Of a stretch of 64,000 bases of DNA, positions 1 to 64,000 are shown piece after piece. How positions within the stretch are numbered: position 1 is the stretch's first letter; each line of letters opens with the position of its first letter. The position numbers were made by a program, and so were the translations under genes. This DNA is from Macrostomum lignano (Eukaryota): contig NIVC01001138.1 of NCBI GenBank assembly GCA_002269645.1, forward strand, positions 62,001 to 126,000, written 5' to 3'. The notes beneath the pieces were generated by a model that had not been told where the DNA came from, searched no databases, and worked only from the letters and a program-made list of their open reading frames with translations.

Positions 1-545
1 AAGAGATGAGAGGGGGAGAGATGAGAGGGGAAGAGATGAGAGGGGGAGAGATTAGAGGAGGAGAGATGGGAGGGAGGGAGATGAGAGGGGTAGAGATGGG
101 AGGGGGAGAGATGAGAGGGGAGAGATGAGAGGGGGAGAGATGAGAGGGGGAGAGATAAGTGGGGGAGAGATGAGAGGGGGAGAGATGAGAGGGGAGAGAT
201 AAGAGGGGAGAGATGAGAGGGGGAGAGATAAGAGGGGGAGAGATGAGAGGGGGAGAGATAAGAGGGGGAGAGATGAGAGGGGAGAGATAAGAGGGGGAGA
301 GATGAGAGGGGGAGAGATAAGAGGGGGAGAGATAAGAGGGGGAGAGATAAGAGGGGGAGAGATGAGAGGGGGAGAGATAAGAGGGGGAGAGATAAGAGGG
401 GGAGAGATAAGAGGAGGAGAGATAAGAGGGGGAGAGATAAGAAGGGGAGAGATGAGAGGGGGAGAGATAAGAGGGGGAGAGATAAGAGGGGGAGAGATAA
501 GAGGGGGAGAGATAAGAGGGGGAGAGATGAGAGAGAGGGAGATGA
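1..545. repeat. GA-rich minisatellite, ~15-bp unit (GAGATAAGAGGGGGA), cut by window start
   Basis: Direct tandem units; ORF 302..574 (RGGEI)n is its translation. Confidence 0.95.
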
Positions 546-1130
546 AAGAGAACTCAAAAGAGGAGCAGAATTAGAAACGCATTGAGCAACTTATGAAGCC
601 TGAATCGCACAGAAATGAAAGAAGCGATGCTCTCACACCTCACATGAGACTTAAAACTGGCAATTTGCTGCGCAACAAAAATTAAGGAGCCAATTGTTGA
701 TAGACAATTCTCAACACCGTCATTCCGAATACAGGCACCCGTCAACTTTAAATTTATTATAAATCTAATTCAATACAAACAAGTTAGCACTGTTTTGTTA
801 TAATAGAAAATTATTGATCAATTTTTACATGTACAACAAAAATAAATAAAATCCATGCAATATTTATTAATCAAAAGAATCAATATATTTAATTAGCAAA
901 TATGACCTAACACACTTCAGTATTGTTAGTAAAGTTATTTACACTAAATATCGCTTGGAACAAATATACTGATAAAATTTAATAATCCCACTAACCCTAT
1001 GAAAACTACCCCAGGTTCTTTACGCAGGAAGGTTCTGAGTGAACACCCTGGCGCACCACAACCAGCGCTAAGGCGCTAAGATGAACCTTCAAAATAATAC
1101 GCGAAAATCGTGTTTCCTTCTTGAAAATCG

Positions 1131-1727
1131 ATATCTAATCTATCAGATCCTATATCTAATCTATCAGATCCTATATCTTATCTGTCAGATCTATATCTAA
1201 TCTATCAGATCCTATATCTAATCTATCAGATCCTATATTTAATCTCTCAGATCCTATATCTAATCTATCAGATCCTATATCTAATCTATCAGATCCTATA
1301 TCTAATGTATCAGATCCTATATCTAATCTATCAGATCCTATATCTAATCTATCAGATCTATATCCAAACTATCAGATCTATATCTAATCTATCAGATCTA
1401 TATCTAATCTATCAGGTCTATATCTAACCTATCAGATCTATATCCAAGCTATCAGATCCTATATCTTATCTATCAGATCCGATATCTAATCTATCAGATC
1501 CGATATTTAATCTCTCAGATCCTATATCTAATCTATCAGATCCTATATCTAATCTATCAGATCCTATATCTAATCTATCAGATCTATATCCAAACTATCA
1601 GATCTATATCTAATCTATCAGGTCTATATCTAATCTATCAGGTCTATATCTAATCTATCAGGTCTATATCTTATCTATCAGATCCGATATCTAATCTATC
1701 AGATCCGATATCTAATCTATCAGATCT
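1131..1727. repeat. Minisatellite, 20-21-bp unit ATATCTAATCTATCAGATC(C)T
   Basis: Tandem units; same family as the array at 3365-4012. Confidence 0.95.
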
Positions 1728-1842
1728 ATTTTCAAACGAATCACGGATGCTTTTATCGCTAAGATGCTCTCTTGAAACGACAGGGCGAAGATCGTGCTTG
1801 TCATTTATGTCAACAACAGTGATAATAATTTAATCTCTTTGT

Positions 1843-4629
1843 CTAGTCCTTGGCTGGAGACTGCGGCGGCCGCCTGCCTCCAACAGAAGTTGCTACAGAA
1901 GCCGAGCTAACATTCGACTTCTGACTTTCGCCTCTAGTCAGCGAAGCTGTCTGTCGTTTAACCGTAACTGTCGGTCCCGAGTTCGAATCTATACGACGAA
2001 TGGAACCGCTGCCACCGGCAGTGTCACGTTTGATAGCCCTGCGCACCGACAGTTTCGGCACGTAGTCCGCTTCTTCATCAGCCACGGGAGAGGCAGCAGT
2101 TCCCTCTGCCGCTGCTGCTGGCGCTACTACTGACTGGGCAGTAGTATCAGTAGCTACAGTTTTTGAAGGCCCAGCCAAGTCCAAGGCTTCCGCGGCGTCG
2201 GGCCTCGGCGATTTCGGCGGCTTTGGAGACGCGGGCGCCACGGCGTCTTCGTCAGAGGCGCTGCGTCGTTGCATTTTCTTATTACTGATGGAACTTGAAG
2301 ACGAGGACGCTTTCTGTTGCTGCTTCTGCTGTTGCTTTTGCTGCTGCTTGGAAGATTTGGCTTTGGCCCAACGAGCCGACTTGCCAGCCTTCTGACTGGC
2401 TGAGTCATCAGCCGCCGAGGAGGAATTCCTGCGAATGCTGGCCGCGAACGGATTCGTGCGATCGAAGCCGCGGGCCAGTGACGGCTGGAGGTGTACATTG
2501 GATAGGGTGTACATTCGATTGGGTGTATTTTCGATAGGGTGTACATTGAATAGGGTGTACATTGGATAGGGTGTACTTTGGATAGGGTGTACTTTGGATA
2601 GGGTGTACATTGAATAGGGTTTACATTGGATAGGGTGTACATTCGATTGGGTGTACATTAGATAGGGTGTACTTTGGATAGGGTGTACATTGAATAGGGT
2701 TTACATTGGATAGGGTGTACATTCGATTGGGTGTACATTGGATAGGGTGTACTTTGGATAGGGTGTACATTGAATAGGGTTTACATTGGATAGGGTGTAC
2801 ATTCGATAGGGTGTACATTGGATATAGGGTGCACATTGGATGTGCGTACCTTGGATGGGATGTACATTATATAGGGTGTACATTTGGTGGGATGTATATT
2901 GGACAGGTTGTACATTGGATAGAGTAAACATTGGATTATGGTGTTCGTGGGTAGACTGTAGAGTACATTGATAGATATAGGAGTGTACACTGGGAAGAGG
3001 TGTGAATTGGGTACACACAATGTACACTACACGAGTACATTACCTGCACAGGTATGATAACATCCAGCAAACGATTATTAGAGGCGTTATCAGCCTCAGG
3101 CAGCAAGAACAGCTCGTCGCAGTTGTCTATCAGACAGGCCACCATATTGGCCTGATGCTGGGACCTTTTAGCAGCTTCAACAATTCCGGAGGTGCTCGAG
3201 CCGATGGCTGGGTGCTGACAGAGATTTGGGGCCCACACGATAGCCAGGTTGTGCGAGGTCATCAGGGTGGCATTGCTGTGACTGGCTATGCGATGCAAGT
3301 GGCTGAACAGGTATTTGGCCACTCTGAAATGAGGAATTCGATTGGCTATTTGTTATCAACATCCGATCTATTGAACTATAAACAATCTATCAGATCTTTA
3401 TCTAATCTATAACCAATCAATCAGATCTTTATCTAATCTATAACCAATCAATCAGATCTTTATCTAATCTATCAGATCTACATCTAATCTATCAGATCTA
3501 CATATAATCTATCAGATCTATATCTAATCTATCAGACCTATAACTAATCTATCAAATCTAAACCAATCTATAAGATCTTATATCTAATTTATTAGATCTA
3601 TAACTAATCTATTGGATTTATAACTAATCTATCAGATTTTATATCTAATATTTTAGATCTATAACTAATCTATTAGATCTATAACTAATCTATTGGATTT
3701 ATAACTAATCTATCAGATCTTATATCTAATATTTTAGATCTATAACTAATCTATTAGATCTATAACTAATCTATTAGATCTATAACTAATCTATCAGATC
3801 TATAACTAATCTATCAGATCTTATATCTAATCTATTAGATCTTTAACTAATCTATCAAATCTATAACTAATATATCAGATCTTTATCTAATCTATCAGAT
3901 CCATATCTAACCTATCAGGTGTACATATAATCTAACATATCTTATATCTAATATATTAGATATATAAATAATCTATCAGATCTATATCTAATCTATCAGA
4001 TCTTGGTTGGTCTAACAGAGTTATATTTAATAACCTTATTAGAACTACGCTCACCTGAGATGCACAGGCGACATCTGAGCAACGCAATCTCTCAGCTGAC
4101 CAATTTCCGGTGGACAATCAGAGAACTGCTCAGCCAACAGTGGAACTGGCAACTCGCGAAAATACAACTTCAACAAGTTAGTATAGTTGTGAATAGCCAT
4201 TCTATACGGACACATTGGCACAGGGTTGCTATCGGCTTCATCAGTTTTAGATTCCTCTTCTGATGCATCGCTTGGGTTTTTTCTGACTGCCTGCGGCGAC
4301 TCTCCATTGGAGGTGGCCGTTGACTCCGGCTCTACCGCCGAGTCGGTCGAGTCAAGCGCTGTCCGGGCTTCTGGCCGCGAATGCGGATGCCCCACCACAG
4401 CGGCAGCTGCCGCCGCCGATGCGGCCATGACGCAGGTGCACCTGTCTTCTGGGTAGTTCTCGTATTTGAATACCTGAGAAAGGAAGGAGCGGCAGAGGTG
4501 GAGACAGCGGAAGCCAAATACACGGACAGACAGACAGGCAGACAGACAGACAAACAGACAGACGGACAGACAGACACATACAGACAGGCAGACAGACAAT
4601 AAGACACAGACAGACAGACAGACAGACAC

Positions 4630-4692
<63 letters not shown>

Positions 4693-4693
4693 C

Positions 4694-4736
<43 letters not shown>

Positions 4737-7700
4737 CACAGACAGACAGCTCACCTGCATCAGCCGCTGCACCTCAGTGCCATTGCCAGACTTCCTATAC
4801 AGCCCTTCGTGATAGGCCCCGTGCGACTCAATCAGACTGACGCAGTAGATGAGCACAGACGGATAATCCAGGTTGTTCTCCCCCAGGTAGCTGGCCAAAT
4901 CCAAGCCGAACTGGCCGGCTCTTAGGATCCCGGTGCGAATCAGCTGATTCTGGTCTGGGCGGGAGCGAAAGAAAGCTCTGAGGCTGTCTAACAGGCGCGG
5001 GTATTTGCTACGGATATTTCGACCTGTGGCTGAAGAATTCGTTTGCTGTTGCTGCTCCTGTTGCTGATGCGATGTTGAAGATTCCAACTTCTCTTGCTGC
5101 TCCTAAAAGTAAATGGGGAGAAATGGGAGATAAACAATGGGGAGAAATGGGAGATAAACAATGGGGACAAATGGGAGACAAACAATGGGGAGAAATGGGA
5201 GAGTAACAATGGGGAGAAATGGGAGATAAACAATGGGGAGAAATGGGAGATAAACAATGGGGACAAATGGGACACAAACAATGGGGAGAAATGGGAGACT
5301 AACAATGGGGAGAAATGGGAGATAAACAATGGGGAAATGGGAGATAAACAATGGGGAGAAATGGGAGATAAACAATGGGGAGAAATGGGCGACAAACAAT
5401 GGGGAGAAATGGGAGATAAACAATGGGGAGAAATGGGAGATAAACAATGGGGAGAAATGGGCGACAAACAATGGGGAGAAATGGGAGATAAACAATGGGG
5501 AAATTGGAGATAAACAATGGGGAGAAATGGGAGACTAACAATAGGGAGAAATTGGAGACTAACAATGGGGAGAAATGGGAGATAAACAATGGGGAGAAAT
5601 GGGAGACAAACAATGGGGAGAAATGGGAGATAAACAATGGGGAGAAATGGGAGATAAACAATGGGGAGAAATGGGCGACAAACAATGGGGAGAAATGGGA
5701 GATAAACAATGGGGAAATGGGAGATAAACAATGGGGAGAAATGGGAGACAAACAATGGGGAGAAATGGGAGATAAACAATGGGGAGAAATGGGCGACAAA
5801 CAATGGGGAGAAATGGGAGATAAACAATGGGGAGAAATGGGAGATAAACAATGGGGAGAAATGGGCGACAAACAATGGGGAGAAATGGGAGATAAACAAT
5901 GGGGAGAAATGGGAGATAAAAAATGGGGAGAAATGGGCGACAAACAATGGGGAGAAATGGGAGATAAACAATGGGGAAATGGGAGATAAACAATGGGGAG
6001 AAATGGGAGACAAACAATGGGGAGAAATGGGAGATAAACAATGGGGAGAAATGGGCGACAAACAATGGGGAGAAATGGGAGATAAACAATGGGGAGAAAT
6101 GGGAGATAAACAATGGGGAGAAATGGGCGACAAACAATGGGGAGAAATGGGAGATAAACAATGGGGAAATGGGAGATAAACAATGGGGAGAAATGGGAGA
6201 CTAACAATAGGGAGAAATTGGAGACTAACAATGGGGAGAAATGGGAGATAAACAATGGGGAGAAATGGGAGACAAACAATGGGGAGAAATGGGAGATAAA
6301 CAATGGGGAGAAATGGGCGACAAACAATGGGGAGAAATGGGAGATAAACAATGGGGAGAAATGGGAGATAAACAATGGGGAGAAATGGGCGACAAACAAT
6401 GGGGAGAAATGGGAGATAAACAATGGGGAAATGGGAGATAAACAATGGGGAGAAATGGGAGATAAACAATGGGGAGAAATGGGCGACAAATAATGGGGAG
6501 AAATGGGAGATAAACACTGGGGAGAAATGGGAGATAAACAATGGGGAGAAATGGGCGACAAACAATGGGGAGAAATGGGAGATAAACAATGGGGAAATGG
6601 GAGATAAACAATGGGGAGAAATGGGAGATAAACAATGGGGAGAAATGGGAGATAAACAATGGGGAGAAATGGGCGACAAACAATGGGGAGAAATGGGAGA
6701 TAAACAATGGGGAAATGGGAGAAATGGGAGAAATGGGAGACTAACAATAGGGAGAAATTGGAGACTAACAATGGGGAGAAACAGGGAGCCTCACCTTTCT
6801 CCCCTCTTCTTCAACGGACTGCTCCTGTCGCATCTCCATCTGCTGGTCGTGCTGAGTCTGTTTGGACCAGCTCGCCGGAGTCTCCCCGGGTCCAACAATG
6901 CGCACGCAGTTAGACGGGAAGAATCCGATCCTTCGCTCCCGCCGCTTCAACGAGGATCTAGTGCCGCCGCCTCCGTCAGCTTTCGAGGCTGCCAGGCTGC
7001 AAGCGTCAGCGAGCTGGTCGCTGCTGCAGGAGGAATTTCCGGTCTCGAACTCCTCTCTAGGCACGATTTTGCCTTCCCACCAGGTAGGCGAGTCCACATT
7101 AACGCTGACGTAAGTAACAGCCAAGTAGTCGCCCCGATTCAATGCCAGTTCGTCTTCGCAAGCCGGTTGGAAATCTCGGACAGCCACAGCCAGTTCGATG
7201 CCCTGCGGATTAAAATTAATTAGTAGAGCTTTAATTATTATATTTATATGTGTACAGAGGACAGCTAGGACACTAGGCAGCGATGGCTTAAAATAACATA
7301 CGATACTATTCGAGCCTTTTGTCACGCGCGAATGATAATTATTAGTTACTAACTTTGTCAAACATCCGCTGCTGTTGATGGGGCTATCGCTATGGAAAGG
7401 GGCTTAACGTTTTGACAGCTGTTAACGATTTTCTGTAGTTGCAGGCCCCAGAAACTGAATGCTCGAGGTTATGCTAGGTTAGGGGTTTGATTCTGTGCGT
7501 AGGTTCTGGGTTCGATTCTGTCTGTAGGTTCGGGGTTCGATTCTGTCTGTAGGTTCGGCGTTCGATTCTGTGTGTAGGTTCGGGGTTTGATTCTGTTTGT
7601 AGGTTCGGGGTTCGATTCTGTGTGTAGGTTCGGGGTTCGATTCTGTATGTAGGTTCGGGGTTCGATTCTGTGCGTAGGTTCGGGGTTTGATTCTGTTTGT

Positions 7701-8883
7701 AGGTTCGGGGTTCGATTCTGTATGTAGGTTCGGGGTTCGATTCTGTGTGTAGGTTCGGGGTTCGATTCTGTATGTAGGTTCGGGGTTCGATTCTGTATGT
7801 AGGTTCGGGGTTCGATTCTGTATGTAGGTTCGGGGTTCGATTCTGTATGTAAGGTTCGGGGTTCGATTCTGTATGTAGGTTCGGGGTTCGATTCTGTATG
7901 TAGGTTCGGGGTTCGATTCTGTATGTAGGTTCGGGGTTTGATTCTGTATGTAGGTTCGGGGTTTGATTCTGTATGTAGGTTCGGGGTTCGATTCTGTATG
8001 TAGGTTCGGGGTTCGATTCTGTATGTAGGTTCGGGGTTCGATTCTGTGTGAAGGTTCGGGGTTCGATTCTGTGTGAAGGTTCGGGGTTCGATTCTGTGTG
8101 AAGGTTCGGGGTTCGATTCTGTGTGTAGGTTCGGGGTTTGATTCTGTTTGTAGGTTCGGGGTTCGATTCTGTATGTAGGTTCGGGGTTCGATTCTGTATG
8201 TAGGTTCGGGGTTCGATTCTGTGCGTAGGTTCGGGGTTCGATTCTGTGCGTAGGTTCGGGGTTCGATTCTGTATGTAGGTTTGGGGTTCGACTCTGTGTG
8301 AAGGTTCGGGGTTCCATTTTCACTCTCACCTGAGTATTGTAGCGTGCCGCCAGCGACTGTCGCTCGCCTTTGCAGTCAAGATCGAGAATGTCCAGCACCA
8401 GAGGGCAAACCAGCTTGGAGCAGAACTCAGGTTGACCGCTCAGTCCGCTGAAGCAGCGAAAGTAATACTGCAATATGATTTCCATCTGCTTCTTAGTTGT
8501 CAGGTTGCTAGGCGAGAAGCTTCGATAAGATTGGGCGAAAGTCTGCCTCAAGTCGAACAGGTTATTGTACTTGGCGCAGCGCTGCAGACAGCATTTGTGC
8601 AGCCATTCGTCGAATTCGATGAGCTGATGCAGGTGGCGGACAATGTGCCACGGCTCCGCATTGCCGCTCTGCACAGTCATAGCTACACGGACCTCCTTCA
8701 GCATGGTGGTCAGGGAGGCCATCTCGTGCGCGTCTAGCTGACTGTCGCGAATCTTGTTAGATGCCGCACTGGAGAGCTCGTCTGCTCCGCTGCCTTCCGC
8801 TACGAGATCGGCGATTTCCTGGATAGATCGATAGTTGGGTAGATAGATAGATAGATAGATGGATAGATAGATAGATAGTTAGT

Positions 8884-8930
<47 letters not shown>

Positions 8931-8967
8931 TTAGATAGATAGATAGATAGATAGCTAGATAGATAGT

Positions 8968-9048
<81 letters not shown>

Positions 9049-9123
9049 CGATAGTTAGGTAGATAGCTAGATAGATGGATAGATAGATAGATAGATAGAT
9101 AGTTAGATAGATAGATAGATAGC

Positions 9124-9158
<35 letters not shown>

Positions 9159-9159
9159 T

Positions 9160-9198
<39 letters not shown>

Positions 9199-9267
9199 CT
9201 AGATAGATAGTTAGATAGATAGATAGATAGCTAGATAGATAGTTAGATAGATAGATAGATAGATAGT

Positions 9268-9354
<87 letters not shown>

Positions 9355-9774
9355 AGAGATAGATGATAGATCAAAGAAAAGATCCACACATCGTTATGTC
9401 TGTCTGTCTTTACCTTTGAAATCCAATCTCATAGATCTATTCTCTAGTCATGACCTACTCTCACAGATCTCAAGCACAACAAATCAGTTTAAAGATCTCA
9501 CCTGCAAATTAACGGACACTTCTCCAACACTAACATTAATCTTTCCCAGCTTCATACACGAAGGTATATAGTGATTGTGGGATCGCTTCTTTAGCGTGGC
9601 GGACAATTTGCAGGTCCGTGGCCTCTCCAAATTCTCCCAGCTGGTGTCCCGATACAGTGCAGGGTGATCAGAATGACATCCGGTATGCTCAGCAGACTGC
9701 ACCTCTGGAAGCTGCTGAGACCATTCTTCATCAACGCGAGCCTCATCAACCTCAGTAGCGCTACTGGTTGACAT
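1843..9774 (-). CDS. ARHGAP32/33: ARHGAP32/33-like Rho GTPase-activating protein (PX-like + SH3 + RhoGAP), ~952 aa, 7 coding exons
   Basis: Exons 9502-9774, 8330-8818, 6795-7202, 4755-5102, 4055-4473, 3044-3323, 1843-2484. All introns GT..AG with matching phases (0,0,0,0,2,0); 2859 nt total. Motifs: SH3 (AVRDF..ELALNRGD..WWEGK..GFFPSNCV), RSRPDQNQLIRTGIL, arginine finger EGLYRKSG, LLKLYFRELP, NLAIVWAPNL. An acceptor (TTTTCAG at 9789-9790) lies just upstream of ATG 9774, so an upstream exon or trans-splice site is possible. Confidence 0.9.
2490..2935. repeat. 16-bp minisatellite (GGATAGGGTGTACATT) in RhoGAP intron 6
   Basis: Tandem units running up to the acceptor at 2485-2486. Confidence 0.95.
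3365..4012. repeat. ~20-bp minisatellite (ATCTAATCTATCAGATCTAT) in RhoGAP intron 5
   Basis: Tandem units, more diverged than the copy at 1131-1727. Confidence 0.9.
4525..4750. repeat. (CAGA)n microsatellite in RhoGAP intron 4
   Basis: Direct observation; yields the SVCL-repeat pseudo-ORFs. Confidence 0.97.
5112..6782. repeat. 24-bp minisatellite (AAACAATGGGGAGAAATGGGAGAT, 22-bp variant) in RhoGAP intron 3
   Basis: Tandem units filling almost all of intron 5103-6794. Confidence 0.97.
7480..8312. repeat. 25-bp minisatellite (TAGGTTCGGGGTTCGATTCTGTATG) in RhoGAP intron 2
   Basis: Tandem units; explains the repetitive tail of ORF 7469..8722. Confidence 0.97.
8830..9355. repeat. (GATA)n microsatellite in RhoGAP intron 1
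   Basis: Direct observation. Confidence 0.97.
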
Positions 9775-10339
9775 GGCTAAACTATTAACTGAAAATTTGT
9801 GTTTTAACATTTCAAGTTAAACCAATAACTAATTTAGCCGCAGAGCGTTGCACTCTGGTTTATGTAGTAAACGTATTTATTAGAAATAGGGCTAGTGTTT
9901 ATACAGCACAGCCCTAACGTCTAGAATAAATTGGCCTATATGTTTCAAAGGCTTTATTTAGTCAAGCCATCATCAAAGTATCTACAGCCTTGCAACGTGA
10001 AACCTTCCTTGCTAATTTGTATACACTAATAACAGTCTGATATATACATAAATATACTATGCATTTCCCTCACTGTTACTGATCTATCACCAAAGCAAGT
10101 AAGCATTTTAGCCTAGCAGAATTAGTGTTGTGCAGAGCTCTCATTCCAATTTCACTTTCTCACCATCTTACCTGTTTAAATGCATTTCTGATCTTTCCTC
10201 TCTTCGTCACTCGCAACCCTCGCCCTCTGACCCCTGCACACTGCAAGCCAACCTTTTCGCTTCGTGTCAAATCTACCCCTCTGCCACTTCAAACTCTACT
10301 TCTCTCCGCTGTTCTCTCTACACCTCATTCTACCTCTCA

Positions 10340-12425
10340 CTCTCTTCTCTACATCTCCCATTCTACCTCTCACTCTCAACTACTCTCTTCTCTACATCTC
10401 CCATTCTACCTCTCATTCTCAACTACTCTCTTCTTTACATCTCCAATTCTACCTCTCACTCTCAACTACTCTATTCTCTACATCTCCCATTCTACCTCTC
10501 ACTCTCAACTACTCTATTCTCTACATCTCCCATTCTACCTCTCAACTACTCTTTTTTCTACATCTCCCATTCTACCTCTCACTCTCAACTACTCTCTTCT
10601 CTACATCTCCAATTCTACCTCTCACTCTCAACTACTCTATTCTCTACATCTCCCATTCTACCTCTCACTCTCAACTACTCTATTCTCTACATCTCCCATT
10701 CTACCTCTCACTCTCAACTACTCTATTCTCTACATCTCCCATTCTACCTCTCAACTACTCTTTTTTCTACATCTCCCATTCTACCTCTCACTCTCAACTA
10801 CTCTATTCTCTACATCTCCCATTCTACCTCTCATTCTCAACTACTCTCTTCTCTACATCTCCCATTCTACCTCTCACTCTCAACTACTCTATTCTCTACA
10901 TCTCCCATTCTACCTCTCACTCTCAACTACTCTATTCTCTACATCTCCCATTCTACCTCTCATTCTCAACTACTCTATTCTCTACATCTCCCATTCTACC
11001 TCTCACTCTCAACTACTCTATTCTCTACATCTCCCATTCTACCTCTCACTCTCAACTACTCTATTCTCTACATCTCCCATTCTACCTCTCAACTACTCTT
11101 TTTTCTACATCTCCCATTCTACCTCTCACTCTCAACTACTCTATTCTCTACATCTCCCATTCTACCTCTCATTCTCAACTACTCTCTTCTCTACATCTCC
11201 CATTCTACCTCTCACTCTCAACTACTCTATTCTCTACATCTCCCATTCTACCTCTCACTCTCAACTACTCTATTCTCTACATCTCCCATTCTACCTCTCA
11301 ACTACTCTTTTTTCTACATCTCCCATTCTACCTCTCACTCTCAACTACTCTATTCTCTACATCTCCCATTCTACCTCTCATTCTCAACTACTCTCTTCTC
11401 TACATCTCCCATTCTACCTCTCACTCTCAACTACTCTATTCTCTACATCTCCCATTCTACCTCTCACTCTCAACTACTCTATTCTCTACATCTCCCATTC
11501 TACCTCTCATTCTCAACTACTCTATTCTCTACATCTCCCATTCTACCTCTCACTCTCAACTACTCTCTTCTCTACATCTCCAATTCTACCTCTCACTCTC
11601 AACTACTCTATTCTCTACATCTCCCATTCTACCTCTCACTCTCAACTACTCTATTCTCTACATCTCCCATTCTACCTCTCATTCTCAACTACTCTATTCT
11701 CTACATCTCCCATTCTACCTCTCATTCTCAACTACTCTATTCTCTACATCTCCCATTCTACCTCTCATTCTCAACTACTCTCTTCTCTACATCTCCCATT
11801 CTACCTCTCATTCTCAACTACTCTATTCTCTACATCTACCATTCTACCTCTCACTCTCAACTACTCTATTCTCTACATCTACCATTCTACCTCTCACTCT
11901 CAACTACTCTATTCTCTACATCTCCAATTCTAGCTCTCACTTTCAACTACTCTATTCTCTACATCTCCAATTCTACCTCTCACTCTCAACTACTCTATTC
12001 TCTACATCTACCATTCTACCTCTCACTCTCAACTACTCTATTCTCTACATCTCCAATTCTAGCTCTCACTTTCAACTACTCTATTCTCTACATCTACCAT
12101 TCTACCTCTCACTCTCAACTACTCTATTCTCTACATCTCCAATTCTAGCTCTCACTTTCAACTACTCTATTCTCTACATCTCCAATTCTACCTCTCACTC
12201 TCAACTACTCTATTCTCTACATCTACCATTCTACCTCTCACTCTCAACTACTCTATTCTCTACATCTCCAATTCTAGCTCTCACTTTCAACTACTCTATT
12301 CTCTACATCTCCAATTCTAGCTCTCACTTTCAACTACTCTCTTCTCTACATCTCTCATTCTACCTCTCACTCTCAACTACCCTCTTCTCTACATCTCCCA
12401 ATCTACCTCTCACTCTCAAATATTC
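10340..12425. repeat. 43-bp CT-rich minisatellite (CTACTCTATTCTCTACATCTCCCATTCTACCTCTCACTCTCAA)
   Basis: Tandem units with no stop codons in any + frame, hence three spurious 600-730 aa ORFs. Confidence 0.97.
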
Positions 12426-12779
12426 TCTTCTTTACAAGTGTTACAATAAAAAACAGTTTTAAAAGTGTTCGTCTTTTACACATTTTCGTTTTTCAAAATT
12501 TGACTCCTTTCTCCTCTCTCCCCTCCCTTCTACCCCTTCCCTCCGCACTTTCTCCCTTTCTTTATCCTCTCTTCTTCTCTCTTTATTTTCCCTCTCATCT
12601 CTCCCCTTCTCTTTTCTCTCTCCCTTCTCATATTTTTCCTTGTAATATTTAAGGAGCTTAAAGTAACAAAATTTCCAATGCTTACTAAGATCTGTGGTAG
12701 TGATGACCTGCCTGCCAAATGTTGAAAAAAGATTACAGGGCAAGCAAAAACCTCCTAAATTGATTGCAGTCTAGCTTTC

Positions 12780-13500
12780 TTTAAGAAGACTTTAGACTTG
12801 AAAAATACCATTGAAGCCATTGATTTAATATGTAGGCATGAATTTTTATAAAATTTCAAAATAAATGAATGCAGCTAATTCAAAGTTTTTGTAAGATAAG
12901 CTCATCAAGTCCCTAGGGTTAAGGACTCATGAACCTATGATGTTGGGATGGTAAGGGCTAATGTTAAGATGAATAAAGCCATTAAGGAATCTATCTAGCA
13001 TTTTTTGTCAATAAAGTTATTGAGTGGCTTAGATGCAAGATAATAGCTCGTAGATATGGAAAATGTATATTCACAATCACTAAATCATATATATATATAT
13101 CTTCTATCTACAAACTATCTCAATTCTATCTTAATTCATATAATTCTTGTAGCACAATTATACAATATAATTATGCAATAGAATTATAGGAAAAACAAAA
13201 ATTAGATTAATATAATAATATTATATATTTATATACAAAGATCTCTCAAAATAAAATGTAACTTTGTTTTTTGAATTTTAAATCTACATATATGCATCAC
13301 CCAGAGACAATTTTGGCTATAGATAGTTTGAATTTAATTTTTTCCTTTTCAATAGAAAGGGACTTTGTTTGAATTGAATTTCTACAAGCACTGATATTTT
13401 CAAGTGTTTGAATTGAAGTTCTGCTTGTTTTTTTAACAAGATTGTTTAGGCCTAAAATAAGAGGTAGGCCTAAAATGGTATATAATATAGCCACAGTGGC
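12780..13500 (-). pseudogene. Possible decayed hAT transposase C-terminal (dimerisation-domain) relic
   Basis: Minus-strand translation near 12850-12990 gives LFILTLALTIPTS*V and, after a frameshift, LMSLSYKNFELAAFIYF, resembling the hAT LALTIPxSSxxxERxFS...L..L.F tail. Several stops; judged by eye. Confidence 0.3.
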
Positions 13501-15914
13501 TAGGGCCTATCTTTAATTTAATAGGGCCTAGGCCTCTGGATATACTTCTATATTATAGGCCTAGGCTATTAATATTACATATTTAAGGATAAGGTCCATT
13601 ATAATTTAGGTCTATAATTGTATAAATATGAATATTTTTGTTTAGGTTTTTAACTTAAATTCCTAATTGCATAAAATGATTTTAATATCTACAAATGCTT
13701 TAAAATCTTACAGTAAGCCATGATAAAAGTAAGCATGTTACACTACACTACTTTACTTTCTAATTAAATAATTTATTATTATAGGGGGCCTAGGCTAGGC
13801 CCTATTTTAAGTTAGGCCTAGACCTATAAAAGAGGTCTTATTTTACCTTATTTAGGAACTCAAATATTGGTCTATAGTCTAGGCTATATAAATCGGATGC
13901 AAAAAACTACCTAATTTTGTTTCCATTCAAAAAATATCGATAAAAAGTTATATACAGGATACTGCTCTTAGACTTAGACTAAGACTTGGGCTATCTAATA
14001 TAGGCCTATATAAGGCATTCTTGACTTCGTACTTTAGCTCTCCTGGCTGCTGGCTCTACCCAGCCATGGCAATGGGTTTATCAAAGTAATGACATCAAGA
14101 TCGTCAAAGCTGAAACGAGGATGAAGGTTCATGTTTTCACCCTCCTTTTTTGGTCAACGTTTAGCGCGTTAGAGGGGGTGTGTATAAAAGCTGGCACTGG
14201 CACATTGGACACATTGGACACCCCTTTTTATAACAAAATTAGATATGAAAATGCAGAATAAACTTGCAGAGATACTTTTAAATAATTTAAAAAATTGATA
14301 ATAATAGAAATGACATCCTTGCTTTCGTGATAAATGATTTGTTAAATATTCTTTGTATTATCGTTTTTTGTACATGTTTAATTTGGCATTCGATTTTTTA
14401 AAATAATCGCACATGCAAAAACTGCAGCTTGCAATGCTATTACACTGTGATTTTACTACCCCGAAGGTTCTGTACTACAGGCGTACCGATTTATTGCTAA
14501 ATATGCCTGATATATGAAATGATCAAACTAATAGTCAGAACTCAATTTTCCATAAAATGATGAAGCATTCTGCTCTTATCAAAAAACCACAACTTATTTT
14601 GTTAGGATTACTTCATGAAGAACGAACTTTGGATATTCCAAATTGCAAGTATTTCTATATTAAAAAAGTTAATACATTGGCAGATTTTTTGATGAAAAAA
14701 TTGCACCCAAAAAGTTTTTTTTACTATGTAAGATGATGATTAAATTAATAATTTCCAAGCTTCTTCTTTTATTAGTCCAATTACTTTTTGTATGATTTCA
14801 ACCAACAAAAAAAGGAATAGCTACTCAGTGAAAGTTCAAATTACAGTCTCTTCTTTATATACAATCCTTTTAAGAAAACCTTTATTATTATGAATAATTT
14901 GCCAAGTCATGATATTTAAGAAGTTGTGCTAATCATTTAAATTATGAGTTAAAAAATGCAAGCATATAAGTAAAAAATCTACCTCACAGACCAAGAAGTC
15001 TTTTTACTGAAAATTTATATGTGACGCTTTGAAAAAAACAACATATAAACCATCTTCACATAACATTTATTGTCATTTATTTCAGACCTAAATCCTTTAG
15101 CACATAAATATTCTGCACGTATGTTGCAGGGTATACTTCCTTCTTCTAAAATCCTACAAATGCCACAAAGTTTTAATAGGCAAATTTATTAGTATTTTTT
15201 ATATTAATATTTCTATATTTATGAGAAGTTTTCCAATAAGAAAAAGTTCCCAATCAGTAAAACACTATATTTTAATTCTTATGTCCAAAATTATGGCATT
15301 CTAAGGGACCAAGTGATAGGTTTTAAGCTACTATTAGCACCTGCATGATTTATTTATTTAATACCTACACATTTCTTAATGTCTATAGTTGCCTAATTGC
15401 TAACCCTAATTCTAGCCTTATTGGCTTACAAGTTTGAGTCTTCACAGCATATTATTCAATTCAAGCCCTACTAATTTTATTAGCCTCTCTTAATTTTATA
15501 AAATAATAATTTTCTTTAGTGTAACTGCTCCAAAAATTAAAACTTTAATTTAAGTGGTGTGCCGAAACACCACTTGCATCATTACAGCCCTGTCTATAAT
15601 TTTTTTGTGCTAATTGGTTGACCACTTTCAATAATTTTCTTGGGTCAAGAGTGTGATATATGCATATTGCAGCATGAATTTTTTAAAGAATCCCTAATTT
15701 TATACAAGGAATCATATATATTTATAGAAAGTTAGCTCTTAGAGTAGAGATAAAGTACATAAGACTATTAATAGCAACTTTTCATACAATTGCTTATGGT
15801 AATGATTTCTATTGTTATAAAGTTACAAATAAATAAAAAGTTACATTGCATTTAAACTGTACTTTATAAGTTGTAAGCCTTTCAACTCAGAGTGCATTTC
15901 AATTGCTTTAATAT

Positions 15915-16910
15915 TGTAGTGAGCCGCTAGTTTATTGTTAGGCGTCGCCCTTGTCAGCCGCTCCCTTGCCCTCCCTTTGGGTTGCTGTCTGCCGCTGGTC
16001 AGCTTCCCGTCCCTTTTTCGTTTGCCTGTTGCCCCCCGTGTCCCTTTCCGCCCTGTTGCGTCTCCGTTCTCAGCCCTCAGTCTCTCGACTGTGGGCTGTC
16101 TCTGTTTCGCTTCCATCCTGTTTTCCTCTGTCCTGTGAGCAAGTCACATGACAGCTCTTGCGTTCTTTGAGTCTTAAAGTGCAGTAAACATGTTTACTGC
16201 ACTCGTTGGCCCTGTTTACCGGGTGAGTCACATGCTTTCGGACCCCTCCCTTTTCTAAGGAGAGGAGTGACTCATGTTGCTAAAAATAGCAACTGAGTCA
16301 CAGCCATGTGTACTCTGCCGGGGACCCTCAAGTGACGTCAGTTCTAAAAATAGAACAGGTCACGAGGTCTTCCGCGCGCTTGTACCCTGCCTGAGACTCT
16401 CGAGTGACGTCAGTTCTAAAAATAGAACAAGTCACGAGGTCTGGAGCGTGGGAATTTCCCGGCTATAAATAGGAGCCCTCTCCCCCTTGTTTCCGTCAAG
16501 GAGTCTTCCTTCTGTTCAACCTCGAGTTCTACGTCCGCGTGTGACTAAGTCCCGAGTGTCCGAGTCTTTGCGCCCATTGATTCTGTTCCTATTGCTCCGA
16601 CTGAGACCCGACCAAACCAACCCAAGTCTACGAGAGGCTAACTCAGCCCTCCCTGTACCATCCAAGCCCGGCAGGTGCTGCTGACGAGACGCCTTATACG
16701 TTGAGCTGCAAATCTGCACGTCGTGCTGTGTTCGTTGACTTCATTATTTCGTTCCGACGGGAAGCTCACCTCACCGAAGGCCGAGACCTGAAGGAACTGG
16801 TGGCAGCACTACCTACGCTACTGAGATTTGAGAGAACTTCCCTCTGAAGAGGCTCGAGACTTAAGGTAATCCTTAAGTGCCTAACCGGGAAGAAACCCCA
16901 TTGTACTTCA
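15915..16910 (+). mobile_element. Probable solo LTR nested in the MULE
   Basis: GC-rich ~1-kb block in AT-rich DNA; TG...CA termini; 4-bp ATAT direct repeat on both flanks; TATA box GGCTATAAATAGG near 16461; duplicated ~40-bp TGACGTCA-containing unit; TGACTCA site. Orientation inferred from the TATA box. Confidence 0.55.
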
Positions 16911-16984
16911 ATATACATTGCTAGATGTTATTTAGCATTTCTTTGTTATTTATCATTTAACTTATTGCATTGTTTAATTGCTAA

Positions 16985-17174
16985 CAGTAGCGCAACCAGA
17001 AATTTTTCAAGGGGGGGGCGGATTCTGAGGGTAAAGTCCTGGGAGGGGGGGCGGCGGAGGGGTGGCTCTGTTTTTGGCGAAAATTCGCTTGGTCCCCCCT
17101 TTGATTTTTTTTCGGTCCCCCGCCTAAGGGGGGGCGACCGCCCCCCCCCGCCCCCCCCCCTGGTTGCGCCACTG
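16985..17174. mobile_element. hAT-type MITE (190 bp)
   Basis: 15-bp TIRs CAGT(A/G)GCGCAACCAG; exact 8-bp TSD ATTGCTAA at 16977-16984 and 17175-17182. Confidence 0.9.
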
Positions 17175-18418
17175 ATTGCTAATTTCATTTGCTCAGCTGC
17201 AATATTTATTACTTTTTTTATTAATGCCAATGTTTGTTATACTTTTTCTCCCCATTTTTAGTGTTTGTGGTATTCTTTTGGCAAATTTTAATTTTTCCGT
17301 TGTATCTATCTTTACAAAAAATTGTACCTGTAAACTTATGTTTTTTTGCTTACAATGGTACTGTACTAAATTAATTTATTTCCTTGTTAGATTCTCTAAA
17401 TTGAAAAAGTAATGCACTGCTTTATTATCATGCATATTGAATATTAAGGATAGTTAGTATTCCTTCCTTGAAAAAGATTCTAGAGTTGGATTCTATTTGA
17501 TAAGAGAATAAATAATTTATTGAGTTTAAATGTTTTTAAAACATTAATTAATTGCATTTTGATGGAAATCACAACTTAAAAAATTATTCGTTTTTTTATT
17601 TAAGACACGAGGGATTTTAAAAATCCATATTAACAGCAAATCAAACATTAACATTATGGGAGAGAGAGAAGGATTAGATTCACTTTCACCATTGCTGTTG
17701 ATTTATGGAAAGGCAGTAAACAAGCCAGAGCAGCTGCAAATTGTCAAATATGCCATGTCCGGCTATAAAATTCTGCAACTAGTCTGCTGCTCACTTTTTC
17801 CAACGTTTATTGAGGACAAGAAACGGCATTTAATGTTTCTATGTTTTCTGTAAGTGCACCAACTAGGTAAATGAAAATGACGTACCGAAAGTAGTTCGAC
17901 AATAAAGCAAGATAAGAAATGAATTTAAATGTAGAATAAAACTTGTTGATACTACCAATCTCATGGTTGTTAGAAGTATATGAAAAAGTGAAATTATAAA
18001 TAAATATTTACGTTTTCATTCGAAAGCCAAAGTATATTTATTCAAGCAAAACAACGATCAAAACTCGATTTTTGTTAACATAAGGGGTGTCCAATGTGCC
18101 AATGGTGCCCTGCTTTTATACAGACCCCGTTAGAGGTTCCCAGAAAACGGAAAATTAACGATGAGTAAAGCATTATAACAAGTCGAAGACAAAATGAACT
18201 TTAATAAAGATTTTTTTCTTTTAAAATTGCTTCAATGCTTTTCTTTCTGCTAAACGTATTGATTTATATTGCTTTTTAAAATCAGACATTATATCTAAAT
18301 GACAGTGACAACACTTGTTTTTAACTTATCTACAGTCTCTTTTTTTCTGACCAAAGCTTTGAGCAAAGCTAACTCTCTTTTAAAATTAGATTCAATGCGC
18401 TGAATTTCCATAAATCAA

Positions 18419-20189
18419 ATGGAGTCACAAAGAAAAAAGCCTCTAAAGAAGCAAGATCGGCTAAAAACGGTAAGAACTGCTCTGAATGTTTATTTTTGTT
18501 TTTGCTCAAGAAAAGAGCTACTTACCGACACAACACAAGAGACAAGACATTTACCCTTTATTGTGCTCCCGATCCAAAACCATGAGATCAACCGGAACGA
18601 TTGTGTGTTTCTTCGCCAAGAATTATTTGAAAAAAGCATGTTTTGTTGGTCTCAAAGTCTGAAAAGGATTGAGCACTCGTTTTAGTTGGGTTGTGCTACT
18701 GTTTGCCTATTCTATTAAAACTTAGACTAAGTTTTGCTTGAAATTTTTAATTGCAGCAACGGATTTTAAAGATACTCAGATACTAACATTGTCACTGTTC
18801 GTATAAACATTCACTCGGGTAGGTCAAAGCAAAAACAACTTAATAATATCCTTTCTCGGGTTTTTATCTGTGAGAAGTAAATCTAATCTTAGCTACTTCA
18901 TCTGGCAAACCAATGTATTAAATAGCTAATTCATTTTAGTACCACGAACCATCAAAGAATGTTTTGGAGGCGACAGCCGAAAGTCAAAGACGAGTAAACG
19001 AGCGACAGAAACAGCAAAAGCAGATGCTTGAAGAAGAAAACGAGGTCGACATTGACAAGCAACAGTATGAGATTCTCATCGGGCAGTTAAAGTAAGTTTA
19101 TAACTATAACAAACGATTTTTATAAACTGGGAGGCAGATAAGTTGTGTTTAAGTTGTACCTACATGTAAAAATGTTTAGCTTGAAAACTATTTAGGACCG
19201 ACATCAATTGAAAAGCACTGTAAAGTTGCAATATAATGTTTCTTGCGCTTAAATATTTGATTGGGAACAAATAGCTGTCGCCACAGAGAGGCATACGTGA
19301 ATTATTTATGAGAGTATTTTCCACGATTTGCCTGTCGAGATAAAATTCAGGACGTTTGGATATTGATGGTCCATTGGTCCTGTTAATAAGGGCTAGCTAG
19401 TTAAGGCAACTGTTATATGGATTCACTCTTGTAAGTGCCAGGGATCTTTGTAAAAAATATTTTCACGCAGAGCGGCAGAAGCTCGAAATCGGCTGCGAAT
19501 CATGCGGATGCGCTATGAAAACGTGCTCGAACGCGAGGTGAACCACCTGATCTCTTGTCAGCCAACCGCTCTGCGCGCGGTGCGTCTCGAGGCGATTCTG
19601 CCAACAAGATCGTCGGCTAAGGCTCAGGGAGCTGCTGGTGAAAGCGGCAATGGTCAGGGAGAGAGTCAGATTGCAGCTGAAATGAATCATTCTGGAGCTC
19701 GATCTGGTGGTCTGACTAAGTTAGATGTAAGAGTCTGGCCAGGCGCTACATATGTTTGATGCTGTGCAGGGGCGTCGCCATGGATTTTATGGTGGTGGGG
19801 GGGCAAAGCCAATAATTCTGCATGTACCTGTACATAACTAAATTTCTACATGTACGTCAGAATTGGTGTTGTCAAGGACCATTTTAGCACCGCAGGCACT
19901 CATTTTAGCACCGCAGGCACTCAATTTAGCACCGCAGGCACTCATTTTAGGACCGCAGGCTCCATTTTTGTCGCCCTGAAACAAAATTATTGATTTCCAT
20001 AACAGGTCAACAAAGGTGGGGTGGGGGGACAAAGCATTGGCATGCCCCCTCATAGGTTTTTCTTGGGGGACCCTCCCGTCTCCCCGGTGGCGACGCCCCA
20101 GAGTAGAGGTCTCATAGTGACTTATTGGTTTATTTCACCGTTTTATTCAATTTCAGCGCAGCAGAATCGAGCGTTTGATGTCCACTTAA
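18419..20189 (+). CDS. LKAAEAR1: LKAAEAR motif-containing protein 1-like, 163 aa, 4 exons
   Basis: Exons 18419-18469, 18940-19091, 19471-19726, 20157-20189; GT..AG, phases 0,2,0. The spliced product reads ...YEILIGQLKAAEARNRLRIMRMRYENVLEREVNHLISCQPTALRAVRLEAILP...GLTKLDRSRIERLMST*. The LKAAEAR motif spans the exon 2/3 junction. The first exon is the least certain. Confidence 0.85.
19767..20101. mobile_element. hAT-like MITE in LKAAEAR1 intron 3
   Basis: 14-bp TIRs C(A/T)GGGGCGTCGCCA; internal 21-bp tandem (ATTTTAGCACCGCAGGCACTC). No TSD found. Confidence 0.6.
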
Positions 20190-20929
20190 TCAGCTGCGAA
20201 GTGACGTCACCCTTGGACACCAAGCCTTGGAATTGAAAATTGGAACGCTCGCTGCCCTTCAAACTGAATCCAATTACGAGCGTACTTCTTTCTTGAATCT
20301 GATATTAACCTTGAACATATATTGTTTCAATTTACTGTTTCTGTAAGAAATCCACTTTTTTCGAGTTACAAGGCATAACATAACTGACATTGTATTCAAA
20401 CTGCCACAGTGTATTCTTCACAAGGGTTTGCCGTGTATTACCGATTTTTAACACATTTTTCATGGGGTTGGATTCTTATAGAATTCAATAATTTTATGCA
20501 AAATATAATTTTGATGAATGTATTTTATTGCTAAAATGATTTCCGGATCATTTAAAGATTTTTCTACCTTTTTTAAGCGTGACAACTTTAATAAGTAAAT
20601 AATTAAATAATCAGGAAGAGCTAAGACGGCATCTAAGAGAGAGCCTTAAAGAAGCGTCTTGACTAAATCAGGTATAAGCAGGTTAACGCATTCAGTGCCA
20701 GCGCACCGACAGAGCAGCACAAAAGGAAAACAACCAATCGAAGAATAAAACTTTTCTTGTGAAGATCAGCTTTTCCTAAATAATTTGAACATCAAGCTTT
20801 GTACCATCAGCGCTGTGACGTAATGGCCGACTTGAGTACGGCATGAACTAGACTTGATGCTATCAAGTTGGCGAAACAACAGCAAGACAAAATAGTAGCA
20901 AGAGAAAACTCAATAAACACAAAGCAGCA

Positions 20930-22400
20930 ATCAAGTTAGACAGGACAACAATCAAGTTAAACAGAACAATAATCAAGTTAGACAAGACAAAAATAATCAA
21001 GTTAGACAGGACAACAATCAAGTTAAACAGAACAATAATCAAGTTAGACAGGACATCAATCAAGTTAGACAGGACTATAATCAAGTTAGACAGGACAACA
21101 ATCAAGTTAGACAGGACATCAATCAAGTTAGACAAGACAAAAATAATCAAGTTAGACAGGACAACAATCAAGTTAAACAGAACAATAATCAAGTTAGACA
21201 GGACAACAATCAAGTTAGACAGGACATCAATCAAGTTAGACAAGACAAAAATAATCAAGTTAGACAGGACAACAATCAAGTTAAACAGAACAATAATCAA
21301 GTTAGACAGGACAACAATCAAGTTAGACAGGACTATAATCAAGTTAGACAGGACAACAATCAAGTTAGACAGGACATCAATCAAGTTAGACAAGACAAAA
21401 ATAATCAAGTTAGACAGGACAACAATCAAGTTAAACAGAACAATAATCAAGTTAGACAGGATAACAATCAAGTTAGACAGGACTATAATCAAGTTAGACA
21501 GGACAACAATCAAGTTAGACAGGACATCAATCAAGTTAGACAAGACAAAAATAATCAAGTTAGACAGGACAACAATCAAGTTAAACAGAACAATAATCAA
21601 GTTAGACAGGACAACAATCAAGTTAGACAGGACTATAATCAAGTTAGACAGGACAACAATCAAGTTAGACAGGACTATAATCAAGTTAGACAGGACAACA
21701 ATCAAGTTAGACAGGACAACAATCAAGTTAGACAGGACAACAATCAAGTTAGACAGGACTATAATCAAGTTAGACAGGACAACAATCAAGTTAGACAGGA
21801 CAACAATCAAGTTAGACAGGATAACAATCAAGTTAGACAGGACAACAATCAAGTTAGACAGGACAACAATCAAGTTAGCTCGTAGACAGGACAACAATCA
21901 AGTTAGCTCGTAGACAGGACAACAATCAAGTTAGCTCGTAGACAGGACAACAATCAAGTTAGCTCGTAGACAGGACAACAATCAAGTTAGCTCGTAGACA
22001 GGACAACAATCAAGTTAGCTCGTAGACAGGATAACAATCAAATTAGACAGGACAACAATCAAGTTAGACAGGACAACAATCAAGTTAGACAGGACAACAA
22101 TCAAGTTAGACAGGACAACAATCAAGTTAGCTCGAAGACAGGACAACAATCAAGTTAGCTCGTAGACAGGACAACAATCAAGTTAGCTCGTAGACAGGAC
22201 AACAATCAAGTTAGCTCGTAGACAGGACAACAATCAAGTTAGCTCGTAGACAGGACAACAATCAAGTTAGCTCGTAGACAGGATAACAATCAAATTAGAC
22301 AGGACAACAATCAAGTTAGACAGGACAACAATCAAGTTAGACAGGACAACAATCAAGTTAGACAGGACAACAATCAAGTTAGCTCGAAGACAGGACAATA
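20930..22400. repeat. 21-bp minisatellite (CAATCAAGTTAGACAGGACAA) with a 28-bp variant
   Basis: Tandem units; source of the (LIVVLSN)n ORF 20863..21897. Confidence 0.97.
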
Positions 22401-22905
22401 ATCAAGACTTTGACGCCGCAACCATAAAGTTCGAGAAATCCTCATGGTTAAACAGAGAAGAGGAAATTGTCCGCATCATCCGCAGGCAGCGCCAGCAGTC
22501 AGCAGCCGCAACTCCACCCGGCCCTGCTCGCTGCCCGAGTTGCCGCCAGTCACGGCGGTGCAGTCGACGCCGTTGCAAAATGAGCCGCCGCCGCCCCCAG
22601 CGTGGCCAGAGCCCCTCCCGGCTCCGCCGCCGCTGAAGCCGCCTCTGGCGCCTGCAGCTCCTCCATAATTGTTGGCGTTCCCGCCGCCGCCCTCGTCTGG
22701 CGTTGACAGCCCGGCCCAGCCAGCCGGCGCCGCAGCCACCGTGCTGATTAATGCTCGATGTTGTGCTAGGATTGTTGAATCATGGCTGACCGTTGGATCC
22801 GCCAGTCCCCGTCTTAGCGGGGTCTGTTCCGGTTGAGTTGCTGCCGCCGCTGGATGAGCTGCCGGGCTGGCCTAATATAACCAAATATTAAGAAAGTCTT
22901 TGTAG

Positions 22906-23332
22906 TGTTGTGAGCCCCGTCCTCCAGAGCGACGCCTACAGCTGAACCCTGTTGGGAAGCTGCGACCCCCAGGTCCCCAGTCAGAGCTCCCGTCCCGTGT
23001 CCCAGGGAGAAGCAGGAAAACGACAGAGCAGAACTCACGAGCTTCCGCGCAAAAGCCGATACAGTTCGCACTTGCTATGTGCTTTGGTAGACAAGTAAGC
23101 TTGTTTTGAAGTAGCCAACGATAGGACCAGAGAGAACGCAAGGGCGCGGCTGCCCACTAGACAGCAAATTCATTATATTTATTATCTGACCTACGCGTAT
23201 ATGAATACTATTAGAACAAACGTACGGTACGGTAGGGGGAGGTGGTGCGAGGTGGCGTGATCAGCGTACGCATTGATTATTGATTGGAGGGGTGGGGCAG
23301 ACTGGGGCGAAAAAGAACACGATTGCACAACA
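22906..23332. mobile_element. Solo LTR (427 bp) in the last intron of pseudogene A
   Basis: Termini TGTTGTG...CACAACA (7-bp perfect inverted repeat); 4-bp TSD GTAG at 22902-22905 and 23333-23336. Confidence 0.85.
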
Positions 23333-23828
23333 GTAGGTACAATCAGAAGTTCAGGTAATATCTCCACATCCTTCGCGGCTACATGATCTTGACAAATCGT
23401 AAAAATCATGTTTGACTGAACTATCCCGCCTCCTACCTGAATATGACTGCGAAGCGCCGCCACCGCCACCGGCCGCCAGGTACAGCTGACCGTCGCTCGC
23501 TCCGTATACGAAGCTGCCGCCGCCGCCGCCGCAGCCAGCAGTCGAGGGGGCTGCCAGGCCGCCTGCCTGACCGACCACGACTGACAGCCGCGACCCGCCA
23601 GTCTGGTTGAATCTGCCGGCCGCTGAGGTGCCTCTGCCGCCTGATTTGCTTAAGGCAGCGTTGCTACCTCCGGCCGCTCCGAAGGCCTCGATGCGGTAGC
23701 AGCCGGTAATGTTGATCATCAGGTGCTGGATGGTCCCGTTGCGACCCGTGCTCGAGTCTGGGAGAGGTAATTTTATGACCTTGCAGGTTGAGAGTCCAAT
23801 ACTTGTCTTGCACCAAATGACGGTCCAT

Positions 23829-24325
23829 CGAGTCTGGCTTCTCTATGAGTCTGGCTTCCCTATGAGTTTGGCTTCTCTATGAGTCTGGCTTCCTTATGAG
23901 TCTGGCTTCCCTATGAGTCTGGCTTCCCTATGAGTCTGGCTTCCCTATGAGTCTGGCTTCCCTATGAGTCTGGCTTCCCTATGAGTCTGGCTTCCCTATG
24001 AGTCTGGCTTCCTTATGAGTCTGGCTTCCCTATGAGTCTGGCTTCCCTATGAGTCTGGCTTCCCTATGAGTCTGGCTTTCCTATGAGTCTGGCTTCCCTA
24101 TGAGTCTGGCTTCCCAATGAGTCTGGCTTCCCTATGAGTCTGGCTTCCCTATGAGTCTGGCTTCCCTATGAGTCTGGCTTCCCTATGAGTCTGGCTTTCC
24201 TATGAGTCTGGCTTCCCTATGAGTCTGGCTTCCCAATGAGTCTGGCTTCCCTATGAGTCTGGCTTCCCTATGAGTCTGGCTTCTCTATGAGTCTGGCTTC
24301 CCGATGAGTCTGAATTCTCTATGAG
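23829..24325. repeat. 17-bp minisatellite (GAGTCTGGCTTCCCTAT) in a pseudogene A intron
   Basis: Tandem units. Confidence 0.97.
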
Positions 24326-26713
24326 TCAGGCTTACCATTTGGCTTTCTAGGCCAGCTACAGAACGCTTACTGGACAGAACTGCAGTGAAGTTCTTCAGCT
24401 GCCTCTGCTGCACTGTCTGCTCAAAGTCGGCCGCCTTTCACACCTGCAGCTCGCCAGTCGAGCTGTTGCCGAACCGCCTGGCTACGTGAGTCATTGGCGG
24501 GCCCAGCTGCTTCGAGGCGTCATTGATGAAGAGCAGCTCGCAGATGCCGGATCCATGGATCCAATCCATGGGTTTTAGGGCTGTTTTAATGAGCCAGGAA
24601 GTTTTAGGACCGAGATAGTCGGGGGGCCGGGGCTGCTAAACACCTTGGGATGCCTGCGGTCTTGCTGGCAGACGACAGATTGCTTCTGTTGCTGAATAAT
24701 TTTCGAGATCTGCTTAATACTCCCCCTATCCAATATGAGAAGCTTCAGTTGGTTATCTCTTCCTCCCAACTCACTCCATCATCTGGTTGCATGGTGACAA
24801 TGGTCGCGGCCGCTCACTAGGACGGCTGTGTGGCTGTTTGATGGAGCCACAGGCCATAGCAACGTGGGAGAGAGGAACAACTGCCTCTGTGTTAGACCTC
24901 CCCGTCCCATTTCTCTGTTCTTATCCCAGATGGCCAGCCGAGGTTCCAGCCGAGGTTTCAGCCGACGTGAAGGGCTGTCATCAGGTGTACCAAGAGCTCT
25001 TCCTATGGAACAACGATGGTTATGCCCGGCGAGATCTAGTTAAGGCACTGTGCCTTGTCGCCGCGAATCTACCGTGGCGTGGAGGCCAATTTCTCCGGAA
25101 CTGCAGCGCCTGCGTCCTTTCCGAGAATGCGTTCAAGCCGATCAAGGTCCCATGGTCAGCGACGGAGCTACCAGCGGGTCCATAGCGACAGCTGCAAGGT
25201 TGACAGCGTCAGAGAGCTGCCGGCAATCGAGGTTGGTGCAGTCTTATTGACTTTTCATCGCAGTCCACGTTCTCTACTTCAAGTGGCCTGAGATCATAGC
25301 CAAGGACCACTGTATAGCTTAAATCTGATGAACCACCGGTAGGAAAGGAAAGTTAGTTACTTCGAAAGGAGACTATAAAGCTATAGGCAATAGAATAAAT
25401 TAATGGGTACACCGTGTGGTAACGAATAAACAGCGGGTGTAATCCCTATTCAAAAGACATTATGTACGAGCTAAAAAATAGGGGGGGGGGCGTGGAGCCC
25501 TCAATTTACAGTACATGTACCAACTACTACGAGAAGGGGGATTTTCACGTAGGAAAATACTGACGTCAACTACACGTCAAAGTTACACTTAAAGAAATGT
25601 TACAGTACAAGTTTACGTTTCGTCTACCTTAAACACCACTTCTAGGAACAAAACTTACGCTTAGATATGTTTGGGTTAAAAAAATATAGCTTAAAAACGA
25701 AACCTAAGAATATTAACGAATTAAAATAAAAATAGTTAAAGTTCTTTACTACATAATTTTAAATATAGTCGTGCAGTGACTGACAGCTCTACTCTTCACA
25801 AGGTGTAACTTTAAATTTATACTGTCAGCGTGCAGTACTTTAGTTAAGCAAAATATGTTGGACTACCACACAAAAACAATATGCGCGAGATGAAAAAAAG
25901 ACAAAACAATTAAAGAAAACAAAAAACAATCATATTTGAAAGAGCGTTTTACCTACAAACATACAAACAGCACAAAAAGTATAAGTGCGCCATTAAGTTT
26001 TCATGCTACAGAAAATTTCCACAGAATAATTCAAAAGAACATATCGTATTTTTTAGTTTTTCATTTGAAAACTTTAAAGAACGTGTTGATCATCGATCGA
26101 TCATCGATCTCTATCACAATATTACAGGATTAAAATTACATTTTAATCTTGTAAAAGAGGAATTAAAACAAAGAGTAGTTACCGAAAAGCAGCAAAGAGG
26201 TTAGCGAGAACTTTGAAAGATTAATATTTGAAAATATAAACTTTACGATGATTTCAAGCAATGAAACTTTGTAATTTCGCATTTCCAAATAAAACACCAA
26301 TAAATTATTCTTCGTTGTCATTCTATTTGTATTAAATCAGGAACAAAAATGTCAACTGAGAGCACTACATAATTTGCTTAGGATGATTCTGTGTTTAAAA
26401 AGCTACTACAAAAAAACCTAAAAATCATAAATTTAAAAAGCTGTAAACTGTTTTACCATCAATTTCTACAACATAAAAATTGCTCACCTTGGAATTCCAA
26501 ATTTTTGGATTTCCAATTGATTTGGATTTCTGCAATTTTACTTATGAATATTTAATAACAGACGTAGATGTACTGTTTTCATTGGGATGATAATTTAAGA
26601 CGATTCGTAGAATTTGCAACCTACTGTTTTGGTTTTTAAGTCAACCAATATCATACTATCTCGATCTTGCCTCAAAATATCGCCTCTGAACTCGAGCTCC
26701 ATCCGCCAGCCTC

Positions 26714-29700
26714 TCAGCCGCAGCTACCGGACGCGGACTCCAGCCGGATGGACGCGAAGCCCTGGTCGCCAGTCGAGACGGTTCCGGAGACGCAGCCGCC
26801 CAGGCAGAAGGAGCCGCCGCCGCCGGCTTTGTGCCCGTAGCCGACCCCGGCCCCGCCGCCGCTGAAGCCGCCGCCAGCGCCCGGAGCTCCGTATTTGCCG
26901 CCGCACATGCAGCCGCCTCCGCCGCCTCCGCCGAAGCCGCCGTCGCAGGCGCTGCCACCACCGGCGCTGCCGCCGACCCAGCCTTCGGCCAGACCGCCGC
27001 CTCGCTCGCCATCACTGGAGCTGCGCCTTGGGTTGACGGCCCTGCCGAGCCAGCCGGCGCCGCAGCCGCCGTGGTTGGTAGCGTTGCGCGTGCTGCTTGG
27101 ATCGTTTGTGCCCGGCTGGCCATTGCTGCCTCCGAATCCCATAGCAGTGTAGTGAGCTCCAATGGTGTCGGAGCCGTTGACACCGACTTCTGCTGGCCTT
27201 CCTAATCAGAGTATCAAGCATTGGAACACATAACATATACATATACAGCACGGTGAATTTACATATAGTCGTAACAGATGTTGTATCCCTGCAGCCCCCG
27301 GCCCGGCAGTAGGGTGGTCCTACAGGGTACAGTACAATCGGGTCCTTGCTAAGCCTGCGCGCGGGCGCTAGGGCGAGCACTTCCCTGACAGTCTGGGGCG
27401 TCAGGACGCACCCACGCAGCCTTCCCACGCGTCGGGACGCAGTGGTGAGGGCCGCCTTCAGCGAGGCGTCGGGACGCACTGGCTGGCGTAGAGGCGTACG
27501 GTAGGTATCCTACTGCCGTATAAACCCCAACTAGCTGAGTCGGCGTCCGGACACACGGACTCTCTGCCCCCTAGGCAACCGAAAGAACGAAGACAGGACG
27601 CGCACTTACTTAGTTGGCAGCTGTCGCTCAGGGCTCAGGAAGATGGCCTTCTTTGGTGTATTTCTTTATCAAAGTGGGTCTGTATAACTTGGGCTGTTTA
27701 ACTTGGGCTGTAGATAGCTCTGACGAAGAACCACGTGCACGGAGAGGGGACAGTCGAGACGCGCACCGCTCCAACCCGCCGCGAGCGATGTTAAATAGCA
27801 CACGCCCGCGGAGGGGGAGGGCCACGCGCTCTCAACCCCACCACCCCACCAACCCCCAGCCAACCCCCCCCCGGGGCCGGCCACCAAGCCCGCCGCCGGC
27901 TCAGCCAATCACCACGCGACTGGCTGGCCGCGACCAATCGCCACGCAGGGCGAGCAAACAAATGCCAAAACTTAAGCCTCTGGCTGCGGCAACGCAAAAA
28001 GGGGGGTGAATAACAAAAACTGAAAACAACTAGTTGAGGGGTGACTCAGCCCGCTGGGGCTAGGTGCACAGGCCCGCAAAAGTGCACAACACAACACCCC
28101 GCCTCCCAACAAAAGGAAGAAGCTCATACGAGCCAGTAACGCTGATTACAGAAACAAATGACAACGAATGACACCACAGCTGCACAACCTGCACCGCACA
28201 TGGGCAAGGGGTTCAAAGGCTGCTTGACCTACATGACTGACAACACGCGTACATTAAATCGATGGGGTTGAACACGAAATAAAACAACCAGATGAACCAA
28301 TGATGACAAAAGGAATTAACGTGTGATGCCACAAAAATTCGACCATTGACGACGCAAAAAAACTTGACTGCTAATGACGCAAAAAGATTTATGGAATTCT
28401 GACACCAATGATTTAACGATGAACGACACAAAAGAGTTTAATGATAAATGATTAGAGCTAGTCACTGTTCTCCACCGCACCGTCCCTGTGCTAATCCTTG
28501 CCGAGTCGGCTGCCCTTTCTCCGTTGACTCTCGACACCTCGCCTGGGTCCGGGGTTCCGGCGCTGGCGTCGGCGTCACCAGAATTAAGCTTCAGCCCGGT
28601 GACTGCTTGGCGTCCGCTGGAACCCGCCTGGCCTGGGACCATCACTTCAGTGGAGGACGCCGCTGCTTCTCACCCGGCCGCCGCTATTGCTGTCCACTCT
28701 GGACGACCAGGTGCTTGCCAATCGTGCGCCTCCCGCCTCCAGTCTCCCGGCTGCCCCTCTACCTAACCCTCATACCACCCATACGGTAACCCAACTGCAT
28801 ACGACTAACACGGAAAATACGATACACCCAACCCCCGCACCAGGGACAGGGAAACGAACAACCGGACACGCCCGACAGGGCCTGCACCCCCAGCCCAGCC
28901 CACACTCACACCCTACTAGCACTCGCACGCCACCACACGAGCACAACAGCGCAGCAGCGCCTGGACCTGGCCCGCACCTAGCAGCTCGAACCGAGGGATC
29001 ACCACCTTCCGCATCACTCGAGCTGCTCGCTTTAAACATTCGCGTTTCCAACCGCTCCGACGACCGCGTCCCTTGGACCACGTCACTGAAATGTCCCGGC
29101 GCAGAAACTTGAGCACTTGAAGTGTCACCGCCGTCAGATAACGCCTCGGCTCTTCTCGCCGCACCCTAAACAGGTCAGCCAGCTCCTCAAACACGTTTAC
29201 GATCTCTTCCTCCTCGCCCTTCAGCAATGCCGTTCTCAGACTCCGGCGCAGCTCCACAAATCTCGTTGTGCTCGGTAACGGTAGCTCCTCCATCTCGACT
29301 GTCGTCGCCCCGACCGGTACCAGCTTCCAAGCCTCGACATCCGGCAGGTCCTCCCCGTCTGTCTCCATCTCTCCGACCTGGTCTGTTTCGTCGTCGCTGA
29401 TAATGATGCAGTAGCCGCTGTCTGGCGCATAGCTTCGCTCGAATGACTGACGAAAACCCTGCTCCTCGGCCTCCCAGCCGGGCGGCCGACTTCCGTCGCT
29501 GACGGCCGACTCACTGTCGGTATCCCCGGGTTCGTCGTCTCCACGGAAGGCGTCCGCATCCGACTGCTCGTCCTCACTCGGCATGTCCTCATCTTCCAGC
29601 CTGATCGCTTCCAGGATGTCCTCTGGCACGGGAATGTCTGACGGGGGTTGAACCTGTCTAGCCAACTCTACCGCCCCGCTGAACGAGATTGACGAATCAC

Positions 29701-32700
29701 CGTACATGTCATACAACCACCGCCGAAATGGGCACCCGAGAATTTCATACGCGACGTTGAGGGCTTTGCATTTCTCTTCTGCGAATGCCCGGTCCGGGTG
29801 CTTGTCCGGGTGATACTTCAGGGCTAGCCGCCGATAGGCTCTCTTGACTGCAGTTGCCTCCACCCCCTGGTCGATCTCCAGTTCGTCGTACAAGGACATC
29901 TACGGAGTGCCGTTTCTTGCCGTTAAAATCGCATTTTCCGCTACTAAACCTGGTCCGTGTGCCTTCCGACTCATCCACCCGCTACAACCACCTAACCGCC
30001 GACAACCCCCAACCCGTTCAGAACCTCAGCCGATCCGGCGGTCGCCTGTGCCGAGTCGGATATCTCCTGGTGGTGAGAGTCTCCGCTGCGGGCGCTTCTA
30101 GTCCTTTCCATTCTTCTGGTGGATCGGGTCCTTCCCATTCTTCCGGCAGGCCACTTTGAGGCGACTCCGAGCTTCTCACGCTACCACCGACCTCGTTCTC
30201 CAGTCCTTGCTCGACCTCCGCTGGTGGTGGTCGACCACGTCGGCCTACCTGCTCAGCTTCCTCCTCTTCATCCTCTTGGCTCTGCACGTCCTCTGTCACC
30301 GCACCTCCTTCCTCCTGGCTCGCTTCGTTCGCCGCTGACCTCGACTTCTTATAAGGCGACAGGTTGTTGAAATGTACTCTTTTGGTCCTCCTTGGATTAG
30401 CCGGATTCTGAACTTCGTACACGGTCTCGGAAATCTTCCGCACCACTTCAACTGGTCCCTTCCAATCGACCCGGAACTTGTTCGGCACCTCCCCCGGCTT
30501 GGCTGGCACGAACACAAAAACTAGGTCCCCGGGTTGGTGCGCGGATCCACGTACTTTCCTGTCGTAATAGTCCTTCTGCAACTTCTGGTATGTGCCGGTC
30601 GCTCGTCGCACTGCTTCATGTGCTTGATGGAGGTGCTTTCTCAAGCCGGCCACGTACGTTGACTCGTCCAGCGGCTCTTGTGGTGTTTTGTAAGCTACAT
30701 CCAGTGGTAATCGCATCTCTTGGCCGTGCAGGAGGAAGTACGGTGTGTAGCCAGTGCCGCGATGCACACTTAAACGGTACGCCATCAAGGCTGAGTCGAT
30801 TAGTTCATCCCATTTGTGTGACTCTGCTCCCTCAGCGATGTAGCTTCGCAGTACTGACTTCAACGTCTGATTGAACTTCTCCACCTGCCCATTTCCACTT
30901 GGATGGTAGGCCGTGGTTCTGGTTTTCTGGATTTTCAGAAGCGTGCACAGCTCTCGCATTACTCGAGACTCGAAGTTCCGCCCTTGGTCACTGTGAATCG
31001 AACTCGGGCAACCGTAGATACTAACCCAGTGCCCAAATATGGCGCGCGCCACTGTTGATGCTCGTTGGTTGCGGATCGGGATCGCTGCCGGCCATTTAGT
31101 GAACGCATCCTGCAGCGTTAAGATGTACTGATGACCTCTGGCACTCCTTGGCAACGGCCCGACAATGTCCACCATCACTCTCTCAAAAGGTTCGCCCGTT
31201 CGAATCGGCTCTCCACTGGAGATTCGAACTCTCTAGCCTTCTTCGCCAACTTCGAGCGGCCGCAGACTTCGCAGCTCCTTACGCTCTCGGCGATCTCGCG
31301 GCTGATCCCGGGTCTCCAGAACCGTGCAAGGACCTTTCGCTTTGTCTTCTGCAGGCCGAAATGGCCGCCCGCCACGCCACTATGACAGTCGATCACAATC
31401 CTCTGCAGCAGACTCTGTGGTAGCACAATCTGGTCCGCGCCTTTCCACCTCCGCACCAATATTCCGCCGTCCACCTTGAGCTGCTCGCACTGCGCCATGA
31501 GCGCTCTGCCCCCTGGGGTCCATCTCAGCTTCTCGCTCACGCTCTCATTTCCGCTGACCAGCTCTTTCATCCATCGAATCTCGTCTTCCGCGTACTGCGC
31601 TTTTACCAGTTCATGTCGCTCGTCAGCCACGTTCAGCGCACTCACACCATTTGAGATCACTGGTGCAAAATCTGAGCAGGATGGAAATTCTAGGAAGCCT
31701 GCATGTCGCCGGGTCTGCCGTCTTGACAACGAATCCGCATTTCCGTGACAGAGCCCGCTGCGATGCACCACGTAGTAGTCGAATTCTGCCAGCTTTTCCA
31801 GCCACCTAGCACACTAACCTTCTGGATCCTTCAGATTTTGAATCCACTTCAAGTTGTTGTGATCCGTTCGCAAGCAAAATCTTCTTCCAGCCAGATAGTA
31901 CCGATACTTGACCATGAACGTCACCACCGCCAGCAGCTCTACTCTGGTCGTGCAATAGTTCCGCTCTGCCGATGACAACGATCTTGAGCCATACGCGATA
32001 ACCTTCTCACTTCCGTCCACTTGCTTCTGAGACAACACGGCGCCAATGCCAATAGATGAGCTCGCATCCGTGTCAAGAATGAACTCGCCGGCCTCGGGTC
32101 CAAAATCCGGAAACGCCATCACGTCTGTACTCGTCAGCCGCGCTTTCAAGTCCCGGAACGATCGCTCTTCGTCCGGTCCCCACTCAAACTCGACACCTTT
32201 GCGAGTCAACCTGAGCAGCGGCTCGGCAACACTCGAGAAGTTTTTGATAAATCGGCGATAATAGCTGCACAATCCCATGAACGATTGCACGTCTCTGGTG
32301 TTCTTCGGTTGGGGCCAGTTTCTGATCACTTCGACCTTCTCACTCTCCGTCTCCACTCCCGCCTCCGACACCTGATGGCCCAGGAACGTTACCTTCTTCA
32401 TCAGAAAATGACACTTCTCTGGCTTCAACTTCACTCCAGCCTTCCGCAGCCGAATGAACACCTCTTCTAACCTTTCCAGATGCTCGTCAACCGTCTTGGA
32501 CCACACGAGGATATCGTCCAGGTAGATTAAGCATGTCTTCCAGGCCACGTCGCGCATTGCTAGAGCCATCAGCCGCGTGAAAGTTGCAGGGCTATTGACG
32601 AGTCCGAACGGCATCACTTTCCACACGTACTGACCCTTCAGAGGCACCGAGAAGGCCGTCTTGAGTTGATCCTCTAGTCTTAATTTCACCTGCCAGTAGC

Positions 32701-35700
32701 CGCTGTGGAGGTCCATCGAGCTGAACACTCTGGCTCCCGCCAGTTCGTCCAACGCATCATCCATCCTCGGCAACGGAATTGCATCTCGTGTCGTTACTTT
32801 ATTCAAACCACGGTAGTCTACACACATCCGTAAGCTGCCATCCTTCTTGCGTACACAAACGATTGGCGCGTTCCAAGGAGACTGTGCTGACTCAATGCGT
32901 CCCTGCTCTTCTAGCTCATCCACGAGAGCATGCACTTCTTGCCTAAGGTGCGGGGGCAGCCTCCGTGGCGGGATGTTGACCGGCTTGGCCTCTCCAGTGT
33001 CGATCTGGTGCTCCACCAAGGGTGTCACACCCAACTGTGCTGAGTCCGTCGCGAAAAGATCACCGTACGAGTCGACTAAGTCCTTAAACCGCTGGCGCTG
33101 CCTCTCAGTCGTCATTCCGTCACCCCACTTGCCGAGCTTCTCCCAAACTTTGTCCTCTTCGCGTTCCTCGGCCTTATCTGTCCTGCTGAGACGTTCCTTT
33201 GAATTACTTTGCAACGCCGCGATCCTTGGCTGCTCTTCCAGTTCCAGCGGTCGATACCAGCCAACAGCCTCTCCTCGCCGCAACCGCACCGGTTGCTCTG
33301 ATAGGTTGCAGACACAAACCACAATCTTTCCGTTCTCATCTGGGGTCACAAGCGTTCTCGCGGCAACCACTCCAGTTCCCTTGAGGTGCTTCAACGGATC
33401 CATCATTCCTGCTACTCGGACATTTCGACCTCCCCTCGTATCCAGTCGACCGAGCAGAACCGCCTCGTGGCCTGGTTTAACCGTTGCTGTATCATTCAGG
33501 CGAATCCGGCACACCACTGGTCGCTCTCGTTGGAACCGGATCGGAAGCACTACATTCCTGAGTCGCAGCTCTGCTCTGGCGTAATCGATTTGGCAGCCAT
33601 GCCGTTGCAGAAAGTCCGAACCCAGCACGAGGTCGTAACCAATCCCTGCCACCACCAGCACGTCGATCGGCACGCTCTCATCCATTTCTAAGTCCAACGT
33701 GGTGACACCAATCACCTGAATGGGACTGCCATTTGCAGTTGTGACTTTGGCGAATGGCCCCCGGAAAAGCTCTGGTTTGTACCGCAACCACGAGAACATC
33801 GCCTCCGACATGATGGTACACGAAGCTCCCGAGTCCAACAGCGCTGACACGTGATTATCTTTGGCAATCTTTATACTCACATAGACTGATGTCGGGACGA
33901 TGTTGATGGTGGCCTGTGAAATACTCGGCTTCGGGACAGTGCTAGATGCTCGAGTCAGTGATGTCGCAGCCGGTGCAAACGTCGATGAAGCAGCAGGTGC
34001 GACGGTTGATGACGCAACAGGTGGGACGATTGATGACGCAACAGGTGGGACGATTGATGACGCAACAGGTGAGACGGTTGATGATGCAATAGGTGGGACG
34101 ACTGATGACGCAACAGGTGAGACGATTAATGACGCAACATGTGGGACGATTGATGACGCAACAGATGGGACGACTGATGACGCAACATGAGAGACGATTG
34201 ATGATGAGTTAAATGACGCCTGATCCCTTTTCCTCGACGGCTCCATTTGGGGGCGTTTCATGACCTCCGGGGCTCACTTCCCCCACTGCGGGCCCCGCTC
34301 TCCATTTCCCTCCGATCTACACTTGGCAGCCACGTGACCAAGTTTGCCACACCGGTGGACCGAATGCCGCGTCCCGCTTGAGCTCCTTGGTGCGGACCTC
34401 CGGCTTTCTTCGGACAACGGTTCGCCATGTGCCCCTTCTCATGGCAATTCCAACACTCCACATCGCTCTGTTGATTCGCTGGTGGTGGTCTCTGAGAACT
34501 CTTCCCTCCGCCGGATCCTGACGCCTGACTCTGCCGTAGCTGCCGTTCCAGCGCCTCGATCCTGGCCCGCAGGGCGCCGACGTCCTCTTGATTTGCCTCC
34601 CCGGCTGCGCCCACAGCGTTGAAAGCCGCCGTCTTGCCTTGTCCCGGCTGCCCCACGTGAGCCGCTCGAATTGCAGCGTCCAGCTGACGGGCACTCCTGA
34701 TCGCAGCAGCCAGACTCTCCGGCTGGCTAAGAAATACTTTCTCCCGGACTGGCTCGGCTACTCGCACAACTTCATGAATCGGTCCTTGGCCAGCTCCGAC
34801 CTCGCGTCCTGATCAATCGTCGGATAGGCGTTCCGGACTATCTCGAGCAGGGCGTCACCGTAGGCCTCCATCGACTCCTTCTGGTCTTGGTCCCGTCCCG
34901 CCAGCTCCAATCTGAAGTCTTGCGGAGTCCGATGCTGCGTGAACCTGTTCAGCAGATGTTCAGTAAACTCCTCATACTCCAAATCATCCGCCAGATTAAG
35001 GTTGTCCACCGCGATATACGCTGTGTTGAGATCCAGCAGACTCATCAGATGTGGCCTTCGATCCGCTTCTTCAATCCCAGTCGCCTCACAAAATTCGTTG
35101 AAACTCCTCAACCACAGGCGAAAATTCATTCCAGTCACATACTTAACTGGCTTCGCAACTCTTGGAGGCCCATGGTTCAAATTCTCGCGCAGCCTGTCCG
35201 TCAGCGCACCAATCAGGTCATCGATACCCGCCATTGGTCACAGTAAAACCACAAGCCGCCGACTGCACTGGCACAATTAAGCGACTCGACTCGAAGCTCG
35301 ATCCAGAACTCGACACGAAGAACTCACTACCCTCAACACAACACACCCAGAAAAACTACAGGCAAAGCAGGTCCCTGTTTGGGCGCCAATTTGTTGTATC
35401 CCTGCAGCCCCCGGCCCGGCAGTAGGGTGGTCCTACAGGGTACAGTACAATCAGGTCCTTGCTAAGCCTGCGCGCGGCGCTAGGGCGAGCACTTCCCTGA
35501 CAGTCTGGGGCGTCAGGACGCACCCACGCAGCCTTCCCATGCGTCGGGACGCAGTGGTGAGGGCCGCCTTCAGCGAGGCGTCGGGACGCACTGGCTGGCG
35601 TAGAGGCGTACGGTAGGTATCCTACTGCCGTATAAACCCCAACTAGCTGAGTCGGCGTCCGGACACACGGACTCTCTGCCCCCTAGGCAACCGAAAGAAC

Positions 35701-38700
35701 GAAGACAGGACGCGCACTTACTTAGTTGGCAGCTGTCGCTCAGGGCTCAGGAAGATGGCCTTCTTTGGTGTATTTCTTTATCAAAGTGGGTCTGTATAAC
35801 TTGGGCTGTTTAACTTGGGCTGTAGATAGCTCTGACGAAGAACCACGTGCACGGAGAGGGGACAGTCGAGACGCGCACCGCTCCAACCCGCCGCGAGCGA
35901 TGTTAAATAGCACACGCCCGCGGAGGGGGGAGGGCCACGCGCTCTCAACCCCACCACCCCACCAACCCCCCAGCCAACCCCCCCCCCGGGGCCGGCCACC
36001 AAGCCCGCCGCCGGCTCAGCCAATCACCACGCGACTGGCTGGCCGCGACCAATCGCCACGCAGGGCGAGCAAACAAATGCCAAAACTTAAGCCTCTGGCT
36101 GCGGCAACGCAAAAAGGGGGGTGAATAACAAAAACTGAAAACAACTAGTTGAGGGGTGACTCAGCCCGCTGGGGCTAGGTGCACAGGCACCGCAAAAGTG
36201 CACAACACAACACAGATGAGCATTTAGAAGAAACTTGAATCCGTCTTTCCTTGATAGGAAGGTTCAGCAAACTGGGGTGGCGGGCATGCACTGGTTAAAG
36301 CGAGATGACTGGGCTTGGCTGGCGGCCTGTCGCTCAGATTTGGTCGCGGTCGATAAAACGCTTCAAGCGGTCGTGGTGGCCCATCAAATGGCGCCTGCCG
36401 TTCACAGCCTGCAGCCTGTAGTTCACAGGGCCGACTGTTTAAGGACGATGAACGGGCCGGACCACCGGTTCCACAGCGACTTGCACTGGCCGCGCTTCAT
36501 CGCATGGTGCGTCAGCATCACTCGATCACCGGTCTAGAAGTCGGCAGTCTCGGCCCCTAGACTGTAAAACTCGTGCTGCGCCCTCTGGGCCGTGTGCAGG
36601 TGCGCCCGCACTACCTGGAAGCCTGATTCTCGTCTGCAGGTCTGCGCCGTCCTGCGGCTGTTCGCGCTGCCCACCGAGTGCCAAGTCAATTGGCAGTCTG
36701 GGCTCCATGCCGCGTAGAACCTTGAACGGCGACTCGCCCGTGGAGCCGTGCTCAAAGCTGTTGTGGGCCCCACACGACGTAGGGCAGCAGGGCGTCCCAG
36801 CCGGCCTGGTTCTTCGAGCAGAATGCAGAGAGCATGTTGCCCAGCGTCTTATTGAACTTCTCGACGTTCCCGTTACAGCTGCGGTGAAACGGTGAGGTCC
36901 TCGATTTTTCTGTTCCGAGCAGTGCGCAGGTTTGCTTGAAAACTTTGGCCTCGAACTGGCGACCTTGGTCCGAGTGCACGACCTCCGGAACCCCTTGCCG
37001 CAGCACCACACAGGTCACCAGAGCCTCGGCGACCGTTTTGGCGTCAATCTGCATGTCTGAGGGCCGCCGCCTCCACCCACTTTGAAAGCGTACATGAAAT
37101 GTATCAACAAAGCAGAGGATGTAGCGCTTGCCTCACTCGGTGGCTGGCAGCGGGCCCTACCAGCTGGGGGATCACCGATGGAGCAATGCGCCGACCGGTG
37201 ACAGCGTCAGACAGGGCAGCAGCTTCTGGACCGACGCACTCACCGTCACTGGGAATTGAAAGCTGGGCTGGAGCATCGCGTATCAAACCGCGAGTAGAAC
37301 CTGGTCCTGGTCCTGCTCGTCAGGCAGATTAGCGATCTGAAACTGCACCGCCGCTGCTCGGCTGAGGGTGTCTGGCACGATGTTCTCCTTGCCGAGCCGG
37401 TACAGGATCTCCACAGGGGGAACTTCTGAATGAGCTGCAGCCAACGTACCGGCTGACGGATTGGCTCCTTCGCGTTGAGCAGCCCAGTGATCGTCTTGTG
37501 GTCGGTGAACACCTGGATCTTGCAGCTGTTGCTCAGGTACATGCGGAACTGCTTGAGACTCTAAACAATCGCGGGCAGCTCCCGGTCCGTGGTGCTGTAG
37601 TTGCGCTCTGCCTTGCTCAGCGTCCGGGAAGCGTAGGCCACTGGCAGCTCCTGGCCGTCGCGCTCCTGGCTGAGCACCGCACCCAAGGCCACAGCACTGC
37701 TGTCACAGCTGATGACGATAGGCCGGCTGAAGTCGGGCAGCTGGAGCACCGGGGCCTGGGTCAGCGCGTCCTTCAACTTGTTCAGCGCCGCAGCATGCTC
37801 TGACGTCCACATGAAGCCGCCGCCCGCGCCTTTCTGAGCCAGGTGATGCAACGGTTTGGCGATGTCAGGGGAGTTGGGCACGAACCTGCGGTAGAAGCTG
37901 AGCATGCCGATGATGCGCCGGACGCCCTCCTCGGACTGCGGCTCCGACATCCGCCTGATCGCCTCGATCTTCTTCGATCGAGTTGCCGCTCTCAGAGACT
38001 TGATGGCCCAGGTACGCGACGCTCCGGTATGCGAAGAAGCCTTGCCCGGGTTCAGCTTCAGCTTGGCATACCGCAGTCGATGCAGCACCCTGGACAGTGA
38101 CTGAACGTGGCTCTCAAAGTCCCTGTTAAAAATGATCAGGTCATCAATGTACGCGATGACCTCCTCCCAGCTCAGGCCGGTCATGATGAGCTCCATCATT
38201 TGCTGGTAGGTCGCAGGAGCGTTGCACATGCCGAATCCTGTTTTGCGGAATTGCATCAGGCGCTCGGTTTAGAACACTGTCAACGGCCGATCCTCCTCTC
38301 TGACCTCCACCTAAAGGAAGACTTGCGCATGTCGATGGTAGAGAACCATGAGCAGCCAAGGAGTCGAGCGCCTGGTGCAATTTCGGTACTACGACGGCAC
38401 CCTGAACTCTGGCGATGATCACTGTGGGAACCAAGCAACAGGACAGCGGGCCATCTGGCTTGGACTCGCAATTACTGAACGGAACCGCGTCACCATCGAA
38501 TCCGACTGTCTTGGCACCCTGGTCGATGCTGAACTGCGATCTGGCCGCCTTGCTCACGAAATCTGAGCGAATCCCTCTGACCATCAGCCCCATTTGTCTG
38601 CGCAGATGATGACCGAGTCGCACCGTAATGCTCACGCTTCCCAACAGCTCGATAACGGAGTCGTCCACGGACACATGCCTGACATCTGCCGGCTTCAGCT

Positions 38701-41373
38701 CGTAGCGACCGTCCAGCTCTCTCAAGGCAACGTCGCTGATCAGCGAGGTCTGCGCTCGGGTGTTCAGCAGCCAACGGCGCAGCTTGCTGTTTGCCTCTCT
38801 AGCCAGGAATAAAAATCGCTCGGGAAGCACGGGATTGCTCCTTGGGGTTGGTGTAGGTCCCGCACCCGTTGCACCAACCCTTAGGAGTTTCCCAGAACCT
38901 TCGATGGACAGACTGAGGCTTTGTGTCCTCGCCCCGAGCACTTGTGGCAGATGATCTGGTCCGGCTGTTTATAACGCTCCTGACATTGCGCTGCACGGTG
39001 TCCGAGATGGCCGCAGTTGAAGCAGCCGCCTTCTCGCTGCTGACGACACGCCGAGTGTCAATACCGGACTGCACGCCGACCCTTCATGATGATGAGCTCG
39101 TCCATGCGTTTCTCCAGTCAGTCCAGGCGATCCTCGCCCGGTCCCGCTGCTGATGTAGCGCCGATGGCTCCGAATGCCGTCACCGACTGTCGCCGAGCGA
39201 GCTCCCCCAGCAGAGCCGCCCACTGCAGCAGAGTCTCCAAACTGCAGGTCTCTGCGTCCTCTGCCTTGAGCAGCTGCAGAAGTTTGAAGCGCATATCTAG
39301 ATCTCGCTGAGAAACTGAATCACTCGACCTGGCATTCTGGTGCAGCAGCTTTAGGTTGAAACAGAGCTCATGGAGCGTCTCCGAGTCTTCACGCTTTTTT
39401 GAGTAGAAGTCGTTCATAGCCTCAAAAGCTGTGTGATTCACCTCCGTAAAACTTTGTGAGGTCCTCTTTGATACTATTGAAGCTCTTCTGCCTTGTCTCG
39501 GTGAGGTCCCAGACGACAAGTTGGGCTTCTCCCGTGAGCAGCAGCTTCACCTTTGATGCTAGGGTCGCGTCATCCCATTTCCCATCGTTGGCGAATTCCT
39601 CGAAGATGCATAGCAGATGCCGTCTGTTCCACTGAACTTTGGCAGTAGCAGGGTGTTCTAGGCCATTAGTGCACTTGCACTGGGTTCTCGCTGACACCAG
39701 TGTAAGAGCCGAGAAATTAGATCAATTCATGAAGTATATTTGGAATGCATGATTACTAAGGGGAGCGATTATAGAGTCAGCGATAGAATGGTTAAAATGA
39801 CTCGATCACCCAACTGGGGTGGCGGGCATGCACAGAGAAAAACGAGATACAAGTAATAAGAAAGCACCCACCCTGACGACACAAATCAAACGCAACCTCA
39901 CACAAGCATTTCTGCCTCAAAGCTCTATTGTTTCAGATTCTTTAGATATGAAAATATGACCCTACACTCCCAGTCTTAATATACACCAATCCGATGCCGG
40001 CCGACGTTCCCGACGCCAATCGCTGTGGCTGACAATTATGTGCTTTTTAAATTACAACGACTGATAACGACGTCAAGCTAAACGGATTTTTGAGACTTTT
40101 GCAGTGTTGGTACCGCCAAATACAGGTGCGAATGCGTCTGCTGTGCCGTTAGCTGCACGCGTGGCATCTCACCATTTTCCCAGCCAGTGGCGCCACCGCC
40201 GCCACCAGCAGCCAGCAGCAGCAGCCGGTCGCCCGTCCGGTACACGAAGCTGCTGCCGCCTCCGCCGCCTCCTTCGCTGCTCAGGGAGGTCGAACCGCCC
40301 ATCTGGCCCACAACAATGCTCAGCTGGACTCCGGCCGTCAGATTGACTCTGGCGCTCACCTTTACTCCTGGGCCTCCGATGGTGTTCTTCATAGTGTTGT
40401 TGCCCCCTCTGGCTCCGGCAGCCTCGATCAGGTAGCAGCCGCTAGCGGGAGCCGTGAAGGTTTCGATCGATCCGTTTCTGCCCGAGCTGCTGTCTGCAGG
40501 GGTTCATAATGATAAAATTATAATATTTTATTGCAACTGCGCCAATGGGCAGCTATTGTGCGGCGCATCTGAAGGCTGCGTACGGCTGTTCAGTCCAAGG
40601 ACTGGGGGGTCGCCACACACACCCTCAATTACCCCAGCTAATGCTGGCACCCATTTTACAGCTGGGTGAACTGAAGCAATGCAGAGTTAAGTGTCTTGCT
40701 CAAGGACACAAATGGTTCTGAGTGAGTCGAGAACCCCCGACCTTTCAGTTGTGAGTTCGATGCTCTAACCACTAGGCTGCAACCCGTTTTAGGGGTTTAT
40801 GCAGTGTCATATATAACTGTATTAAGAAGCTTTGATTGCAACTATTGTCACAGACATTTTCAAATTTCTATATCTCGTGACTCACTTCTCAGGAGACCCC
40901 CAGTTGACGTCAAACTCATCAAGTGCTGCTCAAATTCTTCCACTTTCCACAAAGTCACAGCGCTGTCGTCGGGCGAGCCGAGCTGTCTCGTCACGTGACT
41001 CCCGTTTAGGCCGGCAGGCTGCCCTGATGACTCATTGCTGAGGCTGACTGCCCGACAGACTCTGGCGGTCTTGTTCAGCTCGGCGACAGCGCAGCCTCGG
41101 AGCTGGCACAGCAGCAGGCACTGACTTTCCCGAGCGACGTCGGTCTCGACGAACAAGCTGCTCACAGAGTCACTCAGCTCAACGGAGCCGTCGGTGACGA
41201 ATCGACTGAAGCGTTTGCCACTTCCAGCGTTGGTCACTGAAATTCAATATATAATTTACAAGCATATGAAGGCTTTTGTTTTGCACCAGAGCACCCGACC
41301 TTACTTGTACTGAAGCTCTATACTCACCGTTAAATAAAATGAACACAATCGCTAAAATGAATTCCGCCTGCAT
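26714..41373 (-). CDS. Secreted PAN/Apple-like + ALK/LTK-type glycine-rich protein, copy B, 401 aa, 4 exons
   Basis: Exons 41328-41373 (signal-peptide-like MQAEFILAIVFILFN), 40886-41236 (CLLLCQLRGCAVAELNKTARVCRAV), 40173-40493 (GCYLIEAAGARGG..SIVVGQMGG..GGGGGSSFV..LLLAAGGGGGA), 26714-27201 (GGCGAGW..GGFGGGGGGG..GGGFSGGG..GGGGSF). All phase-1 GT..AG introns; 1206 nt uninterrupted. Intron 3 is 27202-40172. Confidence 0.8.
27279..28096 (-). repeat. 3' LTR of the Gypsy element (818 bp)
   Basis: Direct repeat of 35392-36212; preceded on the minus strand by the PPT. Confidence 0.97.
28916..29899 (-). CDS. Retrotransposon-borne DnaJ/Hsp40 J-domain protein, 327 aa, intronless
   Basis: ATG at 29899. 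Residues 1-67 LYDELEI..AVKRAYRRLALKYHPDK..AEEKCKALNVAYEIL..RRWLYDMYG form a four-helix J-domain with HPD at aa 30-32. Acidic linker and helical/basic C-terminus follow. Lies between the integrase stop and the 3' LTR. Confidence 0.9.
   Translation of the reverse strand: MSLYDELEIDQGVEATAVKRAYRRLALKYHPDKHPDRAFAEEKCKALNVAYEILGCPFRRWLYDMYGDSSISFSGAVELARQVQPPSDIPVPEDILEAIRLEDEDMPSEDEQSDADAFRGDDEPGDTDSESAVSDGSRPPGWEAEEQGFRQSFERSYAPDSGYCIIISDDETDQVGEMETDGEDLPDVEAWKLVPVGATTVEMEELPLPSTTRFVELRRSLRTALLKGEEEEIVNVFEELADLFRVRREEPRRYLTAVTLQVLKFLRRDISVTWSKGRGRRSGWKRECLKRAARVMRKVVIPRFELLGAGQVQALLRCCARVVACEC
30018..34261 (-). pseudogene. Gypsy pol (protease, RT, RNase H, integrase with GPY/F module), interrupted
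   Basis: LLDSGAS protease; YLDD RT; DAS/RNase H; H-H-C-C zinc finger and D..D..E integrase. In-frame TAG at 31814-31816 (DPEG*CARW, same frame continues) and a frameshift near 31200-31240. Confidence 0.92.
34274..35234 (-). pseudogene. Gypsy gag with two CCHC zinc knuckles, frameshifted
   Basis: Capsid-like ORF 34758-35234, frameshift near 34765, knuckle CWNCHEKGHMANRC; a second knuckle (C)HRCGKLGHVAAKC is restored by one missing base near 34358. Confidence 0.85.
35371..35388 (-). promoter_or_regulatory. Primer-binding site, tRNA-Lys(UUU)-type
   Basis: TGGCGCCCAAACAGGGAC immediately inside the 5' LTR; one mismatch from TGGCGCCCGAACAGGGAC. Confidence 0.88.
35392..36212 (-). repeat. 5' LTR of the Gypsy element (821 bp)
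   Basis: Direct repeat of 27279-28096, adjacent to the PBS. Confidence 0.97.
36290..39832 (-). mobile_element. Older, internally deleted and frameshifted Ty3/Gypsy element
   Basis: Fragments of gag (39118-39697), protease (WLLNTRAQTSLIS), RT/RNase H (FGMCNAPATYQ, YIDD, CDSSAVALGAVL; 37561-38256), integrase (HSDQGRQFE, NGNVEKFNKTL; 36526-37054) and WSGPF. tRNA-Leu-type PBS TGGTGTCAG at 39691-39699 next to an LTR end at 39701. Outer boundaries uncertain. Confidence 0.88.
40505..40785 (-). mobile_element. tRNA-derived CORE-type SINE in intron 2 of gene B
   Basis: Minus strand: A-box TAGTGGTTAGAGC, B-box-like GGTTCTCGACTC, then TGTGTCCTTGAGCAAGACACTTAAC...CAGCTGTAAAATGGG, which resembles the MIR/CORE domain. 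Confidence 0.75.
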
Positions 41374-42400
41374 AGTGGAATAAGTTTAGTCTCAATTTTG
41401 TGCATTCAAATTAGACTTCAGTTGCGAATGCAAGTCTTTAGGTAATTATGAGATCTGCATGCGTAGGTTTTGCATTTTATGCCGCCTTTGAACAGCAGCT
41501 GAGCAGCCAATCAGCAATGCAGGAAGCAGGAGTGATGGGCCGCTGCGCAAGCTTCATTAGGTTCAGCTTCAAGACACCATCAATTAAACATGCTAGCTCT
41601 CGCGTGCAAATAATGACAGAGTTATTCACCAGCCGAAAAGTTTCAGCCATCTGGTAAGAAGAAACTTTTCTACCCACATTAAGAATTCCTACAACAAAGC
41701 AATAGAGCTACCAGCTGGGTGAAATTGTTTGCTTTCATTTTGCTCCTACAGCAATGGCTTTGCTAAGAGTCGCTTCTGAAGCTAATTCAAAGTTTCCTGC
41801 AAGACCTCATAATGGGGAAATTTTTAGTAGTTAGTTGGGTTGATTATGGCCAAAACAGAAGCCCGCGTAGCACACGATTTCTTCTTCTTACATTAGATTG
41901 GTTAGAAGAAGAAAAGAATGCTTTTTCTTACAATTGGCAATTATTTCAGCCTGCTCTCTCTTTTGAGCTGCGGTCATTGATGTTTGTTTTTACCATAGAA
42001 GGCGGCACCGTTTTTGAGCATTGCCCCACGCGTCTATGGTAAAGAAACATTTCTGTGAAATAGTTCGTCTTTTTTATTTGATTTATTCTTGCAAGATTGA
42101 CCTTTCTATGATTTAACTGCATGACCTATGATTGAAATAGAATAAAAATGATTTTTTGCTATAGAATTGCCCGTTAGCGTTCTACTACTGTATTACAGAA
42201 TCGCTCCATTATTTCAGCACAGTGAGTGTGCGTGGATTTGGCCACAGACGAAAACGCATGATGTGAAGGCGGAGTCGGGACTCGCCGGGATAGTGGAGTT
42301 AGAGGCAGTGGTAGGTTGTGTCACAGACGAAACTGATGAACAAGCGTGGGGCCTAAAAGAAGATGGAGGGAGGGCTAGCTAGGAAGACAGACAAGCAGAC

Positions 42401-42404
<4 letters not shown>

Positions 42405-42485
<81 letters not shown>
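42405..42485. repeat. (GA)n microsatellite
   Basis: Direct observation. Confidence 0.95.
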
Positions 42486-43221
42486 CGAGACAGATAGCGT
42501 ATAGAGAGTGTTGTGTATGCGGCTTGTACGCCGGTTAGAGTTCTTGCGCTCTGATTGGTTGGGGGGGGGGGTTTAGTCTGTCTGCCCAGACCGGCCTAGG
42601 CCGGGTAGGGGGTTTGCTGTTTGCTGAATCATGCTAGTTAGTAGTTTAACTATAATATAGGTGCACACCGGCCTTTCAAGGCTTAGTGAATTTTTATACC
42701 CTGGAATCGCTTCTCGCATCTTATTCATTTGGCCACGCTGCCTCAAAGCACAACAGATAGCTTAACCTCTTACGCCTCAGCTATTCTATTTTGAAGCTTA
42801 CATGTACGCTCGTACCAAACATGCATGACTCATCAACTGGGACCATCTCCCGATGGAATTGCTTAACGGTCGTGAGTCAATTAAGCCGGATACCGGAACA
42901 CAGTGCCAAGGCCCACCAACATGACGCGGAACTTTTACAACTTTATAAACTGGCTGGAGTTATCTCTGCCAAAAACAACTAATGATTCGCCACGGTGGAT
43001 CTTTTGAGTATTTTCTAACGGAGCATTCGGAGGAGGACTGTGACGACGCGTTGGACTCGTGGAAGCTTTACGAATACCTGCGTACTACGAGTATAAAAAT
43101 ATGCTAATTGTATGTCTGCCCGATTGCTGACAATTGAACGCATGCTGACATTCCCCTGTTTATTCCTACCGATTCCTAATGTCTATATAGACCGTATCCC
43201 AGAAGAAATATTCCTTGAGAA

Positions 43222-43459
43222 GGGTAGAGAGAGTGGCGGCATTTACTCGTAATAACAGATCAAAGGAAATACATGAGGGTAGACGGAGTTTAATATTTAT
43301 TAAAAGGCATTAAATAAAAGATGAAGGAAACAGGGGAAGAGAAAATAAAGTAATAAATATTGCCGCACACAAATAAAACTCACAGGTGAGCACGATGGGC
43401 ATGAGAGCTGTGAACATGAGAAACAGCACTCAGAAGAAATCCATCGTTTCCGATTTTAA
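43222..43459 (-). pseudogene. Displaced, internally deleted ABCG exon/intron remnant
   Basis: AAAACTCACAGGTGAG..GGGCAT.AGAGCTGTGAACATGAGAAACAGCA..CAGAAGAA and CGTTTCCGATTTTAA match ABCG 61613-61725; GGTAGAGAGAGTGGCGGCATTT..AGATCAAAGGAAATA and GAAACAGGGGAAGAGAAAA match the adjacent ABCG intron. Confidence 0.85.
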
Positions 43460-44055
43460 CGGTAAGCCGACGGATGTCCTGAATACGGGACAAGCAGTCA
43501 CTTCTGCTGCAGCCGAAAACTTAAAACTAAGTTCTATGGTCAAAACTGCAGCTGTGCTGCACTGCCGTTGCCGACGGCTGTGTCCCAAAAACGGGACACA
43601 CTCATGGATGGACACACTACTTTAATTTAATTTAAAATAAGTGAAAGTGTAGCGTATTCACTAATATTATAAAAGTATTGCAGCTAGCGTATTATAACTA
43701 CTGTATTCTAGAAGCTTCCGCGTAAACACGCACTTTCCATATTTGGCATTTTGAATTCCCGCGCACCCCTTTCTAGAAACTGCTTCTCGAACTTTCCGGA
43801 TTCCGGAATGTTCCATCAACACGAATATAAATATACAGCACCCTAGCACGCAATTACTCAAGCCCGCTTACCCTCTTCTTTTCCGCACGGAAAACAATCA
43901 AAGCAAAAACCAAAACAAACGAACCACCGCGTTTCACGCCTCAATTATTTTCGCAATTCTACAAAAGTGCTAACAGAACAGAAACAGGATTAGAATAGAT
44001 AATTTTGGATAGACATCATAGCAACGGAAACCTCCTTGTTAGGGTACTCCATAAA

Positions 44056-44300
44056 TCCTATATCCTAAAAATGGTCTGTTGGTATGTGTGTGATCGATTT
44101 TAGCAAAAACGGCTCAACCGATTTTATTCGAACTTGCACCATTCGATCAGAAATTTTTCCGTGACGGTACATGCATCGTGGCTAAGAAATTGCTCGATGC
44201 TAAAGGGATTAAATATTCGAAAAACATGCTTTTTTGCAAAGGTCAGGCAGCTATTTCGACTTGAAACGCACTGTAAAAATGCTAGAGAAAAAACTGAGTG
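44056..44300 (+). mobile_element. Tentative non-autonomous Helitron/DINE-1-like repeat fragment
   Basis: TCCTATATCCTAAAAATG, short TG tract, then AAAAACGGCTCAACCGATTTT, a layout recalled from invertebrate Helitron-like repeats. 3' end not located. A similar layout starts near 51020. Confidence 0.3.
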
Positions 44301-44734
44301 GTTGAATTCTGATTCTGAAATAGATTGCATCACAATACACTTTATTTATCGTCTGTGTACTGGCTGAATTTGACACTCAATTGAATTGCGTCACAGCTTT
44401 GAGTGTGAAAGTATAGTGCAGTACTGAATTTATATTACGTAACCATATTGTTAGCTTTCATAGACACTGGTACTGACTTGCCTAAGAAATTGATTATGTC
44501 ATAACTGCTTCGCGTGACTTTTTACTCTACCTGACTTGGTGTGAGTGTTGAATTAAATACGTGGTACAAATTCACTGATAACTTCGATGAGAGCTAGCCT
44601 AGAGCTGAGCAGACCAGACTGCTAATGCAGCGACCTGGGTTCGAATCTAAGTAGTTTAAAAGTAGTAGTGTAAAATTTTTTATTAAAAGCTTTTATTAAA
44701 GGACTAAATAAAAACACTTAGATTACTGCACTCG

Positions 44735-45720
44735 ATAAGCTAAGGATTATTGCTATTAATAAACCAAGGATTACTGCACTCAATAAACCAAGGACTATTG
44801 CTCTTGGCAAACCAAGGATTACTGCACTTGATTAATCAAGGATTATTGCTATTAATAAACCAAGGATTACTGCACTCGATAAGCCAAGGATTATTGCTAT
44901 TAATAAACCAAGGATTACTGCACTCAATAAACCAAGGACTATTGCTCTTGGCAAACCAAGGATTACTGCACTTGATTAATCAAGGATTATTGCTAGTAAT
45001 AAACCAAGGATTACTGCACTCGATAAGCCAAGGATTATTGCTATTAATAAACCAAGGATTACTGCACTCAATAAACCAAGGACTATTGCTATTAATAAAC
45101 CAAGGATTACTGCACTCAATAAACCAAGGACTATTGCTCTTGGCAAACCAAGGATTACTGCACTCGATAAGCCAAGGATTATTGCTATTAATAAACCAAG
45201 GATTACTGCACTCGATAAACCAAGGATTATTGCTATTAATCAACCAAGGATTACTGCACTCGATAAGCCAAGGATTATTGCTATTAATAAACCAAGGATT
45301 ACTGCACTCAATAAACCAAGGACTATTGCTCTTGGCAAACCAAGGATTACTGCACTCGATAAGCCAAGGACTATTGCTCTTGGCAAACCAAGGATTACTG
45401 CACTCGATAAGCCATGGATTATTGCTATTAATAAACCAAGGATTACTGCACTCGATAAGCCAAGGATTATTGCTATTAATCAACCAAGGATTACTGCACT
45501 CGATAAGCCAAGGATTATTGCTATTAATAAACCAAGGATTATGCACTTGGCAAACCAAGGATTACTGCACTCGATAAGCCAAGGATTATTGCTATTAATA
45601 AACCAAGGATTACTGCACTTGGCAAACCAAGAATTACTGCACTCGATAAGCCATGGATTATTGCTATTAATAAACCAAGGATTACTGCACTCGATAGCCA
45701 AGGATTACTGCGCTTGATAA
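44735..45720. repeat. Higher-order minisatellite of alternating 24-bp units (AAACCAAGGATTACTGCACTCAAT / AAACCAAGGATTATTGCTATTAAT)
   Basis: Tandem units; source of ORF 44750..45577. Confidence 0.95.
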
Positions 45721-45769
45721 GCTTGGCTACATGTATAGGATTATTTCTATCCAGGGATGCTTGCTATTT

Positions 45770-45975
45770 AGGGATTCTTGCTATGTGCAGGATGCTTGCT
45801 ATCTGGAAGGATGCTTCTACATTATTTGGGGTATGCTTGCTATCTGCAAGATGCTTGCTATCTGCAAGATGCTTGCTATCTGCAGATGCTTGCTATCTGC
45901 AGATGCTTGCTATCTGGGTGGATGCTTGCTAGGAGTATTAGGGGATGCTTGCTACTGGGGGATGCTTGCTGTCTT
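45770..45975. repeat. Degenerate 18-bp tandem repeat (GATGCTTGCTATCTGCAA)
   Basis: Tandem units. Confidence 0.85.
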
Positions 45976-46134
45976 GGGAATATTTTCTATTTAGGGGTAA
46001 TGACTAAAATTCATGAGAGCTAGCCTAGAGGTAAACAGACTAAACTGCAGGGACGATGCAGGGACGATGGTTCGAATTTTTAGAGAGTAGAGTTTTTTTA
46101 ATTAAAGCTTTTTAACGCCAAGACAAAAAAAATT

Positions 46135-47400
46135 ATGGAAGCGTCATGTAAACAATCATACAAGCGTCATGTAAACAATCATAGAAGCGTCATGTAAAAA
46201 TCATAGAAGCGTCATGTAAACAATCATAGAAGCGTCATGTTAAAATCATAAAAGCGTCATGTAAACAATCATACAAGCGTCATGTAAACAATCATAGAAG
46301 CGTCATGTAAAAAAATCATAGAAGCGTCATGTTAAAATCATAAAAGCGTCATAAAAAAATCATAGAAGCGTCATGCAAACAATCATAGAAGCGTCATGTT
46401 AAAATCATACAAGCGTCATGTAAACAATCATACAAGCGTCATGTAAACAATCATAGAAGCGTCATGTAAAAAATCATAGAAGCGTCATGTTAAAATCATA
46501 AAAGCGTCATAAAAAATCATAGAAGCGTCATGTAAACAATCATACAAGCGTCATGTAAACAATCATAGAAGCGTCATGTAAACAATCATACAAGCGTCAT
46601 GTAAACAATCATAGAAGCGTCATGTAAAAATCATAGAAGCGTCATGTAAACAATCATAAAAGCGTCATGTAAACAATCATAGAAGCGTCATGTAAAAAAT
46701 CATAGAAGCGTCATGTTAAAATCATAAAAGCGTCATAAAAAATCATAGAAGCGTCATGTAAACAATCATACAAGCGTCATGTAAACAATCATAGAAGCGT
46801 CATGTAAACAATCATAGAAGCGTCATGTAAACAATCATAGAAGCGTCATGTAAAAATCATAGAAGCGTCATGTAAACAATCATAGAAGCGTCATGTTAAA
46901 ATCATAGAAGCGTCATGTAAACAATCATACAAGCGTCATGTAAACAATCATAGAAGCGTCATGTAAAAAATCATAGAAGCGTCATGTTAAAATCATAAAA
47001 CCGTCTTAAAAATCATAGAAGCGTCATGTAAACAATCATAGAAGCGTCATGTAAACAATCATAGAAGCGTCATGTAAAAATCATAGAAGCGTCATGTAAA
47101 AATCATAGAAGCGTCATGTAAACAATCATAAAAGCGTCATGTAAAAATCATAGAAGCGTCATGAAAAAATCATAGAAGCGTCATGTAAAAATCATAGTAG
47201 CGTCATGTAAAAATCATAGAAGCGTCATGTAAAAAATCATAGAAGCGTCATGTAAACAATCATACAAGCGTCATGTAAACAATCATAGAAGCGTCATGTA
47301 AACAATCTTAAAAGCGTCATGTAAACAATCATAAAAGCGTCATGTAAACAAGCATAGAAGCGTCATGTTAACATAGAAGCGTCATGAAAAAATCATAGAA
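46135..47400. repeat. 23-bp minisatellite (AGAAGCGTCATGTAAACAATCAT)
   Basis: Tandem units. Confidence 0.97.
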
Positions 47401-48349
47401 GCCTCATATAAAAACTAATGAAAGTGTGTCATTTAAAAAATTAAGAAGCATCATGGAAGAATAAAAGAAGCGTAACGTAAAAATCAAAAGAAGCGTCATG
47501 TCAGACATGAAACAAGTGTCATAAAAATTAAATGAAGCTATAGTGCTGTGCTGGGGAGAATCACTGAGACGTCAAGGCTCACAGAGAATAACTGAGATTA
47601 CAGGGGGGTTTCTGAGATGTTAAAGCAAAAGTCAGAAGCTACTTCAAAGTACATGTACTTTACTTAAGTTTTTTATTGCATTCTTTGTTGGCTTGCCACG
47701 GTGGGGGGGGCGCTGATAGAAGAAGAGTCATGTAAAAATAAAAGGAGCACTATGTATACATAAAATAAAAGTCATGTCAAAGTTAAAAGATTCATTTGGG
47801 AATTGCTACGATGTCAAAGCTTGGAGGGAATCGTTATAGTGCTGTGATTCTTAAAGAAGGAATCACTTAAATGCCAAGGCTTAGGGAAGAAGAATTGCTG
47901 TGATTTCAAGGCTTTAGGTTGGGTAAAAGTTAGGTTTACGTCAGGTTTGGGTTGAGGGTTAGATTTTAGCGCGTTTCAAGGTTAACAGGGGATTTTTTAG
48001 ATTTCAAGGTTTATGGGGGGCATCGCTGACATGTCAAGGCTTACGAGGGGAATCTATCTATCTATCTATCTATAGCTGAGATGTCAAGGCTCACGGGGGA
48101 ATAAATGAGATGTCAAGGCTAATGTCAGAAGCTACATGTAGTTTATTGGAAAAAAGTTATTACATTATTTGTTGGCTCCTCACGGGAGGGATCGCTGATA
48201 GAAAAAGCGTAATGTAAAAAAAAGAAGCTTCATGTCGAAGTTAAGAGATTCATTTGGGAATCCCTACGATGTCGAGGCTTGCAGGGAATCGCTTTAATGC
48301 TGTAGTAGTGCTATAGACTCTTAGAGAGAATTACTGAAATTTCAATGCT

Positions 48350-48389
48350 TTAGGGTTAGGGTTAGGGTTAGGGTTAGGGTTAGGGTTAG
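48350..48389 (+). repeat. Interstitial telomeric tract (TTAGGG)6
   Basis: Six perfect hexamers plus TTAG. Confidence 0.9.
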
Positions 48390-48857
48390 AAAGTAGACAG
48401 ATTTTTTAAGATTTCAAGGCTTATGGGAGCATCGCTGAGATGTCAAGGGGGAGTTGATATGTTAAGGCTTGTGGGGGGGATTGCTGACATGTCAAGGCTT
48501 ACACGGGTACTGGTAGCGTACTGAAGCATACTGGTAGAAGTAGCTCTGAAAGAAGGCAAGTATGGTTGAATTTCAATGTCTGTTATAAAATTCTGCACAA
48601 ACATGTTTTATTGGTACATAAGCCTGGAATTAAAATGAGAATTCGATTCCTAGCCCCCCTCCCTAAGAATTTTTTTTCATTTTAAAGGATTCGTCCCTTG
48701 CTAATTGGCCACCCCGAAGGGGGGCGCTAGATTGCTAGTATTTACTTAAATTTTATTCAAGGGGTGGGGACAAAAAGGGGGTGCGGGTTAGGAATGGAGA
48801 GAGCAAAGTCAACTGGAGGTGTGGATGAAAAAAACATGAAGACGAGGTCTGTAAAAG

Positions 48858-50561
48858 TCAGTGCGGTTGGCTGTGCCAGTTTCTAAAGCACTGGCCTATG
48901 CAAAGTGCTGGTACTCCCGGACAATCAGGGCATATGTACACTGTCTTCTTCGCGATTCGGTTCTCGCTGCACACGCGGCATAGATTGCGCGGCCGAACAT
49001 GGGCAGCGTTCAATGGAGCTTTGGTCAGCAAATGCTGTACTGCAGGGCCGTCACCTGCCGGTCCGACTGCTGCAGGACGGCCTGCCCTGACAGCGAAATG
49101 GCGCCTGCCCCTGCCAGTCTCCTCCACCAAGATGCTGACCGCTTTGCGCAGAAACGCCACGAAAGTCTTGGTACCTCCGTGCTGGCGGTAGACGATCCAC
49201 GAGTTCCGAACTAGAAGCAGCAGCAGGTAAAACGCAAGTTTCTGAAACCAGCGCAGCGTCTTCCGGCTGGCCAGGTAGGGGTTCGCTGCCGAATCCATAA
49301 GGTCCACGCCGCCCATACTCTTCGAGTAGGTGACCACTGTCACTGGCTTCGCGATCACCTGCTGCTCGCCTCCCCGACGGACTCGTGGCACGTTCACACA
49401 GGCAGCCTGCCCAGCAGTGTCCAGGAGATACATGGTCTTTGTTCCGCTGCTCTTCCTGTCCACGAACTTACAAGCGAGCACCTCACCTCACCGTTCCTCG
49501 CGAAAGCCGCCGCAGTCGGTCGCAGTTGCAGTTGCTGCAGCAGCTGCGGGACGCCTCGATTGCTGCGCACGGTGCCGGTGAGCCGAGTTTCTATTCGCTA
49601 GCAGCCAAACGGCCAGCCGATGCGACGTGAACCAGCTGTCCGTGAACATGTTATAATTCATGTGCAGGAGTTCACGGCACAGCTCAGCCACAATCGCTCA
49701 CTAATAGAGAGGCCGCCGCACTCGAGTCCCAGTCCAAACTGTGCATTCGCGTGCTCCGTGGAGTGGACTGCGAAATTCCACAAGTAGCCAGTCTCCGACT
49801 CGCACAGGCAGTACAGCTTGACACCGTATCTGCTCCTCTTAGTCGGGATGTACTGCTTGAACAGCAGACGCCCCTTGTACAAGACGAGCGTTTCGTCCAC
49901 GGAAATGTGCTGGCGCGGCATGTAATTGTTGCTGCACACCTGCTGCAGCTGGTGTAGAAATGGCTGGATTTTGGCCAAGGGCCCTCCTGAACATCCGTGC
50001 AGTCGTAGAAACGAAGGCAGGAAAGCAGCTGCTTGAACCTATCTCTCGAGAGGGCATTGGGCATGGATAGAAAGGAGCAATGGAAAACAGGGTCCTGGCT
50101 CCAGTAGCTGCTGATCTCCGGCTTTTTGTCCAGGTTCATCAACAGAACAGCTTCCTCACCTCATCATCTGTACAATCTCTCCAGTTCTTCACCAGCTTCG
50201 TCAACTGCTCTTCGCCAGCGCACTCCTCGAATATCTTCCACGCCCTATGATTCGTCCAGGTTTTCACGCTTGCAATAATTCCATCTGTGAGGTACAGACT
50301 CAGAAACTCCTCTTCGTTTCCATCAGCTGAAGCTGGAGGCCTCCAATCTGGGTGAACCCCTGGTGTTCCCAGAAACTCGGCTTCATTCGGCACAGCATCC
50401 ATTCCAGCCTGAACAAACTGCCACTCTGGTACATCACCAACTTCCTCTGTCTGCATGCCTTCTTCTTCTTATTCCTCCATCAACTCGTCCTCGATTCCAT
50501 CTAGCGACTCCAGCGAGTCGTCATCAGTGAAAATGTCTGCGTATTCGTTTTCAGATTCCAT
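48858..50561 (-). pseudogene. piggyBac (PGBD4-like) transposase, broken
   Basis: ATG at 50561; acidic N-terminus with an in-frame TAA; ISVDETLV, FTDSWFTS, MGGVDLMD catalytic-motif regions; C-terminal CRVC..CPDCPGVPALC..CFRNWH. Several frameshifts; TIRs/TTAA not located. Confidence 0.92.
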
Positions 50562-51339
50562 GGCAAGAACAACGCGAGGAAGCGCAACAGCCAGTGAGAC
50601 AGTAAATATAAAGTTGATAGGAGGCAGATCCAGTGTTCATCTTTTGATATGTTGTACCTTTCTTATTGCTCTATCAATATTCATAAAGCTTTTCGTTCAG
50701 AAATAGTTTCAAAGGCAGATTTCACCGGAAAATACACTACGGAGATAGGAAATTTCACGATTTTCAACACTAAAACAGTGATTGGGTCTCTTAACAGTGT
50801 CAGAGAAAGTTCTAATCACACTATTTTGTGCCTCACATGATGCTCTAACGACGCATTAATCGATTTTTCATGTTAAATTGGTCTGTCACTTGAAAAAACG
50901 TTTAAGATAATGACAAGACCAATTTAACTTTTATATTATTAACTAGAATTCAATGGTCTGCGTTAGCTTAAAAATAGCACAGTCGCATGTAGCTCGAAGT
51001 TTAAGCTTATATAAAGCTTATCTATACCTATAAAAATGAAAACTCTGTGTGTGTGTGTGTGTGTGTCTGTGGCCAATTTTGTTCGCTATGGACTCCCAAA
51101 CCATATAAATATATAAATAAAGTTTAAAATGCAGTTTTTCTTATTTAATATGTGTAACTTTGTAGGGTAAAGTTTTAAAATTCATAAGTTTGTTCAGTCA
51201 AAAGTTATAACAGAGTTGACTTTTGAAACACCCCTGCCACCCGTATTTGGAAAACGTAATGAATTTTAACTTTATCGTGTCTTGAGTCTTCAGTGTCTGG
51301 TAGTAGCTGAATGTCATGCGTTATCCTTCTACGTTGGAG

Positions 51340-51988
51340 CAGCGTCCAGCATCTCTGCCAACGTCCTGCATCTCTGCCCACGTCCTGCATCTCTACCAGC
51401 GTCCTGCATCTCTGCCAATGTCCTGCATCTCTCCCAACGTCCTGCATCTCTGCCAACGTCCAGAATCTCTCCCAACGTCCAGCATCTCTGCCAACGTCCT
51501 GCATCTCTGCCAACGTCCTGCATCTCTGCCAACGTCCAGAATCTCTCCCAACGTCCTGCATCTCTGCCAACGTCCTGCATCTCTGCCAACGTCCAGAATC
51601 TCTGCCAACGTCCTGCATCTCTGCCAACGTCCTGCATCTCTGCCAACGTCCTGCATCTCTGCCAACGTCCTGCATCTCTGCCCACGTCCTGCATCTCTGC
51701 CAACGTCCAGAATCTCTGCCAACGTCCTGCATCTCTGCCAACGTCCTGCATCTCTGCCAACGTCCTGCATCTCTGCCCACGTCCTGCATCTCTGCCAACG
51801 TCCAGAATCTCTGCCAACGTCCTGCATCTCTGCCAACGTCCAGAATCTCTCCCAACGTCCTGCATCTCTGCCAACGTCCTGCATCTCTGCCAACGTCCTG
51901 CATCTCTGCCAACGTCCTGCATCTCTGCCAACGTCCTGCATCTCTGCCAACGTCCTGCATCTCTGCCCACGTCCTGCATCTCTGCCAA
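51340..51988. repeat. 19-bp minisatellite (AACGTCCTGCATCTCTGCC)
   Basis: Tandem units; source of six overlapping repeat ORFs. Confidence 0.97.
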
Positions 51989-52761
51989 TAGTAGACACTG
52001 AAAGACTCCTGAGAACACTTAAATTTATTCCGCTCGTCTAAAAAAACCTCCAGAAACTCTCTGGCAGGAAAAAAAGACGAGCGGCTTCGGACAGACGAGT
52101 GCATTCAGTGTTTATTAATTGGCCAGAATTGAGAACTGTTTAGTTGTCTGAGTACAAAGTCAGTAGCAGTTAAAGGTTCAAGAATCAGGTAAATACCAGT
52201 TTAGTTCAACGTGACATTAGGGAAAAGAACAAAATATTATTAAATAAAATTGCGTTAAGTAATGAAAACAAAGCTGATAGGAAATAGCAAGTCTTACGTG
52301 AAGGTCACAGCATTATTAATCAACCCGGGTTTCAAGATATGGACTTTAAAATGCACGTGCACTACTAATGTTGACAAGTTAATGTCTAGTTAGATTCAGA
52401 GTTACTTAACTCTGACATTTTACACTACTTACAATGTTGTCATCACCAGTAGTATAGTGCTAAATATTATTAATTAACTATTGTACGAATTCAGGTGCTG
52501 AAATTAAGATATGTTGAAAATAGGATAGAATAGATTGAATGAACTGAATAGATGTACATTGAGTCTAATTTTCTAACCCTTCCCCGGCTATTCTGCTAGT
52601 AACTACCTACGAGCATAATATTCCTTTTACCTGTTTATGGTCTTCTAGTTGGCACCGCAGCCTCCTTTTAGCGTTTGAACCTTTGTCCCAAGCGACAAGC
52701 GTCAAGGTTCCCTAGCACGACTGGCCAAGCCCCGCATCAACAAGCGGTTGATCGAATGGCA

Positions 52762-54580
52762 TCAGGTGCCCGAGTCGCAGGCGGCTGAGGCCGACTCCAG
52801 CAGGACGGACACGAAGCCCTGGTCTCCGGTCCAGGTACCATTGGAGACGCAGCCGCCCCTGCAGAAGGAGCCGCCGCTGCCGCCGCTGTGACCGAAGCTC
52901 ACTCCGGCTCCGCCGCCGCTGAAGCCGCCGCCAGCTCCAGCGGTGCCTTTTATCGGGCTCGTCGCACTGCCGCCCCCGCCGCCTCCGCCGAAGCCTCCGT
53001 CGCAGACGCTGCCGTCTCCGGCGCTGCCGCCGACCCAGCCGTCGGCCAGACTGTCGCCTCTCTCTCCGTCCGAGGAGCTCCGTCTGGGGCTGACGGCCCT
53101 GCCGAGCCAGCCGGCACCGCAGCCGCCGTGGTTGCTATGGCTCGGGGTTCCAGAGGGGCTGTTGGAGCCCGGCTGACCGTTGGTGCCGCCGAATCCCGAG
53201 TAGGCGCTGTTGGTTCCCAGGCTGTCGGAACCGTTGACTTCAGTCTCTCCCGGTTTTCCTACGATGAAATAAATTAAAGCGCAGAATAAAACTACTTATC
53301 CATATTGATAATATTTAGTTTTTTTATTTTTCAAGCCTCCAGTGACTGCAGCCACTGAGCTCACCATTATTATTGTAGCAGGCTCCACCGCCCCCACCAG
53401 CAGCCAGCAGCAGCAGCCGGTCGCCCGTCCGGTACACGAAGCTGCCGCCGCCTCCGCCTCCTCCTCCGTAATCCAAAGAGGTCGAGCCGCCCGTCTGGCC
53501 CACAACGATGCTCAGCTGGACTCCGGCCGTCAGGTTGACCCTGGCGCTCACCTGGGCTCCCGGGCCTCCGATGGTGTTCGTCAGGGTGTTGTTGCCTCCT
53601 CTGGCTCCGGCAGCCTCGATCAGGTAGCATCCGCTAGCGGGAGCCGTGAAGGTTTCGATCGATCCGTTTCTGCCCGAGCTGCTGTCTGCAGGGTTCATAA
53701 TGATAAAATTATAATAATTGATTACACCTGCCCCAATGGGCAGCTATTGCGCGGCGCATCTGAAGGCTGCGTACGGCTGTTCAGTCCAAGGACTATTGGG
53801 TCACCACACACACCCTCAATTACCCCAGCTAATGCTGGCACCCATTTTACAGCTGGGTGAACTGAAGCAATGCAGAGTTGAGTGTCTTGCTCAAGGACAC
53901 AAATTGTTCCATTGGGATCGGGAATCGAACTTCCGACCTTCAAGTCGTGAGTCCGACGCTCTAACCTAGGGTCGTGGCCTAGCAGGGGGTGTAGCTATAG
54001 TGGTTCATGCAATGTCCAATATAACTATGGGGTACTATGAAGCTTTGCCAGCAACGATTGTCACAGACATTAAAACAATTCCATATCTCTTGACTCACTT
54101 TTGAGCAGCACTGCAGCCGACGTCAAACTCATCAAGTACTGCTCAAATTCTTCCGCTTTCCACAAAGTCACAGCGCTATCGTGAGGCGAGCCGAGCTGTC
54201 TCGTCACGTGACTTCCGTTTAGGCCGGCGGGCTGTCCCGATGACTCATTGCTGAGGCTGACTGCCCGACAGACTCTGGCGGTCTGGTTCAGCTCGGCGAC
54301 AGCGCAGCCTCGAAGCTGGCACAGCAGCAGGCACTGACTTTCCCAAGCGACTTCGGTCTCGACGAACAAGCTGCTCACAGAGTCACTCAGCTCAACGGAG
54401 CCGCCGGTAATGAATCGATTGAAGCGTTTGCCACCTTCTGCGTTGGTCACTGAAATTTAAAATATCATTTACTGCATACGTTTTGTTTTGCGCCAGAGCA
54501 CCCGACCTTACTTGAACCGAAGCTCTATACTCACCGTTATATAAAGTGAACAAAATCGCAAAAATGAACTCCAAATGCAT
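52762..54580 (-). CDS. Secreted PAN/Apple-like + ALK/LTK-type glycine-rich protein, copy D, 404 aa, 4 exons
   Basis: Exons 54535-54580, 54099-54449, 53365-53685, 52762-53258. First three exon lengths (46, 351, 321 nt) identical to copy B; all phase-1 GT..AG introns; 1215 nt without stops; intron 3 is only 106 bp. Confidence 0.9.
53700..53979 (-). mobile_element. tRNA-derived CORE-type SINE in intron 2 of gene D
   Basis: Same family and intron position as 40505-40785; B-box GTTCGATTCC. Confidence 0.75.
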
Positions 54581-56485
54581 AGCGGAATGAGTTTAGGTTT
54601 AGTTTACGGTTATTCAAATTAGTTTTCAGTTGCGAATGCAAGCCGTTGGTAATTATAAAGATCCGGATGGGTGGTAGGTTCTGCATTTAATGCCGCCTAT
54701 GAACAGCAGCTGCAGCCAATCCACGCTGCAGGATGCATGAGTGATGGGCCGCTTCCCAAGATTCGTTAGCTGCAGCCTCAAGACACCATCAATTTAACAT
54801 ACTCTCGCGTGCAAACAGTGACAGCATTATTTCCCTGTCAAACAGCTGGAGCCATCTGGTAAGAAAATTTTCTTTACCCACATTAAGAATTCCTACAACA
54901 AAGCAGTTGTTGCTGGGTGAATTTTTGTCTTTACTTTTGTTCCGAAAGCAAGAGCTTTGCCAAGAGCGTTCCTATAATTAGATTTGCTGCAATTAAGATC
55001 TCAATCTCAAGATTCTAACGAAAGAAATAAAGTACAATACAATGATAACTACCAAAATTAATGAGAATATTAGCTGAAACCTAAAAATCAATTTAGAAAA
55101 TGACAAGAAGGAAAAACTAAAGCAACTTAGTTTTTCTCTAAATTTCAAATTTTCGTGTTCGTGTTTCTGAAAAATAGACGACACTTATGAATTACTGTTT
55201 AACGTTTTTGACGTACATGTCATTGTGCATGTACACAACCACTGCATGTGTGCGGTCTTTGATCACCAAAATTGTAAATTTATCGTTCGTTGCACCAGAT
55301 TTCAGTTGCAACGTGGTGGCTGCGAAGTTTTCAAGAATACTTGAACACATTCGAGAACTTGGGCGTGGGCACCCTGACGCAACGCCTTCGGCGACATCGT
55401 CCCACAACCAGCGCTGACGGCAATTCTACCCATTCCAATGGTACGCATGTCAGGCACTCACTCATACACACGCTCACACGGGGTGTACATGGCGGCCCGG
55501 GCCAAATGTTTACAAGTACATTTAGGTCCATAGCAGCTAAAATAGTTACAGAAAGTCAACGCTAAATAAAAAGTTCTAGATGCAAAATTAATCTGAATTT
55601 CGTCTGTTAGATTATTCGGATCGAGATCGATCGCATTATTTAATTTCAGTGTGCAACTGAGATAAATATAAATGTTTATTATATGTTAATAGGAAGTTAA
55701 TAGGAATTTATTTTCAAACAGTCGCAGACCTCCTAAGATTATCGAATAAAATTCAAATTTAACGCCAACATTTGAAGTTTGAAGAAATAAAAAAAATTCA
55801 ATACTTTTTAAATTCATGAATTTTGGCGCGTATTTGATTTTTTTGGATTTACATACATAACGGATCAGTCCGTTACCCGATAATAACTCAGTTATTAGAT
55901 CTTAAACATATATAATATTAGAAGTAACAAAAGACTAAAAATTTTTCTTCATCTTACGGCTTGATTATTGCGCAAGGAAATTAGTAGCCCCAACGTTATT
56001 AAAAATTAATTTCAAACATGGATAATAATTCTGTAGGTGCTACAGTGACTAGAAATGACATCAGAATGTACGCTCGTAACTGCCCAAACTGAAAGACCTT
56101 CGAATCTCGTTCACACTGATTTGGAGAAGGGGTTAAAATAAACAAAATTTTAGCTGTTTAAACTGGCTGACTAGTTAGTAGTGCAGTTAGGATATAGTCA
56201 ATTTTTTAGTTTTGAGAAAATTAAAAACTTGAAATTGGATAAATATGAACAATAAAAATGAGATCCAAACATGGCAATATTTTTGAATTAAAAATTAATT
56301 CACTGCATTAGTCTAAGCAATATTGCTAAGTGTTGCTTTGAAGTAAATAATGCATAATTCGATGACTAAGTGTAAGAAAAATGTGACATTTTGCAAACTA
56401 TAATAGATATAAACTGAAAAGTTTAGTAAAAGAAAATTAAAAAATCACTGTTATTAAAGCTCAAACGAAATTTTCTGACTAATAC

Positions 56486-57380
56486 AACAGGTGACACTCT
56501 CCGTCTAACAGGTGACATTCTCTGTCTAACAGGTGAAATTCCTATCTAACAGGTGACACTCTCTGTCTAACAGGTGAAATTCCTATCTAACAGGTGACAC
56601 TCTCTGTCTAACAGGTGAAATTCCTATCTAACAGGTGACACTCTCTGTCTAACAGGTGACACTCTCTGTCTAACAGGTGACACTCTCTGTCTAACAGGTG
56701 ACACTCTCTGTCTAACAGGTGACACTCTGTCTAACAGGTGACACTCTCTGTCTAACAGGTGACACTCTCTGTTTAACAGGTGACACTCTGTCTAACAGGT
56801 GACACTCTCTGTCTAACAGGTGACACTCTGTCTAACAGGTGACATTCCTGTCTAACAGGTGAAATTCCTACCTAACAGGTGACACTCTCTGTCTAACAGG
56901 TTACATTCCTGTCTAACAGGTGACACTCTCTGTCTAACAGGTGAAATTACTATCTAACAGGTGACACTCTCTGTCTAAAAGGTGAAATTCCTACCTAACA
57001 GGTGACACTCTCTGTCTAACAGGTGACACTCTCTGTCTAACAGGTGACATTCCTGTCTAACAGGTGACACTCTCTGTCTAACAGGTGACACTCTCTGTCT
57101 AACAGGTGACACTCTGTCTAACAGGTGACACTCTGTCTAACAGGTGACACTCTTTCTAACAGGTGACACTCTGTCTAACAGTTGGCACTCTCTGTCTAAC
57201 AGGTGACACTCTGTCTAACAGGTGGCAATCTGTCTAACAGGTGACATTCCTGTCTAACAGGTGACACTCTCTGTCTAACAGGTGACACTCTGTCTAACAG
57301 GTGACACTCTCTGTCTAACAGGTGACACTCTGTCTAACAGGTGACACTCTGTCTAACAGGTGGCACTCTCTGTCTAACAG
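56486..57380. repeat. 19-21-bp minisatellite (TCTAACAGGTGACACTCTCTG)
   Basis: Tandem units. Confidence 0.97.
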
Positions 57381-57824
57381 ATTCAACAAAGAATATAAGC
57401 AATCACAAATATATACAAAAAAGCAACAACAACGGAAGAAAAAGAATGTTTACATGAGTTTATAATACACATGACAAACCCATTCGACTACAACGTGAAG
57501 CTTGTACAGCAATACAAATCGACTGTTCATTTTGACTGTCTACTTTCTCAAAAAAGTGAAATAAATTCGCATGCAGCAAGGAATGAAGTACAAAAAAAGT
57601 TGAAACAATGCCTTTATTGCACAAAGATTATCAACCAAGCTACATGCTAGGAAAATGTCAGTTACTAATACAAAGATTCCACTAGAGCCTACGATTTGTT
57701 GATAAATATAATATTGCAATCTGTGTGTGCCTGCTGTGCAAGAATAACTTAACAAACACAATTTATACATTTATTTTGCAAAAAGCAACTGCCAGTGAGT
57801 CGATTTGATGTGTGAATAGAAATA

Positions 57825-58350
57825 GGGGGAGATGGGGAAGGAGAGGGAGAGATGAGGAAGGAGAGGGAGAAATGGGGAAGGAGAGGGAGATGGGGAAGGA
57901 GACAGAGATGGGGAAGGAGAGAGAGAGATGGGGAAGGAGACAGAGATGGGGAAGGAGAGAGGGAGAGATGGGGAAGGAAGAAGGGAGAGATGGGGAAGGA
58001 GAGAGAGATGGGAAAGGAGAGAGAGATGGGGAAGGATAGAGAGATGGGGAAGGATAGAGAGATGGGGAAGGATAGAGAGATGGGGAAGGATAGAGAGATG
58101 GGGAAGGAGAGAGGGAGAGATGGGGAAGGAGAGAGGGAGAGATGGGGAAGGATAGAGAGATGGGGAAGGATAGAGAGATGGGGAAGGATAGAGAGATGGG
58201 AAAGGATAGAGAGATGGGGAAGGATAGAGAGATGGGGAAGGATAGAGAGATGGGGAAGGAGAGAGGGAGAGATGGGGAAGGAGAGAGGGAGAGATGGGGA
58301 AGGATAGAGAGATGGGGAAGGAGAGCTATATGGAGAGGAAGAGAGGGAAG
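57825..58350. repeat. 18-bp GA-rich minisatellite (GAGAGATGGGGAAGGATA)
   Basis: Tandem units. Confidence 0.95.
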
Positions 58351-58532
58351 AGAATGAGATCACGGAGAGAGAACATCACAGATGTTAAAAGGTAGATCGG
58401 AGATGCAAAGAAAAAGATCAGAGGTAGACAGACTATCTACTTCAATACCTGCGATCGATAACAGACCAAATAGATTCGATCAAGACAGTTCAAACCTGAA
58501 GCATACTTCAGTTCCCAAAATCTCCAATGAGC

Positions 58533-61500
58533 TCATCGACTCGCTCTTGTGCGGAATTTCAAGATCAGAAAGCACAGGCCGCGCAGAATGACAAAGAACA
58601 TGCACAGCACGATGAAGTCCACGTAGATCTTGGCTCCGTCCGCGCTGAAGAACTTCAAAAAGAAGTCCGGATCGCTGAGACAGGGAGCCAGACTCTCTGA
58701 AGAGTCGGCGCTGGCATCCGGGTTGCACTCGAGATGGTTGCGATTCATGCCGTAGATGATCTGCAGCACCGCTTCGAATGCGTAGCGCACGTAGGAGCAA
58801 TAGCTGAGCCACTGCAGGTACACCGGGATGGTGCTGAATGTGACAAAGAAGCCGCTGAACAGCAGGATTGGGATGGCCGTGACTGGGCCTGCGACCGGGT
58901 GGGGGGGGCGCCGTGACTCACTGCCACATCAGTGACTCAGTGTTTTATCAGTATCTTATCAGTGACTCAGTGTTTTCTTATCAGTGACTCAGTGTTTTCT
59001 TATCAGTGACTCAGTGTTTTCTTATCAGTGACTCAGTGTCTTATCAGTGACTTAGTGTCTTATCAGTGACTCAGTGTTTTCTTATCAGTGACTCAGTGTT
59101 TTCTTATCAGTGACTCAGTGTCTTATCAGTGACTCAGTGTTTTCTTATCAGTGACTCAGTGTTTTCTTATCAGTGACTCAGTGTTTTCTTATCAGTGACT
59201 CAGTGTTTTCTTATCAGTGACTCAGTGTCTTATCAGTGACTCAGTGTCTTATCAGTGACTCAGTGTTTTCTTATCAGTGACTCAGTGTTTTCTTATCAGT
59301 GACTCAGTGTTTTCTTATCAGTGACTCAGTGTTTTCTTATCAGTGACTCAGTGTCTTATCAGTGACTCAGTGTCTTATCAGTGACTCAGTGTTTTCTTAT
59401 CAGTGACTCAGTGTCTTATCAGTGACTCAGTGCCTTATCAATGACTCAGTGCCACATCAGTGACTCAGTGTTTTATCAGTGTCTTATCAGTGACTCAGTG
59501 TTTTCTTATCAGTGACTCAGTGTTTTATCAGTGTCTTATCAGTGACTCAGTGTTTTCTTATCAGTGACTCAGTGTCTTATGTATGACTCAGTGTCTTATG
59601 TATGACTCAGTGTCTCATCAGTGACTCAGTGTTTTCTTATCAGTGACTCAGTGTTTTCTTATCAGTGACTCAGTGTTTTCTTATCAGTGACTCAGTGTTT
59701 TCTTATCAGTGACTCAGTGTCTTATCAGTGACTCAGTGTCTTATCAGTCACTCAGTGTTTTCTTATCAGTGACTCAGTGTTTTCTTATCAGTGACTCAGT
59801 GTTTTCTTATCAGTGATCAGTGTTTTCTTATCAGTGACTCAGTGTCTTATCAGTGACTCAGTGTCTTATCAGTGACTCAGTGCCTTATCAATGACTCAGT
59901 GCCACATCAGTGACTCAGTGTTTTATCAGTGTCTTATCAGTGACTCAGTGTTTTCTTATCAGTGACTCAGTGTTTTCTTATCAGTGACTCAGTGTCTTCT
60001 TATCAGTGACTCAGTGCCTTATCAATGACTCAGTGCCACATCAGTGACTCAGTGTTTTATCAGTGTCTTATCAGTGACTCAGTGTTTTCTTATCAGTGAC
60101 TCAGTGTTTTCTTATCAGTGACTCAGTGTTTTCTTATCAGTGACTCAGTGTCTTCTTATCAGTGACTCAGTGTCTTATGTATGACTCAGTGTCTTATGTA
60201 TGACTCAGTGTCTCATCAGTGACTTAGTGAATTAGTGCCTCATCTGTGACTCATTAATTTCTCATCAGTGTCTCATGTCTCTCACTGTCTCAATCACATT
60301 CTCTGTATCGCACTCTTAAAATCTTACTTACCAATCTTAACTCCTCAATCTCAATCTCTCAAATCTCACAGAATCTCACTCGCCCAAATCTCACCCAGGA
60401 AGATGGCTGATTCCAGATTCGTAGCCGCCCCAATCAGCAGGCCGAAGCTCTGCGCCACCAAGCTGGTCTGCACGCAGATGGTCAGAAATAGAAAGTAGCG
60501 CATGAACTCCAGCGGCTGGGCGGTCATGAAGTACACGATGGTGCCATAGATGACTGGAAAGATCACTTGAAATGGCAGATCGGCGAGTGTCTTGGCCAAG
60601 TAGTAGGCCTTCACGCTGTACCAATAGTTCAGGTGTTCACGCAGGAATATGTTCATCTCCATCGGAACTGCAGGTTTGGGGGAAATGTTTATTGCTAGGA
60701 CTCTTTGGTGCGGCAATTTATAGATCAAAGGAAATGAGGGAGGGTAAAGGGGTGGTGGCATTTGAAAAAAGATCAAAGTAAATAGAGAAGGTAGAGGAGT
60801 GCCGGCATTTGATAAGAGATCAAAGGAAATAGAGAAGTGTAGAGGTGGTGGCGGCAATTGACAAAGGATCAAAGGAAATAGCTATGGGGAAGGTAGAGAG
60901 AGTGGCGGCATTTGTTAAAAGATCAAAGGGAATAGCTAGGGGGAGGTAGAGAGAGTGGCGGCATTTGTTAAAAGATCAAAGGGAATAGCTAGGGGGAGGT
61001 AGAGAGAGTGGCGGCATTTGATAAAAGATCAAAGGAAATAGGAGAGAGAGTAAAGAGTGGCGGTATTTGATAAAAGATCAAAAAAAATTGGAGAGGTTAG
61101 AGGAAGTGGCGACATTTAATGAGAGGTCAAAGGAAACAGTTCGTAGCAGAAGAAGGGTAATGGGAATAGCGGAAATTTGTAAAAGATCAAAGGAAATAGC
61201 TAGGGGGAGGGTAAAGGCAGTGGCGGAAATTTGTAAAAGATCAAAGGAAATAGCTAGGGGGAGGGTAAAGGCAGTGGCGGCAATTTATAAAAGATCAAAG
61301 GAAATAGCTAGGGGGAGGGTAAAGGCAGTGGCGGCAATTTATAAAAGATCAAAGGAAATAGCTAGGGGGAGGGTAAAGGCAGTGGCGGCAATTTGTAAAA
61401 GATCAAAGGAAATAGCTAGGGGGAGGGTAAAGGCAGTGGCGGCAATTTATAAAAGATCAAAGGAAATAGCTAGGGGGAGGGTAAAGGCAGTGGCGGCAAT

Positions 61501-63709
61501 TTATAAAAGATCAAAGGAAATAGCTAGGGGAAGGGTAAAGGCAGTGGCGGCAGTTTATAAAAGATCAAAAGAAACAGGGGAAGAGAAAAATAAAACAAAA
61601 AATCTGTCTATTAAAACTCACAGGTGAGAACGGTGGGCATCAGAGCTGTGAACATGAGAAACAGCATACAGAAGAACAGACAGCCCGCATTCGATTGCAC
61701 TTTTAATCCGTCGTTTCCGATTTTAAAGTACAGCATGCCGATCAAGAGGCCAACGGAGACGTGGCTGAGCAGCCGGAGACGAGTCAGTTGCTAGGGAAAT
61801 CGGGATTGGGAGAAAATTCAATGCGATTTATATGCGATAAATACTATTAGTACGTAGAAATAATATCTTATCTAATCATTGTTCTCACCGTGTCACGAAT
61901 GATTGACAGGAAGGTGCGAACGTACAGCACTCGAAATTGATTGAGGGTGCCTGTGCTAAAATGTCCGGTGCGGCTGTCGTCCTGGAAGTATGGCAATCAA
62001 TAATTTGTTCGAAAATCGGTGTTTGAGAGGTCAAAGTGCTTTCACAGAACTTCTATCTTTATCATTATTACAAACAACACGAAACGCAATCTGAAACTAT
62101 TGTAGAAACTAAGGTTGTGCACATCTGAGAGGCTGCTGGCCCAGCAACTGCGGATCTGGAAGGCTGGCTCAGCAGCTGAGGATCTGGGAGGCTGGTGGCC
62201 CAGCAACTGCGGATCTGGGAGGCTGGCTCAGCAACTGAGGATCTGGGAGGCTGGTGGCACAGCAACTGAGGATCTGGGAGGCTGTCCCAGCAGCTGAGGA
62301 TCTGGGAGGCTGGTGGCACAGCAACTGAGGATCTGGGAGGCTGGCCCAGCAACTGAGGATCTGGGAGGCTGGCTCAGCAACTGAGGATCTGGGAGGCTGG
62401 TGGCACAGCAACTGAGGATCTGGGAGGCTGGCCCAGCAACTGAGGATCTGGGAGGCTGGCCCAGCAACTGAGGATCTGGGAGGCTGGCTCAGCAACTGAG
62501 GATCTGGGAGGCTGGTGGCACAGCAACTGAGGATCTGGGAGGCTGGCCCAGCAACTGAGGATCTGGGAGGCTGGCCCAGCAACTGAGGATCTGGGAGGCT
62601 GGCTCAGCAACTGAGGATCTGGGAGGCTGGTGGCCCGGCAACTGAGGATCTGGGAGGCTGATGGCCCAGCAACTGAGGATCTATGAGGCTGGTGGCCCAG
62701 CAACTGAGGATCTGGAAGGCTGACAAAGCAACTGCGGACGTGGGGGGGGGGTTGGCCCAGAAATGGAAGATCTGGGAGGCTGGTGGCCCAGCAACTGAGG
62801 GAAAAAGTAAGTCGTATATACTAAAAATAGTTTGTCGATAGGAACTAAAATGCATCATTATAACTAAAATCGCGAAGCAAAAGCTTAGCAACAACTAAAA
62901 AATATCATGGCATGGATATCTGATTGAGCAACAACAAACCGATTACGTGTAAAGAAATAATCGTATTATTCATAGGAGAAGACTATAGTATAACAAATTA
63001 AGGCTAAATAAAAACTTACCTTGACGGAGCTCTCGTTTGCCTAACGTGATATTTTCGTAAGAAAATGTATATCAAACTTTTATAATAAGAGGTTATGTGA
63101 ATTACTCTACTTGGTAAGTAGCCAAGCAGCAAATATTATAGCCTAAATTTGCAAAGGATCGTAGAACTTACATTCGAATCTGAATCATTGTTGGCCAGCG
63201 ATTGGTCGGGATTTTTGTTAGAATTTGCCGACGAACTTGATGACGACGTAGCGGATGCGTTGTCGGCCAGAATCGCAGCGTCGGCTTTCTCCTTAGCAAC
63301 CGCAGATTTGTAGGCCCGCATAAACTCGGCGCATTGGCCAGAGCGAACCGCCTCAGCGAGAGCGGACACCATGCACTCGCCTTTCTGCTGATCGCCGTCC
63401 GTCGTAGCCGAATCTTCGCCGGCATCGCCAACTGGAGTCGTTGAATCATCGCCGCAGACGGCCTCCATGAAATAGTCGGTGGGATTGTGATAGCTGGGAC
63501 AGACGAAGCCGCGAGAGGCCAGGTATGGCACCACGGCACCTGCCGGCCCGTTGTACAGGCAGCGACCTTTGGCTACGAAGTACAGCTGGTCGAACATCTC
63601 GAACAGCTTGGCGCTGGGCTGGTGGATGGTGCACACGATGGTTCGGCCGCCGAGTGCCAGCTCTTTCAGCAGGCTGACGCACTGGAAGCAGGAGGCGCTG
63701 TCCAGGCCG
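58533..63709 (-). CDS. ABCG1: ABCG1/ABCG4-like (White family) ABC half-transporter, 3' portion; 5' exons lie beyond the window
   Basis: Exons 63172-63709 ([26 protein letters not shown]), probable microexon 63020-63040, 61889-61981 ([16 protein letters not shown]), 61622-61790 ([25 protein letters not shown]), 60395-60667 ([18 protein letters not shown]), 58533-58888 ([29 protein letters not shown]). Phases are consistent. Confidence 0.93.
58915..60250. repeat. 19/22-bp minisatellite (ATCAGTGACTCAGTGTTTTCTT) in the last ABCG intron
   Basis: Tandem units. Confidence 0.97.
60720..61580. repeat. ~54-bp minisatellite in an ABCG intron
   Basis: AAAGATCAAAGGAAATAGCTAGGGGGAGGGTAAAGGCAGTGGCGGCAATTTATA; source of ORF 61067..61627. 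Confidence 0.93.
62125..62790. repeat. 28/31-bp minisatellite (CAGCAACTGAGGATCTGGGAGGCTGGCC) in an ABCG intron
   Basis: Tandem units. Confidence 0.95.
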
Positions 63710-63849
63710 CTGCGTGGGGTAGGTTGAGGGCCGATTGTCTATAGAGTTTTGCGTTCATTTCGACTGATTTCTCTTAATCTCTAAATCTCTAAATCCCTCT
63801 TTTTTCTGTCTCAATCTCCCTCGTGCTTCCTTGTCTTTCTCCCTCTCCG

Positions 63850-64000
63850 TTTCTCTTCTCTCTCCGTCTCCCTCTCTGCCCTCCCTCTCCCTGTCTTTCC
63901 CCCTCCCTCTCCCTGTCTTTCCCCCTCCCTCTCCCTGTCTTTCCCCCTCCCTCTCCCTGTCTTTCCCCCTCCCTCTCCCTGTCTTTCCCCCTCCCTCTCC
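63850..64000. repeat. 22-bp CT-rich tandem repeat in an ABCG intron, cut by window end
   Basis: CCCTCTCCCTGTCTTTCCCCCT units. Confidence 0.9.

What the first reader, a model, noticed from the sequence alone, without database searches (positions are those of the whole stretch)
28916..29899. A Ty3/Gypsy retrotransposon that encodes its own Hsp40 J-domain co-chaperone
Seen: an uninterrupted, intronless 327-aa sense ORF sits between the integrase stop (30018) and the PPT/3' LTR (28096), the slot used by env or other third ORFs. It lies inside an element bounded by near-identical LTRs and a CAGA TSD, so it moved with the element. Its first 67 aa are a complete J-domain with HPD at aa 30-32. Established: HPD J-domains stimulate Hsp70 ATPase and recruit Hsp70 to clients; polyomavirus T antigens carry their own J-domain; hepadnavirus reverse transcriptase needs host Hsp40/Hsc70 to become priming-competent. 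Inference: this lineage captured a J-domain to recruit host Hsp70 for Gag/Pol folding, particle assembly or disassembly, RT activation, or counter-silencing. I do not recall a described LTR retrotransposon with a J-protein ORF, but I could not search.
Basis: partly seen in the sequence, partly recalled or inferred. Interest (0 to 1): 0.93.

Follow-up and report, generated by a model that had tools for sequence, protein, structure and literature searches.

The report
Retrotransposon lineage carrying a J-domain gene
A Ty3/gypsy-type LTR retrotransposon carries, as a third gene after integrase, an intact Hsp70 co-chaperone (J-domain) protein that is conserved in a whole clade of related elements, so a selfish element appears to bring its own handle on the host chaperone machine.

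Summary
ORF 28916-29899 (-) is open for 327 codons. Residues 3-64 match the Pfam DnaJ model (E 9.5e-17), with HPD at 30-32. It lies inside an 8,934-bp Ty3/gypsy element (27279-36212) with 99.15%-identical LTRs, a CAGA duplication, a PBS and a PPT.

It is not a one-off capture. Full-length homologues (25-45% identity) occur in seven other sequences. Four of them show the same integrase-then-J order. One metagenome contig carries gag, an uninterrupted pol, the J ORF, a PPT and an LTR start. One homologue is annotated in the flatworm Macrostomum lignano.

In an integrase tree, the three J-bearing elements with enough integrase to place form one clade (191/200 bootstraps). HPD is kept in every copy and dN/dS is below 1.

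The protein has three parts: a canonical J-domain, an acidic disordered linker, and a basic five-helix domain with no match in PDB, BFVD or Pfam. A pyrimidine-AG lies 0-6 nt before the start codon in all lineages, which suggests a spliced or trans-spliced subgenomic mRNA.

Recruitment of host Hsp70 to a target chosen by the C-terminal domain is inferred, and the target is unknown. This copy's gag and pol are broken. No prior description turned up in the papers searched.

The parts
27275..27278 (.). Target-site duplication CAGA (3' side of the element)
   Evidence: CAGA directly flanks both LTR ends.
27279..28096 (-). 3' LTR (818 nt; TG...CA in element sense)
   Evidence: 99.15% identical to 35392-36212.
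28097..28107 (-). Polypurine tract abutting the 3' LTR
   Evidence: an 11-nt purine-rich tract (one C among ten purines) lies immediately 5' of the LTR start. L006 has the same arrangement.
28108..28915 (-). About 0.8 kb untranslated region between the J ORF stop and the PPT
   Evidence: neither tblastx nor blastn finds conservation with the corresponding regions of related elements, so there is no conserved fourth ORF.
28916..29899 (-). Third ORF: 327-aa J-protein, intact
29699..29899 (-). J-domain (aa 1-67), HPD at aa 30-32
   Evidence: Pfam DnaJ E 9.5e-17. Foldseek probability 1.0 to solved J-domains. Best PDB sequence matches are DNAJB2, DNAJC5 and DNAJB1 at E 5e-15 to 2e-13. HPD is kept in all six aligned homologues that have an N-terminus, and is also present in L008 and L009.
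29285..29698 (-). Acidic disordered linker (aa 68-205)
   Evidence: pI 4.05, with 41 D/E in 138 residues. pLDDT is below 50 over most of aa 110-201. Length varies among homologues.
28919..29284 (-). Basic C-terminal five-helix domain (aa 206-327), specific to this family
   Evidence: AF2 pLDDT 88.9, pTM 0.82. pI 10.8. 17 invariant columns in 7 sequences. No significant match in PDB, BFVD or Pfam.
29900..30017 (-). Integrase-J spacer (118 nt), with a pyrimidine-AG (29900-29902) abutting the ATG: candidate splice or trans-splice acceptor
   Evidence: a YAG lies 0-6 nt before the J start codon in six lineages, although the spacers are otherwise unalignable.
30018..34261 (-). pol (protease, RT, RNase H, integrase zinc finger, integrase core, integrase C-terminal domain). 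Broken: one in-frame stop and one frameshift
   Evidence: Pfam domains. Compared with the uninterrupted 1,254-aa pol of L006: 54% identity, two frames plus one stop.
34258..35234 (-). gag (CCHC zinc knuckle). Broken: one frameshift. The junction with pol needs a further frame change, which may be programmed
35371..35388 (-). Primer-binding site (18 nt, starts TGG, 3 nt after the 5' LTR)
   Evidence: Seventeen of the 18 nt recur in L006 at the same position. The primer tRNA was not identified.
35322..35327 (-). GTGAGT between the PBS and gag: candidate splice donor
   Evidence: L006 has GTGAGT in the same PBS-to-gag interval. The hexamer is not rare in the element (7 per 8.9 kb), so this is only suggestive.
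35716..35721 (-). GTAAGT inside the LTR leader: second candidate splice donor
   Evidence: it aligns with GTGAGT in the L006 leader.
35392..36212 (-). 5' LTR (821 nt), with a TATA-like box and two inverted CCAAT boxes
36213..36216 (.). Target-site duplication CAGA (5' side of the element)

Best explanation
The ORF is the accessory third gene of an old lineage of Ty3/Mdg4 (gypsy) LTR retrotransposons. It encodes a class-C (type III) J-protein.

Shown:
- The gene lies inside the element and is inherited with it.
- It is conserved under purifying selection across elements whose pol genes differ by about 45%.
- The protein has three parts: a canonical HPD J-domain, an acidic disordered linker, and a basic five-helix domain found only in this family.

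Inferred from established J-protein biology:
- The J-domain docks on host cytosolic Hsp70 and triggers its ATPase.
- The C-terminal domain selects the client.
- The client is most likely the element's own nucleoprotein (Gag/Pol/RNA particles), for assembly, remodelling or uncoating.

Inferred from a conserved pyrimidine-AG abutting the start codon and GTRAGT motifs in the leader:
- The gene is translated from a spliced subgenomic mRNA, as env is in retroviruses, or from an SL trans-spliced one if the host is a flatworm.

This copy is young, since its LTRs are 99% identical. Its gag and pol are broken, so only the J ORF is intact here.
For: - Position and ORF: inside LTR/TSD boundaries, with a J-domain at E 9.5e-17.
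- Homologues found by an exhaustive profile search of 1.84 billion representatives: P0001, P0002, P0241, P0243 (Macrostomum lignano, UniRef A0A1I8G8I7), P0246/P0391 and P0254.
- Integrase directly upstream on the same strand in L002, L006, L008 and the M. lignano model.
- L006 carries gag, an intact 1,254-aa pol, the J ORF, a PPT and an LTR start.
- The three J-bearing elements with enough integrase to place are monophyletic in an integrase NJ tree (191/200). The nearest J-less relatives (L003, L005) fall in another clade and give no tblastn hit to J.
- HPD is kept in every copy, and 17 C-terminal columns are invariant.
- Nei-Gojobori dN/dS is 0.09-0.26 in the J-domain and 0.22-0.51 in the C-terminal domain.
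- GC3 of J (0.70) resembles gag/pol (0.60-0.66), not the AT-richer flanks.
- J fold confirmed. The C-terminal fold is predicted confidently and has no known relative.
- A YAG lies next to the ATG in six lineages.
- ORF3s of LTR elements are typically expressed from spliced messages (PMC5408684). SL trans-splicing and polycistronic precursors are common in M. lignano (PMC5730564).
Against: - No expression data. No splice junction has been observed. GTRAGT is not rare in the element.
- dS is saturated, so dN/dS values are rough.
- Neither Hsp70 stimulation nor the client was tested.
- The family is small in public data: seven other sequences, two of which (L008, L009) carry stops in the J ORF.
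- Only one homologue has a named host, and the window's own host is unidentified.
- This copy's gag and pol are broken, so the intact J ORF here could simply reflect the copy's youth.
Confidence: 0.7

Rival explanations
1. The J-protein acts on the host rather than on the element's own particles. By engaging or titrating Hsp70 it would change the host stress response or the chaperone-dependent loading of small-RNA silencing complexes. This would be counter-defence or self-activation. The phage RB43 protein Rki, which acts through DnaK on the heat-shock factor, is an analogue (own knowledge).
For: The C-terminal domain has no detectable relation to gag, pol or any known protein, so nothing ties it to the element's own proteins. 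Some flatworm LTR retrotransposons exploit the heat-shock pathway through heat-shock elements in their LTRs (PMC12801592). The window holds a cluster of three canonical heat-shock elements at 43706-43813, although outside this element.
Against: This element's LTRs contain no canonical heat-shock element, so a self-activating loop through the heat-shock factor has no visible cis target. No evidence links the protein to silencing factors.
Confidence: 0.15
2. The ORF is a passenger: a host DNAJ mRNA fragment picked up by template switching and carried without function. It is intact in this copy only because the insertion is young.
For: The copy is young (LTRs 99.15% identical) and its gag and pol are already broken, so intactness here proves little. 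The J-domain is closest to ordinary eukaryotic cytosolic J-domains (DNAJB2, DNAJC5, DNAJB1), consistent with a host origin at some point. Two related copies have stops in the ORF.
Against: Full-length homologues with HPD stay open in six sequences that are only 25-45% identical to one another. The layout is the same in all of them, and the three that could be placed form one integrase clade. dN/dS is below 1 in every pair and region. The C-terminal domain is conserved although it has no cellular homologue.
Confidence: 0.04
3. The J region is not a separate gene. It is a C-terminal extension of Pol, made by read-through or frameshifting at the integrase stop, as the Macrostomum gene model that joins integrase and J in one frame might suggest.
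For: In the M. lignano protein P0243 the integrase C-terminus runs straight into the J-domain methionine.
Against: In the window, L002 and L006 the ORFs are separated by 118, 245 and 82 nt. The spacers are not conserved. The frame offset between integrase and J differs among the loci: +1 in the window and L006, -1 in L002. P0243 is a 3,375-aa automatic model that strings unrelated pieces together, so its junction may be a predicted intron ending at the same AG.
Confidence: 0.04

Closest known systems
Additional (third) ORFs of LTR retrotransposons: env of errantiviruses, the GDSL lipase and DEDDy exonuclease ORF3s of bdelloid rotifer elements, plant aORFs, and the AlkB demethylase domain of orchid Ty3/gypsy elements
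   Same: The position is the same: downstream of integrase and upstream of the PPT. The ORF is separate, lineage-specific, and presumably captured from a cell or virus and then kept. Such ORFs are usually expressed from spliced messages (PMC5408684; PMC7264820 and PMC9289625, listed).
   Different: The cargo is a J-domain co-chaperone, which none of the surveys searched mention (0 occurrences of DnaJ, J domain or chaperone). It has no transmembrane segment or signal peptide (maximum 19-aa hydropathy 1.22), so it is not env-like.
Virus-encoded J-domain proteins: polyomavirus large and small T antigens, and phage RB43 Rki (own knowledge)
   Same: A parasite genome carries its own HPD J-domain fused to a parasite-specific domain and uses it to direct host Hsp70/DnaK.
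   Different: Those are DNA viruses or phages. No homology to them was found beyond the generic J fold: the BFVD search with the C-terminal domain found nothing, and the best J-domain matches are cellular DNAJB and DNAJC5. Here the carrier is a reverse-transcribing LTR element.
Class C (type III) cellular J-proteins such as auxilin or DNAJC5 (own knowledge)
   Same: A J-domain plus an unrelated client-binding domain, with no G/F region, zinc-finger or DnaJ C-terminal domains (only PF00226 is found).
   Different: The J-domain is N-terminal and is followed by an acidic linker and a basic helical bundle that matches no known family. The gene is not cellular: it lies inside a mobile element.
Ty3/Mdg4 (gypsy) elements of flatworms and cnidarians: the Mag, CsRN1 and Gmr1/Osvaldo clades described for Macrostomum lignano (PMC12801592)
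   Same: gag with a CCHC knuckle, pol in the order PR-RT-RH-IN, a 4-bp duplication and TG...CA LTRs. The nearest named integrase relatives are from M. lignano, flukes and sea anemones.
   Different: That study does not mention a J-domain ORF. I could not assign a clade because no reference set was available. gag has CCHC, not the CHCC that I recall for CsRN1 (own knowledge).

Membership tests
J-domain proteins (Hsp40/DNAJ) | About 70-residue helical J-domain fold | tested here: met
   Pfam PF00226 E 9.5e-17 over the whole model. AF2 pLDDT about 85. Foldseek probability 1.00, rmsd 1.1-2.5 A to many solved J-domains. PDB sequence hits down to E 5e-15.
J-domain proteins (Hsp40/DNAJ) | HPD tripeptide in the loop between helices II and III | tested here: met
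   H30-P31-D32. Invariant in all six aligned homologues that have an N-terminus and present even in the two decayed copies.
J-domain proteins (Hsp40/DNAJ) | Stimulates the ATPase of an Hsp70 partner | not testable with these tools
   Biochemical property. Inferred only from the canonical sequence.
Class A/B J-proteins (DnaJ/Sis1 type) | G/F-rich region, with or without a zinc-finger domain, plus DnaJ C-terminal substrate-binding domains | tested here: not met
   No PF00684 or PF01556 hit in any of the 7 members at E<=1. The linker is acidic, not G/F-rich. The protein is therefore class C.
Ty3/Mdg4 (gypsy, Metaviridae) LTR retrotransposon | Direct LTRs ending TG...CA, a short target-site duplication, a PBS and a PPT | tested here: met
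Ty3/Mdg4 (gypsy, Metaviridae) LTR retrotransposon | gag with a zinc knuckle, and pol in the order PR-RT-RNase H-IN | tested here: met
   Pfam: zf-CCHC, gag-asp_proteas, RVT_1, RT_RNaseH, Integrase_H2C2, rve and Integrase_p58_C, in that order along the minus strand.
Ty3/Mdg4 (gypsy, Metaviridae) LTR retrotransposon | Uninterrupted gag and pol reading frames (an autonomous copy) | tested here: not met
   Against the intact L006 pol, this pol has one in-frame stop and one frameshift, and gag has one frameshift. Family membership stands, but this copy is defective.
Env-carrying gypsy elements (errantivirus-like) | The third ORF is a membrane glycoprotein with a signal peptide and a transmembrane anchor | tested here: not met
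   The N-terminus is acidic. Maximum Kyte-Doolittle hydropathy over 19 residues is 0.94-1.56 in five family members. The only domain found is DnaJ.

The most novel reading that the evidence does not exclude
A clade of reverse-transcribing LTR elements has carried its own Hsp70 co-chaperone gene since an old single acquisition. It would be the first retroelement-encoded J-protein. It joins a canonical J-domain to a new basic helical domain that targets Hsp70 either to the element's particles or genome, or to a host pathway. It would be expressed through a splice or trans-splice acceptor placed at its start codon.
Probability: 0.6. Interest if true: 0.82.

Novelty: new variant of a known kind. 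Interest (0 to 1): 0.72.

Why it matters
Retroviruses, hepadnaviruses and LTR retrotransposons are known or suspected to depend on host Hsp70/Hsp40 (own knowledge). In all of them the co-chaperone is supplied by the host. An element that encodes its own J-protein would show that chaperone recruitment can limit retroelement fitness enough to be worth a gene.

The C-terminal domain would act as a natural pointer to the step where Hsp70 is needed. The finding also adds a new class of cargo to the list of genes captured by LTR elements. The parallel with polyomavirus T antigens and a phage J-protein would then be a case of convergence.

The family can be tested directly with expression and distribution data from flatworm genomes.

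Tried and rejected
1. Long-range RNA pairing between the 5' leader and the integrase-J spacer. I noticed complementary 9+7-nt segments in the window and a 10-nt segment in L006. RNAduplex on whole segments was uninformative. Local-complement scores were at chance for the window (20/100 and 55/100 shuffles reached the observed value) and only marginal for L006 (1/100 and 10/100). Dropped.

2. Third word-indexed protein search, using the C-terminal domain profile. It returned only P0254 and missed known members, so it says nothing about distribution.

3. Exact-sequence look-ups of the window's J protein and gag N-terminal ORF. Nothing is on record, so the host could not be identified this way.

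4. Literature search for the Logan run accessions. No hits, so the organism behind SRR31628392, SRR31628394, SRR31628403 and SRR31628435 stays unknown. The M. lignano heat-shock study deposited its data under a different accession.

5. Canonical heat-shock elements in this element's LTRs. None found.

6. A conserved fourth ORF or conserved sequence between the J stop and the PPT. None found.

7. Fold and sequence searches for the C-terminal domain in PDB, BFVD and Pfam. Only de novo designed helical bundles came back, at non-significant scores.

8. A second J copy in the window or in the J-less relatives L003-L005. None found.

9. Clade assignment (Mag, CsRN1, Gmr1/Osvaldo and so on). Not possible without reference sequences.

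10. Primer tRNA for the PBS. Not identified. The window has no tRNA gene.


Full report
**1. Observation**

- The minus-strand ORF 28916-29899 is open for 327 codons from an ATG.
- Residues 3-64 match the whole Pfam DnaJ model (PF00226, E 9.5e-17, 61.3 bits, cut-off 27.8). HPD is at residues 30-32.
- An AlphaFold2 model gives the N-terminal 70 residues a pLDDT of about 85. Foldseek places them on dozens of solved J-domains with probability 1.00 and rmsd 1.1-2.5 A.
- By sequence, the closest solved J-domains are eukaryotic cytosolic ones: DNAJB2, DNAJC5 and DNAJB1, at E 5e-15 to 2e-13.

**2. The element**

- The ORF lies in an 8,934-bp Ty3/gypsy element on the minus strand, 27279-36212.
- The LTRs are 818 and 821 nt and 99.15% identical (2 mismatches, 5 one-base gaps). 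They begin TG and end CA in element sense and are flanked on both sides by CAGA.
- An 18-nt PBS starting TGG lies 3 nt after the 5' LTR. An 11-nt purine-rich tract (one C among ten purines) abuts the 3' LTR.
- Pfam finds, in order: a CCHC knuckle, aspartic protease, RT, RNase H, the integrase zinc finger, the integrase core and the Ty3-type integrase C-terminal domain.
- I compared the element with the uninterrupted 1,254-aa pol of a related element, L006. Against it, the window's pol carries one in-frame stop and one frameshift, and gag carries one frameshift.
- This copy is therefore young but defective. Only the J ORF is intact.
- The element is nested in the 3' part of an older, degraded gypsy element (36438-38941, minus strand).

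**3. The ORF is not a one-off**

The word-indexed protein search found two full-length homologues at 40-45% identity (P0001 and P0002, both Logan contigs). All other hits were J-domain-only matches to cellular DnaJ proteins.

An exhaustive profile search of 1.84 billion representatives added four more:

- P0241, 264 aa, from a JGI metagenome.
- P0243, a 3,375-aa automatic gene model of the flatworm Macrostomum lignano (UniRef A0A1I8G8I7). It holds protease and integrase pieces followed by a full J-protein homologue at residues 500-806.
- P0246/P0391, from Logan.
- P0254, from JGI.

Context of these sequences:

- L002 has the integrase C-terminus (58% identical to the window's) directly upstream on the same strand.
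- L008 has the same arrangement.
- L006 is nearly a whole element: a gag-like ORF with a zinc knuckle, an intact pol, the J ORF 82 nt later, and then, 335 nt after its stop, a PPT followed by TGTTG, the same LTR start as in the window.
- Two copies (L008, L009) carry stops in the J ORF, as expected for some members of any transposon family.

The nearest integrase relatives whose flanks I could read (L003/L004 and L005, about 50% identity) have no J ORF.

In a neighbour-joining tree of the integrase core, the three J-bearing elements with enough sequence form a clade in 191 of 200 bootstraps. The J-less ones group elsewhere, with sea-anemone sequences. The sisters of the J clade are P0121 (host unknown) and an M. 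lignano integrase. This fits one old acquisition followed by vertical descent within an element lineage.

**4. Constraint**

- Across seven sequences that are 25-45% identical, HPD is kept wherever the N-terminus is present.
- A motif just after the J-domain (CP[FY]RR..Y) is present in five of the six N-terminus-bearing sequences. P0391 has SPYRR at that place.
- Seventeen columns of the C-terminal domain are invariant.
- Five ORFs for which DNA is available have no internal stop over 264-337 codons.
- Nei-Gojobori estimates give dN/dS of 0.09-0.26 for the J-domain, 0.15-0.47 for the linker and 0.22-0.51 for the C-terminal domain.
- Synonymous sites are saturated (pS 0.63-0.91), so these values are rough upper bounds.
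- GC3 of the J ORF (0.70) matches gag and pol (0.60-0.66), not the AT-richer surroundings.
- The J protein diverges faster (34% identity to L006) than gag (56%) or pol (54%).

**5. Architecture**

- The protein has three parts: the J-domain (aa 1-67, near-neutral), a linker (aa 68-205) and a C-terminal domain (aa 206-327).
- The linker is acidic (pI 4.05, 41 D/E), is predicted to be disordered, and varies in length among homologues.
- The C-terminal domain is basic (pI 10.8).
- Modelled alone with seven sequences, the C-terminal domain folds as a five-helix bundle with pLDDT 88.9 and pTM 0.82. An invariant G-R-R..W sits in the loop between helices 3 and 4.
- It has no significant match in PDB by sequence or fold, in BFVD, or in Pfam.
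- The protein has no G/F region, zinc-finger or DnaJ C-terminal domains, so it is a class C J-protein.
- It has no hydrophobic segment, so it is not env-like.

**6. How it is probably expressed (inference)**

- The integrase-J spacers are 82-325 nt long and cannot be aligned with one another.
- The frame offset between integrase and J differs among loci, which argues against read-through or frameshifting.
- A pyrimidine-AG directly abuts the ATG in the window, L001, L002 and L007. It lies 1 nt before the ATG in L006 and 6 nt before it in L009.
- The leaders of the window and L006 both carry GTRAGT at two corresponding places: one inside the LTR, and one between the PBS and gag. The hexamer occurs 7 times in the element, so this is weak evidence.
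- Third ORFs of LTR elements are generally expressed from spliced messages (PMC5408684).
- If the host is a flatworm, spliced-leader trans-splicing of a polycistronic precursor is an equally good reading (PMC5730564).
- No junction has been observed.

**7. What it probably does (inference)**

- By established J-protein biology, a canonical HPD J-domain docks on Hsp70 and triggers ATP hydrolysis, and the rest of the protein selects the client.
- I rank the models as follows:
  - Recruitment of host Hsp70 to the element's own nucleoprotein, for assembly, remodelling or uncoating.
  - Action on a host pathway, such as the stress response or silencing.
  - A functionless passenger, which the data contradict.
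  - A Pol extension, which the data also contradict.
- The basic C-terminal domain could bind nucleic acid or an acidic partner. Nothing here discriminates between the two.

**8. Host**

- The window is dense in minisatellites and transposon fragments.
- That is compatible with the repeat profile reported for M. lignano, where LTR elements make up 21% of the genome and tandem repeats 15% (PMC5730564).
- However, no protein in the database is closer than 40-58% to the window's element, and exact look-ups found nothing.
- The host remains unidentified. The only named host of a family member is M. lignano.

**9. Novelty**

- Five full-text searches and term look-ups in five papers found no J-domain or chaperone ORF described in an LTR retrotransposon.
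- The five papers were surveys of LTR-element accessory ORFs, the DARTS method paper, and the M. lignano LTR study.
- Virus-encoded J-domains are known in polyomaviruses and in a phage (own knowledge), and captured third ORFs are known in LTR elements.
- I therefore rate this a new variant of a known kind, not a new category.

**10. Limits**

- No expression, interaction or activity data.
- Synonymous sites are saturated.
- The family sampled so far is small.
- The samples are of unknown origin.
- The neighbour-joining tree rests on about 220 columns.

The decisive functional experiment lies outside what this report may propose. The descriptive substitutes are a census, unsaturated dN/dS, junction reads, proteomics and predicted complexes.

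Noticed in passing
window 33984-34204 (minus-strand pol ORF, upstream of the protease): A 24-nt tandem repeat, 9 copies at 86% match, lies inside the reading frame. It encodes a Ser/Val/Ala/Pro-rich octapeptide array between the gag end and the protease.
   Followed up: no
window 36438-38941 (minus strand): An older, degraded Ty3/gypsy fragment (RT, RNase H and integrase; 27-43% identical to L006 pol). The J-bearing element is inserted just downstream of its integrase, so it is nested. The older element has no J homologue.
   Followed up: partly
window 43706-43813 (minus strand): Three canonical heat-shock elements (GAAnnTTCnnGAA) lie within 108 bp. They are the only three in the window; 0.93 are expected by chance, and 10 of 100 shuffles reach three. 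This resembles the HSE-bearing LTR promoters reported in Macrostomum lignano (PMC12801592).
   Followed up: no
window 40189-41398 and 53381-54605: A pair of direct repeats of about 1.2 kb, 86-95% identical and 13.2 kb apart. They may be the LTRs of an older element that now encloses tandem arrays, the HSE cluster and the piggyBac fragments.
   Followed up: no
window 48858-50142 (minus strand): Two ORF fragments of a piggyBac-type transposase (DDE_Tnp_1_7 and its zinc finger).
   Followed up: no
window 63136-63636 (minus strand): An ORF with an ABC-2 type (ABCG-like) transporter segment, Pfam PF19055 at E 1.3e-10. It may be the only host-gene exon seen in the window.
   Followed up: no
window, throughout (e.g. 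2-545, 5112-6781, 10339-12436, 20928-22382, 46127-47501, 58948-60229): An unusually high density of minisatellite arrays with 15-59-nt units. One stretch (10001-12000) has a GC skew of -0.91.
   Followed up: no
window 29952-29973; L001 51-69; L002 about 1096-1112: A motif of about 20 nt (GTCGGA..CACACGGRC) is conserved 50-120 nt upstream of the J start codon in the three closest elements, although the rest of the spacer cannot be aligned. It is absent from L006 and L007. Its complement occurs in the window's LTR leader, but that complementarity is at chance level.
   Followed up: partly
L008 852-1907 and L009 about 144-1097: Decayed copies of the J ORF. L008 is 99.2-99.7% identical in DNA to L007 but has about 50 extra bases and three in-frame stops. 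L009 has one stop. L009 begins with an A-rich tract instead of integrase sequence.
   Followed up: partly
L003/L004 1-4619: The contigs that carry the nearest J-less relative also encode polysaccharide-lyase-like genes (Lyase_catalyt, Lyase_N) next to the element, in ENA metagenome assemblies of unknown host.
   Followed up: no
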